DNA of 64,000 nt from Clostridia bacterium (lineage in GTDB: Bacteria; Bacillota; Clostridia; TANB77; CAG-465), in the NCBI GenBank assembly GCA_045652705.1, contig JAZRUV010000008.1, positions 24,620 through 88,619 on the forward strand, read 5' to 3'. Positions 1 to 64,000 of this stretch are shown piece by piece. Each line of letters begins with the position of its first letter. The stretch's first letter is position 1. The translations under genes and the position numbers were made by a program. Below the pieces are notes generated by a model. It was not told where the DNA came from, ran no database searches, and saw nothing but the letters and a program-made list of their open reading frames with translations.

Positions 1-99
1 ACTTTCATTTTCTTGGATGAAATAGTATAGGTAGGGTGGTAGGCAAGTATTGCTTATCGCCTTTTTCTTGATTAAATATTAAATAAAGGGGGTATTTTA

Positions 100-540
100 A
101 TGTTAACACCAGTAGATGTTGAAAATAAGGTTTTTAAAAAAACTAAAATCGGAGGATATGACATTAATGATGTTGAAGATTTTTTAGAAAAGTTAATAGT
201 GGATTATGAGGCTGTATTTAAAGAGGTAACAGAATTAAAAGATAAATGTGAGAACCTTCAAGAATCAGTTAAATATTATAAATCATTGGAACAAGGAATT
301 GAACAAAGTATTAATAACGCAAGAGACGAAGCAGAACAAATAAAAGCAAGAGCATTAGATGAGGCTCAGGAAATTAGAGAAAGAAAAGAAAAAGAATACA
401 AAAACAGATTATCTGAACTAGACTTAGAAGTTAAGAGAAAAGAATATGATTTAGAAGAAATAAAAAAAGAGATGCAAATATATAAAATTAAAGTTAAATC
501 TATGCTTGAAGCACAACTTAAAATATTAGATGAAGAATAA
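100..540 (+). CDS. divIVA: DivIVA-domain cell-division protein
   Basis: N-terminus MLTPVDVENKVFKKTKIGGYDINDVEDFLEKL matches the conserved DivIVA N-terminal pattern (LTP.D...K.F....GYD..EV..FL). An E/K-rich coiled-coil-like region follows. G-rich RBS upstream. Confidence 0.8.
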   Translation: MLTPVDVENKVFKKTKIGGYDINDVEDFLEKLIVDYEAVFKEVTELKDKCENLQESVKYYKSLEQGIEQSINNARDEAEQIKARALDEAQEIRERKEKEYKNRLSELDLEVKRKEYDLEEIKKEMQIYKIKVKSMLEAQLKILDEE

Positions 541-558
541 AAATGTAAAAATAATATG

Positions 559-599
559 ACAAACAAAGTAGTATATACTATTTTGTTTGTTGTTTGTTT
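559..599 (+). terminator. Putative rho-independent terminator after divIVA
   Basis: acaaacaaa (559-567) pairs with tttgtttgt (582-590), followed by T-rich tgtttgttt. The 14-nt loop is rather large. Confidence 0.4.
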
Positions 600-623
600 A
601 GGGGGTGGAATTTACATATTTTC

Positions 624-651
624 TTGACTTTTCACACATTTGTGGTAATAT
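624..651 (+). promoter_or_regulatory. Sigma-A-type promoter upstream of small ORF/valS
   Basis: TTGACT (624-629), 16-nt spacer, TAATAT (646-651) with a TGg extended -10. Confidence 0.4.
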
Positions 652-686
652 TATATATGTAATATTTTAGTTTTTAGGGTGAAATA

Positions 687-860
687 ATGAGTGAAAGTAT
701 AATAAATATATTAGCACTAATATTTTTATGTGTTGGTGTTTTTTGTATATTTTGGAAAAGAGACATATTAAAGGATAAAACTAGTAATAAATTTTTGACT
801 ACTAGTGGTTTTGTCGTCTCTGTCATTTCGCTTGTAGTAATATATTTTGTAAATTATTAA
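687..860 (+). CDS. Small hydrophobic membrane protein (57 aa), not in ORF track
   Basis: Hand translation: MSESIINILALIFLCVGVFCIFWKRDILKDKTSNKFLTTSGFVVSVISLVVIYFVNY*. It has two hydrophobic segments and lies between the promoter and valS. RBS is weak (agggtgaaataATG). Confidence 0.35.
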   Translation: MSESIINILALIFLCVGVFCIFWKRDILKDKTSNKFLTTSGFVVSVISLVVIYFVNY

Positions 861-886
861 TTTAATTAGGTAAAGGAGTAAATAAA

Positions 887-3484
887 ATGAATTTAGGAAC
901 TAGATATAACCCAGGAGAAATAGAAGAAAGAATATATGAAAATTGGGAAAGTAAAGGGTATTTTAAACCACAAATAGATAAGAATGTAAAACCATATACA
1001 ATAGTTATCCCACCACCAAATGTAACAGGACAACTACATATGGGACACGCATTAGATGATACGATACAAGACGTATTAATAAGATATAACAGAATGAAAG
1101 GTGTTCCAACGTTATGGGTACCAGGAACAGACCACGCAAGTATAGCAACAGAAGTTAAAGTTGTTGAAAAACTAGCAAAAGAAGGTAAGACTAAAGAAGA
1201 ATTAGGTAGAGAAGGGTTCCTTAAAGAAGCTTGGGCTTGGAAAGAACTTTATGGTGGAAGAATTACAACTCAACTTAGAAAATTAGGTTGTTCTTGTGAT
1301 TGGTCGCGTGAGCGTTTCACAATGGATGAAGGACTAACAAGAGCTGTTGAATATGTATTCGTTAAATTATATGAAAAAGGCCTTATATACCAAGGTAAGA
1401 GAATAGTTAACTGGTGTACTTGCTGTAAAACATCAATTTCAGATAATGAAGTTGAATATGAAGCAGATAAATCCCATTTATGGCATATTAGATACCAAGT
1501 AGAAGGAACTAACGATTATGTTGTAGTTGCAACTACAAGACCTGAAACAATGTTAGGTGATACAGCTGTTGCAGTACATCCTGAAGATGAGAGATATGAA
1601 GCAATTGTTGGTAAGAATGTTATTCTTCCAATAATAAATAAGGCAATACCAGTTGTTGCAGATACATATGTTGAGAAAGATTTTGGAACAGGTGCGGTTA
1701 AGATTACTCCAGCTCACGACCCTAATGACTATGAATTGGGACTAAGACATAATCTAGAAGTTATTTCTGTAATAAATGAAGATGGAACTATTGCTGAAGG
1801 TTATGGTAAATATACAGGTATGACTCGTGAAGAGGCTAGAGTAGAAATAGTTAAAGAACTTGAAGAAATTGGGGCTTTAGTTAAAACGGAAGATTATGAA
1901 CACAACGTTGGTAAATGCTATAGATGTAAAACAATAGTAGAACCATATGCTTCAAAACAATGGTTTGTAAAAATGGAAGAGCTTGCTCGTCCTGCAATTG
2001 AAGCGGTTAAGAATAAGGAAACAAGATTTATACCAGAGAGATTTGAAAAAATATATATGAATTGGATGGAAAACATTCGTGACTGGTGTATTTCAAGACA
2101 ACTATGGTGGGGCCACAGAATCCCAGCATATTACTGTGAAAAGTGTGGAAAAACTATAGTACAAATGGGACATCCTGTTCAGTGCAGTTGTGGTGGAAAC
2201 CTTGTTCAAGATGAAGACTGTTTAGATACTTGGTTTAGCTCAGCGCTATGGCCATTTAGTACACTAGGTTGGCCGGATAAAACAGAAGATTTAGAATATT
2301 TCTATCCTACAACAACCCTTGTTACTGGTTATGATATTATAACATTCTGGGTATCTAAAATGATATTTAGCGCTATAGAGCATACAGGTGAAGTACCATT
2401 TAAAGATGTATTTATTCATGGACTTGTTAGGGATGCTCAGGGAAGAAAAATGTCTAAGAGCTTAGGTAACGGAATTGACCCACTTGAAGTTATGAAAGAA
2501 TACGGAACAGATGCATTAAGGTTTTCATTAATACAAAACATAGCGCCAGGTAATGATATTCGTTATATACCGGAAAAGGTTGAAGCAGGACGTAACTTTG
2601 CAAATAAACTTTGGAATGCTTCAAGATTCAGTCTAACATATATTGAGAAAATGCCAAACGTAGAGATAGATGAAACTAAACTTTATCCAGAAGACAAATG
2701 GATTTTAAGCAAACTATCTCAAACAATAACAAGTGTTAGAGAAAATATTGAAAAATATGAAATAGGTGTTGCATTAAATACAATATATGATTTTGCTTGG
2801 TCAGACTTCTGTGATTTATATATAGAAATGGTTAAACCAAGATTATATAACGAAACAAGTGAAGGATACGAAGCGGCGGTTGCTACATTAAAATATGTGT
2901 TAGTTAATATATTAAAATTAATACATCCATATATGCCATATATAACAGAAGAGATATATTCTAATTTAGAGACAGGAGATGAAGCGTTAATAATCGCTAA
3001 ATACCCTGAAGCTAAATATAACTTTGAACAAGATGAAAAGTTTGAACAAGAATTAATTGATGTAATACGTGAAGTTAGAAATGCTCGTGCAAATGCTGGG
3101 CTTACAAACTCTAAAAAGATAAATATGACTATATATAGCGAAAACTATTTAGAGAATATTGAAAAATCTGTAGAAATGCTTAAAAAGTTGCTATCTGTTG
3201 ACGAATTAACTATAGCAAAAACTACCGGGCTTGAAGGAGAACATATACATACGCAAAACATAGATCTAGTAGTTGACTTATCTGTTGGAGTAAACAAAGA
3301 GGAGCAAATTGCTAAAGTTAAAGCTGAAATAGCTAAAGCGCAAGGCGAACTAAAAAGAGCACAAGGTATGCTTGCAAATGAAAAATTTGTATCTAAAGCA
3401 CCTGCAGAATTAATTGAAGCAGAAAAAGAAAAAGTTAAGAAATATACTGAGCTTATAGCAAAACTGGAAGATAGTATAAAATAA
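887..3484 (+). CDS. valS: Valine--tRNA ligase
   Basis: 865 aa. Class I HIGH motif (PPPNVTGQLHMGHAL), KMSKS motif (KMSKSLGN) and the C-terminal coiled coil typical of ValRS. AAAGGAG RBS. Confidence 0.97.
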   Translation: MNLGTRYNPGEIEERIYENWESKGYFKPQIDKNVKPYTIVIPPPNVTGQLHMGHALDDTIQDVLIRYNRMKGVPTLWVPGTDHASIATEVKVVEKLAKEGKTKEELGREGFLKEAWAWKELYGGRITTQLRKLGCSCDWSRERFTMDEGLTRAVEYVFVKLYEKGLIYQGKRIVNWCTCCKTSISDNEVEYEADKSHLWHIRYQVEGTNDYVVVATTRPETMLGDTAVAVHPEDERYEAIVGKNVILPIINKAIPVVADTYVEKDFGTGAVKITPAHDPNDYELGLRHNLEVISVINEDGTIAEGYGKYTGMTREEARVEIVKELEEIGALVKTEDYEHNVGKCYRCKTIVEPYASKQWFVKMEELARPAIEAVKNKETRFIPERFEKIYMNWMENIRDWCISRQLWWGHRIPAYYCEKCGKTIVQMGHPVQCSCGGNLVQDEDCLDTWFSSALWPFSTLGWPDKTEDLEYFYPTTTLVTGYDIITFWVSKMIFSAIEHTGEVPFKDVFIHGLVRDAQGRKMSKSLGNGIDPLEVMKEYGTDALRFSLIQNIAPGNDIRYIPEKVEAGRNFANKLWNASRFSLTYIEKMPNVEIDETKLYPEDKWILSKLSQTITSVRENIEKYEIGVALNTIYDFAWSDFCDLYIEMVKPRLYNETSEGYEAAVATLKYVLVNILKLIHPYMPYITEEIYSNLETGDEALIIAKYPEAKYNFEQDEKFEQELIDVIREVRNARANAGLTNSKKINMTIYSENYLENIEKSVEMLKKLLSVDELTIAKTTGLEGEHIHTQNIDLVVDLSVGVNKEEQIAKVKAEIAKAQGELKRAQGMLANEKFVSKAPAELIEAEKEKVKKYTELIAKLEDSIK

Positions 3485-3492
3485 ATATAAAA

Positions 3493-3522
3493 GAAACGAC
3501 CTCAAATTAATGAGGTCGTTTT
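3493..3522. terminator. Bidirectional terminator shared by valS and the convergent 190-aa gene
   Basis: acgacctca (3496-3504) pairs with tgaggtcgt (3511-3519). Flanked by an A-run and a T-run. The stop codon of the minus-strand gene lies in the loop/stem. Confidence 0.75.
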
Positions 3523-4079
3523 GTGGGCCATTCAACAGAATGGTTCCGGTTGATGATAGTCAAATCTCTACTATATGCATCACACACAAGAATGTAGTTG
3601 AAGATGTGGTAATGAGCCAAACAGTACTTTGTAATCTCTTCTGTGTAGAATTTATGGTTTTCTAGAGCTTCGTCATTACGGGCGATTCTAAACTCGACGT
3701 TGTAGCAGGGGGTGTAGTGCACAAATATGGTTTCGCCAAGCCGCTTTCCGAAGTTTTTAGCATATATATTGCATAGAGTTTTGGCAACTTTTTTTAAGAA
3801 TTTGTTATTCTTAAAAGCTGGAGGAATTTCTGCAAAGAGTAGGGGGATGCTATCAACGGTCATTCTTTCATTATCGTTGGTGATCCACCACGCTGTCCGA
3901 ATGTTATTTGTGTTGATAAAATGAATGCCGTAAGTAACAGCCTGTTCATAGTCTTTCTTAGGGACGTATAATGTGTCGTATCCAAGATAATTGTCGCGCT
4001 CTACCTTGAATTGGTTTGCCAGGAACCGTTCGACTTTTTTGCAATCATCCCGGTTAATGAACATAAAACAAAGTTTCAT
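3507..4079 (-). CDS. Hypothetical protein (190 aa), GC-richer orphan
   Basis: Long ORF with AAAGGAG RBS, its own TTGACA-17-TATAAT promoter and a terminator. I recognise no family motif. Confidence 0.6.
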   Translation of the reverse strand: MKLCFMFINRDDCKKVERFLANQFKVERDNYLGYDTLYVPKKDYEQAVTYGIHFINTNNIRTAWWITNDNERMTVDSIPLLFAEIPPAFKNNKFLKKVAKTLCNIYAKNFGKRLGETIFVHYTPCYNVEFRIARNDEALENHKFYTEEITKYCLAHYHIFNYILVCDAYSRDLTIINRNHSVEWPTKRPH

Positions 4080-4130
4080 AGTAAATACTCCTTTATAGTT
4101 AAAAAGATTTTAAGTGTGTTCAACAATTAA

Positions 4131-4159
4131 ATTATACCATAAAATTAAATTTATGTCAA
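4131..4159 (-). promoter_or_regulatory. Sigma-A promoter for the 190-aa gene
   Basis: On the minus strand: TTGACA (4154-4159), 17 nt, TATAAT (4131-4136) with a TGg extended -10. Confidence 0.55.
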
Positions 4160-4163
4160 CTTA

Positions 4164-4202
4164 ACAAAAAAATACACCTTAATCATTAGATTAAGGTGTA
4201 TT
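4164..4202 (-). terminator. Rho-independent terminator of the 118-aa gene
   Basis: Perfect 14-bp stem aatacaccttaatc / gattaaggtgtatt (4171-4202) with loop atta. Followed on the minus strand by a T-run (rc of aacaaaaaa). Confidence 0.75.
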
Positions 4203-4220
4203 GCAGCATGGTAGCTCATA

Positions 4221-4577
4221 TTATTCTTCCAATTCGAGGTTGGAAATGAGAGGCCATTCTTCTTCGACGAAGTAGTTTCCAGCATCATAAGAATGCTTGT
4301 TAGCATGGGGTACAACTTCAACGATTACTTCGGGGTGCCAAATACCGGCACAGTAGCGTTTGGTGTGCACGACAGAGACGACATCATAGGAATGTTCGCT
4401 ATCAATGCAAACGGTTTCGCCTATTCTAGGGATGATATCCAAAGAGTATGACATAAATCCTTCGATATGGCGTGCTTTCATTTTGACTATTTTCTTAAAA
4501 TTGGGTGATGCGGGGTCAAGACATCTTTCTACTATCCGTTCCCTCAAAGTTACGAATAACATTTCTTTTTCCTCCAT
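4221..4577 (-). CDS. Hypothetical protein (118 aa), GC-richer orphan
   Basis: ORF with GGAGG RBS (taatGGAGGaaaaagaaATG on the minus strand) and its own terminator. No recognisable motif. Confidence 0.55.
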   Translation of the reverse strand: MEEKEMLFVTLRERIVERCLDPASPNFKKIVKMKARHIEGFMSYSLDIIPRIGETVCIDSEHSYDVVSVVHTKRYCAGIWHPEVIVEVVPHANKHSYDAGNYFVEEEWPLISNLELEE

Positions 4578-4682
4578 TATAAATTATTATTTTTGGTTGA
4601 CGTCAAAAAGCATACATATTATATCATATGTGTCAAGCACCCAAAATATTCCAAAAAATAGAAAAATAGCAAAATAAATTTG

Positions 4683-5552
4683 CTATATTCCCGGCATTCC
4701 TTCTCTATACTGACCTCTAGTTTGTACACCACCAATACCTTTTAAACCTTCACGAGTATTTGAAATTATACTAGCTAAAGGTGCAAACTTATCTACTGGA
4801 GTGTATGCAACTGTTTGCGCTACTATTATAGGGTCAAGCATATCTATTAAAACTCGTTTAGGGGCACTTGCAAAATTAGCTCCTGCACTTATAATAGCCT
4901 CATAATATGACTGACAAGCACCAGCAAATATTACAAGGTTGTCTAAAGAATGTTCGTATCGTCTAGCTTCTAGTACGCTTTCTATAAAATACCTAGAGTT
5001 TTTGTAATTATCTATATTATATATATCACTTTTTTTTCGGATAAATGCATCGTGGCCAGTAAGAACTAATATATTTGGCCTAATTCTCGTTAGAAGACTA
5101 TAAATATGCTTAGGCTGTTCTTGTTCTTTAATGTTATATACATGAGCTACGATTCCCATTTTCTTATACATATCCTTACACTTTAATGCATATTCTGGGT
5201 CGCCATCAATATGTAATACTACTCCGGGTTTTTTCAAAATTTCATCTTTAGAATACATATAAGAAGGATTATCTCTACTCGTATAATAACTATTTCTAAT
5301 ATTAAATCTATTTGTAACTCCCGAATATGAACGAGAGAGTCTTGTTCTAGAGTTTTTTTCTATATCACTAAGCATACGTTTAGCTTCATTATCCGTTATA
5401 AGTCTAAGATCATATATAGGGGCGTCGGCAAGTATTCTGACAGTAATTCCAACAAGGTCTGCCATATCACCATTTAATCGTTGTATTTTAAATAAAACAT
5501 CATAGTTATATGATTTTCTTGCTACAATATCTCCAATTTTAAAATTCGGCAT
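4683..5552 (-). CDS. yabG: Sporulation-specific protease YabG (peptidase U57)
   Basis: MPNFKIGDIVARKSYNYDVLFKIQRL...LADAPIYDLRL matches the YabG N-terminus and the length is typical. I place the start at the ATG at 5552 (AGAGGTGA RBS), not the track start at 5603. Confidence 0.8.
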   Translation of the reverse strand: MPNFKIGDIVARKSYNYDVLFKIQRLNGDMADLVGITVRILADAPIYDLRLITDNEAKRMLSDIEKNSRTRLSRSYSGVTNRFNIRNSYYTSRDNPSYMYSKDEILKKPGVVLHIDGDPEYALKCKDMYKKMGIVAHVYNIKEQEQPKHIYSLLTRIRPNILVLTGHDAFIRKKSDIYNIDNYKNSRYFIESVLEARRYEHSLDNLVIFAGACQSYYEAIISAGANFASAPKRVLIDMLDPIIVAQTVAYTPVDKFAPLASIISNTREGLKGIGGVQTRGQYREGMPGI

Positions 5553-5611
5553 AAAAATCACCTCTAAGGTATTGTATGCTAAATTTTTAAATTTGCTATA
5601 CAAACAAAATG

Positions 5612-5641
5612 AAAGACGGTTAGCATTTGCTAACCGTCTTT
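5612..5641 (-). terminator. Terminator downstream of the zinc-ribbon gene
   Basis: aaagacggttagca / tgctaaccgtcttt near-perfect palindrome, followed on the minus strand by cattttgtttg. Confidence 0.6.
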
Positions 5642-5648
5642 ATAGGGA

Positions 5649-6071
5649 TTACTTATTCAGTTTTGTGCCACACTTGTGACAGAAATCATTTTCCTTAGGC
5701 TGGGGGGTGCCGCACTTGTGACAGAAGCAGTTTGCTGTAGGAACTTGTTCCTCTGCTTCTGGCTGCAGATCAATATCCGGTTCCTCTTGGGGAGCAGTAA
5801 TCTCTTCATACTGTTCTTCCAAAGCAGCAAGCTTAGCTGCCGCCGCGGCGATATCTGCCGTGATCTCCGGCTTGGGGCGTACGCCTGCCAGTTCTGCGTT
5901 GCCGTGATAAGTCAAGCGACCGAGTTCAGCAAACAGATCATTGACTGCAAGCTTCTGAGCCTGGATATCCTGACTCAGCTGAAACCGTTCACAACCATTT
6001 TCCACTGCTGTCTGAGCCTTAGAGAAAAGACTTTCAGCCTTTTTGCCCAAATCCTCAAAAAATTTACCCAT
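5649..6071 (-). CDS. Zinc-ribbon domain protein (helical N-terminus, acidic linker, C-terminal double CxxC)
   Basis: C-terminus CFCHKCGTPQPKENDFCHKCGTKLNK has two CxxC knuckles. Very GC-rich relative to the backbone: my hand count for the 60-nt line starting at 5821 is 38/60 G+C. GGAGG RBS. Confidence 0.7.
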   Translation of the reverse strand: MGKFFEDLGKKAESLFSKAQTAVENGCERFQLSQDIQAQKLAVNDLFAELGRLTYHGNAELAGVRPKPEITADIAAAAAKLAALEEQYEEITAPQEEPDIDLQPEAEEQVPTANCFCHKCGTPQPKENDFCHKCGTKLNK

Positions 6072-6121
6072 AATTTATTCCTCCTAAAATTTTATTTGGT
6101 TTTTGAGTTGTGCTGATAAAT

Positions 6122-6150
6122 ATTATATCACAAAACCCTTGATGAATCAA
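6122..6150 (-). promoter_or_regulatory. Putative promoter for the zinc-ribbon gene
   Basis: Minus strand TTGATT (6145-6150), 17 nt, TATAAT (6122-6127), preceded by TGTGA (TRTGn extended -10). The -35 overlaps the stop codon of the 1542-aa gene. Confidence 0.45.
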
Positions 6151-9100
6151 GACTTGATGTACATATACGCCTTGTCTTTGCTGCAGATGACGAACCTATT
6201 TGCTTTACGTTCAATTAAACAGCCTTGGGCTGCAAACTGAGATGTAAACTCTTTCTTAGTACCATCTATTACGTTATAGAAGTAAATAGTATCGCCAATC
6301 ATATAGTACAGCGTATTCTTGTAGAAGCAACTAGTGTTAGAAATCTCTTCTTTCAAGTTGAATACTGAATGTGAACCATCACTTGAAATCAAAACACCTT
6401 TTGTTTGATGACAGCCAGAAAGGAGTACTAAATAGTTACCAGACTCACTATCATAAAACAGACGTGATTGCATATTTTCACCTAAGCCTATGGTATCAAC
6501 TGAGGTCAACTGTTCCAAGTTACAATAAATGTGAACAAAGAATCTATCCTTTACCAAGAAGATAAACTTACGCTCATCTGTTACTAAGAAATCGAAAGGT
6601 GACAGAGTCGATGAGTTAACAACAATTCCGTCAGATTCCTGTTGTGACCTGCTACCGATTTGTTTTACGTGCACATTATTATCCGAAGAAGAAATGTAGT
6701 ATAGATTATTATTTGATGCATATACAACATCTTCTTTTGAAAGAGCACTATAGATATTGAATTTACCAGTAGTATCATTTAAAACAACGGAGTTATTAGG
6801 CGTGGTGAGAATGATGTAGTTGCCTGTTATTTTGCAAGAAATTGTACCAGAGGAAAATCTCAACAATTTGCGTTCGCACCATAAGAGGTAGCCAGAAGTA
6901 TCAATATAAGTGTGATAACTTAGGGCAAAACGACAAGGAGATAAACGCTTAACTTCTGTAAATTTCATTGCGTTGCTAGGGTTAGGGGTATCCAGTGAGG
7001 TTTTGAATTGTTCAAGGATAGCTCGCATACTTTCACGCTTTTTGCCTTCAAAAGTACTCTTAAAAAACTGAACAAGTTGTCTTGGCATGAAGTCCCAACC
7101 AATACTAATGTTAGGAACTTTAATACCATGATTTCCTAGTACAGATTTTCTGAGTTTCATTCTTGTTATTTCATCAGAGGGCACAAATTTAGAGCTAGAA
7201 ATGCCTCTAAACGGGTGCGAATAGGTGAAATAATAGAATGCTTGAATGGCAAGAGAATACCAATCATCAGCCTTTGTGATGTTTTTGTTTTCAGCTGATG
7301 GCGGGTATATATACATGTCTGTAAATACGAAATTCTTGACATTATCAAAACTCATACCGTCCATATCGATAAAGTAGACAGTCTTACCTTTTATTAAGAT
7401 ATTACCACCATTGAGGTCACCGATATATCCACCAATAGAATGGAGAAATTCGATGCCTATGCATACTTTAATGAGAATATCTACGATGTCAGCTCTAGTA
7501 TAACCTTTGCTTGCAACAAAATCCTTATCTTTAAGACAAGAAATTTTGAAAGACCCATCAATATCCTGTTGGACAAATCCTTTGAGTTTTATACTAGTTC
7601 CATTTGACTCATACTGTACCTCGTCAATGGTAACAAACTTAATATCAGAATGCTCATCGTTAAACGACTTAAACTGAGCTCTTTTTTGAAGTGCCTTTCC
7701 AAGTATTTTAGACTTGAATACTAAATCAACACCGGGTTTAAATAACTTTACAATCTTTCCGCCCTTATAGGGGTAGAGTGTCGCTTCTCCTCCTTCAAAA
7801 GCTGGCTTGTCTTTTTGGAACTGTTCGAAATGACTTGCTGGAAAAACAATAATGTCATCAACACTAATGCCGTCAGCAAGACACAAAGGACAGAGCGTAT
7901 TTTTGCTTGAAAATGGAATGTTGTGTACATTACAAAAAGCAGAAATGCACTCTTCCAAGATGGAGGTAGTGAACTTCAAATTTTCGATGTCTTGAATAAG
8001 ATTATATACCTCAGAACCTTTTACAGTACTGGTAGTATTTAGCATCGAATCAGACATAATGTAACCCACTAAGAATTCACCAAACGCCAATAATGTTTTG
8101 TGCATTGCATCTTTATCTTTAGCTAAAATAGCTTCACAATTCATAAAGGGGAGTTTGAAAATGATAAGTTCACCCTTATAATCTTTGTGCATACAAATAG
8201 AACTAAAGAAATCCTTATCATCAGTGATGCATGAACCGTTCAAGATGAGCGGAAGCAACTTCTTGTACATAACAAGTATGACTTGAAGTCGTTGCCTAGA
8301 TTCAAATAAGGATATTGGCAAAATGTTTTCAAAGTTAAATCTTGCCTTCTCAAAGTACACTACGCCAACAACTTTGTTGCCTTTAAGCGCTAACGAATCG
8401 GGCTGAAAGAAGAAGTGGTTAAACAAACCATGTTCAATACCAATTTTACACTGTTTAATAATCCTAGGATTCAGTGTTAAACCAAAGTGGTTACCAATAA
8501 GTGAATTACGGTAATTTGTTTCATGAAAATGCCACTCATCGTCACCGTAAATCTGGCGTGACGAGAATTGGTTAGTAACACAAAAAATCTTTCTACATTC
8601 AGGGCAAAGAGAACCTTCAATGTAGTACAGATTATGCTCTTTGCAAAGCAAAACGTTATTTGCTGTACTCCTATGACCATTATCGTAAAGTTCGCTATAC
8701 GAAAAAACTTCAAATGGCATATTTGTATCGCGATGGAAGTTTAACGCATTAAACAGATTTTTAAAGTGAGTCTCAAGATTAATTCCTGCGTTATATTGAG
8801 AATGCTTTAGCCAGTTGTTATTAAGGAAAACATTGTAATCCGGATCTACTAACATTTGGCATATATTGCTTTCATCAATTATCCAACCGTGATTTTGTTG
8901 GATAGATAACAAAGAAGAGAGCAACTTATAAAAAACTGCAGTGTCAACTTTACCATCTTGGATGAGCTTACCTATAGTGGTAAGATTTAACTTGTTCCAA
9001 ACAACGCCAACAATTTGGTAGCTATTTGCAACACATAAATCTCTACTTACAATCACTTTGGAAGGATGCAAGTAAAAGTCTTCTGTGTTGGCAAATATTT

Positions 9101-10775
9101 TTGCAAGAGTATCATCTGTAAGCTCTAGACCAATATCACTGATATACTGCAAACATTCAGAGGAGTTAATATAGTCATTTTCAAGATGCAAAGATTTCTT
9201 GGAAATGATTTTTTGCACTCTGTCATCTGACTGAACATTTGGGAAAAATGTGATTAAGTCAGGAACAATCTGTTTAAGATTGTGTAAAAAACGTATATTG
9301 TGAAGGTTGTCATAGCTCAACACATTACCCCAGTTATCTGTGTTTTCATCTAAAAGCGTACCGCTTTCAAGATAGCTAATAACATTTTTAGCAAAATTAG
9401 GAGGCAAAATCTTCATAAAACTATAAGTGAAAATGTTATCTACTTTTACTTTTCGAGATTTTGCGTACTTTTGTATAATGCTTAAAATAATCAGCTTGTA
9501 GTCTAGAACTGTATCCTTGTTCTCAAAATCCAATTGGTGGATATAAAGAGGATCAAGATAAAGTGTGGTATCAATGTTATAAAAACACTTTAAGACGGGT
9601 GCGCTAGGCTTAAAGGAAAAATCCCAGTGCCTTTTAGAAAGAGCCTGAATTGTTGATGTAATAGCTTCACATGTGTCAGTAGCAACCTTATCTTCCAAAG
9701 AGAAGGCATTAGGCACACTAAAAAAGAGATAGACGGCATCCTTTGTAATGTTTGGAACAACACACCACCTGTATATAAAACCAGAAGTGGCACAGTTAGA
9801 TATATTATCTAAATATACATCTGCATGCTGCACGTCTTTTATTTTAATTACAATGTGTTTGTCGCTATCCCAACTCTTCTTTACTGTGTAGGTTGTCATC
9901 TCAGCATAATTACTCTCAAGTTTTAAATTACCCTCAAGAATCTTTTCGTCAAAGACAAAATCAAAGGGCTCAACATTTTGTAAAACTGAGAGAGAACTAT
10001 TCGTATCATGTTCTCTAAAGAACTCGTCATAGCTACTAAACGAATTATTGTCATAAATATACCGAAGCATATTTATACAAATATTACGTGGCCAATTAGA
10101 GCCGTTAAAAAACGCATCTAAAGAACGCAGATACATACCGGGTAATTGAGTGTGCAGTTCGAAAGAAAGCTTATCACAAGACAAAAACAGATCTATGATT
10201 CTTTTCAATTCATGTGGCGAGAATAAATATTCATCACCAATAATAGAAGTGAAAAAGGAAGTCAAGAAAGATGTCTTATGTGTGCTCCATAAAAATGTGC
10301 GGAACAAGTTATAATAATCTACATGAACAGTATGCTCACTTGTTGAAAATAGAGCTATAAGTTCAAGCAAATTATCATAAGCTTTACTCAAGAAGTCTCT
10401 GCTTCTATCTAGCCTACAGTTATAATACACAAAAGAAACTTCGCGCTTCTTCTTGTTAATGAAAAATTTCATATCGCTAAAACACTCGATTTGAGCATAA
10501 GCAGTATTCAGTTTCTCATTAAAATCCTCACTTGTGACAGCAACATAAAGTATGTTAGCAAGTGAAGAGTCGTTTATAGTGACTATTGTGCCATTACAAG
10601 CTGTAGCAGAAGCTAGATTACCGGGACGGTTAGAATACGAATACTCATCCTGCAGTTTTTGCCTGATTACATTCGCAACTCTCGTGTTTATTTTTGTTAG
10701 CTGTTTGCTTTTTGCCAAATATCTCTCTAAATTGAATGATTTAGGAGCTAACGAGGCTGAAAAGTTTTCAAACAT
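6147..10775 (-). CDS. Giant (1542 aa) multidomain protein with an atypical Ser/Thr protein-kinase-like core
   Basis: Kinase-like segment at about aa 990-1212 (nt about 7140-7810). It has a G-loop/Lys region EGGEATLYPYKGGKIVKLFK, a catalytic loop LHSIGGYIGDLNGGNILI (Asp and Asn kept), a DFG-equivalent YFIDMDG, and WYSLAIQAFYYFTYSHPF. Two Cys knuckle pairs: CKEHNLYYIEGSLCPECRK and CNVHNIPFSSKNTLCPLCLADG. About 700 aa at the N-terminus are unassigned. The C-terminal ~270 aa are beta-strand-rich and repetitive. Confidence 0.75.
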   Translation of the reverse strand: MFENFSASLAPKSFNLERYLAKSKQLTKINTRVANVIRQKLQDEYSYSNRPGNLASATACNGTIVTINDSSLANILYVAVTSEDFNEKLNTAYAQIECFSDMKFFINKKKREVSFVYYNCRLDRSRDFLSKAYDNLLELIALFSTSEHTVHVDYYNLFRTFLWSTHKTSFLTSFFTSIIGDEYLFSPHELKRIIDLFLSCDKLSFELHTQLPGMYLRSLDAFFNGSNWPRNICINMLRYIYDNNSFSSYDEFFREHDTNSSLSVLQNVEPFDFVFDEKILEGNLKLESNYAEMTTYTVKKSWDSDKHIVIKIKDVQHADVYLDNISNCATSGFIYRWCVVPNITKDAVYLFFSVPNAFSLEDKVATDTCEAITSTIQALSKRHWDFSFKPSAPVLKCFYNIDTTLYLDPLYIHQLDFENKDTVLDYKLIILSIIQKYAKSRKVKVDNIFTYSFMKILPPNFAKNVISYLESGTLLDENTDNWGNVLSYDNLHNIRFLHNLKQIVPDLITFFPNVQSDDRVQKIISKKSLHLENDYINSSECLQYISDIGLELTDDTLAKIFANTEDFYLHPSKVIVSRDLCVANSYQIVGVVWNKLNLTTIGKLIQDGKVDTAVFYKLLSSLLSIQQNHGWIIDESNICQMLVDPDYNVFLNNNWLKHSQYNAGINLETHFKNLFNALNFHRDTNMPFEVFSYSELYDNGHRSTANNVLLCKEHNLYYIEGSLCPECRKIFCVTNQFSSRQIYGDDEWHFHETNYRNSLIGNHFGLTLNPRIIKQCKIGIEHGLFNHFFFQPDSLALKGNKVVGVVYFEKARFNFENILPISLFESRQRLQVILVMYKKLLPLILNGSCITDDKDFFSSICMHKDYKGELIIFKLPFMNCEAILAKDKDAMHKTLLAFGEFLVGYIMSDSMLNTTSTVKGSEVYNLIQDIENLKFTTSILEECISAFCNVHNIPFSSKNTLCPLCLADGISVDDIIVFPASHFEQFQKDKPAFEGGEATLYPYKGGKIVKLFKPGVDLVFKSKILGKALQKRAQFKSFNDEHSDIKFVTIDEVQYESNGTSIKLKGFVQQDIDGSFKISCLKDKDFVASKGYTRADIVDILIKVCIGIEFLHSIGGYIGDLNGGNILIKGKTVYFIDMDGMSFDNVKNFVFTDMYIYPPSAENKNITKADDWYSLAIQAFYYFTYSHPFRGISSSKFVPSDEITRMKLRKSVLGNHGIKVPNISIGWDFMPRQLVQFFKSTFEGKKRESMRAILEQFKTSLDTPNPSNAMKFTEVKRLSPCRFALSYHTYIDTSGYLLWCERKLLRFSSGTISCKITGNYIILTTPNNSVVLNDTTGKFNIYSALSKEDVVYASNNNLYYISSSDNNVHVKQIGSRSQQESDGIVVNSSTLSPFDFLVTDERKFIFLVKDRFFVHIYCNLEQLTSVDTIGLGENMQSRLFYDSESGNYLVLLSGCHQTKGVLISSDGSHSVFNLKEEISNTSCFYKNTLYYMIGDTIYFYNVIDGTKKEFTSQFAAQGCLIERKANRFVICSKDKAYMYIKS

Positions 10776-10791
10776 ACTCTAAACCTCCAGG

Positions 10792-10820
10792 GCTTAGGCG
10801 GAGGCATGCTCCGCCTAAGC
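10792..10820 (-). promoter_or_regulatory. GC-rich perfect hairpin between the vWA and kinase genes
   Basis: 12-bp perfect stem gcttaggcggag / ctccgcctaagc with a 5-nt loop. No T-run follows. On the mRNA strand it ends 1-2 nt before the GGAGG RBS of the 1542-aa gene. Confidence 0.5.
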
Positions 10821-10831
10821 GGTAATGTTAA

Positions 10832-11539
10832 TTAGATATTAAAGAAACTATCTGCTACAACTTTTTTAGCTTCAGGTGAAGCTTCAGCAGATGCATCAGT
10901 CGCAGCCTTAGAGAAGAACTTAGACTTAAGAGAAAAAGCGCTTCGAGACTGCTCAACACAGCTTTGAGAGAGTTCTGTTCCGAGACACGAAACTAGCTCT
11001 TTTGCAGAGGTGATATCTCTAATACAAGAGAATCCCAAAAGTTCACCATCTTTTGCCGCAATAGCCTCACCAAATGCAACAAATACGGTAGTTGCATCAA
11101 GACTGTTAAGTTTAGCAACCATATCCTTGGCAGCGTCGATTTCACTTTTGAAGTTGCAATTATCAAGGCCGTCGGAGAACACCAAAAATGTGATTCTGGG
11201 TCTGATGTTAAGACGACTTTCGATTTCTTGGAAGTATGCAATAGTTTCTTCGCCCACTTCAACAACTGCTCTGTATAACCTAGTTCCACCATCAGCATAA
11301 TAGTTTGTAGAAAAATCCTTAACCGGTCCAAAACTTGTCATTTTGACATGTTCGGCAAACATAGCTTTTGCGATTGCTACGGAACCCTTTTCTTCAAAAC
11401 GAGAAAAGTCTTCATAGAAAGCTTTGTTTGCCTCAACAATTGCTTTAACGTAGTCTTTCATAGAGCCAGAACAGTCATAAATCATAACGAAGATATTGAC
11501 AACGTCAGAAGAAAACGAATAAAGGTGATTATCCATCAT
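10832..11539 (-). CDS. von Willebrand factor type A (TerY-like) protein
   Basis: Intact MIDAS elements: IFVMIYDCSGSM (DxSxS), YYADGGTRLY (GT) and LVFSDGLDN (DG). 235 aa, the size of TerY-like vWA proteins. Confidence 0.8.
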   Translation of the reverse strand: MMDNHLYSFSSDVVNIFVMIYDCSGSMKDYVKAIVEANKAFYEDFSRFEEKGSVAIAKAMFAEHVKMTSFGPVKDFSTNYYADGGTRLYRAVVEVGEETIAYFQEIESRLNIRPRITFLVFSDGLDNCNFKSEIDAAKDMVAKLNSLDATTVFVAFGEAIAAKDGELLGFSCIRDITSAKELVSCLGTELSQSCVEQSRSAFSLKSKFFSKAATDASAEASPEAKKVVADSFFNI

Positions 11540-11557
11540 AGCACTTATTCCTCCAGT

Positions 11558-13042
11558 TTAAATAGTAATGTGATTTGCAAACATAGTTTCAAGGTTGGAA
11601 AAACCATTGAAATACGAATGGTGAAGATAGATTGCGTCGTCGATAACTACAAAGTCTAAATACAGGTTCATGAATTCTGTCGTAACAACTGCGTTATCCA
11701 CTTGCCCTGCTCTAAAAAGCAAAACATACTTTTTCTTCTGACCGCCCTTATAGTTTAAAAGCTTAGTTTTGTACTTCGTAATATATTCTTCAGAATACTC
11801 GGGATATTTATTATCCAAGCTTGTAAAATTATCCGAAATACAGGAAAACACAGTGCTTCTTGCCACCTTTACAACGCTATCGTAAAGGTCAAAAATTTTG
11901 CATAGGAAGTAAAATTCTTCCCACGTGATATTAATGGTAAACCCACTAATAAGGGTTTGCAAAATATTAGCAATGTTGTTATGGATAAGCTTTAACACAG
12001 CTATGGCCATTTCGTTTACATTAGTGGTACTAATAGTTTTGGGTGTACCAAAAATGTTAGGCAGAAAAACAACAAAGTCCTGACCGACAGTTTTTGCTGC
12101 TTCTTCAAGAGTGTTTTCTAACTTCAAGAGACCGTCAAAATAGGCAGAATCCAAATTTGATTGCAAAAATTCTCTAGTACTTGTTTTTAATTTATCACAA
12201 GATTGGAGTAGAAAGTCGTAACATTCATAATTTTGCAATTTAGACATTACGAAATTCTCCACCTGTTCTAAATCTTGTACTAAGAATTTAAACAGCAACT
12301 TGTCGTAATCTGCTTCTACGAAGAAGGAGCTAAGTTTTGAAGTGCCGTTCTTGTAATCACTTAAATTGCTACAAAAGTTGTATCTTAAGGCTGTTTTAAA
12401 GAGCATGTAGTCACAGTAAATGACATAGTTTAAAATCTCTTCGCGACGTCTAGAATCTTTTGTAAAGAATGTTAAAGGCTGTACTTCGGCAATTAGCTCT
12501 CTTGCTTTTTCAGATGCATTCAAAAATTGTTTGTGTACCTTTTGCCGATCTATATGACAATTCACAATTGTATTGTAGAATTCATTAAGACGGGAACATA
12601 GGGTAACAAATTTTTTCTTGTGCATCTCAAAGTATACAACAAAATCCACGAAGTGATTAATTTTACCTTCTAGAGAAAGTACAGTAATATAATAGTTATC
12701 CCGTTCGGGGTCGATTGCGAAAGTAATATTACCTTCTAGTCCCTTAAGATAGCTTTCTAACTGCTCTTCATATTCTCTTCTTTGAGTAGTAATGAGTTGC
12801 AAAAACTGCTTATACTCATTAGGAAAAGTCGTTGCGAAAGATTTAATGTATTCTTCAAGATAATTTAGTTTTTCAAGAACAACATTCTCTACTTGAAATT
12901 TCGCGATACCTTCACCAAGCTTTTGAATTTCTTCCACAATTTTCTCTGGGTCGTCTAAGGAGTCGTCTTTTACTATTTGTATAGGCTGAACGACGGGCCT
13001 TTCGGAACCAAAGAGATTCTTTATCCAACTTATAAAAGCCAT
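11558..13042 (-). CDS. Hypothetical, predominantly helical protein (494 aa)
   Basis: Tightly packed in the operon, with an 11-nt gap to the upstream gene and an 18-nt gap to the downstream gene. I recognise no motif. Confidence 0.6.
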   Translation of the reverse strand: MAFISWIKNLFGSERPVVQPIQIVKDDSLDDPEKIVEEIQKLGEGIAKFQVENVVLEKLNYLEEYIKSFATTFPNEYKQFLQLITTQRREYEEQLESYLKGLEGNITFAIDPERDNYYITVLSLEGKINHFVDFVVYFEMHKKKFVTLCSRLNEFYNTIVNCHIDRQKVHKQFLNASEKARELIAEVQPLTFFTKDSRRREEILNYVIYCDYMLFKTALRYNFCSNLSDYKNGTSKLSSFFVEADYDKLLFKFLVQDLEQVENFVMSKLQNYECYDFLLQSCDKLKTSTREFLQSNLDSAYFDGLLKLENTLEEAAKTVGQDFVVFLPNIFGTPKTISTTNVNEMAIAVLKLIHNNIANILQTLISGFTINITWEEFYFLCKIFDLYDSVVKVARSTVFSCISDNFTSLDNKYPEYSEEYITKYKTKLLNYKGGQKKKYVLLFRAGQVDNAVVTTEFMNLYLDFVVIDDAIYLHHSYFNGFSNLETMFANHITI

Positions 13043-13053
13043 ACTAAGCCTCC

Positions 13054-14085
13054 TTACTCATAAAAGTCTGAAATAATATGCCCTATGACGGGGAAGCCCA
13101 AAGCAGATACTCTTATAGCATCAGAATCTTTTATACAAAAATATTTAAAAGCTTTAAGCTTAGACATATTTTGCAGTTTTGAAATGCAAGAAGAGATTAT
13201 CTTGATTGAATCTTCGCTTTGGGTACACGCGCCTGTACCAATACAAACAACCGAGCAATTTCCGAGTTTATACTTTACTTTGCCAAAGGAAAAAGTATCT
13301 GCCGCGAAAACGTTTAAGTTGTTTACAAGATAAAAAAGAGCGCTTGCAAGATTTGGTGCTTCGTTTTCCTCGGAAGCTGTAAGAAGAGAGGAAATAATAT
13401 TTTTCTCTTTTACAGATGTATAATCCATGGGGATAAACGGTGTTTGCCCATTTCCAACTTTAACGAATAGGAAAATAGCGTCTTTTTTATTTTCCACTGC
13501 CTGTGAAATTATATTAGTGATATTTTCTTTTTGTTTCAGAGTTTCAGTGGAGTTTTCGACAAGAAAGGCAAAAACGTCTTTTTGTTGAAATTTAGGCACA
13601 GCAGGTTTCCAATAGTAAGGCTTTGTGCCAAAAGTGGGGGCAGAAGGTCTACCCTTATAACCAAATCCGTCATCATATCTAGCCCCATTTGGTAAACTTC
13701 CTTTAACAGGGGTAAGAGGTGGGACATCCGGTCCATTCGGAACTTTAGGTCTCGGCGGTATATTGGGTTTGCCACTTACCGGATGATTGGCCTTAGAAAC
13801 ATCCTCGTCGTTATCTTGGGTCCAAGAAGAATAAGCTATATCTTCAGCGTCTACAGGAGGTTCACTAAAGCTTTTAGGAACATTATCCTGTGATGCAGGA
13901 GGTGGCGTATTTTCTTTTGCATCAGGAATAACAAGAGGTGGCATACCCCCGTTTACAGATTTCAACATATCATCAGCTGTCTTGCCCGATGCTTTCAGCT
14001 TTGAATAGTAATCGTAGTCTGAATCAGACGGACGAATATCATAAGGTGATGGCTTTTTACCAAACAACATATCAAAAAATGACAT
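13054..14085 (-). CDS. Pro-rich protein with a C-terminal degenerate vWA-like domain (343 aa)
   Basis: The N-terminal ~165 aa are low-complexity and Pro-rich (PPLVIPDAKENTPPPASQ...PNIPPRPKVPNGPDVPPLTP). The C-terminal half begins DVFAFLVENSTE, where a vWA DxSxS would sit, then alternates beta/alpha-like segments. The vWA assignment is pattern-based only. Confidence 0.5.
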   Translation of the reverse strand: MSFFDMLFGKKPSPYDIRPSDSDYDYYSKLKASGKTADDMLKSVNGGMPPLVIPDAKENTPPPASQDNVPKSFSEPPVDAEDIAYSSWTQDNDEDVSKANHPVSGKPNIPPRPKVPNGPDVPPLTPVKGSLPNGARYDDGFGYKGRPSAPTFGTKPYYWKPAVPKFQQKDVFAFLVENSTETLKQKENITNIISQAVENKKDAIFLFVKVGNGQTPFIPMDYTSVKEKNIISSLLTASEENEAPNLASALFYLVNNLNVFAADTFSFGKVKYKLGNCSVVCIGTGACTQSEDSIKIISSCISKLQNMSKLKAFKYFCIKDSDAIRVSALGFPVIGHIISDFYE

Positions 14086-14096
14086 ATATAATCTCC

Positions 14097-14762
14097 TTAA
14101 AATAGAATTGTGACATCATCATAGAACACGGACCTGTTAGAATTAATAACACCTTCCGGCTTATAGTTTGTTTTTGTACCTAGGAAAAATGCATCAAAAG
14201 GTTGATTAAGCTGCTTATCCACAATTGGTGCGAGACCATCGGAAGCAATGCCAACCTTTATGAAATCTTGTTTGCTAAATTCGAAAGTTTTAAACTTGAG
14301 CGGCCTAGGGTAATTATCTGTTTCAAGTTTATTGTATGAATAGTAGGGGGGAGCTTTTCCATAAAAAAGCCTAATATAACTTAACAAATTATGTTTGTTA
14401 ACTGTTATAATATAGCCATCCCCAATAAATTTTACAACAAACTTATCTTCTAACTCGAAGCATGCGATAATAGTGAAAAGCATGTTGTTTATTATAAATG
14501 TATCAAAATCCTTTCCGGATTTAGTGCCTGCAAAATTACATACTTTAGCAAATGCTTTCTCAACGTTTTGCTCGAATTTGTCAATGTCTAGTCTTGTGTC
14601 AAGTCTCGAAAAAGCTTGTGCAAAAAGCCGAGTACCTACTTCAGAGAACAGACCGTCGCTACAGCCATCTGTAATAATCTTGAGATTGCCTTCTTCAAAA
14701 AAGAAGTCCTGATTATTTAGGCCATCTAAATAATGGCCGTTCCCTTGTCTACATATTTGCAT
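14097..14762 (-). CDS. PP2C-like protein phosphatase
   Basis: GNGHYLDGLNNQDFFF...KIITDGCSDG...FIGDGYII...GIASDGL. This is the G.H...NQD / DG.S.G / DG pattern of the bacterial PP2C-like family found in TerY-P triads. Confidence 0.7.
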   Translation of the reverse strand: MQICRQGNGHYLDGLNNQDFFFEEGNLKIITDGCSDGLFSEVGTRLFAQAFSRLDTRLDIDKFEQNVEKAFAKVCNFAGTKSGKDFDTFIINNMLFTIIACFELEDKFVVKFIGDGYIITVNKHNLLSYIRLFYGKAPPYYSYNKLETDNYPRPLKFKTFEFSKQDFIKVGIASDGLAPIVDKQLNQPFDAFFLGTKTNYKPEGVINSNRSVFYDDVTILF

Positions 14763-14817
14763 GTTGACTCCTCCTATAAATTAAATATAATTTTATACTA
14801 ATATAGAGATCGCACAA

Positions 14818-14846
14818 ATTATATCACAGAAACGGTCGAAAAACAA
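14818..14846 (-). promoter_or_regulatory. Promoter of the PP2C-to-kinase operon
   Basis: Minus strand TTGTTT (14841-14846), 17 nt, TATAAT (14818-14823), preceded by TGTGA (perfect TRTGnTATAAT). Confidence 0.5.
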
Positions 14847-14880
14847 TAGTTATGTTGTCTAAAATACCAAAAAGAGCAAG

Positions 14881-14914
14881 AAAAAAGAGCAAAGCATATT
14901 GCTTTGCTCTTTTT
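14881..14914. terminator. Bidirectional terminator after telA
   Basis: Perfect 11-bp stem agagcaaagca / tgctttgctct with a 3-nt loop, flanked by an A-run and a T-run. Confidence 0.75.
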
Positions 14915-14918
14915 GGGA

Positions 14919-16133
14919 CTAGAATGTCATATCTGTGCTCGAAGAAGTCTTAGTCTGAAGGGCCTCGGGCTTGGCCTCGGGAAGGGCACCTACGATAGGT
15001 GCAAGTTCCTGGATCAAAGACTGAAGTTTGCTAAATTCTTCCGAAATATGGCCGGACTGTTTGTCGTCAAACTCATCCATAGCGTTACAACACTGGACTA
15101 CAGTTTTTGCAGCTGCAAGGCCAATTTCGATAGAATAAACGCTGTTAAGCAACAACTTTTCAGCTTCTTGCTCTGTGGGCAGGAGGCCAGCGCTTACCTT
15201 TGTAATGAGTTCGTCGTTGAGAGAAGTAATGGAACGTTGACCTTCCAAAATCTCACGGTTTTGCGCAGTCAAAACAGAAGCCATAATTTGTTGGGCGGCT
15301 GTAGTCATACTGTTTGTCGCTTGGAAGTTGATAGCCAGTTGAAGCTTTTTGTTAGTTTCACGCTGGATTCTCAACTGTCCGAGGTGCAAAAGATATGATT
15401 CGCGCGACTTTTCCAAGTTGAGAAGGGACAGTTGGAAGGCAGAAAAACCTTCTTTGGAAGCTTCGTAAAGCTCGCTGTTGTCCATCAACCCACCTTGTTC
15501 GTATGCTTCTCTTTTTTGCTCCAGCTCGCCTTCGATTCGCTTTTCTGCAATTCGACCAGCAACCAGATACCTTTCGATAAGAGAACCGTTGGTAACAACA
15601 TCCCTAATTGCATCAGAGATAATGTTATAATTGTCCTGCAAAATCTCTTCCCAGTTTTTACAATTTTCTTTAAGCTTCAAAAGAATCTTGTAGCAACTGA
15701 GAGCAATTACTTTGGCGTCATCGTTACGCTTATCTTTGAGAGACGTAAAGATGTTCATCAAAAAGCGCTGGAACGGGTTTGGTTCTTGGATTGCGACACT
15801 GAGTTCGTTTTGCTTTTTGCTTGCCTGCTCGGAGAGCTTAGCGATTTCATCTGCTACGGTCCGGTCTACAGTGGTACCCTCAATTGTCTTCATAAATTCC
15901 ATAGCGAAATCGAAAGAACGCTCCAACGGGATACTACCAAAGGATTTAATTTTGTCTAACTGAAGGGGATCTACCTGGTCAGCCACACGCATAATTTCTG
16001 CTTGGGTAGCAGCATCATAACGTTGGATGTCTTCAGCACAAATAGGTGCGATTGCGTTTTTCTGAGCAGGCTCAGGGGTAGCTACCATACTGGTTCCTTG
16101 CTGGATAACGGGTGTTACATTTGTATTGTCCAT
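14919..16133 (-). CDS. telA: TelA/YaaN-family (toxic anion resistance) protein
   Basis: 404-aa helical protein. Segments RVADQVDPLQLDKIKSFGS, YLVAGRIAEKRIEGEL and LGQLRIQRETNKKLQLAINFQ align in order with my recollection of B. subtilis YaaN/TelA. Hand counts on two sampled 60-nt lines are high: 26/60 G+C for the line starting at 15001 and 35/60 for the line starting at 14941. Confidence 0.75.
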   Translation of the reverse strand: MDNTNVTPVIQQGTSMVATPEPAQKNAIAPICAEDIQRYDAATQAEIMRVADQVDPLQLDKIKSFGSIPLERSFDFAMEFMKTIEGTTVDRTVADEIAKLSEQASKKQNELSVAIQEPNPFQRFLMNIFTSLKDKRNDDAKVIALSCYKILLKLKENCKNWEEILQDNYNIISDAIRDVVTNGSLIERYLVAGRIAEKRIEGELEQKREAYEQGGLMDNSELYEASKEGFSAFQLSLLNLEKSRESYLLHLGQLRIQRETNKKLQLAINFQATNSMTTAAQQIMASVLTAQNREILEGQRSITSLNDELITKVSAGLLPTEQEAEKLLLNSVYSIEIGLAAAKTVVQCCNAMDEFDDKQSGHISEEFSKLQSLIQELAPIVGALPEAKPEALQTKTSSSTDMTF

Positions 16134-16183
16134 TGTTCATCCTCCATAATAATAAAATGAGAGTTAAAATTTTCGCTGGACAT

Positions 16184-16212
16184 ATTATATCACGAAAAAA
16201 GATTATTGTCAA
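16184..16212 (-). promoter_or_regulatory. Promoter of telA
   Basis: Minus strand TTGACA (16207-16212), 17 nt, TATAAT (16184-16189), preceded by CGTGA. Confidence 0.6.
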
Positions 16213-16261
16213 CCAAAAACGAAAGAAATACTTAGTGATACGTTTGAAATCAAATAGACAT

Positions 16262-16296
16262 AAAAACAAAAAGAAAAATCCGGCTTAACCGGATTT
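16262..16296 (-). terminator. Terminator of rpsT
   Basis: aaatccgg / ccggattt stem (16276-16296), followed on the minus strand by tttctttttgttttt. Confidence 0.75.
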
Positions 16297-16298
16297 AA

Positions 16299-16553
16299 TT
16301 ATTTTGCTAATAATTTTGCAAGATGAGCTTTTTTTCTGTCAGCAGTGTTTCTTTTTAAAACACCTTTAGACCAAGCTTTATCTACTTCAGAAACTGCTTT
16401 TTTGTGAAGATCTTCTAGATTTTTTTCACCGTTAGCTACTGCAGCTTCGAAAGCTTTAACAGCATCTCTGTATGCTTTTCTAACTTTTTTATTTTCAAGA
16501 CGATTAGCTTCGTTAACTAATACTCTTTTTTTAGCTGATTTAATATTTGGCAT
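16299..16553 (-). CDS. rpsT: 30S ribosomal protein S20
   Basis: MPNIKSAKKRVLVNEANRLENKKVRKAYR is the canonical S20 N-terminus. 84 aa. Confidence 0.95.
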   Translation of the reverse strand: MPNIKSAKKRVLVNEANRLENKKVRKAYRDAVKAFEAAVANGEKNLEDLHKKAVSEVDKAWSKGVLKRNTADRKKAHLAKLLAK

Positions 16554-16698
16554 GTTTTTCCCTCCCTTTTGAGTACATATAATTTTTTACAAAGCATATT
16601 TTAACATAATATTTTAAGAAAATCAAGAAAAAGATAAAATATTTTGAACTACTTGAAAAAATAGTTGAAAATATACGGAAGAAATAATTAAATTTTTG

Positions 16699-16727
16699 TT
16701 GACAAACTATCGGTACGGTGGTATAAA
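16699..16727 (+). promoter_or_regulatory. Sigma-A promoter upstream of the tmk leader
   Basis: TTGACA (16699-16704), 17 nt, TATAAA (16722-16727) with a TGg extended -10. It leaves a leader of about 270 nt before tmk. Confidence 0.5.
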
Positions 16728-17006
16728 TATGACAAATTTAGATTAAGGTAGCAAAACAGTTTTGGCTAAAGAATAATAAATATAATAAGTAAGTAAGAAA
16801 GTTGGAATTGAAAAAGGTTAGAATCAATTGAAAGGAGCATATTATGGAAAGGGAATATGCTAAATCAAATGGTGATAAAAAAGATTTAGACCGAATAGAG
16901 AACAGGTAAGATTAAGAAATGTAAGAAGAGACGAGAAGGTTAGTTCTCAAAGAGAAGAAAAAGCAAAAACAATAAAAAACAAAGAAAATAATGGAGGGAA
17001 TAAATT

Positions 17007-17708
17007 ATGTCTTTGAATGGTAAAATTATTGTTATTGAAGGAACAGATGGTAGCGGTAAACAAACCCAAGCACAAATTTTGAGAAAAAGACTTGAGCAGG
17101 AAGGGTATACTGTTTACTCTGCATCTTTTCCTAATTATCCTAGCGATTCTTCTGCAGCGGTGAGGATGTATCTTAATGGGCAGATAAAAAAGGAACCTAA
17201 AGATGTAAGTGCTAAAGCAGCATCAACTTTTTATGCTGTAGATAGATATATTACATATAAGAGAGAAATCGAACCGATTTATAAGCAAGGTGAAAGTGTT
17301 ATTGTATTTGACCGTTGGGTTGAGTCTAACATTATTCGCCAGGGTGCAAAGTTTATTGCAAATAAAACATGTGAACCCGAAAGAAGTGATAGACTAGAGG
17401 ATTTTATTTATTGGCTTAAAAATTTGGAGTATGGAGATTTCGAAGTTCCCAAACCTTACATGACAATCTATTTGAATGTTCCTATAGATTATACAATGGC
17501 TCTTAGAAAGAACAGAGCAAATAAAATTACTGGCGGTGAAAAACAAGATATACATGAAGCAAGCGAAAAACATCTTATTGATGCGAGTATGACAGGACTG
17601 CTTGCGGCAGATATTTTGAATTGGGAGGTTATTGAATGTGTTAAAGATGGTCAAATGAGAACTATCGACGATATCGCAAAAGAAGTTTGGCAAAGAGTAA
17701 ACAAGTAA
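17007..17708 (+). CDS. tmk: Thymidylate (dTMP) kinase family protein
   Basis: P-loop IVIEGTDGSGKQTQ and FPNYPSDSSAAVRMYLNG, the Thymidylate_kin pattern. 233 aa. GGAGGG RBS. Confidence 0.8.
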   Translation: MSLNGKIIVIEGTDGSGKQTQAQILRKRLEQEGYTVYSASFPNYPSDSSAAVRMYLNGQIKKEPKDVSAKAASTFYAVDRYITYKREIEPIYKQGESVIVFDRWVESNIIRQGAKFIANKTCEPERSDRLEDFIYWLKNLEYGDFEVPKPYMTIYLNVPIDYTMALRKNRANKITGGEKQDIHEASEKHLIDASMTGLLAADILNWEVIECVKDGQMRTIDDIAKEVWQRVNK

Positions 17709-17732
17709 TAAGTAATAAGTAATAAGTAAATA
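17704..17732. repeat. Heptanucleotide tandem repeat (AGTAATA)x3 plus one imperfect copy
   Basis: agtaata agtaata agtaata agtaaata. It overlaps the tmk stop codon and places stop codons in several frames. Confidence 0.9.
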
Positions 17733-17761
17733 ATCTAAAATAACAATAGGAGGATTTTGTT

Positions 17762-18970
17762 ATGGAAATTAGACTTGTTAGCACAAACCCTGGAATCGAT
17801 TTGTACATTGCTCGGGATACTACGCCGAGTAAAGAAGAAAAAATCAAAGAAATTGTTCGTGAACTTTCTATGTTTGCTGGCAAGGTCGGAGGAGAATGTT
17901 ATTCTTCTGACAGTTTAGAACACATTATGAATGAAAGTGAGAAGGAAACCCGGGGAAGAATGAACTTCTGCCTTAATAAGAAACATCACAGTATTTTTGA
18001 ACACCCTAAGCTTACTTTTGAGTTTGTAGGAGTTCCCAAGTTTATTTTCATGATGCTGAACAATCAGTATGTATATACTACTTCGGAAAGAAGTGCGAGA
18101 TATACTAATTTCAGCGAACTTATTGAAACTCGAGAAGAGTCTCAACTTTATGCTAAATGGACGGATAAAATTAGTCGTGCAATCAAGGAGTTCTACGGAG
18201 ATAAGTTCACAGACAAGGAAGTTCAGAAGCTGGCTCAAGAAAATGCTCGTTATATGATTTCTGTATTCGTTCCCAGTTCTATGGTGCACACCATCTCTCT
18301 TAAGGATTTGAACTATACACTATATTTGCTTGAAGAATTTTTGAAGAGCGACTGGGAAAGAAAAACAGCAGTAACTGAACTCTTTATGAGTATTTTGCGT
18401 CCGAAGTTGGAAGAGTTTCTAAAGGAAATGGCGCCTTACAGACTTCCGGGTCTTGAACCTAAGTTTGTAAGAGAGATTGCGATTTTCAAAACACCGCTTA
18501 GCCGAGAAAATCAGGCTGATGCAACGTATCGCTTGAACTATGATATGTCTTTTGCAGCATTTGCACAGGCTCAGCGTCATCGTAGCATTAGATATTCTAT
18601 TGAGCTTAAGAGGCCTACTCCATATATTCCGCCTATTATCAGCGCAGCTGGGCTTGAGACAGAGTGGGTAGCAGATATGATTAGTATTTGCGATAGATTC
18701 CCTCAAGGTCTTATGGTAAATGTTACTGAGACTGGTGAAATTGAGGATTTTGTAGGCAAGTGCTATGAGAGATGTTGTGGCAGAGCGCAACTGGAAATTC
18801 AGGAGAATACGTGTAATTCTTTGGCTTATCTTAGAACTTCTGAAAATGCTGAGGTTGTCAAATATTTAAAAGAGACAACCGGTGATTCTTTTGCAAGATG
18901 TGGTTTTCCTGGCTATCACTGTGTGGAAGTTTGTAAATTTGGCAAGAACCAGCGTGAAAGAAAAATTTAA
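17762..18970 (+). CDS. Divergent ThyX-like (flavin-dependent thymidylate synthase family) protein, 402 aa
   Basis: KKHHSIFEHPKLTFEFVGVPKFIFMMLNNQYVYTTSERSARY aligns to the ThyX core H.(S/T).FEH...TF......F.......RHR..S..E.S.RY, but the RHR is replaced by NNQ. A separate QRHRSIRYS lies about 190 aa later. A C-terminal GRAQLEIQ resembles the ThyX AQ.EIR element. About 1.7 times normal ThyX length. Confidence 0.5.
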   Translation: MEIRLVSTNPGIDLYIARDTTPSKEEKIKEIVRELSMFAGKVGGECYSSDSLEHIMNESEKETRGRMNFCLNKKHHSIFEHPKLTFEFVGVPKFIFMMLNNQYVYTTSERSARYTNFSELIETREESQLYAKWTDKISRAIKEFYGDKFTDKEVQKLAQENARYMISVFVPSSMVHTISLKDLNYTLYLLEEFLKSDWERKTAVTELFMSILRPKLEEFLKEMAPYRLPGLEPKFVREIAIFKTPLSRENQADATYRLNYDMSFAAFAQAQRHRSIRYSIELKRPTPYIPPIISAAGLETEWVADMISICDRFPQGLMVNVTETGEIEDFVGKCYERCCGRAQLEIQENTCNSLAYLRTSENAEVVKYLKETTGDSFARCGFPGYHCVEVCKFGKNQRERKI

Positions 18971-18977
18971 TATAAAA

Positions 18978-19008
18978 TTAGAGGGTGCCTTATTAGGCAT
19001 CCTCTAAT
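18978..19008 (+). terminator. Terminator after the ThyX-like gene
   Basis: ttagagggtgcct / aggcatcctctaa stem (one G.U pair), followed by tttg. Confidence 0.55.
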
Positions 19009-19031
19009 TTGTCAGTTCTGAAAAGAAAAAA

Positions 19032-19060
19032 TTGCAAATGTTTAATATAGATGATATAAT
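19032..19060 (+). promoter_or_regulatory. Promoter of the HipA-like kinase gene
   Basis: TTGCAA (19032-19037), 17 nt, TATAAT (19055-19060), preceded by ATGA. Confidence 0.5.
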
Positions 19061-19077
19061 GTGAAAGAGGTGAAATT

Positions 19078-20139
19078 ATGATTAATTTGACTTTTGATCA
19101 AATAACTAAACATAAGGATGAAGATGGATTTGTGCATTTAGATGAACTCTTTGTAAATTCGGATTCTGAACGTGAAGTAAGAGGAAATATAAATAGAGAT
19201 AAAAGATGGTTTAAGATAGATGATGGAACTGCTATGTTTAAATCTAATACTGAGCAAGCGTTATACGCACACTATTCAGAGTTAATATGTACAGAACTTG
19301 CAAAACAAGCAGGACTGGATGCTGCGGAATATGATATAGCAAAATGTAATGGTCAAACGGGAATAATAACCAAAAATGCTTGTAAACCCGGCGAAGAAAT
19401 GTTAACTATAAATGAATTAATAGGAGACGGGCCAACATACGAAGATTACCCAGATAATACAGATATATATTTTGTTTTCGATTCATTAGAAGAGAAGCTA
19501 CTAGCTGATGGATATAATGAGGAAATGATAGATAGTTGTATATTGCAGCTAAGGAAACAACTTCTTTTTGATTTATATATAATGGAAACAGATAGACATA
19601 CTGAAAATATATCTTTTATTATAGGAAGAGATGCCGAAACGGGAAGACCACATATACGATTGGCTCCTATGTATGATACGGAATCGGCACTGTTGCTTTA
19701 CGACGATGCTGAACACATGAAGAAAGTGTGGACAAGCAGGGCGGTAACACATAGTATAACTAATTTACAGGAACCTAAAATATGTGTAATACCTGAAGGT
19801 GATAGTGACCCGGAACAAAGCGGAATGGATAGAGGCTTGTTTGAGTTTCTTCAAGCTCAAGTTGGCACAGCATACGATACTCCTAGTGAAGAAATATGGA
19901 AATCTACATTAGACTTTTTAGTTGAAGATGAGAGAACGTATGAATTTTCTGAGAATGTTTTAAATGGGTTAGATATATCTAAGGCTATTGAAAATGTAGA
20001 AAGAAATAAAAAGTGTACAATACCTGAAGAAGTAAAGCAAATGGCAAGAGCTTGTTTTGGCGTAAGACAAACAGAAATTGCGTTTGAATTAGGTTTGGAT
20101 TTAAAAGAACAAAACATAGCAGAAAAAGAGTTGACATAA
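19078..20139 (+). CDS. HipA-C-terminal-like Ser/Thr kinase (HipT-like), 353 aa
   Basis: LYIMETDRHTENISFII...RLAPMYDTESAL matches the HipA catalytic motif (D.H..N.SF...LAP.YD). Upstream, WFKIDDGTAMFKSN...YSELICTELAKQAGL resembles the ATP-binding lobe. It lacks the HipA N-terminal subdomain. Confidence 0.65.
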   Translation: MINLTFDQITKHKDEDGFVHLDELFVNSDSEREVRGNINRDKRWFKIDDGTAMFKSNTEQALYAHYSELICTELAKQAGLDAAEYDIAKCNGQTGIITKNACKPGEEMLTINELIGDGPTYEDYPDNTDIYFVFDSLEEKLLADGYNEEMIDSCILQLRKQLLFDLYIMETDRHTENISFIIGRDAETGRPHIRLAPMYDTESALLLYDDAEHMKKVWTSRAVTHSITNLQEPKICVIPEGDSDPEQSGMDRGLFEFLQAQVGTAYDTPSEEIWKSTLDFLVEDERTYEFSENVLNGLDISKAIENVERNKKCTIPEEVKQMARACFGVRQTEIAFELGLDLKEQNIAEKELT

Positions 20140-20159
20140 ATCTAAAGTTGTGTTATAAT
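20131..20159 (+). promoter_or_regulatory. Promoter of the HipS-like small gene
   Basis: TTGACA (20131-20136), 17 nt, TATAAT (20154-20159). The -35 overlaps the end of the kinase CDS. Confidence 0.5.
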
Positions 20160-20212
20160 GTTAGTGCGTAAGCATAAAAACTTTCCACTAACTATGTGAA
20201 GGGGTGATAACA

Positions 20213-20497
20213 ATGATTAAGTACAATGTGTTTTACAAGGAAAATCGTATTGGCAAGCTGTACATCAATGAAGATGGTCAGTACAAGTATGTTGCAGATG
20301 AGGCGGCTATTAAGGAAGTTGAGGAAAACGAAAACGTATGCATCTATGCAGACGCAAGAAACAGCCGTGACTGGGGTGAACCCATCGCCTTCTTTGACAG
20401 CCGTATTGAAAACTGCAAGAGATTTGGTGAGACGGATACTGTAAAGTATCCTAATAGTGACTACTATTTCATCAAAGATAACCACCACAGAGAATAA
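20213..20497 (+). CDS. HipS-like / HipA N-terminal-subdomain-like small protein (94 aa)
   Basis: MIKYNVFYKENRIGKLYINEDGQYKYVAD...PIAFFDSRIEN resembles the HipA N-terminus (V....n...vG.L......g...F.Y ... FF.NLLP). I place the start at the ATG at 20213 (GAAGGGG RBS) rather than the track GTG at 20204. Confidence 0.45.
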   Translation: MIKYNVFYKENRIGKLYINEDGQYKYVADEAAIKEVEENENVCIYADARNSRDWGEPIAFFDSRIENCKRFGETDTVKYPNSDYYFIKDNHHRE

Positions 20498-20500
20498 ATT

Positions 20501-20529
20501 AAGCGAGTATAAAAATACTCGCTTTTTTC
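20501..20529 (+). terminator. Rho-independent terminator
   Basis: aagcgagta / tactcgctt stem with loop taaaaa, followed by tttttt. Confidence 0.8.
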
Positions 20530-20868
20530 TTTAGTATGTTTTCTGTATAAGACATACTTGTCGGTAAAATCAACTGTGATTTTAACTGTCCGACCAAATC
20601 CAAGAAGTTTGTATTAAGATTAGGGTAGCTCTAAATACAAAACTTAAATTTATGCGCATAATAAAGTTTATCCCTCTTGGTATAACACAATACTACTATT
20701 ATATACAAAAAATGTCAATAACAGACAAATTAAAATTTGGTTACATTTTTGTTACAAATAGCCGATAGATAATTCATATTAAAATAAGGTGAGTTTTCAA
20801 AAATGTACCTATTATATATAAATAATAAAAATTATTTCAAAAATATTGCAAAATATTTCAAAAAACAC

Positions 20869-20897
20869 TTGCATTCCATATATTTGTGTGTTACAAT
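20869..20897 (+). promoter_or_regulatory. S10 operon promoter, followed by a ~200-nt structured leader
   Basis: TTGCAT (20869-20874), 17 nt, TACAAT (20892-20897), preceded by TGTGT. Several short inverted repeats follow before rpsJ. Confidence 0.6.
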
Positions 20898-21106
20898 ATC
20901 TGTGTTGATTTGCGTTGAAGTGGTAGATGGCTATGCATAGACATAGGGAACTTCCATGGAGCATGTCTGATTTGAAATCGGGCGGCAAGTATTGAATTTG
21001 TATTTGCCAAATGTTAATTTGGCTTTATATTATGTCACAAATTTGAAACACACGGGGTAGTGTAAAACTTGCAAGTCCTTGAAATTATAGTAAAGGAGTG
21101 AAAAAT

Positions 21107-21424
21107 ATGGCAAAAACAAATGTATCAAAAATGAGAATAAGATTAAAAGCTTATGATCACGTAGTGCTAGAACAAACTGCGGCAAAGCTAGTTGAAGTAG
21201 CTAGAAATTCAGGAGCAGAGGTATCAGGTCCTGTACCACTACCAACTAGAAAAGAAATCGTAACTATTCTTCGTTCACCACACAAGCACAAAGATTCTAG
21301 AGAACAATTTGAAATAAGAACACACAAGAGAGTTATCGATGTTAAAGCACCAAATCAAGCAACAGTTGATGCGCTTATGGCAATAGATATGCCAGCTGGT
21401 GTTGAAATCGAAGTTAAACTTTAA
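21107..21424 (+). CDS. rpsJ: 30S ribosomal protein S10
   Basis: [18 protein letters not shown]...PLPTRKE. Start moved to the ATG at 21107 (AAAGGAG RBS 8 nt upstream). Confidence 0.97.
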
Positions 21425-21537
21425 TAATATTTAGTAGCAATCCTTGAGTCTCAAGGCAAGTGCATACCCTATACTAGATATGGCAAAATGGTTTTAACTT
21501 AAAAAGTTTAGTAAATTTTAAAGGGAGGAAAACAAAA

Positions 21538-22164
21538 ATGAAAGAACTTTATGGTAAAAAGTTAGGTATGACTCAAATTTTTAACGAAGACGGAACAGTT
21601 ATACCAGTAACAGTTATCGAAGCATACAAACTTGTGGTTGTTGGTAAAAAGACAGCTGACAAAGAAGGTTATAATGCAATCGTTGTTGGTTTCGGTGATG
21701 TTAAAGAAAACAGAGCAAACAAACCTCAAAAAGGTGTATTTGCAAAAGCAGGGGTACCTGTTAAAAAATACATAAAAGAAATTAAAGTAGAAAATCCAGA
21801 TGAATTCGAAATTGGTTCTGAAGTTACTTTAGAATGTTTAGAAGCTGGAGACCACGTAGATGTACATGGTATATCTAAAGGTAAAGGATTCCAAGGACCA
21901 ATCCACAGACATGGGTTACATAGAGGACCATCTACACACGGTTCTAACTATCACAGAAGACCAGGTTCTATGGGCGCTGGTACAAACCCAGGTAGAGTAT
22001 TCAAAGGTAAAAAACTAGCAGGTCATATGGGACATGTAAATCGTACAGCACTAAACCTTGAAGTAGTAAGAGTAGATATAGACAAAAATGCAGTATTAGT
22101 TAAAGGTTCTGTACCTGGAGCTAAGGGAGCAACTCTAAATATTACTAAGAGTGTAAAAGCTTAG
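21538..22164 (+). CDS. rplC: 50S ribosomal protein L3
   Basis: GKKLGMTQIFNEDG...GKGFQG is the L3 signature. Operon order fits. Confidence 0.97.
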   Translation: MKELYGKKLGMTQIFNEDGTVIPVTVIEAYKLVVVGKKTADKEGYNAIVVGFGDVKENRANKPQKGVFAKAGVPVKKYIKEIKVENPDEFEIGSEVTLECLEAGDHVDVHGISKGKGFQGPIHRHGLHRGPSTHGSNYHRRPGSMGAGTNPGRVFKGKKLAGHMGHVNRTALNLEVVRVDIDKNAVLVKGSVPGAKGATLNITKSVKA

Positions 22165-22181
22165 GAAAGGAGAAATAAGAA

Positions 22182-22802
22182 ATGCTTAAAACAGACGTAT
22201 TAGATATAACAGGAAAGAAAGTATCTGACATTGAGTTAAACGAAGCTGTTTTTGGAGTTGAAGTTAACGAAGTAGTAGTACACCAAGTACTAGTAAACTA
22301 CCTAGCTAATCAAAGACAAGGAACACAATCAACAAAAACTCGTGCAGAAGTACGTGGTGGTGGTATAAAACCATGGAGACAAAAAGGAACTGGTAGAGCA
22401 AGACAAGGTTCAATAAGAGCACCACAATGGATAAAAGGTGGTATCGCTTTAGGACCTAAACCTAGAGATTACAGATACAAATTACCTAAAAAAGTAAGAG
22501 CACTAGCTATAAAATCTGTTCTTACATCAAAACTTGCTGACAACAAACTTGTAGTAGTAGACAAAATGGAACTTAACGAAATTAAAACAAAAGAAATGGT
22601 TAAAGTATTAAATAACCTAAAAGCTGAAAAAGCATTAGTTGTTTTAAATGAAAAGAACCTAAATGTTCAAGCTTCTACAAGAAATATCGAAAAAGCTAAA
22701 GCAATAACAGTTAATACAATCAACATATATGATTTATTAAGATTTGAAACTTTAGTACTTGATGTAGAATCAGTTAAAAGATTAGAGGAGGTGTACGCTT
22801 AA
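22182..22802 (+). CDS. rplD: 50S ribosomal protein L4
   Basis: [33 protein letters not shown] is the L4 signature. Confidence 0.97.
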
Positions 22803-23173
22803 TGTTATACGCAGAAGATGTTATAATCAAGCCTATAATAACTGAAAAAAGTTATATGGAAATGGCTAATGGAAAATACACTTTCCAAACAAAAATAGAT
22901 GCAACTAAAATAGATATAAAGAATGCAGTTGAAACATTATTTAATGTTAAAGTGTTAAAAGTTAACACAATGAGATATGATGGAAAATCAAAAAGAGTTG
23001 GAGTACACCAAGGTAAAACAGCTGCTTGGAAAAAAGCAATTGTTACAATAGATACAAATCCTAAGGATGAAAAATATCTAGCTAAAGGTGGAAAAGAAGT
23101 TAAGCTTGGTAAAAAATACAACACAGAAATAGCAGAAATAAGCTCAGCATTCGCAAACGAGGGAGGAAACTAA
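22802..23173 (+). CDS. rplW: 50S ribosomal protein L23 (with a ~30-aa C-terminal extension)
   Basis: [10 protein letters not shown]...[12 protein letters not shown]...WKKAIVT is the L23 core. TAATG overlap with rplD. 123 aa, longer than the ~95-100 aa I expect. Confidence 0.93.
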
Positions 23174-23174
23174 T

Positions 23175-24008
23175 ATGGGAATAAAAACATTTAGACCAAC
23201 AACTCCGTCTAGAAGAAATATGACAGCGCTTACTTATGATGAAATAACAAAATCATCTCCAGAAAAATCTCTTCTTACTACATTAAAGAAGAATGCTGGA
23301 AGAAATAACACAGGTAAGATAACTGTTAGACACCACGGTGGCGGACAAAGAAGAAAATATAGAATAATAGATTTTAAAAGAAATAAAACAGATATGTTTG
23401 CTACAGTTATTGGTATCGAATACGATCCAAACAGAAGTGCAAATATAGCATTAATTGAATATGAAGATGGAACAAAATCTTACATATTAGCACCAAAAGG
23501 TTTAACTGATGGAATGCAAGTTATATCTTCTGAAAAAGCAGATATAAAACCAGGAAACTGTTTACCAATAAGTGCAATTCCAGTTGGTACAGAAATACAC
23601 AACATAGAATTACACAAAGGTAAAGGTGGACAATTAGTAAGAACAGCAGGAGCAGCTGCTCAACTTATGGCTAAAGAAGGAAAATATGCTCACGTGAGAA
23701 TGCCATCTGGAGAAATGAGACTTATACCAGTTGTATGCTTTGCAACAGTTGGTGTGCTTGGAAATTCAGATCATGAAAACGTATCATATGGTAAAGCCGG
23801 AAGAACAAGACATATGGGTATAAGACCAACAGTAAGAGGATCTGTAATGAACCCTAACGATCACCCACACGGTGGTGGTGAAGGTAGAGCTCCAGTTGGA
23901 CACGCAGGACCTATGACTCCTTGGGGTAAACCAGCTTTAGGTTACAAGACTCGTAAGAAAAACCATAGAACAGATAAGTTCATAGTTAAGAGAAGAAATA
24001 GAAAGTAG
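23175..24008 (+). CDS. rplB: 50S ribosomal protein L2
   Basis: [16 protein letters not shown]...[13 protein letters not shown] is the L2 signature. Confidence 0.98.
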
Positions 24009-24021
24009 GAGGTAACACACT

Positions 24022-24300
24022 ATGTCAAGATCACTAAAAAAAGGACCTTATGTAGATGCTAAACTTTTAGCTAGAATAGAAAAAATGAACGAAAATGACG
24101 AAAAAGTAGCACTTAAGACATGGTCAAGATCATCTACTATATATCCTCAAATGATAGGTCATACAATTGCAGTTCACGACGGAAGAAAACACGTACCTGT
24201 ATATGTAACTGAGGAAATGGTAGGACACAAACTAGGCGAATTCGCTCCAACAAGACTTTTCAGAGGTCATGCAGGAGACAAAAAGAGCAAAGTTAGATAA
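24022..24300 (+). CDS. rpsS: 30S ribosomal protein S19
   Basis: [12 protein letters not shown]...[13 protein letters not shown]...[11 protein letters not shown]. Confidence 0.98.
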
Positions 24301-24321
24301 TAAATTAGGAGGAAACAAGAA

Positions 24322-24657
24322 ATGGAAGCAAGAGCTGAATTAAAATTTGCAAGAATAAGTGCAAGAAAAGCTAAAATTGTTTTGGACCTAATTAAGGGAA
24401 AAGATGCTCATGAAGCGCTAGCAATACTTAAATATACAAACAAAGCTGCTAGCCCTATAGTTTCTAAAATCCTTAAATCTGCTATGGCTAACGCAACAAA
24501 CAATCATTCAATGAATGAAAACAAATTAGTAGTTGCTGAAGCTGTTGCAAATCAAGGGCCAACAATGAAAAGAATAAGTCCAAGAGCTCAAGGTAGAGCA
24601 TATAGAATAAGAAAAAGAACTAGCCATATAAGAATAGTTCTTAAAGAAGTAGAATAG
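24322..24657 (+). CDS. rplV: 50S ribosomal protein L22
   Basis: [18 protein letters not shown]...[16 protein letters not shown]. Confidence 0.97.
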
Positions 24658-24668
24658 GAGGAAACACG

Positions 24669-25328
24669 ATGGGTCAAAAAGTAAGTCCTCATGGTTTAAG
24701 AGTAGGCATAATAAAAGACTGGTCTTCTAAATGGTATGCAAACAAACAAAACTTTGCAGATTACCTAGTTGAAGATAACAAAATTCGTAAATATCTTAAA
24801 GAGACTTTAAAAACTGCTGGAATTTCTTCTATTAACATAGAAAGAAAATCATCAGAAGTAAAAGTAAACGTAGCTACTGCTAAGCCTGGTATGATAATAG
24901 GTAAAGGTGGTTCAGCTATAGAAGAACTTAAAAAGAAATTAGAAAAAATGACAGGTAAAACTGTATCATTAAATATCGAAGAAATCAAAAACATAGATAT
25001 GGATGCAACTTTAGTTGCTGAATCTATTGCTTCTCAATTAGAAAGAAGAATATCTTTTAGACGTGCAATGAAACAAGCAATGTCTAAAACTATGAAAGCT
25101 GGAGCTAAGGGTATAAAGACACAAGTGTCTGGACGTCTTGGTGGAGCTGAAATAGCAAGAGCTGAACACTACAGCGAAGGAACTATTCCTCTACAAACTT
25201 TAAGAGCAGACATAGATTATGGTTTTGCAGAAGCATTAACTACTTATGGTATCATAGGTGTTAAGGTATGGATATACAAAGGTGATATACTACCTGCAAA
25301 AAAAGAATCAAAAGGGGGTAACAAATAA
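24669..25328 (+). CDS. rpsC: 30S ribosomal protein S3
   Basis: [18 protein letters not shown]...[10 protein letters not shown]. Confidence 0.98.
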
Positions 25329-25765
25329 TGTTAGTACCTAAAAGAACAAAATTCAGAAAGATGCAAAAAGGTAGAATAAGAGGAAATGCTACTAGAGGAA
25401 CAAAACTAGTACATGGTGATTACGGAATAGTGGCTTGTGAGCCATCATTCATCACTAACAACCAAATAGAATCTGCCAGAGTTGTACTTTCAAAATACAC
25501 TAAAAAATACGGTAAAACTTGGATAACAATATTCCCAGATAAACCAATAACTAAAAAACCTGCAGAAACAAGAATGGGTTCTGGTAAAGGTAACCCAGAA
25601 TATTTCGTAGCAGTTGTTAAACCTGGAAGAGTAATGTTTGAAATAAGCGGCCTAGATGAAGCTACTTCAAGAGAAGCTTTAAGAAAGGCAATCCAAAAGC
25701 TTCCTATAAAATGTAAGATACTTACAAAGGAAGAAAGCTTAGGAGGTAACGACAGTGAAGAATAA
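25328..25765 (+). CDS. rplP: 50S ribosomal protein L16
   Basis: [16 protein letters not shown]...[14 protein letters not shown] overlap with rpsC. Confidence 0.98.
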
Positions 25766-26066
25766 TAGATTAAATGATTACAAAAAAATGGATGAAGCAG
25801 CACTTTTAGAAGAGCTTAAGGCTTTAAAATCTGAACTTTTCAAATTGAGACTTTCTCATGCAATGAATGGTTTAGATAATCCAAACAAAATAACAGAAAC
25901 TAAGAGAAATATAGCAAGAGTTAACACAATACTTACTATCAAGAAAAATGGTGGTGAAGTTGTAGTTAAAGAAGCTACAAAAAAAGCACCTGCTAAAAAA
26001 GCAGCGGCTAAAAAAACAACTAAAGCAGCAAAAACAGAAAAAGAAGCTGCAAAGTCAGAAGAGTAG
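25755..26066 (+). CDS. rpmC: 50S ribosomal protein L29 with a Lys/Ala-rich C-terminal tail
   Basis: [28 protein letters not shown]...IARVNTIL is the L29 core. It is followed by [30 protein letters not shown] start after AGGAGG. 103 aa against the ~65 aa I expect. Confidence 0.9.
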
Positions 26067-26078
26067 GAGGATAAACTA

Positions 26079-26333
26079 GTGGAAAGAAATGCAAGAAAAA
26101 CTAAAATAGGTAAAGTAGTTTCAAATAAAATGGATAAAACTATAGTTGTAAGAATTGACACTAAGTTTAAACATCCACTTTATAACAAAATCATGAACAA
26201 AACTTTAAAAGTAAAAGCTCATGATGAAGAAAATGTTTGTGGTATCGGTGATACAGTTGAAATAATGGAAACTAGACCACTAAGCAAAGATAAAAGATAT
26301 AGACTAGTTAGAATAGTAGAAAAAGCTAAATAA
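26079..26333 (+). CDS. rpsQ: 30S ribosomal protein S17
   Basis: [14 protein letters not shown]...[26 protein letters not shown] start. Confidence 0.97.
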
Positions 26334-26351
26334 TGAAAAGGAGGAACTACT

Positions 26352-26720
26352 ATGATACAACAACAATCAGTTGTTAATGTCGCTGATAACACAGGAGCAA
26401 AAAAATTAATGTGTATTAGAGTTCTTGGTGGACACCATAGAAAATGGGGTAACATCGGAGACGTAATCGTAGCTTCTGTTAAACAAGCAACACCAGGTGG
26501 CGTTGTAAACAAAGGTGACGTTGTAAAAGCAGTAATTGTAAGATCTAAAACAGGACTTAAACGTGCTGATGGATCATATATAAAATTTGATGAAAATGCA
26601 GCTGTTATAATAAAAGATGATAAGACTCCAAAAGGAACTCGTATCTTTGGACCAGTTGCAAGAGAGCTAAGAGATAAAGATTATATGAAAATTATATCTC
26701 TAGCACCTGAAGTACTTTAG
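26352..26720 (+). CDS. rplN: 50S ribosomal protein L14
   Basis: [27 protein letters not shown]. Confidence 0.98.
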
Positions 26721-26733
26721 GAGGTAAAGCATA

Positions 26734-27072
26734 ATGGTTAAGAATATTAAAAACGAAGCTAAAATCAAACTTAATGTTGACGATACTGTTATCGTAAACA
26801 CTGGTGTAGATAAAGGCAAAAAAGGTAAAATACTAAAAGTACTAAGAGCAGACAACAAAGTAATTGTTCAAGGTGTTAACGTTAGAACAAAACACGTTAA
26901 ACCTAGAAAACAAGGTCAAGAATCTGGAATACTTAAAGTTGAATCTCCAGTTCATGTTTCTAAAGTAAATTACTACTGTCCAAAATGTGAAAAAGGTGTA
27001 AAACTTGGAGTTAAAGTTGTTGACGGTAAGAGAATAAGAGTATGCAGAAAATGTAATACTGAAATTAAATAA
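26734..27072 (+). CDS. rplX: 50S ribosomal protein L24 (C-terminal CxxC...CxxC variant)
   Basis: KOW-like VIVNTGVDKGKKGKILKV...VQGVNVRTKHVKP. C-terminal CPKCEKG...CRKCNTE. Confidence 0.93.
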   Translation: MVKNIKNEAKIKLNVDDTVIVNTGVDKGKKGKILKVLRADNKVIVQGVNVRTKHVKPRKQGQESGILKVESPVHVSKVNYYCPKCEKGVKLGVKVVDGKRIRVCRKCNTEIK

Positions 27073-27085
27073 GGAGGACGCATAA

Positions 27086-27625
27086 ATGGATCTTAAAGAA
27101 AGATACATAAAAGAAGTTGTACCTGCATTAATGACTAAATTTAATTACAAATCTGTAATGCAAGTACCTAAACTAGAAAAAATAGTTATAAATATGGGTG
27201 TTTCTGACGTTAAAGATAACTCAAAAGCATTAGATATTGCAATGAAAGATCTTGAAACAATAACAGGACAAAAACCTCTTGTAACAAAAGCTAGAAAATC
27301 TATAGCTGCCTTCAAATTAAGAGAAGGAATGAATATCGGATGCAAAGTAACTCTAAGAAGAGAAAAAATGTACGATTTCGCTACAAGATTATTTAATGTT
27401 GCACTTCCAAGAGTAAGAGATTTCAAAGGTGTACCTGCAAAATCTTTTGACGGAAGAGGAAACTATGCTTTTGGTATCAAAGAGCAAATGATATTCCCAG
27501 AAATTGAATTCGATAAGGTAGATAAAGCACGTGGTATGGATGTTATATTCGTGACAACTGCAAAATCTGATGAAGAAGCTAAAGCTTTATTAGAACTATT
27601 AGGACTACCTTTCGCAAAGAATTAA
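27086..27625 (+). CDS. rplE: 50S ribosomal protein L5
   Basis: [16 protein letters not shown]...[18 protein letters not shown]. Confidence 0.98.
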
Positions 27626-27637
27626 GGAGGAATTAAG

Positions 27638-27823
27638 ATGGCTAAAAAATCAATGATAGCTAAACAACAAAGAACACCTAAGTTTAGCACAAGATATTAC
27701 AATAGATGTAAATTGTGCGGAAGACCACATGCCTATATAAGAAAATATGGTATCTGCCGTATATGCTTTAGAGAATTAGCATACAAAGGTGAAATACCAG
27801 GTGTTAAAAAGGCTAGCTGGTAG
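27638..27823 (+). CDS. rpsZ: 30S ribosomal protein S14, type Z (zinc-binding)
   Basis: 61 aa with [23 protein letters not shown] (CxxC...CxxC). Confidence 0.97.
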
Positions 27824-27840
27824 TAAGGAGGAACGTAAAA

Positions 27841-28236
27841 ATGAATTTAACAGATCCTATAGCAGATATGTTAACAAGAATAAGAAACGCAGTTAGAGCA
27901 AAACATACAACAGTTGACGTTCCTTATTCTAAAGTTAAAAACGAAATAGCTAAAATTCTACTTGATGAAGGTTTTGTAGCTGACATCGAAACAGTAGAAA
28001 ATGGGGTAAACAAAAATATAAGAATAACTCTTAAATATAAAGATTCTAAATCTGTAATTCAAGGTCTTAAGAGAATATCTAAACCAGGTCTAAGAATATA
28101 TGCAGAAAAAGAAGAATTACCAAGAGTATTAAATGGACTAGGAATTGCAATTATTTCTACATCAAAAGGAATTGTTACAGATAAAGTAGCAAGAAATAAC
28201 AACGTTGGTGGCGAAGTAATGGCATACATCTGGTAG
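27841..28236 (+). CDS. rpsH: 30S ribosomal protein S8
   Basis: [13 protein letters not shown]...[12 protein letters not shown]...GGEVMAYIW. Confidence 0.98.
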
Positions 28237-28254
28237 TAAGGGAGGAAAAGTATA

Positions 28255-28791
28255 ATGTCTAGAATAGGAAATAAACCTATAACACTTCCAGCAGGTGCAG
28301 AATGTACAGTTACTGGAAATCACGTTGTAGTAAAAGGACCAAAAGGAACTCTAGAAATGGACGCTGTAAAAGAAATTGCAGTTAAAGTTGAAGGTTCTGA
28401 AATTATAGTTACTAGAGATAGTGACGCACACAAAGCATTACATGGACTAACTAGATCCCTTATAGCAAATATGGTTACTGGTGTAACTGAAGGTTTCGAA
28501 AAGAAACTTGAAATAAACGGTGTTGGTTACAGAGCAGCTAAACAAGGAAACAAACTTGTTTTAACTCTAGGATACTCTCATCCAGTTGAAGTTGAAGATA
28601 CTGCAACTGTTAAAACTGAAGTACCTGACCCTAACACAATACTTGTTAAAGGAATCAACAAACAAGAAGTTGGTCAATTTGCAGCAGAAATCAGAGAATA
28701 CAGATTACCTGAACCATACAAGGGCAAAGGAATCAAATATTCTGATGAAAGAATAAGAAGAAAAGAAGGAAAAGCCGGCGGCAAGAAGTAA
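28255..28791 (+). CDS. rplF: 50S ribosomal protein L6
   Basis: [14 protein letters not shown]...GVGYRA...LGYSHPV. Confidence 0.98.
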
Positions 28792-28803
28792 GGAGGATAA
28801 AAA

Positions 28804-29163
28804 ATGAGAAGTAGAGATAGCAAAGAGTCAAAAAGACTTGCAAGACAAAAAAGAGTAAGAGCTACTGTTAAAGGTACATCTTCTAGACCAAGACTTTGCG
28901 TATTTAAAAGTTTAACTAATATATACGCACAAGTTATAGATGATGAAAACCAAGTTACACTTGTTTCTGCCTCAACTTTGGATGCCGACGTAAAAACTAA
29001 AGCTTCTAACGTTGAAGCAGCTAAAGAAGTGGGAACACTTGTTGCAAAACGTGCACTAGAAAAGAAAATAGATACAGTAGTATTTGATAGAAATGGTTAC
29101 TTATACCATGGAAAAGTTAAAGAATTAGCAGAAGCTGCAAGAGCAGCAGGACTTAAGTTTTAA
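28804..29163 (+). CDS. rplR: 50S ribosomal protein L18
   Basis: [31 protein letters not shown]...[20 protein letters not shown]. Confidence 0.97.
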
Positions 29164-29183
29164 GGTTAGGAGGAAAATGTGTA

Positions 29184-29717
29184 ATGACTGATACAAAGAA
29201 ACAAAGCAGACCACGTAGAGAAAGAAGAGAAGAAGTTAAACCTGAATTCAAAGAAAAAGTTGTTTACGTTGGCCGTGTAGCTAAAGTTGTTAAAGGTGGA
29301 AGAACTTTTAGATTTAGCGTACTTGTAGTTGTTGGTGATGAAAAAGGAAGAATTGGTGTTGGTTCAGGAAAAGCGTCAGAAGTTCCAGAAGCAATCAAAA
29401 AAGCTACAGATGCAGCTAAGAAAAATCTAGTAAACGTTCCTATCGTTAAAGGAACAGTACCTCACGAATATACTAAAAAACTTGGTTCTTCAATAGTAAT
29501 TATCAAGCCAGCTCCAGAAGGTACAGGTGTTATCGCTGGTGGAGCAGTAAGACCAGTTCTTGAACTTGCAGGAGTTAAGAATGTTACAGCTAAAACATTA
29601 GGTTCTCGTAACAGCAGAAACGTAGTACTTGCTACAGTAGCAGCACTTCAAGAAATGAGAACAGCTGAACAAGTGGCTGAAGCTAGAGGAATTACAGTAG
29701 AAAAATTATTCAAATAA
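29184..29717 (+). CDS. rpsE: 30S ribosomal protein S5
   Basis: [44 protein letters not shown]. Confidence 0.97.
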
Positions 29718-29742
29718 TAGTGTAGGAAGGAGGATTACCTAA

Positions 29743-30180
29743 ATGGAAATGCATGATTTAGGACCAGCTGTAAAAGCTAAATCTCGCAGTAGAGTTGGTC
29801 GTGGAATTGGTAGCGGTAACGGAAAAACTGCTGGTAAAGGACACAAAGGTCAAAAAGCTAGAACAGGTGGAAAAATAAGAAGAGGATTCGAAGGAGGACA
29901 AACTCCTTTATACAGAAGAATTCCAAAACGTGGATTCAACAATATATTTAGTATCGAATATGCAACTGTTAATGTTTCAGATTTAGAAAGATTTGAAGAA
30001 GGAACAGTAGTTAATATGGAACTTCTATTAAATGAAGGAATAGTAAGAAAAGAATTAGCAGGACTTAAAGTTCTAGGTAATGGAAACTTAACTAAAAAAC
30101 TTACAGTTGAAGCTAAAAAATTCACAGCATCAGCTAAAGAAAAGATAGAAGCAGTAGGTGGAAAGATAGAGGTGAAATAG
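29743..30180 (+). CDS. rplO: 50S ribosomal protein L15
   Basis: [24 protein letters not shown]...[18 protein letters not shown]. It starts 25 nt after rpsE, leaving no room for rpmD. Confidence 0.97.
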
Positions 30181-30181
30181 T

Positions 30182-31492
30182 ATGTTTGATACTCTAAAAA
30201 AGATGTTTACAGTAAAAGACATCAGAAAAAAAATACTATACACAATATTTATTATTATATTATTCCGTATAGGTACATATATAACTGTACCAGGAATAAA
30301 TAAACTTGCATTCGTAGAAGCAGTAGAGGCACAATCTGGAGGAATATTAGGTACAATTAATATTATTTCCGGTGGTGCGTTCAACAGACTTTCTATATTT
30401 GCAATGACAATATCACCATATATTACTGCATCGATCGTATTAAACCTTTTGCAAACAGTAGTACCGTCTTTAGAAAAACTTGCTAAAGAAGGTGAAACTG
30501 GTAGACAAAAGCTAGCACAATACACAAAGTTATTAACAATAGCATTTGCAGTAGTTGAGGCGATAGGATTATACTTAAATTATAAAACATATTTATTACC
30601 AGCTATGTCATATGGTATTTACCAAGTGTTTGGTATGATATTATTTGTAGTTTGCTTAACAGCTGGTACAGCACTACTTATGTGGTTATCAGATAAAATT
30701 ACAGAAAACGGAATTGGTAATGGTACTTCAATGATTATCTTCGTTGGTATCGTATCTGGAGCACCAGGTGCAATTACAGCATTATCTGCTTTTGCAGCAC
30801 AAAGTAAATGGAACATTTTACTTGTTATAGCGGTAGTTATAGCATTTGTAATACTTCTTGGTGGAGTAATATTTGTACAACAAGCTGAAAGAAGAATACC
30901 AGTAAACTATGCAAAAAGAGTTGTTGGTAGAAAAATGTTTGGTGGACAAAACACTCATATACCACTAAAAGTGGCTATGGCGGGAGTTATGCCAATAATA
31001 TTTGCTATGTCATTTATGATGATACCAGCAACAATAATACAACTTGTAACTAAAGGTGCAGCAACAGGATTTTGGGGAGCAGTTCTTAAAGTTTGTTCAG
31101 CATCTACAGAATCAATTTGGTACTTAGTTGCTTATGCAGTAATTTACATGTTATTAATAGTAGGATTTACATTTGTATACACAATGTTTACTGTGAATCC
31201 TGTGGAAATGTCTAACAATTTAAAACAAAATGGTGGATTCATTCCTGGAATTAGAGCAGGTAAAAATACAGCAGAATATATAAACAAAGTACTAAAAAAT
31301 ATAACTTGGGCAGGAGCAGTGTTCCTAGCACTAGTTGCGGTATTACCAGTTGTATGTCAAGCAGCAATGCCAAGCTTAAGTATATCTTTTGGAGGAACAT
31401 CAATACTTATCGTAGTAAGTGTTGCATTAGAAACTCTTAAAGTTATTGAATCACAAATGGTAAGCAGACATTATGATGGTTTCTTAAACTAA
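30182..31492 (+). CDS. secY: Preprotein translocase subunit SecY
   Basis: 436-aa polytopic protein. RIGTYITVPGIN...FAMTISPYITASIV...GIGNGTSMIIF are SecY signatures. Confidence 0.97.
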   Translation: MFDTLKKMFTVKDIRKKILYTIFIIILFRIGTYITVPGINKLAFVEAVEAQSGGILGTINIISGGAFNRLSIFAMTISPYITASIVLNLLQTVVPSLEKLAKEGETGRQKLAQYTKLLTIAFAVVEAIGLYLNYKTYLLPAMSYGIYQVFGMILFVVCLTAGTALLMWLSDKITENGIGNGTSMIIFVGIVSGAPGAITALSAFAAQSKWNILLVIAVVIAFVILLGGVIFVQQAERRIPVNYAKRVVGRKMFGGQNTHIPLKVAMAGVMPIIFAMSFMMIPATIIQLVTKGAATGFWGAVLKVCSASTESIWYLVAYAVIYMLLIVGFTFVYTMFTVNPVEMSNNLKQNGGFIPGIRAGKNTAEYINKVLKNITWAGAVFLALVAVLPVVCQAAMPSLSISFGGTSILIVVSVALETLKVIESQMVSRHYDGFLN

Positions 31493-31693
31493 CACTCAAG
31501 TGTGAGTAAGTATAATATATACAAAAATATAATAAAAAAGGTTGTTCGAGGTTTATACTTTGGGCATCTTTTTTTGTCGAAAATCATCTGTTTTTGCAAG
31601 TTTTATGTAATCTATTTACTTTTCTTCCTTACTGTGATATAATATATAAAGTTGATTTTATGCTCTAAAATAAATATTATAGGAGGAACAAGA

Positions 31694-32038
31694 ATGTTAG
31701 ACACTAAAGTTAAAGCAAGAGATGAGGGTGAGAATAACAAATCAATGCTTCGAGCTGTAGGGGTAGCAACATGTATTCGGCCCGCTGCAAATGTTTCCGG
31801 TATTCGGAAAGCAATGAACGGGTTGGCTGTTGTAGCATGCGGTATGCAGTATGGCGTTAACGCTGGTGAACGTATTGTGCTAGCTCCACAGTTCGAATCA
31901 GTTATTCTTTTGGAAAACGGTTGGATGGTGGCGTCCAGATATGGTATTTATAATATATACGACCGGGAGGGAAACATCTATAAAGGCCTTTCATTTCTTA
32001 AGGAGGAAAATGCAATTAAGTTTGCTAAAACTCTTTAA
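31694..32038 (+). CDS. Hypothetical protein (114 aa), GC-richer orphan inside the ribosomal locus
   Basis: ATG at 31694 follows an AGGAGG RBS; the track start at 31652 has none. Own TGTGATATAAT -10 element (31633-31643) and a strong terminator. The tail ENGWMVASRYGIYNIYDREGNIY is faintly WG/KWG-repeat-like. Confidence 0.55.
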   Translation: MLDTKVKARDEGENNKSMLRAVGVATCIRPAANVSGIRKAMNGLAVVACGMQYGVNAGERIVLAPQFESVILLENGWMVASRYGIYNIYDREGNIYKGLSFLKEENAIKFAKTL

Positions 32039-32040
32039 AA

Positions 32041-32075
32041 ATATGATGGTGAGAATTCACCATCATATTTTTTTC
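32041..32075 (+). terminator. Rho-independent terminator
   Basis: Perfect 12-bp stem atatgatggtga / tcaccatcatat with loop gaat, followed by ttttttt. Confidence 0.85.
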
Positions 32076-32199
32076 CACAACTTCACACATTTAAATTGTA
32101 ATTGGTACAAAATTATATCGTATAATGTAGGTGTAGTAAGCAGTTACTACATTCATACACAAATGAATACATTTTCCCCTTAAGAGAGCAGCTGCTCTC

Positions 32200-32715
32200 T
32201 TAAATTTTGTTTAGATACATAGTTATCAAATAGTTATATTTTATAGCATGTTTCATTTCATCGGTCATAATATATAAAATTTTGTTATACAGTTCTTTGT
32301 TTGGCATATATGTTAAAATTTCTCTATATTTTTCTACAGCTTTTAATTCTCCCATAAAAGCCTTTTTAATACCATCTATATATGTTATCTTTGGATAATT
32401 TGTAGTTTCTGGCAAATTTGGTAAAACTACACCAGTAAGTTCTGTAAATACCTCCCTAAGTATTCTATTATGTATTTTTTCATCATCTCTTATGTTTGTT
32501 ATAATTTCTTTTGCTTCTTCTGTTGGTGCCATATTAATTAAGACTTCGTACATAGCTGCATCTTCTGCTTCGTCTGAAATAGAGTTCTTTACCATAGTAA
32601 CTGCAGTATTTAAATTGTATTGAGTACTTTTGTTTGTAAAATCTAATATCCAAGGTAGATTTTGCCTTGTTATATAATAATCGTCATAATTTGAATAATA
32701 GTTAAAGTAATCCAT
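32200..32715 (-). CDS. Ferritin-like / rubrerythrin-family di-iron four-helix-bundle protein
   Basis: Paired motifs DEAEDAAMY...DDEKIHNR and GELKAVEKY...TDEMKHAIKY (E...ExxH twice). Low GC like the backbone. Antisense to the ribosomal operon. Confidence 0.6.
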   Translation of the reverse strand: MDYFNYYSNYDDYYITRQNLPWILDFTNKSTQYNLNTAVTMVKNSISDEAEDAAMYEVLINMAPTEEAKEIITNIRDDEKIHNRILREVFTELTGVVLPNLPETTNYPKITYIDGIKKAFMGELKAVEKYREILTYMPNKELYNKILYIMTDEMKHAIKYNYLITMYLNKI

Positions 32716-32818
32716 AATATACCTCCAATTTATATTATGATACCTCTTTTAATATTGTTACTTTTCTTTACTTTAGCATAAAATTATTATATAATATTAA
32801 AGTGTTCAGGAGGTATTT

Positions 32819-33475
32819 ATGGTAATAGTAATGCTTGGTGCTCAAGGAAGCGGTAAAGGTACAGTAGGCGTGGCTCTTGCAGAAGAGTTAAAGCTTGTGT
32901 ACATATCTACAGGAGAAATATTTAGAGAACATATACAAAAAGAAACTGGATTAGGAATAGAAGCTAATAAATATATATCGGCTGGTAATTTAGTTCCAGA
33001 TGAACTTACTACAAGAATATTGCAAGACAGACTTTCAAAACAAGATGTAATAGATAATGGAGCACTAATAGATGGATATCCAAGAACAGAAGAACAATGC
33101 AAAAAGCTAGATGAGATGTTAGAAACACAAAATAAAAAAGTGGATTTAGCCATTAATTTATCTGTAGATTATGACGAGCTAATTAGAAGAATTACAAACA
33201 GAAGACTATGTAAAGCTTGTAAGAAAGGTTATAATATAGAATATAATCCGCCAAAAGTCCAAGGTGTTTGTGATTTGTGTGGTGGAGAAGTTATACAAAG
33301 AGCCGACGACATTCCAAGCGCAGTTAAGAATAGATTAGATATTTACTATTCAAATGAAAAACCTGTTTTAGAGTATTACAAAAACAGTGGAGTGCTTAGA
33401 ATAGAAAAAGCAGGAGATAAAGTAGGAAGAACATCTAAAGATGTAACTGAAGATTTATTAAAAGAGTTAAAGTAG
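32819..33475 (+). CDS. adk: Adenylate kinase (zinc-lid type)
   Basis: P-loop GAQGSGKGT. Lid with CKACKKG...CDLCGG. AGGAGG RBS. Confidence 0.96.
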   Translation: MVIVMLGAQGSGKGTVGVALAEELKLVYISTGEIFREHIQKETGLGIEANKYISAGNLVPDELTTRILQDRLSKQDVIDNGALIDGYPRTEEQCKKLDEMLETQNKKVDLAINLSVDYDELIRRITNRRLCKACKKGYNIEYNPPKVQGVCDLCGGEVIQRADDIPSAVKNRLDIYYSNEKPVLEYYKNSGVLRIEKAGDKVGRTSKDVTEDLLKELK

Positions 33476-33487
33476 AGGAAGATAATA

Positions 33488-34252
33488 ATGATATATATAA
33501 AATCTAAAAAAGATATTGAAGCTATGAAGGTCCCAGCAGAAATAATGAAAGAAGTTTTAAAAGAGATAGAAAAAAATATACGTGAAGGTGTTACGACAGC
33601 ATATTTAGATTATGTTGCGGAAAACGTAATGCTAAAACATGGGGCAATTCCATCTTTTAGAGGTGTAGAATGTCCATATAAAGGTGGCAAAACATATACA
33701 CACGCTACTTGTATAAGTGTAAACGAAGATATAATACACGGAATACCAAATTCAAAACCTTTAAAAAAAGGCGATGTTGTAAGCGTAGATGTTGGAGTAT
33801 ATAAAGGTGGGTTCCATGCAGATGCTGGCCGTACATTTATAGTAGGAGAGGGCTCTGCACTTGCTAAAAAATTAGTTAAAGTAACAGAGCAAGCATTCTT
33901 TGCTGGAGTAGATCAAGCAGTAGCAGGTAATAGAATTGGAGATATTTCAAACGCTATACAAACAGTAGTAGAAAATGCTGGATTTAATCTTTTAAGAGAA
34001 TATCAAGGACATGGAATAGGAAGGGAAATGCATGAAGACCCGGGTGTACCAAACATTGGTAAAAAAGGCAGAGGAGAGAGACTACAAGTTGGCATGGCTT
34101 TAGCCATTGAACCGATGGTTGTAGTAGGCTCGCCAGAAATTGTTGTAGGAAAAGATAAATGGACTGTTTCTACAAGAGATAGAAAACTATCTGCATATTA
34201 CGAAAACACAATTGTAATAACAGAAGATGGAGCAGAAATATTAACATTGTAA
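33488..34252 (+). CDS. map: Type I methionine aminopeptidase
   Basis: Metal ligands in context: VSVDVGV..GGFHADAGRTF, GHGIGREMHE, LAIEPM, YENTIVIT. Confidence 0.96.
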   Translation: MIYIKSKKDIEAMKVPAEIMKEVLKEIEKNIREGVTTAYLDYVAENVMLKHGAIPSFRGVECPYKGGKTYTHATCISVNEDIIHGIPNSKPLKKGDVVSVDVGVYKGGFHADAGRTFIVGEGSALAKKLVKVTEQAFFAGVDQAVAGNRIGDISNAIQTVVENAGFNLLREYQGHGIGREMHEDPGVPNIGKKGRGERLQVGMALAIEPMVVVGSPEIVVGKDKWTVSTRDRKLSAYYENTIVITEDGAEILTL

Positions 34253-34404
34253 TTTAAAAGTAGCGTGTATTTGAGTAATCTTATGCACGTTATTTGCTGA
34301 GAAAATTAACATCACCTGTTGACTTTCATTTTTGTTTAGTATAAACTAAATACATAATAAAGGGGAATAAAACAAATGAGAAATGTTGAAAGCCTTGGGG
34401 CTGT

Positions 34405-34430
34405 AGAGAGAGAGAGAGAGAGAGAGAGAG
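34405..34430. repeat. (AG)13 dinucleotide microsatellite
   Basis: Uninterrupted agagag... from 34405 to 34430. It lies 127 nt upstream of the ATG at 34557. Confidence 0.98.
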
Positions 34431-34482
34431 AACACTAACTAATAGTGTTCTAAGTTGTCGTACCCTAAATAGTAAAATAAAA

Positions 34483-34529
34483 AGCAAGGTTAGCATAGAG
34501 TAAATATCTATGTTGGCTTTGCTCTTTTT
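34483..34529 (+). terminator. Terminator-like hairpin immediately upstream of the RBS of the 420-aa gene (possible attenuator)
   Basis: agcaaggttagcatag / ctatgttggctttgct (with G.U pairs) and loop agtaaatat, followed by cttttt. The AGGAGGAGG RBS starts about 12 nt later. Confidence 0.45.
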
Positions 34530-34556
34530 GCATGCAAAAAAGGAGGAGGTAAAAAT

Positions 34557-35819
34557 ATGCAAAACAAAAAGGCGGTATCATTAGTGGTACTAGTAATAAC
34601 AATAATAGTAATGATAATACTAGCAGGAACAATTATTCTATCAATAAACAACAGTGGAATAATAGAAAAAGCACAAAATGCAGTAGATGAAACAAATCTA
34701 CAAGAAGTGCAAACGTTAGCATCATTAAAGTGGGCAGAAGCATTCGTGGATGGTAATATAACACAAGAACAATTAGAAGAGGAAGTATTAAAAAGATTAA
34801 ATGAGGAAAATTTAGATTTAACACCATATGAAATAACAGTAACAGAAGATGGAGTAACAGTTGCTTTAAAAGGAAGTACAAAAGCATTTTGGGTACAAGA
34901 AGGACTAACAGTAACAAATGGGACAAATGTATTAACAATAGGAGATACAATAGCATATGATGAAACAAATGGAGGAAGCATAACAGGACTAACAGATGTA
35001 GAGTGGGCGGTATTAGGTGCAAATGATAAAGGCGAACTATTAATAATGTCAACAAGTAATGTAGTATCCTCATATAGATTAGGCTATGAGTCAACAATCA
35101 CAGACAGTGCAGCACAATTAGAAGAAAACCAAAATGATTGGTTAACTGGACCACAACAATTAGACAAACTTTGCGCGCCATATGGAAAAGGAGAAGGAGC
35201 AACAAGTGCAAGAAGCATAAGAGTAGAAGATATAAATAAAGTGACAGGATATGACCCGGAAACGGCGGGATTTGGAGAAGGCGAACTATCTGAATATGGA
35301 AACGAAGTAACATATTCATATAATGGGACAACAAATCCAGCATATTCAGGAAGTAATGGAGTGGCAGGAACATTAACTGATACGCACAATAATTTCTATT
35401 ATTATGACGGAGAAAAATTTGTAACAATAAGTGACTTAACGACAGGAACAAGTGGAACAACATTTGCAACGTTAAAGTCAATTAGTTATTCCTACTATCC
35501 AACGACTCTAACAAACAGTTCAGCAGGAGAGTTAAAAGGGATAGGCAAAGATACAAAAGCATATATAATGTTATTTAGAAATAGTGAAAACACATCAAAC
35601 GTGAACTATTGGCTTGCCTCTCCTTGTGTTTATACGGCCTTTTTCAATGTTATGTTCAGCATGAGATATCTGTATGACGGTCATGTCAGTGGGCATAGAT
35701 TGTGGGATTCGGATGGGTACGCCCTCTACGACTTAGATTCTCATGGCGTGCGTGCGGTAGTTTCTTTGAGCTCAGATATCCAGCTTGCAGGAGCGTCTGA
35801 TACAGGATGGAGTTTCTAG
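34557..35819 (+). CDS. Pilin-like-N-terminus surface protein (420 aa), compositionally mosaic
   Basis: N-terminus MQNKKAVSLVVLVITIIVMIILAGTIILSINNSGIIEKAQNA is a short polar leader, a ~22-aa hydrophobic helix, then an N.G..I..AQ motif like the 183-aa protein at 56598. The middle is T/G/S/N-rich. The C-terminal YWLASP...GVRAVVSL resembles a module I know from Firmicute surface proteins. G+C jumps near 35.59 kb. Confidence 0.6.
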   Translation: MQNKKAVSLVVLVITIIVMIILAGTIILSINNSGIIEKAQNAVDETNLQEVQTLASLKWAEAFVDGNITQEQLEEEVLKRLNEENLDLTPYEITVTEDGVTVALKGSTKAFWVQEGLTVTNGTNVLTIGDTIAYDETNGGSITGLTDVEWAVLGANDKGELLIMSTSNVVSSYRLGYESTITDSAAQLEENQNDWLTGPQQLDKLCAPYGKGEGATSARSIRVEDINKVTGYDPETAGFGEGELSEYGNEVTYSYNGTTNPAYSGSNGVAGTLTDTHNNFYYYDGEKFVTISDLTTGTSGTTFATLKSISYSYYPTTLTNSSAGELKGIGKDTKAYIMLFRNSENTSNVNYWLASPCVYTAFFNVMFSMRYLYDGHVSGHRLWDSDGYALYDLDSHGVRAVVSLSSDIQLAGASDTGWSF

Positions 35820-35848
35820 TGCTTGGACAGCCGTAAAATAGGATGGTT

Positions 35849-35889
35849 AAAACTCGAAGGTTAAGGAGGAATCCATACCTTCGAGTTTT
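35849..35889 (+). terminator. Rho-independent terminator
   Basis: aaaactcgaaggt / accttcgagtttt 13-bp stem. The T-run is part of the 3' arm. Confidence 0.75.
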
Positions 35890-35981
35890 GCGTTGCGAAC
35901 TTGCAAACGTTACATAATTATGATATACTATTGTGGTATACTAGATAATTCCTAAAATAATTATTGAAAGGAGTATTTGTT

Positions 35982-36356
35982 TTGAACAAAGCTGTACTTA
36001 TAGAAGAATTGGACCGTGTTGGTGTTATCGTGACTTCGTATGAATTTACTGCGTCAGGATATGTACTGGAGCTCAAACTGGATTGGAGAAAAGCCACTGG
36101 CTGGGAAGAACTTGAACACCTGCCAATTGTGGGAATAGAACTGGCTAAGATTAGATATACAGGTGCGTATACACGGAAAGTGCTGTTCGTTCCTAGCAAC
36201 AGCAAAGAATTTAAAGACTACGTTAACAAGCATATAAAATATTTTGGATTGGGAAAGCAGAAAGCGCTTAGCGATTTGCAAGAAACGGTTGAAAAGTTCG
36301 GTAAGAAATATACAAAAGTAGAGCTTTCTAATTATATTAAAAGGGTTGGAAAGTAA
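35982..36356 (+). CDS. Hypothetical protein (124 aa), GC-richer orphan
   Basis: TTG start at 35982, 8 nt after AAAGGAG; the track start at 35964 overlaps that RBS. No motif recognised. Confidence 0.5.
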   Translation: MNKAVLIEELDRVGVIVTSYEFTASGYVLELKLDWRKATGWEELEHLPIVGIELAKIRYTGAYTRKVLFVPSNSKEFKDYVNKHIKYFGLGKQKALSDLQETVEKFGKKYTKVELSNYIKRVGK

Positions 36357-36457
36357 CAGATTTAACAAAAATGTAATATATGTGGGTACAAAATTTGTGC
36401 CCATATATTTTTTGCTAATTTTTTTGCTACAAATTCACATAAATTTGTAGCAAAACG

Positions 36458-36486
36458 TTGACTTTGCAGCTCAAATACGTTATAAT
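36458..36486 (+). promoter_or_regulatory. Promoter re-initiating infA-rpmJ-rpsM-rpsK-rpsD-rpoA-rplQ
   Basis: TTGACT (36458-36463), 17 nt, TATAAT (36481-36486). A perfect 12-bp hairpin ttgctacaaatt/aaatttgtagcaa lies just upstream. Confidence 0.6.
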
Positions 36487-36559
36487 TTACTTGTTAAGTT
36501 ATGCAAACTGGAGAAGTTTGCTAAATTAATGTTAAAACTCTAGAAAATAGGAGGAAAAT

Positions 36560-36778
36560 ATGGCAAAAGATGACGTTATAGAAGTTGAAGGAACAGTAGT
36601 AGAATCAATGCCTAATGCAGTATTTAAAGTTGAACTAGAAAACGGACATGTAGTAACAGCACATATTTCTGGAAAACTTAGAATGCATTATATTAAAATT
36701 TTACCAGGAGATAAAGTAAAATTAGAGCTTTCTACATACGACCTTACAAAAGGCAGAATAGTATGGAGAGACAAATAA
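36560..36778 (+). CDS. infA: Translation initiation factor IF-1
   Basis: [30 protein letters not shown]...[16 protein letters not shown]. 72 aa. Confidence 0.98.
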
Positions 36779-36892
36779 TTTAATGTTGGTATAATCAAAC
36801 GCTAGAGCGGCTGTATGAGTAGGGTGTACAACTCATATATTTAGTGTTTGTTATATATATACACAGATAGTGGTTTAAGGAGGAAATACAAA

Positions 36893-37006
36893 ATGAAAGT
36901 AAGACCATCTGTAAAGAAAATTTGCGAAAAGTGCAAAGTAATCAGAAGAAATGGTGTGGTTAGAGTTATATGCGAAAACCCTAAACACAAACAAAGACAA
37001 GGTTAG
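36893..37006 (+). CDS. rpmJ: 50S ribosomal protein L36 (not in ORF track)
   Basis: Hand translation [47 protein letters not shown]. Confidence 0.97.
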
Positions 37007-37018
37007 GAGGAGCTTAAA

Positions 37019-37390
37019 ATGGCACGTATAGCAGGAGTAGATTTACCTAAAAATAAAGTTGTTGAAATTGGTTTAACAGCAATATATGGTATAGGTAGAA
37101 CATCAGCAAAAAAAATAATGGCTGAAGCAAATATCGATTCTTCAAAAAGAATTAAAGATTTAACTGAAGAAGAAGAAGCTAAAATAAGAGAGATAATCGA
37201 AAGAGATTATCTTGTAGAAGGAGACCTTAAGAGAGAAGTTTCTTTAAATATTAAGAGACTTATGGAAATTGGTTGCTACAGAGGAATCAGACACAAAAGA
37301 AAACTTCCAGTAAGAGGTCAAAGAACTAAAACAAATGCAAGAACAAGAAAAGGCCCTAGAAAAGTAGTGGCTAATAAGAAAGGAGTATAA
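37019..37390 (+). CDS. rpsM: 30S ribosomal protein S13
   Basis: [13 protein letters not shown]...[10 protein letters not shown]...[23 protein letters not shown]. Confidence 0.98.
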
Positions 37391-37393
37391 GAC

Positions 37394-37786
37394 ATGGCAC
37401 CAGCAAAGAAAAAAACAACTAAAAGAAAAGTTAAGAAGAACGTTGCAAGTGGTGTTGCACACATCCATTCATCATTCAACAATACTATCGTTAGCATGAC
37501 TGATGAACAAGGTAACTTATTATCTTGGTCAAGTGCAGGTTCGCTTGGATTTAAAGGTTCTAGAAAAAATACTCCATTTGCAGCAAGTGAAGCAGCAACA
37601 GTTGCAGCTACTGCAGCAAAAGAACATGGTTTAAGAAAAGTATCAGTAAATATTAAGGGGCCTGGAGCTGGACGTGAAGCAGCAATTCGTGCGCTTCAAA
37701 CAGCAGGATTGGAAATAGATACAATTAAAGACGTAACTCCAATACCTCACAATGGTTGCAGACCACCTAAGAGAAGAAGAGTTTAG
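37394..37786 (+). CDS. rpsK: 30S ribosomal protein S11
   Basis: [20 protein letters not shown]...[14 protein letters not shown]...[18 protein letters not shown]. Confidence 0.98.
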
Positions 37787-37801
37787 TGGGGGTGAAGAAA
37801 A

Positions 37802-38431
37802 GTGGCAAGATATACAGGAGCAAGTTGTAAGAGATGCAGACGCGAAGGACAAAAATTGTTCTTAAAAGGAGCAAGATGTAACACAGGTAAATGTGCTATA
37901 GAAAGAAGAAATTATGCACCAGGACAACACGGAAAAAACAAAGTGAAATTATCTGAATATGGTTTACAACTTCGTGCTAAACAAAAAGCTAAAGTTTACT
38001 ATGGAGTAAGTGAATCACAATTCGTTAAATATTATGAAGAAGCATTTAGAAGAGAAGGAGTTACTTCAGACATTCTATTTGGATTACTTGAAACAAGACT
38101 AGATAACGTATGCTACAGAATGGGTATAGGAACATCTAGACGTGAAAGCCGTCAATTAGTTGGATATGAAATGATTACTGTAAATGGTAAAAAAGTAAAT
38201 ATCCCATCTTACCAAGTTAGAGTTGGTGATGTTATAGCTATAAGAGCAGACAAAAAAGATAATAGTACAATGAAAATTATGGCTGAAAATGTTAAAGCTA
38301 AAAATATAGTTCCATGGTTAGAAATGGACAAAGAAAAATTAGAAGCTAAAGTATTAAGAATACCAGCAAGAGCTGACGTAGATCTTGAAGTAGCTGAGAA
38401 CCTAATTATTGAGTTATACTCTAAGAACTAG
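37802..38431 (+). CDS. rpsD: 30S ribosomal protein S4
   Basis: MARYTGASCKRCRREGQKLFLKG.RC...YGLQLRAKQK. S4 RNA-binding domain. GTG start. Confidence 0.97.
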   Translation: MARYTGASCKRCRREGQKLFLKGARCNTGKCAIERRNYAPGQHGKNKVKLSEYGLQLRAKQKAKVYYGVSESQFVKYYEEAFRREGVTSDILFGLLETRLDNVCYRMGIGTSRRESRQLVGYEMITVNGKKVNIPSYQVRVGDVIAIRADKKDNSTMKIMAENVKAKNIVPWLEMDKEKLEAKVLRIPARADVDLEVAENLIIELYSKN

Positions 38432-38504
38432 TAAATAGATAAATTTTTAAAACTAACAAAATTATGTGTACGTGTAATCAGAGCGTACAGATAGGAGGAT
38501 TAAT

Positions 38505-39464
38505 ATGTTAGAAATGAAAAGACCAGAGATAAATTGTGTTGAAATAGATGTAGACACATATTATGCTAAGTTCGTTGTAGAACCACTTGAAAGGGGATTT
38601 GGAATTACCTTAGGTAATTCACTAAGAAGAATACTTCTTTCATCACTTCCAGGATATGCAATAAATACTTTGAAAATAGACAAAGTAGCACATGAATTTT
38701 CAACAATTCCAGGTGTATCTGAAGATGTTACAAATATAATTCTTAATTTAAAAGAAGTATGTTTAAAAGCTCTAAATCCTGAAGATACTGATGTTAAAAC
38801 ATTAAAAATATCTAAAAAAGGAGCTGGCGAAGTAACAGCAGCAGATATAGTTACTGATGGAACACTTGAAGTTATAAACCCAGATTTACATATAGCATAC
38901 CTTGATGATGATGGCGAACTTGAAGTAGAGATGACTGCAATAAAAGGTAGAGGATATATTTCTGGAGACAAAAATAGAGATGAAAACGGTGGAGCAATAA
39001 ACACTTTACCAATAGATTCTTTATTTACTCCAGTTAGAAAAGCAAACTTCATAGTAGATAAAACAAGAGTTGGTCAAGAAATAGATTTCGATAAACTTAC
39101 ACTTGAAATTTGGACTAATGGAGTTATAGAGCCATATGAAGCATTATCTATGGCTGCAAGAATACTAAATGAACATTTAGAGTTGTTTATAGACTTATCT
39201 GACATTGCTAAAAACATGTCAATAATGTCTCAAAAAGAATTATCTGAAAAAGATAAAATGCTTGAAACTCCAATTGAAGATTTAGAATTCTCAGTAAGAT
39301 CATACAACTGCTTAAAGAGAGCAGGAATACATACTGTTGCAGATATATTATCTAGAACAGAACATGATATGATGAAGGTTAGAAACCTTGGTAAGAAATC
39401 TTTAGATGAAGTAGTAGCAAAAGTTGCTTCTCTAGGATTATCTTTCAAAAAACCAGAAGAATAA
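38505..39464 (+). CDS. rpoA: DNA-directed RNA polymerase subunit alpha
   Basis: FVVEPLERGFGITLGNSLRRILLSSLPG. C-terminal IEDLEFSVRSYNCLKRAGI (alpha-CTD helix-hairpin-helix). Confidence 0.98.
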   Translation: MLEMKRPEINCVEIDVDTYYAKFVVEPLERGFGITLGNSLRRILLSSLPGYAINTLKIDKVAHEFSTIPGVSEDVTNIILNLKEVCLKALNPEDTDVKTLKISKKGAGEVTAADIVTDGTLEVINPDLHIAYLDDDGELEVEMTAIKGRGYISGDKNRDENGGAINTLPIDSLFTPVRKANFIVDKTRVGQEIDFDKLTLEIWTNGVIEPYEALSMAARILNEHLELFIDLSDIAKNMSIMSQKELSEKDKMLETPIEDLEFSVRSYNCLKRAGIHTVADILSRTEHDMMKVRNLGKKSLDEVVAKVASLGLSFKKPEE

Positions 39465-39482
39465 TAGTAGGAGGAAAATAAA

Positions 39483-40007
39483 ATGCCAGGAACAAATAGA
39501 CTATCAAGAACAAAAGGAGCTAGGGATGCACTATTAAAAGGGCTAGTTACACAACTAATACAAAATGGTAAAGTTGAAACTACTCTTGCTAAAGCTAAGG
39601 AAGTTAAACCATTAGCAGATAGCATAATTAGTCTTGCAATTAAAGAGGCACCTAATTTTGAATCAAAGGAAAAAACAGTATCTAGAGCAAAATTAGATAA
39701 AAACGGTAAAAAAGTTAAAGTAGAAAAAACTTCTAAAAACGGTAAAAAATATCAAGTAGTAGATAGAGAAATCGTAAAAGCCACTGTTAAAGTAGACAAA
39801 CCATCTAAACTAGCTGCTAGAAGAAAAATGTTTAAATTAATAAACAAAATCCACGATTCAAAAGGAAATACTATAGATTTAACAGACAAATTGTTTGATG
39901 AAATCGCTCCTAAATACGAAGCAGGTAAAGGTGGTTATACAAGAATCACTAAACTTGTTGCTAGACGTGGCGATGCAGCTGAAATGGCTATAATCGAATT
40001 AATATAA
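39483..40007 (+). CDS. rplQ: 50S ribosomal protein L17 (with a ~50-aa K-rich internal insertion)
   Basis: The ends match L17 ([21 protein letters not shown]...ETTLAKAKE and [25 protein letters not shown]). 174 aa against ~115-125 aa typical. Confidence 0.93.
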
Positions 40008-40020
40008 TAAGTACACAGAG

Positions 40021-40048
40021 ACGGGTTACATTATGTAGCCTGTTTTTC
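40021..40048 (+). terminator. Terminator of the alpha operon
   Basis: gggttaca / tgtagcct stem (two G.U pairs), followed by gtttttctt. Confidence 0.55.
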
Positions 40049-40124
40049 TTGCAATTGCAGGATATCTGTGATATAATACGGAAGAAATAAACTAAACCTA
40101 AAAATAATTATTGGAGGGAAATGT

Positions 40125-40604
40125 ATGATTGTTCTAATTCTTGGTTGTGTGCCCTTGCTGTTGGCATTTAGTTGGCATTGGATAGCGGGAGTTGTAGTAA
40201 GCGCAATATGTCTTTTGTTGCTTTTGCTTCCTATAGAAGGTTTTGAAGAAACAGAAAAAGACGACATTGAACTTATAAGATTAAAGAGAGGCAAAAATGA
40301 TCACACCTATTATATTGAGATAATTGGTAAAAACAAGGTTATCTTCGCTTATGATAATAGCGATATGTATGATTTAAATGGCGGAGCCTATGAAGAAGAT
40401 TTTAGAAAAGGTAAGATTAAAGTATATGAATCAAGCGAGTGTGAAGAACCTATTTTAAGAAGCTATACAACTAGACCTTCAAGAGAGTTCTTTACATTTG
40501 CACCGTTTTCTACCAAAAGAGAGTATGTTTTTTATGTGCCTGAAGGAACAGTTATTAATTATCAATACAAACGTTTTGAAACAAATCATGAAGAGGTAGT
40601 ATGA
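40125..40604 (+). CDS. Membrane-anchored hypothetical protein, paralog 1 (159 aa)
   Basis: Two N-terminal hydrophobic helices, then YYIE...FAYDNSDMYDLNGGAYEED...KVYESSECEEPIL...EYVFYVP. TGTGATATAAT -10 at 40067-40077. GGAGGG RBS. Confidence 0.6.
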   Translation: MIVLILGCVPLLLAFSWHWIAGVVVSAICLLLLLLPIEGFEETEKDDIELIRLKRGKNDHTYYIEIIGKNKVIFAYDNSDMYDLNGGAYEEDFRKGKIKVYESSECEEPILRSYTTRPSREFFTFAPFSTKREYVFYVPEGTVINYQYKRFETNHEEVV

Positions 40605-40645
40605 ACTATTTTAAAATGCATAACAAGTATTAGGAGGAATGATTT

Positions 40646-41125
40646 GTGATTACTATACTAATAGGAATTATTTTAATTGTTTATCTAATAAAGAATGCTC
40701 ATAAATTAGATGAAGTACTAATTGCTTTGGGGTGTGTTGTCTCAATAGTAATTATAATTTGCGGTATCCTTGTTCCTATGGCTGGATATACCGAACCTAT
40801 GGTAGAGACTATAGAGCTTATGCCACTTAGATTAGAGCAAGCAACAGATAAAGTATATTACATTAAGGAAAAGGATAACTATTACTATTATGCCTATGAT
40901 AATAGTGAAGAGTATGGTTTGGCAGGAGGAGCATATGAGGAAAGCAGTGTATATAAAGGGTCGACTGTAAAATTGTACGAATCGGAAGAGTGTGTTACAC
41001 CTCTGCTGAAAGTGTTCAAGACCAAATCTAAAGTTTCTTGGTATACGTTTGCAGGTATGTGGGAAGAGGAAGAATATGTATTTTATATTCCTTTAGCCAC
41101 AAAACATGTAGTCGAAGAAGAGTAG
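40646..41125 (+). CDS. Membrane-anchored hypothetical protein, paralog 2 (159 aa)
   Basis: Same architecture and length as paralog 1: YYIKE...YAYDNSEEYGLAGGAYEES...KLYESEECVTPLL...EYVFYIP. GTG start after AGGAGG. Confidence 0.6.
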   Translation: MITILIGIILIVYLIKNAHKLDEVLIALGCVVSIVIIICGILVPMAGYTEPMVETIELMPLRLEQATDKVYYIKEKDNYYYYAYDNSEEYGLAGGAYEESSVYKGSTVKLYESEECVTPLLKVFKTKSKVSWYTFAGMWEEEEYVFYIPLATKHVVEEE

Positions 41126-41157
41126 ATGTGTGCTAAATATAGCACACATCTATTTTT
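41123..41157 (+). terminator. Rho-independent terminator
   Basis: Perfect 12-bp stem tagatgtgtgct / agcacacatcta with loop aaatat, followed by ttttt. Confidence 0.85.
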
Positions 41158-41190
41158 ATGTATTTAACCTTCACAAATGTTTACATAAAT

Positions 41191-41219
41191 TTGACATCTG
41201 CACAAAAATATGGTATAAT
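41191..41219 (+). promoter_or_regulatory. Consensus sigma-A promoter with no downstream ORF
   Basis: TTGACA (41191-41196), 17 nt, TATAAT (41214-41219) with a TGg extended -10. Confidence 0.6.
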
Positions 41220-41225
41220 TTAAAT

Positions 41226-41570
41226 GTGCAAAACATTGAATAAGTAATAACTATTACAAAAAGATATAGTCAGATAGTCTAAATGACTAATGTTATATAA
41301 ATGCCAAATTGAAAAATAGAGTGTTTCATCGAAAGATATAATATATACGTTAGTATTGATGTACTAAATAAGCATAATATATCATATCCAAGTAAGGATA
41401 AACGTAGCTGGTTTTACACAGTTTATGCTAGTTTAAACTGGCACCGCATCCTAGATAGTTAAGCTATCTGGATTGGCGTTGTAGATGTGATCAGAGGCTC
41501 GTCTACACAGCTATAGTAATATATCCGAAACAACTCGCGTAAGCATATGAAATCAATAATAAATATAAAA
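41226..41570 (+). ncRNA. Candidate non-coding transcript (~350 nt), identity unknown
   Basis: It lies between a consensus promoter and a terminator. Only ORFs of 7 codons or fewer begin at its ATGs. Local hairpins include ctagatag/ctatctgg and tgtaga/tctaca. Confidence 0.25.
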
Positions 41571-41597
41571 ATACAACCTTTGACTCTAAGGTTGTAT
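41571..41597. terminator. Bidirectional terminator (candidate ncRNA / tmcAL)
   Basis: atacaacctt / aaggttgtat perfect 10-bp stem with T-rich flanks on both strands. The tmcAL stop codon lies in the loop. Confidence 0.7.
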
Positions 41598-42788
41598 TAT
41601 TTTATTTGTATAATCTAAATTACTTTCATTAAATAAATTATGTGCAAGTATATCTAGTTTAAGACTTTCAGAGATGTTTTTGTCTAAGCTCTCAATAAGG
41701 TCGTCGGTTATTTTAGATATAATAGTATTGCAAGCTTTTTTAGATATTTCGGACAGAAGATTTGAAGAGCCTCTTTTTACTTTTAATATTCTTGCGTAGT
41801 TAACATTTTTTAGATTGATCATTTTTTCCTTTGTAATTCCCAAAAGAATGTATACACAAATCCTTTTTATTTTGCTTAATGTATAACGTTTGCTTTTTAT
41901 ACTGAAAATATATTCGTTATAACTTTGGCAATTTAAAGCTTGTTTGTATAGTTTGTTTTCTAAACCTTCCGTGACCTCATAAATATCTTTAAGGCCAAAA
42001 GTATTTAATCTAATTATTTCATACTTTAAAATATCCCATAGATTTTCTGTTGTATTATAGTCATTATTAGATAGATAATTAAGAGTGTTGTTTGGAACAA
42101 CATTACCTATTTTTTTAAATTTATAATCATTAGACATGTTAGTATCTGAAAGGACATTTCTAATGCTTGTAGAACTTGCAAATTCGCTAGCATTTGAAAT
42201 TTTTGTATCTAAATGGCTAGAGGCTTGCCTGTGAACTAAAACTGGCTCAATTTGGCTCTTAAGAGAAGTTAAAGCCTTCAAATATTCTATGGCTAAAATG
42301 TTGTTAGGAAGCATTAAATCTGCCGGAACATCTCCTAAAAACTTATATAGAGAACTTGTATATGCATCCCCACTATTAATTCCTTGTTTTGTATATTTTT
42401 TAATATTTTGTATTATTTCATCTTTGTTATTAAGATAAACATTTGCAACTTTTTTTAGTAAATTTATATCTTGAGTTTCAGACCCAAATACTAGATGAGT
42501 AACAACTCCCAAACTATTTAAAATATTTACTGCACCAAATGCAAAGTTTTCTGCACTTGAGGTTGCATATACAATTGGTAATTCTATAACCATATCTGCG
42601 CCGTTTTCTATTGCAATAGTAGCTCTATCAAATTTATTAATGCAAGCAATATTTCCTTGTTCTGTAAAACTACCAGACATTATTACTATAACATAATCTG
42701 CATTTGTAAGTTCGCGAGCACGCTTAATGTTATATATATGTCCGTTATGCATTGGGTTATATTCTGCAATTATACCAACAACATTCAT
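41586..42788 (-). CDS. tmcAL: tRNA(Met) cytidine acetate ligase (YlbM/UPF0348 family)
   Basis: MNVVGIIAEYNPMHNGHIYNIKRARELTNADYVIVIMSGSFTEQG closely parallels the B. subtilis YlbM N-terminus (EYNPFHNGH...MSG.F.QRG). 400 aa. Confidence 0.85.
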   Translation of the reverse strand: MNVVGIIAEYNPMHNGHIYNIKRARELTNADYVIVIMSGSFTEQGNIACINKFDRATIAIENGADMVIELPIVYATSSAENFAFGAVNILNSLGVVTHLVFGSETQDINLLKKVANVYLNNKDEIIQNIKKYTKQGINSGDAYTSSLYKFLGDVPADLMLPNNILAIEYLKALTSLKSQIEPVLVHRQASSHLDTKISNASEFASSTSIRNVLSDTNMSNDYKFKKIGNVVPNNTLNYLSNNDYNTTENLWDILKYEIIRLNTFGLKDIYEVTEGLENKLYKQALNCQSYNEYIFSIKSKRYTLSKIKRICVYILLGITKEKMINLKNVNYARILKVKRGSSNLLSEISKKACNTIISKITDDLIESLDKNISESLKLDILAHNLFNESNLDYTNKIIQP

Positions 42789-42865
42789 ACTTTACTCCTT
42801 TACAATTTTTTTTACTTATTATATAATACCATAAAATACGGTGTTTAGCAATAAAGGAGAATATT

Positions 42866-43921
42866 ATGGAAAAGACAAAAGTAACAATTTATACAGATGG
42901 AGCTTGTAGTGGTAATCCTGGCCCTGGTGGCTATGCAGCAATAATAATGGCAGATGGAAATAAAAAAGAAATATATGGAGCTGAGAAAGACACTACAAAT
43001 AACAAAATGGAGTTAATGGCCGCAATAGAAGGATTAAAAGCTTTGAAGAGACCTTGTGAGGTAACACTTTATTCAGATAGTGCTTATCTTGTAAATGCAT
43101 ATAACAACGGTTGGATATATGGTTGGAAGAAAAATGGTTGGAAGACTTCTAGTAAAGAACCAGTAAAAAATATAGACTTATGGCAGGAAATAGAAGCGTT
43201 AAGGCAAATTCATACAATTACATTTGTAAAAGTAAAAGGCCATGCAGATAACGAATATAACAATAGATGCGATGAATTAGCGGTAGCAGCAATACAAAAA
43301 CTTCAAAATGGTGAGTTGGATACAAATTCAAATATCAATGAGCAAGAACAAACTAATATTCAAAGAGTGTTTGGAGGTTTACCAACATTTGAGACAGAAA
43401 GATTAAAAATACGTCTATTTAATGAAAATGATGTAGATGATTTATATGAATATTGTTCGGATGATGAAGTAACAAAATATTTAATATTTCCAACATATAG
43501 GTCGAGACAAGATGCTATAGATAGAATAAATTATTGTAAAGAAGGATATGAAAGACTTGAAGCGCCAATACTTTGGGCTATTGAATATAAAGAGGACGAA
43601 AAACTTATTGGCGGTATAGATTTCGTAAAATGGGATGAAGCAAATAATAAAGCGGAGATAGGGTATTTACTTAGTAGAAAGTATTGGAATAAAGGAATTA
43701 TGACGGAAGCTTTAGCTGCTATTATAGAATTTGGCTTTGAAAAAATGGGACTTAACAGAATTGAAATTTGTTGCGATGAAAGAAATATTGGTTCTGCCAG
43801 AGTAATGGAAAAGAATGGGTTGAAGTATGAAGGGACACTAAGACAAGAGAGATTTCAAAAAGGTGAATACGTAAATGTAAAATACTATTCTATTCTTAAA
43901 GACGAGTATAAAAACAGATAA
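42866..43921 (+). CDS. rnhA: RNase HI fused to a GNAT (RimJ/RimL-like) N-acetyltransferase
   Basis: N-terminal VTIYTDGACSGNPGPGGYAAII...NNKMELMA...YSDS...KGHADNEYNNRCDELA carries the RNase H DEDD residues. From about aa 175, FETERLKIRLFNENDVDDLYEY...NKGIMTEAL..IIEFGF...RIEICCDERNIGSARVMEKNG is a GNAT core. Confidence 0.8.
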   Translation: MEKTKVTIYTDGACSGNPGPGGYAAIIMADGNKKEIYGAEKDTTNNKMELMAAIEGLKALKRPCEVTLYSDSAYLVNAYNNGWIYGWKKNGWKTSSKEPVKNIDLWQEIEALRQIHTITFVKVKGHADNEYNNRCDELAVAAIQKLQNGELDTNSNINEQEQTNIQRVFGGLPTFETERLKIRLFNENDVDDLYEYCSDDEVTKYLIFPTYRSRQDAIDRINYCKEGYERLEAPILWAIEYKEDEKLIGGIDFVKWDEANNKAEIGYLLSRKYWNKGIMTEALAAIIEFGFEKMGLNRIEICCDERNIGSARVMEKNGLKYEGTLRQERFQKGEYVNVKYYSILKDEYKNR

Positions 43922-43958
43922 AACATAAATTGCTTAGAATGTACATAATATGTTCTAG

Positions 43959-44576
43959 GTGATTTTTATGCTAAAGAAGTGGATTAAAGAGTATATTACT
44001 ATAAATAAAAGGGATATATTGATAGTAGTAGGATTACTTCTTTTGGGGGTTGTCATAGGAATAGGAGTATATGTATTTTCTTCTGAAGAAGTAAAGCAAA
44101 TAGTAATAACAAGTGTTAGACAAGTTTTAGATATTTCTAAAAAGGATACGTATGTAAAAACAAATATAATTAAAAATGGAATAAAAACAAATTTAATAAC
44201 AATATGTTTATTAGCTACACTTTCAGTAATGCTTTTTGGGAAATATGTAATATACTGTTTAACGATTTTAAAGGGTGCTGCGATAGCTGTATATACTCTG
44301 GTCATATTCAATATTTTTGGGGCATTATGGGGTATAGTTGTTACACTTCTTTTAGTAATACTCATAAACATATTATATATACCGGCCTTTATATATCTAG
44401 TAATAAGTTTTTTGGAACTAAACTTTAATATATTTAAGGTAAAGTTAAATGCAAATGGATATGGAGTATATAAATTATTGTTAGCCATTTTTATTTGCTC
44501 AATATTAATGTTTTCGAGTGTAATAGTAGAACAAATTGCCGGTAATGTGGTGCTAAATATATATAGTAAAATGTGA
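43959..44576 (+). CDS. spoIIM: Stage II sporulation protein M
   Basis: ~200-aa polytopic protein. The N-terminus KKWIKEYITINKRDILIVVGLLLLGVVIGI is typical of SpoIIM, and xerD is the expected neighbour. The start is ambiguous (GTG 43959 or ATG 43968). Confidence 0.7.
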   Translation: MIFMLKKWIKEYITINKRDILIVVGLLLLGVVIGIGVYVFSSEEVKQIVITSVRQVLDISKKDTYVKTNIIKNGIKTNLITICLLATLSVMLFGKYVIYCLTILKGAAIAVYTLVIFNIFGALWGIVVTLLLVILINILYIPAFIYLVISFLELNFNIFKVKLNANGYGVYKLLLAIFICSILMFSSVIVEQIAGNVVLNIYSKM

Positions 44577-44762
44577 CTTGATAATTAAATAAAAACATAT
44601 TATATTATTTTTAAGTATGTGTTTTATACCTTTCTTTCTCTCGGTAATAAAAATGCATAATGATTACATAAAAAAATGAAAAAAGACTTGCAAATCTGTT
44701 AAAAGTAGTGTAAAATAGTAGCAGTTAAAAAATTATGTAATACACATTTACGGGGGTATGAG

Positions 44763-45641
44763 ATGGAACTTATTATTCAAGACTTTATAGATTACTTAGA
44801 AAGCAAACAAGTATCTAAAAACACACTTTTGTCGTATAAGAGAGATATCAATCAATTATACGCATATTTAGAACAAATAGGCAAAAAAATGTTTGAAGCA
44901 ACTGAGGAAGACTTAACAGCATATATTGCATATATGCAAACATTAGAAAAATCTAATGCAACAATTTCTAGAAATATAGCTTCTATGAAAGCTTTTTATA
45001 GATATTTGTTAAAACTAAAATTAGTAGAAAAGAACATCGCAGAAAAATTAACTTCTCCAAAAGTTGAGAAGAAAGAATTATCTATACTTTCAGTTACTGA
45101 GGTTGAAAACTTATTAGAACAACCTAGTACTAGTGACCTTAAAGGGCAAAGAGATAAAGCTATGCTTGAAGTGTTATATGCTACAGGTATTAGAGTTACA
45201 GAATTAATATCTCTTAACTTAAGTGACGTTAATTTAAATGCAGGTCATATTAAAGTCAAGAAGAAAAATAAGGAAAGAATAATACCACTTGGAAATACAA
45301 CTTTAAGATATTTAAAAGAATATGTTGAAAATGTAAGACCGCTATTAATAAAAACAGAGGAAGAACCATCTCTATTTATTAATGCGAATGGTCAAAAAAT
45401 GACTAGACAAGGATTTTGGAAAATACTTAAACAATATAAAGAGCAAGCTAAAATAGATAAAGAGCTTACTCCACACACCATAAGGCATTCATTTGCTGTG
45501 CACATGTTACAAAATGGTGCTGAAATAAAAACAGTACAAGAATTACTTGGACATACTGACGTAGCATCAACATTAATGTATACACATGTTGCAGATATGA
45601 AATTAAGGGATGAGTATTTAAAAGCTCATCCAAGAGTGTGA
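44763..45641 (+). CDS. xerD: Tyrosine recombinase XerD
   Basis: N-terminal SAM-like domain (FIDYLESKQVSKNTLLSYKRDI). Catalytic ATGIRVTEL (Arg), HTIRHSFAVH, LLGH and MYTHV (Tyr). Confidence 0.8.
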   Translation: MELIIQDFIDYLESKQVSKNTLLSYKRDINQLYAYLEQIGKKMFEATEEDLTAYIAYMQTLEKSNATISRNIASMKAFYRYLLKLKLVEKNIAEKLTSPKVEKKELSILSVTEVENLLEQPSTSDLKGQRDKAMLEVLYATGIRVTELISLNLSDVNLNAGHIKVKKKNKERIIPLGNTTLRYLKEYVENVRPLLIKTEEEPSLFINANGQKMTRQGFWKILKQYKEQAKIDKELTPHTIRHSFAVHMLQNGAEIKTVQELLGHTDVASTLMYTHVADMKLRDEYLKAHPRV

Positions 45642-45655
45642 TAAATGAAATTTAG

Positions 45656-45679
45656 GCGAATACTTAGGTATTCGCTTTT
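45656..45679 (+). terminator. Terminator of xerD
   Basis: gcgaatac / gtattcgc stem with loop ttag, followed by tttt. Confidence 0.8.
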
Positions 45680-45729
45680 CTAAAATAATAAATATATAAA
45701 TATACAAAACGCATTACGGGAGAAAAAAC

Positions 45730-46464
45730 ATGAGAAATTTAAAATTAACTATAGAATATGATGGAACAAATTTTAATGGTTGGCAAATACAAAAAGATAA
45801 AAGAACGGTACAAGAAGAAGTACAAGTAGCTTTATCTAAAATACTAAAGGAAGAAGTTACAATAATTGGTTCGGGTAGAACTGATGCAGGGGTGCATGCT
45901 TTAGGGCAAATTGCAAATTTTAAAACGGAAAAAACAATTAAACCACAAGAATTGTTATTTGGTATAAATACAATGTTACCTATAGATATAGTGGTAACAA
46001 ATGTTCAAGAAGTAGACGAAGAATTTAATGCAAGAAATAGTGCTAAAAAGAAACATTATAGATATGTTATAAACAATGGAAAATTTCCTTCTGCTTTAAA
46101 TGCAAATAGGGAATATCACTTTAAGTATTTTTTAGATACTGAAGCAATGCAAATGGCCGCTGATGACCTTGTGGGAGAGCATAATTTTAAAGCGTTTGCT
46201 GCAGCCGGAAGTACGGTAAAGGATACAACAAGAACAATTTATTTATTAAAAGTAAATAGACTTGGAGATAGAGTTATTATTGATGTTGTGGGTAATGGTT
46301 TTTTATACAATATGGTAAGAATAATAGTGGGTACGCTTTTAGATATAGGTTCAGGGAAATTAGATATATGTGTAATGAAAAACATGATAGAAACGGGTGA
46401 TAGAGCACTAGGTGGCAGAACAGCAGGGCCGGAAGGTTTGTATCTAGTAGATGTTGAGTATTAG
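45730..46464 (+). CDS. truA: tRNA pseudouridine(38-40) synthase
   Basis: LTIEYDGTNFNGWQIQ...GSGRTDAGVHALGQ (catalytic Asp). Confidence 0.95.
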   Translation: MRNLKLTIEYDGTNFNGWQIQKDKRTVQEEVQVALSKILKEEVTIIGSGRTDAGVHALGQIANFKTEKTIKPQELLFGINTMLPIDIVVTNVQEVDEEFNARNSAKKKHYRYVINNGKFPSALNANREYHFKYFLDTEAMQMAADDLVGEHNFKAFAAAGSTVKDTTRTIYLLKVNRLGDRVIIDVVGNGFLYNMVRIIVGTLLDIGSGKLDICVMKNMIETGDRALGGRTAGPEGLYLVDVEY

Positions 46465-46560
46465 TAAAGATCAAAATTTATAATTTGTTTAGTGTGCATA
46501 TATTTTAGTTATTGACAAAACATGACATGTTTAGTAGAATGAACATGAGGAGGTTATATT

Positions 46561-46941
46561 ATGATAGAAGCATATAAAAAGTATTTTATAAACTATACAA
46601 ATTTCAAAGGCAGATCGTCAAGAAGCGATTACTGGTGGGTAATATTAGCAAACTTTATAATAGGACTAGCTTTTGGATGCTTAGGCGAATTTGGTGAAAC
46701 GTTATCTACGCTATATTCAGTTATAACATTAGTTCCAGGAATAGCATTAATAGTTAGAAGATATCACGATATAAACAAATCTGGTTGGAACTATTTGTTT
46801 ATACTTATTCCATTTGTTGGCTGGATTGTTGTATTAGTGGATTTCTGTACAAAGAGTGTAAATGAAAACAACAAATATGATGAAAAAAGTAGAAAGTGTT
46901 GTAAATGCAGTAAAATAAAAGATGAGAGCTTAACTGTTTGA
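46561..46941 (+). CDS. DUF805-family inner-membrane protein
   Basis: GRSSRSDYWWVILANFIIG...RRYHDINKSGWNYLFILIPFVGWIV is the characteristic DUF805 pattern. Confidence 0.75.
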   Translation: MIEAYKKYFINYTNFKGRSSRSDYWWVILANFIIGLAFGCLGEFGETLSTLYSVITLVPGIALIVRRYHDINKSGWNYLFILIPFVGWIVVLVDFCTKSVNENNKYDEKSRKCCKCSKIKDESLTV

Positions 46942-47083
46942 AGTTGAGTTCTTTTATGTATGAACAAACTCTTTAAAGGTTTACATTTATGTTAACATGT
47001 GATATAATTATTCATGAAGATTACGTGAGTAGCCTTCCAAAATTGGAGGGCTATTGCCCTTCTTAAACTTAAGGAGGAAAGTT

Positions 47084-47641
47084 ATGTTAGCAGCAAAATT
47101 GAATTCGTGTACGTGGAGTAGAGTACCTACGTGGGTTAATATGAGATGTAGCGATCCTGGGGATGAGTATTTAGAAAATCAGTATAGTGAATCTGATTTT
47201 GATAATTATGTAGAGCTTCTCTTTAGAGAGGTTGCAGAACAAATGAAGGTAAACTACAGCGGGGTTAAAGATATCCTATATGGCCATAATACTAGGTTCT
47301 TTGAGGAAAAGGCGCGCTATTTTAGTAATTACGATTTTATGGGAGTGCGTGAAGATGAGTTTGAAAGTTTAACTAGTAAATTGCTATTACCGAGTATCTT
47401 TGAACTTGAAAAGAAGAGTACAGTCCAAGCATTTTTGGATAGCTTTGATATGCTTGAGCTTAAAGACAAAGTAGAAATACTAGATAGGCTTTCTATGGCA
47501 AAAATAGACTTTGGACAACTTAATATTGGCCCAGCTAATAGTGTAGGAAAAACGATAGTTTCTTTATCTGAAGAGACCAAGTATCGATTAGTAAAAAGTG
47601 TTTTTGAAGCAGAAGTGGACATTGATATTGAACTAAAATAA
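47084..47641 (+). CDS. Hypothetical protein (185 aa), GC-richer orphan
   Basis: ATG at 47084 follows AAGGAGG; the track start at 47054 has no RBS. TGTGATATAAT -10 at 46998-47008. Confidence 0.55.
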   Translation: MLAAKLNSCTWSRVPTWVNMRCSDPGDEYLENQYSESDFDNYVELLFREVAEQMKVNYSGVKDILYGHNTRFFEEKARYFSNYDFMGVREDEFESLTSKLLLPSIFELEKKSTVQAFLDSFDMLELKDKVEILDRLSMAKIDFGQLNIGPANSVGKTIVSLSEETKYRLVKSVFEAEVDIDIELK

Positions 47642-47663
47642 TTATAAAAAGGGGATAATACAA

Positions 47664-48113
47664 ATGACTAAAACACAATTTTTGGAAGTTCTTTCAACTC
47701 AAGGTGTTCGCTTTAACAGAGTAAATGGATTTAGCTTAAGCTATGAGAACACAGTGGTTTTAAGAGGGCGTATTCCACTTGCGCTTGCAAGAAAAATACG
47801 AGACATAGAAGACAATGGTAAATTGGGTATATCCTTTGGAGCCTCATATGTAGAACAACCTGACGAATGGGCAACCAATGCCGATTTGGAAGATATGCTA
47901 TCTGAAGCGATTGCAGATATGTCAGAGCTTTCTAAGGCGGGAACCATATATGAAACTAAAAGGATAGAATATATTAAGAAAGCTGAACAAAAAGGAAAGC
48001 TTGACGATATTTATGTTTTGTCTGTTTATGTAGATACAGCTCAGGGATTACGGCATATCATACGTACCATTCGAGAAAGTGGATATATCAACCAATGTGT
48101 TTGGCGTAGGTGA
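47664..48113 (+). CDS. Hypothetical protein (149 aa), GC-richer orphan
   Basis: AAGGGG RBS. Co-oriented with the previous gene, 22 nt downstream. A strong terminator follows. Confidence 0.55.
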   Translation: MTKTQFLEVLSTQGVRFNRVNGFSLSYENTVVLRGRIPLALARKIRDIEDNGKLGISFGASYVEQPDEWATNADLEDMLSEAIADMSELSKAGTIYETKRIEYIKKAEQKGKLDDIYVLSVYVDTAQGLRHIIRTIRESGYINQCVWRR

Positions 48114-48120
48114 TTAATAA

Positions 48121-48159
48121 AAAATACTACCAGAGTTAATTAATTCTGGTAGTATTTTT
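48121..48159 (+). terminator. Rho-independent terminator
   Basis: aaaatactaccag / ctggtagtatttt 13-bp stem, followed by a T-run. Confidence 0.8.
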
Positions 48160-48164
48160 ATGTA

Positions 48165-48200
48165 TAAAATAAAAAAGCACGAATTTTTACGTTCGTGCTT
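48165..48200 (-). terminator. Terminator downstream of tRNA-Leu
   Basis: aagcacgaa / ttcgtgctt stem, followed on the minus strand by ttttttatttt. Confidence 0.8.
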
Positions 48201-48205
48201 ACACG

Positions 48206-48292
48206 TGGTGGGAAAGACCGGAATCGAACCGGTACGAGTGTTACCTCGCAGGATTTTAAGTCCTGTGCGTCTGCCAGTTCCGCCACTATCCC
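48206..48292 (-). tRNA. tRNA-Leu (anticodon UAA), CCA encoded
   Basis: Reverse complement GGGATAGTGGCGGAACTGGCAGACGCACAGGACTTAAAATCCTGCGAGGTAACACTCGTACCGGTTCGATTCCGGTCTTTCCCACCA. It has a 7-bp acceptor stem (one mismatch), anticodon loop CTTAAAA, a long variable arm and a GGTTCGATTCC T-loop. Confidence 0.93.
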
Positions 48293-48413
48293 GTGCAAGT
48301 AATATATTAACATTTTTTTTGCTTGCTGTCAAGGAGTTTATTAAAAATATTTTTCTTAATTCATATTTTTCTAATAGTTGCCATATATTGTAACAAGGTT
48401 AAGGGGGAAAACT

Positions 48414-49682
48414 ATGCTAAATTTAAGAAAAATATTAGTAGTATTTTTAATAATTATAATGCTATGTAGTGTAATTATGCCAATAAGTATATATGCCATG
48501 CCAGATTTTGCTATAGTTGAAAGCAATAGCGAAAATATTGAGACACAAACTAAAAACTATAAAACAGCAGAGTCTTCTATACAAACAGCAGCAGCGCCTG
48601 CTTTTAATTTTCAGTCAGCTTCCCAAGTGTTGATGGAAGCAACGACAGGTGAAATAATATATGCTAATAACGAAAATGAGAGATTGCTTCCGGCATCTGT
48701 TACTAAAATAATGACACTTCTTTTGGTTATGGAACAAATAGATAACGGGAGTTTAAGATACACAGATACAGTAACTTGCACAAGTAATGCGTCTGGAATG
48801 GGTGGTTCTCAGATTTGGTTTAAAGAAGGAGAGACTTTAACGGTTGATGAAGCTTTAAAATGTATTTGTGTAGTTTCTGCAAATGATGTAAGTGTTGCTA
48901 TGGCTGAACTTGTAGGGGGAAGTCATGAAAATTTTGTAGCTATGATGAATGCTAAGGCAAAAGAACTAGGGATGGAAAACACTAACTTTATGAATGCTCA
49001 CGGAATAGACGAGGAAGGGCATTATACAACAGCTAAAGATATAGCTATAATGTCGCGTGAGTTGATGGTAAGACATCCGGGTATAAAAAAATATACAACA
49101 ATATGGATGGATAGCATAAGAGGCGGAACGTTTGAACTTGCCAATACAAACAAATTATTAAAAACATATAAAGGAATGACTGGGCTAAAAACAGGTTCTA
49201 CGTCGCAGGCGTTGTTTAATTTATCCGCTACAGCGGAAAGAGAAGGTTTGTCTTTGATTGCAGTAGTAATGAAAGCACCAACGAGCAAGGTAAGAAATGA
49301 AGAGATAACAAGCCTTTTAAATTATGGTTTTTCAGCATATACAAGTAGTAAGATAGCAGCAGCAGGAGATGTAGTAGAAAAAATAAAAATAAGTAAGCAT
49401 ATAACGAAAGAGGTAGATGTTGTATTGGAAAAAGATGAGTATTTAATTAGTAAGAAAGGTGAAGCTAAAGAATACACAAAAGTTGTAAAATATAACGATA
49501 ATCTTAAAGCTCCAATAAATAAAAATACACCTATAGGCAAGCTGCAATTTCTAGCCAATGATGGAAGCGTTTTACGAGAAGCTAATCTAATGCTAACAGA
49601 AGATGCGTATAAATCTAACTTGTGGGAATATATAATGCACATTGTAGATCTATTTACTATGAAGGGTATGAAAACAAAGTAG
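48414..49682 (+). CDS. Serine-type D-Ala-D-Ala carboxypeptidase (PBP5/DacB/DacF-like)
   Basis: Signal/TM segment, then SxxK (ASVTKIMT), SxN (VSANDV) and KTG (LKTGST). Start at the ATG at 48414 after AAGGGGG. Confidence 0.88.
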   Translation: MLNLRKILVVFLIIIMLCSVIMPISIYAMPDFAIVESNSENIETQTKNYKTAESSIQTAAAPAFNFQSASQVLMEATTGEIIYANNENERLLPASVTKIMTLLLVMEQIDNGSLRYTDTVTCTSNASGMGGSQIWFKEGETLTVDEALKCICVVSANDVSVAMAELVGGSHENFVAMMNAKAKELGMENTNFMNAHGIDEEGHYTTAKDIAIMSRELMVRHPGIKKYTTIWMDSIRGGTFELANTNKLLKTYKGMTGLKTGSTSQALFNLSATAEREGLSLIAVVMKAPTSKVRNEEITSLLNYGFSAYTSSKIAAAGDVVEKIKISKHITKEVDVVLEKDEYLISKKGEAKEYTKVVKYNDNLKAPINKNTPIGKLQFLANDGSVLREANLMLTEDAYKSNLWEYIMHIVDLFTMKGMKTK

Positions 49683-49720
49683 ATAAATGTAGTATAATAG
49701 CATAAAATAAATGGTTTAGG

Positions 49721-49753
49721 AACGTAATATTTCGGAAATATTACGTTTTTTTT
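49721..49753 (+). terminator. Rho-independent terminator
   Basis: aacgtaatatttc / gaaatattacgtt stem, followed by tttttt. Confidence 0.85.
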
Positions 49754-49848
49754 ACATTTGTGTTAACAGCGCTACAAATCAATGATTTCAGTTGACTATT
49801 TAACTAGTTTGTTATATTATTTTCACAGTATTATGGAGGTTTGTACAT

Positions 49849-50961
49849 ATGATAGGAATGAATCAAATAAAGAAAAGATTAATTCATGGAATTTTAATAG
49901 GTCTAGCAATAGGATTAGTATTTGTAATTATTACAATTATAATATCTAACAATATTGTTACGGGATATAAGGAAGGAACAAATAAAACATTTTTAGAAAG
50001 GTATACATCTGATGTTGTAACTTTTACAAGGGATGTTGTTCAAGGTGAAACAATTACACCTGACATGCTTCAAACAACTACAATACACATAAATACAGTT
50101 CCAAGTAATGCATATACTTCAGTTGGGGCGGTAGTTGGTCAGGTAGCAAAGTATAACATAGTAAGAAATTCTACAGTTGTGTCTTCTATGGTATCAGATA
50201 AAATAATATCGCAAGATATGAGAATACAAGAAATAAATGCTGTAGTACTTCCAACTGACCTTATGGTAAATGATTTTATAGATATAAGATTAATGTATCC
50301 AAGTGGTGTTGAATATACAGTGCTTGCTCAAAAGCAAGTTACAAAAATAGTTGGAACAACAATATGGATGGATATGTCTGAAGAAGATACACTTATGCTT
50401 AACAGTGCTATAGTAGATTCGTATTTAACAGATGGAACGAAATTATATGCAGTTAGATATACAGATCCAACTACGCAAATAAAATTAGGGGAGTCAGAAG
50501 CAGCTGCAAGTTCTGCTAGACTATGGCTAAAAGACGAAATAGGAAAAAAGTTAGCACAGTTTAATAGTATTGACGAGGTATATGTGACTGAAAACAGACC
50601 TACAGGTAATGTTAATATATATGGTGAGGCTGAAACAACACCTGTAGCTACTGCAAAAGATAAAATAATAGACATGGTAACAGATTATGCTATAGAGTAT
50701 AGATATTATGTTGAGTCGTTCAATAAAACAAAAGTAACATATCAACCTAATGCTCAAGTAATGGCATATATGAAAAATGAGGATAATTATATCGTTGAAA
50801 AAGCTAAAGAAAGATTAAGTGCTACTGCAAGACAAAATATCGAAAGAAACATTGCGTTATTTGAAAATTCAAATGCTGAAGGATATTCAAATGTAGTTTC
50901 AGGAATAAACACATCAATAACTGCACAACAAACTCTAAGAAATCAGGCGTTAGGACAATAA
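49849..50961 (+). CDS. CpaB/RcpC-like pilus assembly protein (TM + SAF-like domain)
   Basis: N-terminal TM helix LIHGILIGLAIGLVFVIITIII. The segment VVTFTRDVVQGETITPDMLQ...VGQVAKYNIVRNSTVVSSMV resembles the SAF/CpaB N-domain. First gene of the locus. Confidence 0.6.
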   Translation: MIGMNQIKKRLIHGILIGLAIGLVFVIITIIISNNIVTGYKEGTNKTFLERYTSDVVTFTRDVVQGETITPDMLQTTTIHINTVPSNAYTSVGAVVGQVAKYNIVRNSTVVSSMVSDKIISQDMRIQEINAVVLPTDLMVNDFIDIRLMYPSGVEYTVLAQKQVTKIVGTTIWMDMSEEDTLMLNSAIVDSYLTDGTKLYAVRYTDPTTQIKLGESEAAASSARLWLKDEIGKKLAQFNSIDEVYVTENRPTGNVNIYGEAETTPVATAKDKIIDMVTDYAIEYRYYVESFNKTKVTYQPNAQVMAYMKNEDNYIVEKAKERLSATARQNIERNIALFENSNAEGYSNVVSGINTSITAQQTLRNQALGQ

Positions 50962-50975
50962 TTTAGGAGGAACAA

Positions 50976-51701
50976 ATGCAAAAGGTAATAGGTTTAGTAG
51001 GATATGTAAACAAAACAGAATATGTTATAAATCTAGCAAAAGTATTATCAATTACAGGCAAATCAGTGCTTGTAATTGATGGTACTGTTGAAGAACGTTT
51101 AAGATATTCTATACCAGCCTTTAATAATTCAGAGAAAGAATATTTAGTACATTTTGATACAGTAGATTACGCACTAGGTTTTAGAAGTATTGAAAGTATA
51201 AAAGAATATATTTGCAAGAAAACATCTAACGCAGATAACTATGATATTATACTAATAGATATAGATAACGTCAGTGCTTACGAAGATTTCAGACAAGAAA
51301 ATTTTTCCAAGACATTCTTTTTCTTAGAATATTTAAATATTTCAATGGCAAAAAATGAAGAGCTTTTAAAAGCAATAGCAAGCTATGAAGCAGTAGATAG
51401 AAAACCGGTCCTTTCAAGGGTGATATTTAAGCAATATGTAACAAGAGCAAGTGAAAAATATTTTGAAAACAAAATATTAAATTTCCCAATAGAGTGGAAT
51501 GAAGTTGCATATGAACTTCCTTATATGGACCAAGATAAAATTGCGGATATAGAATTTGAACAAAGTGGTTATATAGATATGAATAGACACACTAAAGTGT
51601 ACTTAAATTTAGTAACAGATATGGCGTCAGATATAATTGGAGACGTACAAGCAGGAGATATAAGAAAAATGGTTAAAATGTATACAAGGGGGAGAGCGTA
51701 A
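50976..51701 (+). CDS. ParA/MinD-fold protein with a degenerate P-loop (TadZ/CpaE-like candidate 1)
   Basis: KVIGLVGYVNKTEYVINLAKVLSITGKSVLVIDG aligns to kvIav.s.KGGvGKTT...La..g.kVlliD, with GYVNKTE in place of KGGVGKT. DIILIDID is Walker-B-like. Confidence 0.45.
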   Translation: MQKVIGLVGYVNKTEYVINLAKVLSITGKSVLVIDGTVEERLRYSIPAFNNSEKEYLVHFDTVDYALGFRSIESIKEYICKKTSNADNYDIILIDIDNVSAYEDFRQENFSKTFFFLEYLNISMAKNEELLKAIASYEAVDRKPVLSRVIFKQYVTRASEKYFENKILNFPIEWNEVAYELPYMDQDKIADIEFEQSGYIDMNRHTKVYLNLVTDMASDIIGDVQAGDIRKMVKMYTRGRA

Positions 51702-52507
51702 TGCCAAAGATAGTTTTTTGGAGTCCAGTAGCAACTTCCATAGGGCAAACACACGCTAGTGTGGCAGTAAGTACTTTGATGGCAATAGAAGAAGATTTTT
51801 CAAACATTCTTCTACATGGGCATTGGCAAGCCAAGAAAATAGAGAGTTCCTTTACAGATTATGAGTCTTTAAAGGCTCAAAACGTCTTTAACAGTTCTAG
51901 TATGGGTATTACTGCTTTAGCAAGACTTGTAGAGAGCAATAAATTAACGCCTGAGAGTATTAGGAATTATGCAAAACCAGTTTTGAAACAAAGATTGGAT
52001 GTAATGTATGGCACTAACGTTGCAAGTAGAGAACAATTTAGTCAACTTACAAATAGCTTGTCTATGGTTATTGGGAAAGCAAATGAAACTTATGATTTAG
52101 TATGGGTTGACCTTCCTAAAGGAACAGAAAAGACATATATTACAGATGCTTTAGAAAGTGCGGACTATATAGTATGTACTATAAATCAAGAAGAAGTATT
52201 TTTAGAAGAGGCAATAGAAAAATATCTTGCAAATGATATTATAAAAAAGAAACCAAGAATGTTACTTATGTGTAATTATGAACAAAAATCTAAATATAAT
52301 ATACCAAATATTCGCAGAAAATATGGAATAAAAGAAGCGATACACGCAATACCACATAATTACGTGTTTACGGATGCATGTAATGATGGTTCGGTTATAG
52401 ATTTCTTTTATAAAAATATCGCAGCAGATAAAACTGATTATAATGGCGAATTTATACACGAAATAAGAAGTATAACAAAAACAATATTAGATCATGTAAA
52501 AATATAA
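51701..52507 (+). CDS. ParA/MinD-fold protein with a degenerate P-loop (TadZ/CpaE-like candidate 2)
   Basis: KIVFWSPVATSIGQTHASVAVSTLMA has Gln at the Walker-A Lys position. YDLVWVDLPKG is Walker-B-like. TAATG overlap with the previous gene. Confidence 0.45.
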   Translation: MPKIVFWSPVATSIGQTHASVAVSTLMAIEEDFSNILLHGHWQAKKIESSFTDYESLKAQNVFNSSSMGITALARLVESNKLTPESIRNYAKPVLKQRLDVMYGTNVASREQFSQLTNSLSMVIGKANETYDLVWVDLPKGTEKTYITDALESADYIVCTINQEEVFLEEAIEKYLANDIIKKKPRMLLMCNYEQKSKYNIPNIRRKYGIKEAIHAIPHNYVFTDACNDGSVIDFFYKNIAADKTDYNGEFIHEIRSITKTILDHVKI

Positions 52508-52525
52508 TGTAAGGAGGAAAGAGCT

Positions 52526-54418
52526 TTGTCACTATCATTAATATTGAACTTAATATTAACTTTTGTCATATTAGCAATTGTTGTTGCTGGAATATATTAT
52601 GCCGCAACAAGCAAGAAAGACACAGATTCGGTTGATGAAGTTGAGCGTGAAAGACAACGTTATAGTATCAAAGGAATGACCGAATTTATAAAACATGAAT
52701 TTGATGAAATAACAAGAATGAATTTGTATGATCTTGCTCTTTCTGAAGATGAATTTGAAAGAAGAAAGAATACAAAATATGATTTAAAGAAAGCATTAAA
52801 AGGCGCTGGCTATGCTTCAGCAAACGACAAAAAGTATGTAAAAACTTTAATGTTCGACCTTTTAAGAAACCAATATAAAGTAACAGATAGAAACTTAAAT
52901 TATGCTATACCTTTTGATAATAAAGATAAAATGACAGCACAAGATAAGTTTGATATCTTACTTCACATGTATAAGAAAAAATACAAATCAAATGCTTTAA
53001 ATCAAATAATATCTAAATATAGATTAGATGAACCCAAGTTTGAATTTGACTCAGCGGTTCCTTCGTATGTTATAACACCTCAAGAAATTGAGCATATATA
53101 TGAAGAAGAACTAGCAGGAACAATTATAGATTTTGATGATAAACTAGAAATAGTAGTTCAAAGAATATATCAAGGATATAAAGGATTTAGTGTTATAGAT
53201 GATATACGTGACCAAAACATAGATGGTGTTTCAGGAGGAGTATCAGGTATACCACCGAGCTTCTTAGACCAAGTTGGTGATATGGAAGATTACCTTGACC
53301 AAACAGGAAAACTTAACATACCAATGTCTTATGACTCAATATGGATTTTCTATAAAGGTAAATCGATGTACTTATCTTTCCTATCATTTGGTAGTGAAGC
53401 GGAGCTAAGAAGAGTTTGTCAAAACATATACAAATTTAATAATCCTGGACAATTGTCTGAATCTGTTGGTTACAAAATCAACGAAATGAAAGATGGTTCC
53501 AGAATAGTTGTATTAAGACCAAACTTTGCAGAATCGTGGGCGTTCTTCGTAAGAAAATTTGCACCACCAACATTGATAGATACAGAACAATTATTAGTAC
53601 ATAAAAATAAAGAGCCAGTAATAGAGCTATTAAAATATTTAATAAGAGGAGCTCGTGTTACAGCAATAACAGGTGAACAAGGTTGCGGTAAAACTACACT
53701 TCTTATGGCTATAATGAAATATCTTTATCCAACAATAACGATGCGTGTTCAAGAAACTGCATTCGAACTTCACTTAAGAAAAATTTATCCTAGAAACAAC
53801 ATCTTGTCTTTAAGAGAAACCGATACAATAACAGGTCAAGAAGGTCTTGACGTTCAGAAAAAGACAGATGGTGGTGTTAACATCCTAGGAGAGGTTGCAA
53901 CTGATCCGGTTGCAGCTTGGATGATACAAATGGCGCAGGTTGCATCTAAATTTACATTATTTACACACCACGCAAAAACATTCCCTAACCTAATAACTGC
54001 ATTAAGAAACTCACTTTTAAAAATAGGTATGTTCAATAACGAAGATGTTGCAGAAGTACAGGTTGTAAATGTTATAAACTTTGACGTTCACCTAAAAAGA
54101 GGTGTTGACGGAACAAGATATATAGAAAGAATAACTGAATGTGTTCCAAAAGAGAAAGCATTTAAATACCATGAGGGATATAAAACAGCTAAAAGTATGG
54201 AACACAAATGGGAAGCTTTTATGGATAATGCTACCGAATATTTTAGACACATGACTCAAACTTCAAACTATGATTATCATAATATAGTAGAGTTTAAAGA
54301 CGGTGAATATGTATTTGTACATCAACTTTCCGAAGCTAACGTACAAGCTATGCGTGAAAACATGTCTGATGAAGATATCAAAGCTTTTGATAAATTCTTA
54401 GACACGGCTTGGGGGTGA
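52526..54418 (+). CDS. CpaF/TadA-family secretion ATPase with an N-terminal TM anchor
   Basis: Walker A ITGEQGCGKTTLL, RVQETAFEL (Asp-box position), GGVNILGEVAT (Walker B position) and FTHHAKT (His box). The N-terminus LILNLILTFVILAIVVAGIYY is hydrophobic. TTG start after AAGGAGG. Confidence 0.75.
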   Translation: MSLSLILNLILTFVILAIVVAGIYYAATSKKDTDSVDEVERERQRYSIKGMTEFIKHEFDEITRMNLYDLALSEDEFERRKNTKYDLKKALKGAGYASANDKKYVKTLMFDLLRNQYKVTDRNLNYAIPFDNKDKMTAQDKFDILLHMYKKKYKSNALNQIISKYRLDEPKFEFDSAVPSYVITPQEIEHIYEEELAGTIIDFDDKLEIVVQRIYQGYKGFSVIDDIRDQNIDGVSGGVSGIPPSFLDQVGDMEDYLDQTGKLNIPMSYDSIWIFYKGKSMYLSFLSFGSEAELRRVCQNIYKFNNPGQLSESVGYKINEMKDGSRIVVLRPNFAESWAFFVRKFAPPTLIDTEQLLVHKNKEPVIELLKYLIRGARVTAITGEQGCGKTTLLMAIMKYLYPTITMRVQETAFELHLRKIYPRNNILSLRETDTITGQEGLDVQKKTDGGVNILGEVATDPVAAWMIQMAQVASKFTLFTHHAKTFPNLITALRNSLLKIGMFNNEDVAEVQVVNVINFDVHLKRGVDGTRYIERITECVPKEKAFKYHEGYKTAKSMEHKWEAFMDNATEYFRHMTQTSNYDYHNIVEFKDGEYVFVHQLSEANVQAMRENMSDEDIKAFDKFLDTAWG

Positions 54419-54424
54419 GTATAG

Positions 54425-56494
54425 GTGGCAAGTAATATATGGTATATAGTTGGTGGAATGGTAGGATTTGCTTTTATAGGATTACTTGCTGTTATAATAT
54501 ACTACCAAGCTACCAAGAAAAAATATGCGGGTAATAAAAAGCTTTATCAAAAAGATCAAATAGTTGTAAAAAATAAAACAAGTATTAGAGATATTTTTGA
54601 TAGAATTTATCAAGTAGCATATTTAGCGCTTGTAAAAATCCCAATAATAAAACATTATACTAAAAAGACAAGACTTAAACTGGAAATGGTAAATGATTAT
54701 ACAGAGTATGAAATAAGAAAGAAAACAGGTTCAATAATGTTAGGCTCACTCTTATTTATATTTGCCGCGTTATTTGTTTTCTTGAATGTAGTTTCAGATT
54801 TATATATGGCAGCAGTAGTAACTCTGATGGTATTTGTAATAAATGATGTAATGATTAACTCAAGGGTTAATAAGGTTGCAGATAAAATAATGAGACAATT
54901 ACCAGAAGTGTTTACTGAAATAAGACACTCATTCCATGAACATGGTATGATAGAAGAAGCATTCAACGATGCTATTGAGGAACTTGAAGATAAAGAGATA
55001 ATGCCTCAAATAAGAAAAATACGTGATGCAATACTATCAGATAATCCTGAAGTTCAACTTGAAAAATACTATGACACAGCACCAAATAAATTCTTAAAAT
55101 TATTTGCAGGTGTATCTTATCTTACAATGGAACTTGGAGATAGAGAGGTAAATGGAGTGTCGGTATACTTGAAAAACTTAAACAATATATTAAATGATGT
55201 TTACCTTGAAATTCTAAAAAAAGATAAAATAAACTATATGTTTAGAAGCTTAACGGGAATAGCAATAGCACCAATATTCTTCATACAAATAGTAGAAAAT
55301 TGGGCTATATCTAACTTCCCAGCACTTATAAACTTCTATTCAAGTAGTTTTGGATTTATAGTACAAGCAGTACTCATGATATCAATATTCTTGGCATACT
55401 TCTTGCTTAAAGTAATAAGAGAAGATGCAAATGAGATTAAATTTGATAGAATAGTTACTCAAAAGTGGCAAGATAAGGCGTATAAAATACCTTTAGTTAA
55501 ATTTTTAGTAAATGGATTTATGCCAAGAGAACACACTAAAAAATACCAAATGCTTTCTGATAGGATAAAATCTACAAACTCATTCTTAACAATGCCATGG
55601 TTTTATATAAACAAGTTTATGTATGCAATAGTAGCATTTGTAGCGATGTTTGTTCTACTTATAAACATACATCTAATAGATTTAAATAGTATATATAACG
55701 ATATTAGTGAAGAGTTTATAGGGCTTGGAACGTTGTCTGCAGAAGATCAAAAAGCAGCAGAAGCAATGAATGCCAAGGATAAAGAGATTGTAGACAAATT
55801 GAAAGGTGAGCAAAAGGTAACTAAGGAAGATGTAAAAGCAGAATTAGAAAAACAACAAGGCGGTAAAGTTACAGATACGGACGTAGACAGAGTATTTGAA
55901 AAGATAGAAGGAGTTAAAAACAACTTCTTCAAATTTTGGGAAGTAATTATAGCACTTCTTGCAGCTTGGATAGCATACTTTATTCCAAATATAACGTTAT
56001 TTATTAAAAATAAAATAAGGGCTTTGGAAAAAGAAGATGAAGTAATGCAATTCCAGTCAATAATCTTAATGCTTATGTATATAGAGCGTATAGATGTACA
56101 GACAATACTAGAATGGCTTGAAAGATATTCTTATGCATACAAAGAGCCAATAGCAACAGCATTAAACAACTATGAAGCGGGAGCTTTAGAAGCTTTAGAA
56201 GATTTAAAAGATGCTGTACCACAAAAAGATTTTAAGCGTATAGTAGAAGCATTAATATCTGCCGTTGAAAGAATTCCTATTAAGGACGCTTTCGATGAGC
56301 TAGAAACAGAAAGAAGTTTCCAATACGAAAGAAGGAAAGATACCAATGAAAGAATCATACAAAAGAAAACATCTCTTGGAAAAACAATTGGATTTGCTCC
56401 TTTGATAATATTGGTAGCTGGATATTTTGTAGGACCATTGTTACTTGTAAGTATAATGCAACTTATGACTTACTTCAGTACAATGCAATTCTAA
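54425..56494 (+). CDS. Large polytopic membrane protein, candidate fused TadB/TadC-like platform
   Basis: 689 aa with at least 7 hydrophobic segments separated by large soluble helical regions. It directly follows the ATPase. The assignment rests on position and topology only. Confidence 0.45.
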   Translation: MASNIWYIVGGMVGFAFIGLLAVIIYYQATKKKYAGNKKLYQKDQIVVKNKTSIRDIFDRIYQVAYLALVKIPIIKHYTKKTRLKLEMVNDYTEYEIRKKTGSIMLGSLLFIFAALFVFLNVVSDLYMAAVVTLMVFVINDVMINSRVNKVADKIMRQLPEVFTEIRHSFHEHGMIEEAFNDAIEELEDKEIMPQIRKIRDAILSDNPEVQLEKYYDTAPNKFLKLFAGVSYLTMELGDREVNGVSVYLKNLNNILNDVYLEILKKDKINYMFRSLTGIAIAPIFFIQIVENWAISNFPALINFYSSSFGFIVQAVLMISIFLAYFLLKVIREDANEIKFDRIVTQKWQDKAYKIPLVKFLVNGFMPREHTKKYQMLSDRIKSTNSFLTMPWFYINKFMYAIVAFVAMFVLLINIHLIDLNSIYNDISEEFIGLGTLSAEDQKAAEAMNAKDKEIVDKLKGEQKVTKEDVKAELEKQQGGKVTDTDVDRVFEKIEGVKNNFFKFWEVIIALLAAWIAYFIPNITLFIKNKIRALEKEDEVMQFQSIILMLMYIERIDVQTILEWLERYSYAYKEPIATALNNYEAGALEALEDLKDAVPQKDFKRIVEALISAVERIPIKDAFDELETERSFQYERRKDTNERIIQKKTSLGKTIGFAPLIILVAGYFVGPLLLVSIMQLMTYFSTMQF

Positions 56495-56597
56495 ACAAGG
56501 TTAAAACGCATTAGGCGTTTAACATATATAATGGTTATATCACGTAAAGTGAATAACAATATATTATAATATATTATCTATAAAGGAGGTTAAAAAT

Positions 56598-57149
56598 ATG
56601 GATAATGCACAAAAAGCGATTATGATTGGTGTTGGACTTTTCATTACAATCATAATCATATCTGCAGTACTATTAATAACAAACCTAGGTACTGGTTTAA
56701 TAAGTAATGCTCAAGGACAATTGTCTAACATATCTAAATCATTACAAAACCAAGTAACAGCAGCATACGATGGAAAAACTATGACAGGTGCTGATGTTAT
56801 AGCAGCAGTTCAACAATATGAAAATTCTGAAATGTCTGTAACTATAAATAATGGTTCGCAAGATTACTATTCTGGAAAATATAAAGTACCTACAACAAGC
56901 CTTAGAGTAGAAAAAGAATTAGCTGCTGGCGTAACAGACGGTACAGCTATAGGAAGAGCAAGTTCACATCCAGGTGGCGTATATTTTGCTGGAACATTAA
57001 GCGAATTACAATCTTCCGACAAAACTAATGTTACTCAATTACAAGCAACAACTGGTGGTGGAGTAAGTGCTGTAAAAACATACTATAGCTCTATTGTAAA
57101 AGATGCAACAACAGATACAGTTATAGGAATTGTATTTATGCAAAAATAA
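56598..57149 (+). CDS. Candidate major filament subunit (183 aa) with a pilin-like N-terminal helix
   Basis: MDNAQKAIMIGVGLFITIIIISAVLLITNLGTGLISNAQGQ, then a T/S/G-rich globular part. It has the strongest RBS in the locus (AAAGGAGG) and its own terminator. Confidence 0.5.
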   Translation: MDNAQKAIMIGVGLFITIIIISAVLLITNLGTGLISNAQGQLSNISKSLQNQVTAAYDGKTMTGADVIAAVQQYENSEMSVTINNGSQDYYSGKYKVPTTSLRVEKELAAGVTDGTAIGRASSHPGGVYFAGTLSELQSSDKTNVTQLQATTGGGVSAVKTYYSSIVKDATTDTVIGIVFMQK

Positions 57150-57167
57150 TTTAAAAGTCCAAAACTT

Positions 57168-57199
57168 AAAAGGCATATAATTATGTTGTATGCCTTTTT
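57168..57199 (+). terminator. Terminator/attenuator after the candidate major subunit gene
   Basis: aaaaggcata / tatgcctttt 10-bp stem with an 11-nt loop; the T-run is in the 3' arm. Confidence 0.7.
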
Positions 57200-57331
57200 A
57201 AGTCTATTTTAAGATATGTTAAATTTTAGTTAAAAATTACTAATTATTTATATTAAATTAACAAATAAAAGAAGATTTTTGGGATTAGTTATAATCTTTT
57301 TCTACTTGTTAATTTATGAAAGGAGAAAGCT

Positions 57332-57778
57332 ATGGAAGACTTTAGTATTAGGGCGATAGTTATTGGTGTGTCGTTATTTGTAACAATGCTTACACTTACA
57401 GCTATTTTAATGTATTTTAATACCGCTAGAAGTATTGCAGATGAAGTTAATAAAAGAACAGATATAGCTAGCTCTTATGATTATATTATGAATGCTGATG
57501 TTGTTGATGATGAACTTACTGGGGTAGAAGTACGTTCTCTAATACATAAATATGCATCAAGTGACAGAGTAACAATCAATATAACTATAGTTAATAATGG
57601 CGTAAAAAAAGAATATAGAGATATAAATAATTCTTGGCTAAAAAAAATAAATGACAACGCATATTTAATAAGTGAAGTAGAGCTGGATAAGATAAATACA
57701 GCCTCAAAATACAATGTGAATAAAGTGGAAAACCAAGGCAGAACAATCCTAAATATCAATTCAATTGTGGAAGATTAA
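57332..57778 (+). CDS. Pilin-like protein (148 aa)
   Basis: MEDFSIRAIVIGVSLFVTMLTLTAILMYF shares the N-terminal signature A-I-x-I-G-V-x-L-F-x-T. Confidence 0.45.
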   Translation: MEDFSIRAIVIGVSLFVTMLTLTAILMYFNTARSIADEVNKRTDIASSYDYIMNADVVDDELTGVEVRSLIHKYASSDRVTINITIVNNGVKKEYRDINNSWLKKINDNAYLISEVELDKINTASKYNVNKVENQGRTILNINSIVED

Positions 57779-57790
57779 GGTGAGAAACAA

Positions 57791-59614
57791 ATGGAAGACA
57801 ATATACAAACAATTATTGTAGTTATAATATCTGCATTTCTTCTTTTTATATTTCCTGTATATATGGCTTATGAAAAGAAGGATGATATTTCTTACGCTCT
57901 TGCAATGAGATATACTCAAGACTTAGTAGATGAAGTAAGAAGTAAGGGTTATTTAACTAAAAATATGTATGAAGATTATAGGGCAAAGCTAAAGCTTACA
58001 GGTAATACCTATGATATCCAAATGACACACGAATATAACAGATATGACCCTATAACCAATTATTATAAAGTAGAAAATGAACAATATGTACTTGTAAAGA
58101 CAACCACTCACGAGGATAGAAAAATATATGAACATTCAGTATTAGAGGAAGGAATAGAATTAGGAAAGATTAACGAACAGTCCTCAGAAAAAGAGAAACA
58201 ACGTTATTTAGAAAGTGTATATAAACAAAATGGTATAGATAAGGTGGAAGAAACATATCAACTGTCTAAAGAGGTATATACATCAAATCACATAGTAAAT
58301 GTTTTAAACAGTGAAAGAAAATTACAACTTAATTCAACTTCAGATAATGTTAAGTGTAGTGATGTTTATGATGCAGATGATGGTTGTCAATATGCATACA
58401 TTATGAATGTTGACGACAACTTTAATATAACAATAAAAAATACAAATATAACTTTAGCAACAGTAATATACAATATGGTTACAGCAAATACTTTGGATGA
58501 TAACACGAGAATATATGTAAATTATGGTGGAGCAATTCTTGCAAATAAATGGTATGCAAATGTAGATTATGCTAAAATGAAACATGACAGTTTAAGTTTA
58601 AATAAGTTTACAGAAAAGATAATATTTACTCCAGAAAGACATTTTTACATTACAGTAGAAGGGGGGATTTATCCAACAACAAATAAAGCTGAGGATAATT
58701 CTCCAATAATAAATAGTTGTGATGGGCCATATGTATTAGACTTTGATGTAAAACCTCAAGAGGTAACAGAACTTAAAGAAAAGGGCGCAATTAGAACAGC
58801 GGATTATTCTAGATATAACTTTGCTATAGGAAATGATAAACAATATAACAATGAAAGTATGATGTCAGTAAGTGTTGGAATAAATGGTATTTCTTTAATA
58901 GTAAATGAAACAAAAAATTATAGGGTAAACACATCAAGTTTAGTAAATTTACCATCATATCAAAAGAAAATAGAAAAAACTCGTGTTGTCCAAGAAGAAT
59001 ATGTGTATATAGATGAACAAACGGGAGAAGAAAAAATAGGCTTAAGGGATAAGGTAGAAACATATTTTGAATATATTACAGAGCAAAGAAAAATAACGGA
59101 TTATTCTAAATTGGTATTAAATTATGTTTCAAAAGGAAAGATAAAAGTTACTCTTAGTGGAAAAAGTGGTGTGCCAGCTTTTGAAGAAAATATATTGGTT
59201 ATAGATGATAATAATTTGTTACAAGGGCTAAACAATATAGTAATACAAAATCCAATAGTTAATACATATACAGGAAATATAGGACAAGCAAGTAATAAAA
59301 GAGGAACTAACGTAAATTATAGTATAAATGTAACAGACACTACAATAGGAATTACTGCTGGAAAATATGTTTCGGAAGAACTTACAATTCTTTCATATCC
59401 ATTTACTATTAATGACTATGTAAATGTTAGAATAGAATTGGAACAAAATAAAAACAAAAATTATCAAGCAATACTTTTTGTTGATGATGAAAAAGTGGAT
59501 GAGAGTATTGAAATGGAAACACTTCCAAAGATTAGTGTAATAGGAAAAACATTTATAGGAAATGAAGAAAGATTTTTTGATGGGTATTTAAGAAACATAA
59601 AAATGTATAACTAA
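57791..59614 (+). CDS. Large pilin-like protein (607 aa) with a C-terminal LamG/ConA-like tail
   Basis: N-terminus MEDNIQTIIVVIISAFLLFIFPVYMAYEKKDDISY...VDEVRSKGYL...GNTYDIQ is paralogous to the N-terminus of the ORF at 60541. The C-terminal end FIGNEERFFDGYLRNIKMYN matches the LamG-type ending F.G.i..v.iYN. Confidence 0.5.
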   Translation: MEDNIQTIIVVIISAFLLFIFPVYMAYEKKDDISYALAMRYTQDLVDEVRSKGYLTKNMYEDYRAKLKLTGNTYDIQMTHEYNRYDPITNYYKVENEQYVLVKTTTHEDRKIYEHSVLEEGIELGKINEQSSEKEKQRYLESVYKQNGIDKVEETYQLSKEVYTSNHIVNVLNSERKLQLNSTSDNVKCSDVYDADDGCQYAYIMNVDDNFNITIKNTNITLATVIYNMVTANTLDDNTRIYVNYGGAILANKWYANVDYAKMKHDSLSLNKFTEKIIFTPERHFYITVEGGIYPTTNKAEDNSPIINSCDGPYVLDFDVKPQEVTELKEKGAIRTADYSRYNFAIGNDKQYNNESMMSVSVGINGISLIVNETKNYRVNTSSLVNLPSYQKKIEKTRVVQEEYVYIDEQTGEEKIGLRDKVETYFEYITEQRKITDYSKLVLNYVSKGKIKVTLSGKSGVPAFEENILVIDDNNLLQGLNNIVIQNPIVNTYTGNIGQASNKRGTNVNYSINVTDTTIGITAGKYVSEELTILSYPFTINDYVNVRIELEQNKNKNYQAILFVDDEKVDESIEMETLPKISVIGKTFIGNEERFFDGYLRNIKMYN

Positions 59615-59626
59615 GGTGGTGATTTT

Positions 59627-60067
59627 GTGGATGATATTACAACGAGGACAATTGTTATAGCAGTAAATATATTTATAACTATAACAATAGTGTCATTAGT
59701 AATTATAATGTTTTTTCAAATGCAAGAAATATATGGAATAGTCGCAACAACGGACACGTCAATATATAATAAATTTGACGATATATATTCTATGTATCAT
59801 GGAAAAGCTGAAACTGGTGTAGGCCTCTTAAATACACTTAAGAGATACGAGGAGCAACCAGACGATCAAGTTATAATAACTTATGACAATTACCAAGAAA
59901 TAAGAAGCAAATTAGGAGAAAATGAAAGAGAAGTAGTTAAAATTAAAGAATTAATGACAGAAGGAAAAGACTATAATTTTGAAGATAAATACAGTGTCAC
60001 CGTATCTGATGGTGAGGATGGGACTGTAATAATAGATTTTAATAGAACAGTGCAAGTTAAAAAATAG
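59627..60067 (+). CDS. Pilin-like protein (146 aa)
   Basis: MDDITTRTIVIAVNIFITITIVSLVIIMF. GTG start after AAGGTGG. Confidence 0.45.
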   Translation: MDDITTRTIVIAVNIFITITIVSLVIIMFFQMQEIYGIVATTDTSIYNKFDDIYSMYHGKAETGVGLLNTLKRYEEQPDDQVIITYDNYQEIRSKLGENEREVVKIKELMTEGKDYNFEDKYSVTVSDGEDGTVIIDFNRTVQVKK

Positions 60068-60088
60068 GTTTGAAAGGAGTATAAGCAT

Positions 60089-60523
60089 ATGGAGCAATCA
60101 GCATTTGAAGCTGTAATGACAGGTGTAAATGTATTTGTGTTTATTGTTGCACTTTCAGCGGCAATATTATTAATGTCAAATGTAATTGACATGGTTAATT
60201 TTGCAAATGAGAGAGCTATAACTGGTATGAATGGTACTATTGCTGAAAATGTAGGCGTAGTAAATGATAGAATTTATACTGGGGCTCAAATGCTTACATA
60301 TTATAAAAATCAAATGCAGAGACTTGAATCAGAAAGACAACCACTTGACTATGAATTTAATGTCCGATTAACTGAATTGGGAGATGAATATCCACTTGCA
60401 AGTTATGTACAAACAGAGAGTTTAGAAAACTATATAAACGAGGAGTTTATACTAGAGTACAAAGGTGAAATACAAGGTAAAAAAGTATATATATTTGCCT
60501 TAAGACAAGAAAGCGAAGTATAG
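60089..60523 (+). CDS. Pilin-like protein (144 aa)
   Basis: MEQSAFEAVMTGVNVFVFIVALSAAILLM. AAAGGAG RBS. Confidence 0.45.
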   Translation: MEQSAFEAVMTGVNVFVFIVALSAAILLMSNVIDMVNFANERAITGMNGTIAENVGVVNDRIYTGAQMLTYYKNQMQRLESERQPLDYEFNVRLTELGDEYPLASYVQTESLENYINEEFILEYKGEIQGKKVYIFALRQESEV

Positions 60524-60540
60524 AAAGGTAGAGTAAATGA

Positions 60541-63500
60541 ATGAAAGATAATATAAGCATTATATTTACTGCAATTATTGGTACATTTCTTATAGTACTA
60601 TTGCCATTATATAGCATATTAGATAGACAAGATAGCATGTCATATAATGTTGTTCTTACAGAGACTACAAAATTCGTAGATAATATAAGAAATAATGGTT
60701 TTGTGGATAAGGAAGCATATTACAATTATATATCTGCTTTAGCTAGTACTTCAAATACGTATAAAGTTACACTAGAGGCATATAGAAGAAAGCTAATACG
60801 CCAAACGGATGAATACGGTAATATTATTCCGGATCAATATGTAGAACAAATTGAATTATACAACACTAAAGATATCCTAGAGATATTAGAGGAGGAAAAT
60901 AAGCAAAATATAGACAATGCAAATATAAAAAATAATGTATACTTGTTTAACGAAAATGATGAAATATACGTCAAAGTATATAATACAAATATAACAGCTG
61001 GTAGTCTAATATATAATGTTATAGCGGGTGAATCAAATACTAAAATAATAAATGTAAGTTATGGTGGAATAGTAAATAGAGTTAATTGGGAATTATACGA
61101 TAGACTTCAATCAGAAACAAATCAAGTTCCGGAAGTTGTAATGTCAGTACCTGTTAATGGGGTAAATAATACAAACATAAAGAAATTAACAAAAAATGCA
61201 ATATTGGAAGATATAGACTGTTCAATAGAAAATTTAGACGAATATATTGGAGAAGTTAACATTCAAGAATTATGTGGTGACGAAATATATAGTCTAAGTG
61301 GAGAAGATTATACGTATTTGTATGATTTGGCTATAGAAGAGAACAGAACAATAAGAGTAGCATTAGAGTTAAGAAGATTTGATAGTATTAATACTGGAAG
61401 AAATAATGATGGTGAAGATATATACACTAAGATAGAGCAACTTGATAAATCGGATTTTGAAAATTCAAATAGTATTAGATCAAGTGTGGAATCATACATA
61501 ATAAATAATTTTATACGTCTTAACGGAATGTATGCAGACATTGATTTAAAATTAAGACAAGTTGGTGATTATTATGTCTTTGATATCATACTTACCAATG
61601 TAAGAATGTCAGAGCTTGATTATATTTCTAGTTTTGCCAGTATAACTATCTTACCAGGATTAGGTCAAGATAAAGATAATACGTTGTCGCTCGGTAATGA
61701 AACAGTAGAAATTGAATTAACAGATGCTACAGCGGTTAATGCGGTAACTATATCTATGCCACATATTTGGGATAAAATGATAAAAACAAAAAATCCAACA
61801 GATGCTAGAATATTAGATGGTACAGTTTATGCTAATGAAGATATAGCTTTCATTATATCTTATACAGGTATAAATAATCAAACAGATGAAGATATTATAG
61901 AGGCAATTAGGGAAAATCTAAAAATATATATAAATGAAGCTCAGTATTCAAATTTAGAACTGCTTACTGCAAAAGAATTGAATGACAATTATGGTATAAA
62001 TATAATGACTGATTCAGCAGGACATGTAATTGTAAAATTTAGATATACTGAAGCAAATAACAGTAGATATAACTATATAGAGTTATTAGATGGTTGGATA
62101 GCAACTAATATAGAAGATGTTGTAGACGCAGAACAAAATGAAGAATTATTATTATATGCTAATGGCTCGAGAAGTAGTGAATATGCAGTGTTGCTTGATG
62201 ATTTACCACCACTTGAACCTAGTATTGAACTTGAAGGGGTTGTTGGAGATAATGGATGGTTTACATCAAATGTAACGTTGAATTTGATCTCATCTACATC
62301 AGATACTGTAAGAAAGAGTATTGTGGTAGAGGATGATGATGGAAATAAAACAGTTATACAAAACGAACAACTTGGTGGAAGTGGCGTATATAAAAACACA
62401 GTATCTGTTGAAGGAGCAATTACTATAACAGAACAAGAAACAACAAAATTAAACCTTGAAACGGATGGAGTAAGTTATGCTATAGGCAGTGCGTATGATT
62501 ATGTAGGCAATAAGGTTCAAACTAGTAAAAAACAAATAAAAATAGATAAGACAAAACCTACTACACCTAAAATTGTATTATATGGTGATGAAGGTGAAAA
62601 CGGTTGGTATAAATCTAATGTTAAAATAGAAATAACTCCAGGAACTGATTATATAAGTGGAGTAGATAGGACTACATATACAATAGAAGGCGCAAATAAA
62701 TTAGGGGAGACAGAAGGAACTGCTTATACATTAACTAAAGAGGGGACTAGTACCGTAATAGCGACTACTTATGATAAAGCAGGTAATAAAACGGAAACTA
62801 AAGTAGATGTATATATAGATAAAACCATACCACCTGATGCAACAATTACTGTTATAGAAGGTAAGAAAAATAGCCCAGATAATGAATGGTATTGTTCTAA
62901 CGTTAAGTTAAAAATTAATGTAGATGCCACAGATTCAATATCTGGATTGGGAACATCTAGTTATAGAATAACAGGGAGTAGTGAAGTTCCTACAACAAAA
63001 TTTACCGGAGCAGAGAAGGAAATTATAATCGATACAAATGGTACTCATAATGTTACAGTATATACATATACTCAAGCCGGTAATTTTAAGGAAACAAAAT
63101 ATACAGTAAAGATAGATAAAGATGCGCCAAATGCACCAAGTGTGTCAATAAGTGGAACAAATGGGGAAAATGGTTGGCATACTTCTAATGTTGTAGTTAA
63201 TGTACAATCTAATGGAGACGTAGGAACATCTCAAGAAAAAATAATAACATATGAAATAACCAAAGATGGAATAACAGGAAATGAAATACAAATAGCTGGT
63301 GATGGAAAGATTAATTTGAATGAAGAAGGAGAATATTTACTAAAAATATATTCTAGGGATACTGCTTTAAATAAAGTTGTTGTGGAAAGAGCAGTAAAAA
63401 TAGACAAAACAAATCCTATTCCAGCAGATTTTGCAATAACAGGTAATACAGGTATAGATGATTGGTATATTTCTGACGTAAATATATCGTATACCGGCGG

Positions 63501-64000
63501 TATGGATAGTATAAGTGGTGTACAAAGTATTAATTTGTCTCATGACCAAATAACAGAAAATACAATTGGCACAAAAGTTACATTAACAACCAAAGATTTT
63601 GCGGGACATGAAGTAACAAAACAAGTTATTATAAAACTAGATAAATCTGTGCCGACAGCTCCAGTAATAAAATTCAATGTTGAGCCTAGTGGGGATGGAT
63701 TATTTGGGACACTGCTATATAATCAAGATGTGAGTGTAACAGTTATTCCAGGAAGAGATTATTTTATTGAAGGAATAGATAATTTATACAAAACAACTTT
63801 TGAGATTACAGCTGACAGTGGCAATGAAGTTATATTAGCTGAAACAGAGCAAACAAGCTTTGCTATAACACAAGAGGGAATAATTACAATTACTGCGAGG
63901 ACCTATGACAAAGCTGGAAATGTAACTAAAGCATCAAACGTAATTTGGATAAATAAATCTAAGCCGCAGACCCCTAAAATAATTACCATTAATGGAATAA
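60541..64000 (+). CDS. Giant pilin-anchored adhesin-like protein (>1153 aa, 3' end outside the window; not in ORF track)
   Basis: My hand translation from the ATG at 60541 found no in-frame stop through 64000. N-terminus MKDNISIIFTAIIGTFLIVLLPLYSILDRQDSMSY. From about aa 553 there are tandem ~80-104-aa modules with DK(T/S/D)xP linkers. Confidence 0.7.
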   Translation, partial: MKDNISIIFTAIIGTFLIVLLPLYSILDRQDSMSYNVVLTETTKFVDNIRNNGFVDKEAYYNYISALASTSNTYKVTLEAYRRKLIRQTDEYGNIIPDQYVEQIELYNTKDILEILEEENKQNIDNANIKNNVYLFNENDEIYVKVYNTNITAGSLIYNVIAGESNTKIINVSYGGIVNRVNWELYDRLQSETNQVPEVVMSVPVNGVNNTNIKKLTKNAILEDIDCSIENLDEYIGEVNIQELCGDEIYSLSGEDYTYLYDLAIEENRTIRVALELRRFDSINTGRNNDGEDIYTKIEQLDKSDFENSNSIRSSVESYIINNFIRLNGMYADIDLKLRQVGDYYVFDIILTNVRMSELDYISSFASITILPGLGQDKDNTLSLGNETVEIELTDATAVNAVTISMPHIWDKMIKTKNPTDARILDGTVYANEDIAFIISYTGINNQTDEDIIEAIRENLKIYINEAQYSNLELLTAKELNDNYGINIMTDSAGHVIVKFRYTEANNSRYNYIELLDGWIATNIEDVVDAEQNEELLLYANGSRSSEYAVLLDDLPPLEPSIELEGVVGDNGWFTSNVTLNLISSTSDTVRKSIVVEDDDGNKTVIQNEQLGGSGVYKNTVSVEGAITITEQETTKLNLETDGVSYAIGSAYDYVGNKVQTSKKQIKIDKTKPTTPKIVLYGDEGENGWYKSNVKIEITPGTDYISGVDRTTYTIEGANKLGETEGTAYTLTKEGTSTVIATTYDKAGNKTETKVDVYIDKTIPPDATITVIEGKKNSPDNEWYCSNVKLKINVDATDSISGLGTSSYRITGSSEVPTTKFTGAEKEIIIDTNGTHNVTVYTYTQAGNFKETKYTVKIDKDAPNAPSVSISGTNGENGWHTSNVVVNVQSNGDVGTSQEKIITYEITKDGITGNEIQIAGDGKINLNEEGEYLLKIYSRDTALNKVVVERAVKIDKTNPIPADFAITGNTGIDDWYISDVNISYTGGMDSISGVQSINLSHDQITENTIGTKVTLTTKDFAGHEVTKQVIIKLDKSVPTAPVIKFNVEPSGDGLFGTLLYNQDVSVTVIPGRDYFIEGIDNLYKTTFEITADSGNEVILAETEQTSFAITQEGIITITARTYDKAGNVTKASNVIWINKSKPQTPKIITINGI
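62197..64000 (+). repeat. At least 6 tandem Ig-like/beta-sandwich protein modules in the giant ORF
   Basis: Module starts fall at nt 62197, 62545, 62818, 63115, 63403, 63640 and 63952. Shared signature: DKxxP...G..G.NGW(Y/F/H).SNV.......D..SG.....Y.I.G.....(Y)D.AGN. The copies are divergent at the DNA level. Confidence 0.75.

Follow-up and report, generated by a model that had tools for sequence, protein, structure and literature searches.

The 64,000-nucleotide stretch of DNA analysed here (the window), from a Clostridia bacterium, carries a locus that is best read as a very divergent Tad-like filament machine, in which a small pilin-like family with a prepilin-type signal of archaeal flavour is accompanied by large proteins of the tip or base, here called class B; we give this reading a probability of about 0.6. 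Six membrane-anchored proteins are likely the subunits of this uncharacterised machine. The order of 14 genes is conserved in 76 species of gut Clostridia, the major subunit forms more than 590 clusters at 50% identity, and 34 megaplasmids of cultured Bacillota, conjugative pBsph among them, carry the same system. Cultured carriers are L. sphaericus (pBsph/p1593), P. polymyxa M1, A. pseudofirmus OF4 and B. proteoclasticus B316. The features of the locus, in window positions and with N-termini taken from translation, are as follows.

48378..49682, + strand: PBP5/DacB-type D-Ala-D-Ala carboxypeptidase (Pfam Peptidase_S11, E 2e-65).
49849..50961, + strand: SAF-domain CpaB/RcpC-like protein, N-terminally anchored (Pfam SAF, E 2e-7).
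50976..51701, + strand: Z1, a weak ParA/MinD-like protein of uncertain assignment (AAA_31 and CbiA, under cut-off).
51701..52507, + strand: Z2, a TadZ/CpaE-like ParA-family protein with a degenerate P-loop (hhalign).
52526..54418, + strand: TadA/CpaF-like secretion ATPase, with an N-terminal membrane anchor and an N-terminal extension of ~270 aa, both unusual.
54425..56494, + strand: platform protein, 689 aa, polytopic, with two T2SSF-like (TadB/TadC-like) halves (hhalign).
56598..57149, + strand: putative major filament subunit, 183 aa; leader MDNAQKA, invariant hydrophobic helix, hypervariable head and conserved C-terminal strand; N-terminus MDNAQKAIMIGVGLFITIIIISAVLLITNLGTGLISNAQ.
57164..57203, + strand: strong hairpin with a U-run, terminator- or attenuator-like, directly 3' of the major-subunit gene.
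57332..57778, + strand: minor subunit paralogue, 148 aa; leader MEDFSIRA; N-terminus MEDFSIRAIVIGVSLFVT.
57791..59614, + strand: class B protein, 607 aa; MEDNIQ start, Pro-containing membrane helix, conserved juxtamembrane module of ~90 aa and variable C-terminal part; N-terminus MEDNIQTIIVVIISAFLLFIFPVYMAYEKKDDISY.
59627..60067, + strand: minor subunit paralogue, 146 aa; leader MDDITTRT, where orthologues have [KR]-A; N-terminus MDDITTRTIVIAVNIFIT.
60089..60523, + strand: minor subunit paralogue, 144 aa; leader MEQSAFEA, the -2 residue being acidic; N-terminus MEQSAFEAVMTGVNVFVF.
60541..64000, + strand, cut by the window end with the ORF continuing past it: class B paralogue, >1153 aa; MKDNIS start, same N-terminal module, Ig-like repeats; N-terminus MKDNISIIFTAIIGTFLIVLLPLYSILDRQDSMSY.

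The machine genes upstream of the subunits bear out the earlier note, which had placed the six proteins in a Tad-like type IV filament locus. Judged by its closest matches, the ATPase is a divergent member of the TadA/CpaF family: CpaF was the best PDB match (phmmer, E 4e-7 over 265 residues; VirB11 0.15 and archaeal GspE 0.23), TIGR03819 matched at E 5e-6, far under its curated cut-off, and the plasmid orthologues bear TadA/CpaF annotation. Z2 aligned with CpaE/TadZ at 94.7% probability (hhalign, E 5.7e-8, 210 columns), while the alignment of Z1 with CpaE, at a probability of just 1.5%, was not significant. The SAF domain was present in 18 of 20 orthologues of the CpaB/RcpC-like protein, which also matched TIGR03177 (CpaB) at E 2.5e-7, under the curated cut-off. 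The platform protein gave no Pfam or PDB sequence match, profile included; in hhalign, its residues 121–257 aligned with TadB/C at 81% probability (E 1.2e-5) and its C-terminal half at 70% (E 4e-5), and the highest-probability Foldseek matches of a low-confidence model were the cytoplasmic domains of EpsF, OutF and PilC. The scores for the platform and Z1 assignments are moderate or weak. In the proposed mechanism, the membrane-anchored CpaF-like ATPase would drive assembly on the fused two-domain platform, with the TadZ-like and CpaB-like proteins as partners. The carboxypeptidase gene adjoins the locus on its upstream side in 61 of 81 sources (window counted), and its product may remodel the wall for the filament.

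The resemblance to Tad/Flp systems lies in an ATPase nearest to CpaF, a TadZ-like ParA-family protein, a SAF/CpaB-like protein and T2SSF-like platform domains, and in a gene order running from CpaB through TadZ, the ATPase and the platform to the subunits. There are also differences. A single fused platform of 689 aa stands in place of separate TadB and TadC, a membrane anchor and a long N-terminal extension set the ATPase apart, and the subunits are 144–183 aa long with a head domain, whereas the Flp pilin has ~60 aa, the processing site G/xxxxEY (the slash marks the cleavage position here and below) and the Flp motif. Most components are missed by Pfam and NCBIfam models. Within the locus, no Pfam or NCBIfam match to Flp_Fap was obtained, the TadE/Tad Pfam models had no match, and tadV was not found. 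Clostridial tad-like loci without recognisable prepilins have been described as the 'no Flp_2' group (Imam et al. 2011, PMC3244431), and the present locus is like these in being Gram-positive, in having subunits that escape the PilFind motif, and in the distance of the biosynthetic genes from other tad genes. By description, however, those loci have recognisable tadC and tadV, neither of which is found here by standard models.

All N-termini quoted in the earlier note were found by translation and are conserved in the 76 species. Its statement that bacterial prepilin hallmarks are absent also holds, as G-[FM] is absent from all six proteins and their hydrophobic stretches contain no acidic residue. 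The PilFind rule (PMC3244431) asks for [GAS]-x4-[DE] and then 14 uncharged residues close to the N-terminus, a single TM segment and a length of at most 350 aa; the expression [GAS]-x4-[DE] plus 14 uncharged residues matched 0 of ~480 orthologues across eight families. The idea that one signature unites the six proteins stands for the four small ones, but the two large ones belong to a separate paralogous family without a G/A/S site, so that the six really form two classes.

The four small proteins are, on profile alignment, paralogues, one major and three minor, since the major family aligned with the three minor families over residues 2–89 at 98% probability (hhalign, E 1.2e-14). Each has a polar leader of 7–8 residues, a charged residue, a near-invariant Ala and ~22 hydrophobic residues without Glu. 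In the major family, residues 1–30 are invariant at 96–99% and the middle is hypervariable, as measured on full-length representatives of 50%-identity clusters from a library of 1.84 billion proteins, and this is the pattern expected for a major filament subunit. The AF2 model of the major subunit (pLDDT 83) is a 'lollipop', a continuous helix from residue 2 to 57 carrying a small alpha/beta head of one short helix and 4–5 strands. Foldseek comparison of this model with the PDB returned nothing at E <=0.001, neither a pilin nor a solved archaeal pilus, the family profile had no PDB match at E up to 10 (hmmsearch), and profile searches gave no homology of the subunits to archaellins, TadE, TadG or any solved pilin. 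The proteins would represent a new pilin-like family, in which a long N-terminal helix, opening with ~22 hydrophobic residues, leads into a small head domain; the mature protein would retain the hydrophobic helix, which would build the core of the filament. The major-subunit gene carries its own ribosome-binding site and occurs in tandem, in one to four copies, in other species. The hairpin region behind it (57140–57335) has an RNA fold z-score of -3.1; a simple terminator scan did not call the hairpin.

In sequence, the N-termini of the small proteins look like the archaeal rather than the bacterial pilin cleavage site. Archaeal processing sites such as KAIS, RALS and RAVS combine a charged -2 position with G/A/S at -1 and lack Glu at +5, the charged -2 being important in archaea only and Glu+5 being largely bacterial (PMC4371748). 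The corresponding motifs in the present family are KAIM, RAIV and KALY, and so, like the archaeal type IV pilins (Ups, Aap, H. volcanii PilA), it shows a charged -2, Ala at -1, an aliphatic +1 and an H-domain without Glu+5. It differs from them in its bacterial host (Bacillota) and in leaders that are acidic and of fixed length. KA/IM occurs in 82 of 86 major subunits, the other small families having [RK]A/[ILV] and [ED][AS]/, and [K]-A-[IL] is retained by distant plasmid orthologues. Across the three minor families, no column but that of the Ala preceding the hydrophobic stretch reaches >=90% conservation, and leader length is constant at 7–8 residues in the small families. Since single control ORFs often have a small residue behind their last charge (26% G/A/S and 10% Ala among 410), the weight rests on conservation and not on the motif itself.

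The archaeal-style class III signal that had been suggested for the locus was examined by applying to the sequences the FlaFind-type rule described in PMC4371748. Its features are present in the four small families and are lacking in the 146-aa protein of the window, with Thr at -1, and in the two large proteins. The resemblance to archaellin N-termini that the same suggestion drew upon did not prove to be homology, with hhalign probabilities of 0.8% and 1.7% against five PDB archaellin N-termini. The small proteins would be marked by a class III (prepilin-type) signal of archaeal flavour, [KRE]-A/[ILV] without Glu+5. The following observations run against a signal of this kind: the leaders are acidic or neutral and not basic, the 146-aa protein has that Thr instead of Ala, and the P. 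polymyxa orthologue has Lys at +2.

Most likely, the cut after the Ala would be made by an A24-type prepilin peptidase whose gene would lie elsewhere in the genome. No A24 peptidase was found in the 64-kb window, polytopic ORFs included, nor was an ORF with a GxGD-K motif or a conserved polytopic ORF found within 10 kb on either side at 80 related loci (1.5 Mb with the window). PibD, FlaK and EppA were not found near the locus, and the whole plasmid pTHECO01 carries no prepilin peptidase annotation. That no peptidase gene was found in 81 loci or on a complete carrier plasmid is what would be seen if the subunits of the filament or pseudopilus were uncleaved, keeping their conserved leader and being extracted from the membrane by the machine as intact bitopic proteins. 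In the major subunit, the invariance of residues 1–6 (99%) equals that of the helix, which is unexpected if the leader is discarded, and class B proteins, lacking a G/A/S site, share the locus. Nevertheless, we consider non-cleavage unlikely, as ComC/PilD-type peptidases of the host are widespread among Bacillota, the hydrophobic filament core would have to accommodate a charged Asp/Lys leader, and a near-invariant small residue placed exactly where polar residues give way to hydrophobic ones is a cleavage-site hallmark. Moreover, all characterised type IV filament subunits are processed (PMC4371748, PMC3244431), and MSH loci likewise have no peptidase of their own (PMC6668835).

Class B proteins have in common an M-x-D-N start, a helix with Pro and the shared juxtamembrane module, and a third family of them is encoded immediately outside the window. 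Their N-terminal module aligned with TadE and TadG at probabilities of <=0.2% (hhalign). In the paralogue that runs to the window end, the Ig-like repeats carry the motif 'NGWY.SNV' and match Big_13 weakly; its orthologues range from 330 to 1280 aa, and it is probably an adhesin. Within the proposed filament machine, class B proteins would probably be tip or base components bearing adhesin domains.

An adhesin-like Ig-repeat partner of this size sits poorly with the possibility that there is no external pilus, and that the genes specify an envelope-spanning apparatus, including no more than a short pseudopilus, for another process such as mating-pair formation or DNA transfer. The major subunit, with its hypervariable head and its tandem copies, likewise suggests an abundant, exposed surface structure, and in the 76 gut species the locus is chromosomal, at a single conserved site and without transfer genes. 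What speaks for a transfer apparatus is the occurrence of the same locus on the 34 megaplasmids, its neighbourhood on pTHECO01, which includes a coupling protein, relaxase-family genes and a Tcp-like transfer module, and its presence on pBsph, relatives of which conjugate (PMC13239906, PMC4363355). On balance, such an apparatus seems improbable. It is even harder to credit that these are ordinary Sec signal peptides or anchors cut by signal peptidase I past the hydrophobic stretch (e.g., ...ISNA) to release soluble proteins, even though A, S or G often stands ~38 residues in and one C. botulinum plasmid locus has lepB 8 kb downstream, because a discarded peptide would not be the best-conserved part across hundreds of 50%-identity clusters, the -3 residue (N, D, K) violates the AXA rule, AF2 predicts one unbroken helix through the site, and lepB is missing from the remaining loci.

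The plasmid setting of the proposed filament machine recalls the PilV system of R64, in which plasmid-borne type IVb 'thin' pili assist conjugation. In both cases, a type IV filament locus is found on conjugative plasmids beside a separate DNA-transfer module. The R64 pilins, however, belong to the canonical type IVb prepilins and are served by a peptidase of their own. It could be speculated, at low probability, that the locus represents a distinct bacterial lineage of type IV filaments that has kept or regained archaeal traits (the unsplit two-domain platform, and charged -2/Ala -1 without Glu+5), that relies on a non-dedicated peptidase or on no cleavage, and that serves as a mating pilus on conjugative megaplasmids of Bacillota.

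What defines type IV filaments is the pilin signal together with its peptidase, and the present system offers a test of whether Glu+5 and a dedicated peptidase are true requirements in bacteria. The archaeal origin that has been proposed for Tad pili (PMC6668835) is a further question on which it bears. Since its subunits escape every bacterial pilin detector and family model, machines of this kind would be undercounted by current surveys of gut Firmicutes. A role in gut colonisation is suggested by the hypervariability of the major subunit and by its large adhesin-like partners, and carriage by conjugative plasmids points to a possible function in mating; a mating pilus, if it is one, would be without precedent in Gram-positive conjugation. 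Because the system is carried on megaplasmids of cultured Bacillota, experiments are feasible.

The six putative filament proteins are encoded within a locus of twelve genes, all on the + strand, that stretches from 49849 to the end of the window, in chromosomal DNA of low GC content (~30%) from a member of the Clostridia. From the relationships of its proteins, we conclude that this locus probably specifies a type IV filament machine whose ancestry is Tad-like. The features are as follows:

17-40 kb, ribosomal-protein operon
48206-48292, - strand, tRNA-Leu (anticodon TAA)
48378-49682, PBP5/DacB-type D,D-carboxypeptidase gene
49849-50961, + strand, SAF-domain protein
50976-51701, + strand, Z1, small ParA-like protein
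51701-52507, + strand, Z2, small ParA-like protein
52526-54418, + strand, ATPase, 630 aa
54425-56494, + strand, platform, 689-aa polytopic membrane protein
56598-57149, + strand, major subunit, 183 aa
57164-57203, 3' of the major-subunit gene, strong hairpin and U-run found by RNA folding
57332-57778, + strand, subunit p148
57791-59614, + strand, subunit p607
59627-60067, + strand, subunit p146
60089-60523, + strand, subunit p144
60541 across the window end, + strand, subunit pBig, >1153 aa with Ig-like repeats

Genes past the window end were read from orthologous loci, and the order is almost fixed across loci: PBP5, SAF, Z1, Z2, ATPase, platform, major subunit (1-4 copies), p148, p607, p146, p144, pBig, and the two families d416 and d454. 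With one genome scanned per GTDB species, the major-subunit gene turned up in 76 loci, all in uncultured gut Clostridia (human, sheep, buffalo, rabbit, chicken). The PBP5/DacB-type gene lies directly upstream in 61 of 81 sources (the window, and the equivalent position in related loci L001-L079), and the enzyme, instead of being there by chance, may work with the machine in getting through the thick wall. After the locus, ~7 kb downstream of the major gene, 33 species (L024, L031 and 31 other loci) carry a conserved protein of ~920 aa with an ordinary Sec signal peptide, replaced in some loci by a protein of >2000 aa; both may be secreted or surface partners. The tRNA-Leu gene separates two unannotated genes from the PBP5 gene, and the ORFs called over it are spurious. 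Also in the window are tandem paralogous, membrane-anchored proteins of 159 aa (40125-40604 and 40646-41125), with the common motif 'YAYDNS..Y.L.GGAYEE'.

When all locus proteins were scanned against Pfam and NCBIfam, neither the six subunits nor the platform gave a match. The closest solved relatives of the ATPase are CpaF, the Tad ATPase (E 4e-7), with VirB11 (0.15) and archaeal GspE (0.23) far behind. Z2 matched an alignment of TadZ/CpaE from four canonical Tad loci (94.7% probability, E 5.7e-8), Z1 gave no match to the same alignment, and the SAF protein matched CpaB weakly. The platform as a whole had no sequence match, even by profile, and a profile search for distant relatives returned close family members only. 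When the N- and C-terminal halves were aligned separately, both matched one and the same T2SSF core of TadB/TadC (E 1.2e-5 and 4e-5). The AF2 model of the platform is poor (pLDDT 52) because only five distinct homologue clusters were available. The highest-probability Foldseek matches of this model, to EpsF, OutF and PilC (in each case the cytoplasmic domain), are supportive only. TadA/CpaF ATPases are soluble, and the CpaF-like ATPase is unusual among them in having an N-terminal transmembrane segment and a ~270-aa N-terminal region lacking any family match. Compared with Tad systems, the platform appears to be an unsplit, two-domain protein, the ATPase is anchored in the membrane and has a long extension at its N-terminus, and the locus lacks Flp, TadE/G and tadV.

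Relatives of the 183-aa major subunit number >800 among 90%-identity clusters, and an index-free search over 1.84 billion proteins gave 594 representative clusters at 50% identity; none carries a name other than 'hypothetical'. The start M[DE]NAQKAIMIGVGLFITIII is near-invariant among them, even where overall identity falls below 50%, and the mean frequency of the commonest residue declines from 0.99 (residues 1-7) and 0.96 (8-30) to 0.37 (79-158). A confident AlphaFold model (pLDDT 83) shows a helix of residues 2-57 and a small alpha/beta head. A fixed N-terminal helix with a variable, exposed head is what a major filament subunit typically shows. Neither the family profile nor a Foldseek search with this good model found a meaningful match in the PDB. 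The gene is preceded by a gap of 104 nt (56494-56598) with a good ribosome-binding site (AAGGAGG at 56583) and followed by the hairpin, which a simple terminator scan had not called, and so it appears to be tuned on its own and highly expressed. In L005, L018-L021, L029, L032-L034, L050, L054, L063, L064 and L073 it is present in 2-4 tandem copies with the same N-termini and different heads, which suggests antigenic or receptor diversification. The head also occurs outside a pilin-like context, since it forms the C-terminus of longer relatives (260-708 aa; P0121, P0141, P0145, P0146, P0181, P0201 and P0232) whose N-terminal membrane segments are quite unlike that of the major subunit or which have long linkers of low complexity.

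The subunits fall into two classes. Class A comprises the major subunit, p148, p146 and p144, which are paralogues (hhalign 98% probability, E 1.2e-14, residues 2-89, a match that includes a common 'TG.EV...Y' motif after the helix) and begin with a polar or acidic leader of 7-8 residues, a charged residue, Ala, an aliphatic residue and ~22 uncharged residues. The boundary reads KA↓IM (arrow, putative cleavage site) in 82 of 86 major subunits and [RK]A↓[ILV] or [ED][AS]↓ in the minor families, and no column but the Ala reaches >=90% conservation across all three of these; the window's own 146-aa protein has Thr at this position. Class B, p607 and pBig, are paralogous to each other and start differently, with M-x-D-N-[LIV]-[QS], followed by a membrane helix with an invariant Pro, a conserved ~90-aa module (FP[VL]Y..E[KR].DD.SY...GY[IL]...TGN.Y) and variable extensions; no G/A/S site was found in either. 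A Pro-containing helix is also present in the d416 family, encoded just beyond the window in orthologous loci. The two large proteins were considered as TadE/TadG homologues and rejected, as profile comparison showed no relation.

The N-terminal strings quoted in the earlier note are all present in the window as given, and its view that the six proteins lack bacterial prepilin hallmarks is borne out: the PilFind expression, [GAS]-x4-[DE] plus 14 uncharged residues (PMC3244431), matches 0 of about 480 orthologues. The proposal that the N-termini are archaeal-like held in part. In the archaeal literature, G/A/S at -1 is described as general, a charged -2 as counting for archaeal peptidases only and Glu+5 as mainly bacterial, and the sites listed are KAIS, KGIS, RALS, RAVS and DAVS (PMC4371748); by rule, the putative class A sites KAIM, RAIV and KALY fit this description. 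By homology they do not: in profile comparisons with archaellin N-termini taken from the PDB, probabilities were 0.8% and 1.7%, so the small proteins were rejected as archaellin homologues and the likeness noted for the 183-aa protein is generic helix resemblance. As 26% of control proteins also have a small residue at the polar/hydrophobic boundary, the case for a class A signal rests on conservation.

Whether the subunits are cleaved was the other question raised. The near-invariant boundary Ala and the short leader of fixed length favour cleavage. Retention of the leader is kept alive as an alternative, since residues 1-6 are invariant and the leaders acidic, both unusual for a discarded peptide, but that boundary Ala and fixed leader length speak against it. 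Cutting by signal peptidase I beyond the helix is unlikely: no other part of the protein is as conserved as the helix, and residue -3 is at odds with the AXA rule. For the favoured reading, cleavage at the boundary, no A24 prepilin peptidase was found in the window, whose polytopic ORFs are limited to SecY, a six-TM ORF of no known family, DUF805 and the platform; none was found by motif and clustering searches <=10 kb either side of 80 related loci, and the annotation of the whole of plasmid pTHECO01 includes none. Other type IV systems, such as MSH, also borrow their peptidase (PMC6668835). The six-TM ORF (205 aa, 43959-44576), which may resemble SpoIIM, was dropped as a candidate, having no family match and lying 5 kb outside the conserved locus.

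By tblastn with the ATPase core, cultured Bacillota proved to carry the same system on 34 large plasmids (38-71% identity), the hosts being Thermobacillus, Cohnella, Paenibacillus, Lysinibacillus (including pBsph), Alkalihalophilus pseudofirmus OF4, Sporosarcina, Cytobacillus, Butyrivibrio proteoclasticus B316, Clostridium botulinum, C. argentinense and C. beijerinckii. Four plasmid loci were inspected and have the same gene order and kinds of subunit as the gut loci, with major subunits reading ...VVKAIILAV, ...ARKALYMAV, ...ASKALYFGA and ...SSALKVAAG. The major protein is WP_012291814.1 in pBsph and WP_015256743.1 in T. composti. Plasmid loci add DUF5704, SLH and GGDEF/HD genes: after the locus on L081 (pTHECO01), L082 (pPPM1a), L083 (pFI1111E1) and L089 (pBsph), a DUF5704 protein (~1040-1200 aa), an SLH or stalk-domain protein and GGDEF genes each occur in three of the four, and HD-domain genes lie nearby in two, which hints at c-di-GMP control. 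The C. botulinum plasmid locus has genes for a signal peptidase I and a cell-wall hydrolase. On pTHECO01 the locus adjoins a coupling protein and a Tcp-like transfer module, a genome paper on pBsph-like plasmids describes a 'pilus assembly ATPase' beside VirB4, VirB6 and VirD4 homologues (PMC4363355), and such plasmids conjugate (PMC13239906), so the plasmid copies may have a role in mating. Those of gut species lie in the chromosome at one conserved site adjoining the PBP5 gene and lack transfer genes; for them, an adhesive surface fibre is the more likely product.

Literature searches turned up no account of the system or of its families of subunits. The nearest published remark concerns some clostridial tad-like loci without recognisable prepilins, in which tadC and tadV were reported present (PMC3244431). 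We place the system in the type IV filament superfamily. It will be of interest to specialists, and its cultured carriers, such as L. sphaericus 1593 (p1593) and C3-41 (pBsph), P. polymyxa M1 and B. proteoclasticus B316, make direct tests feasible.
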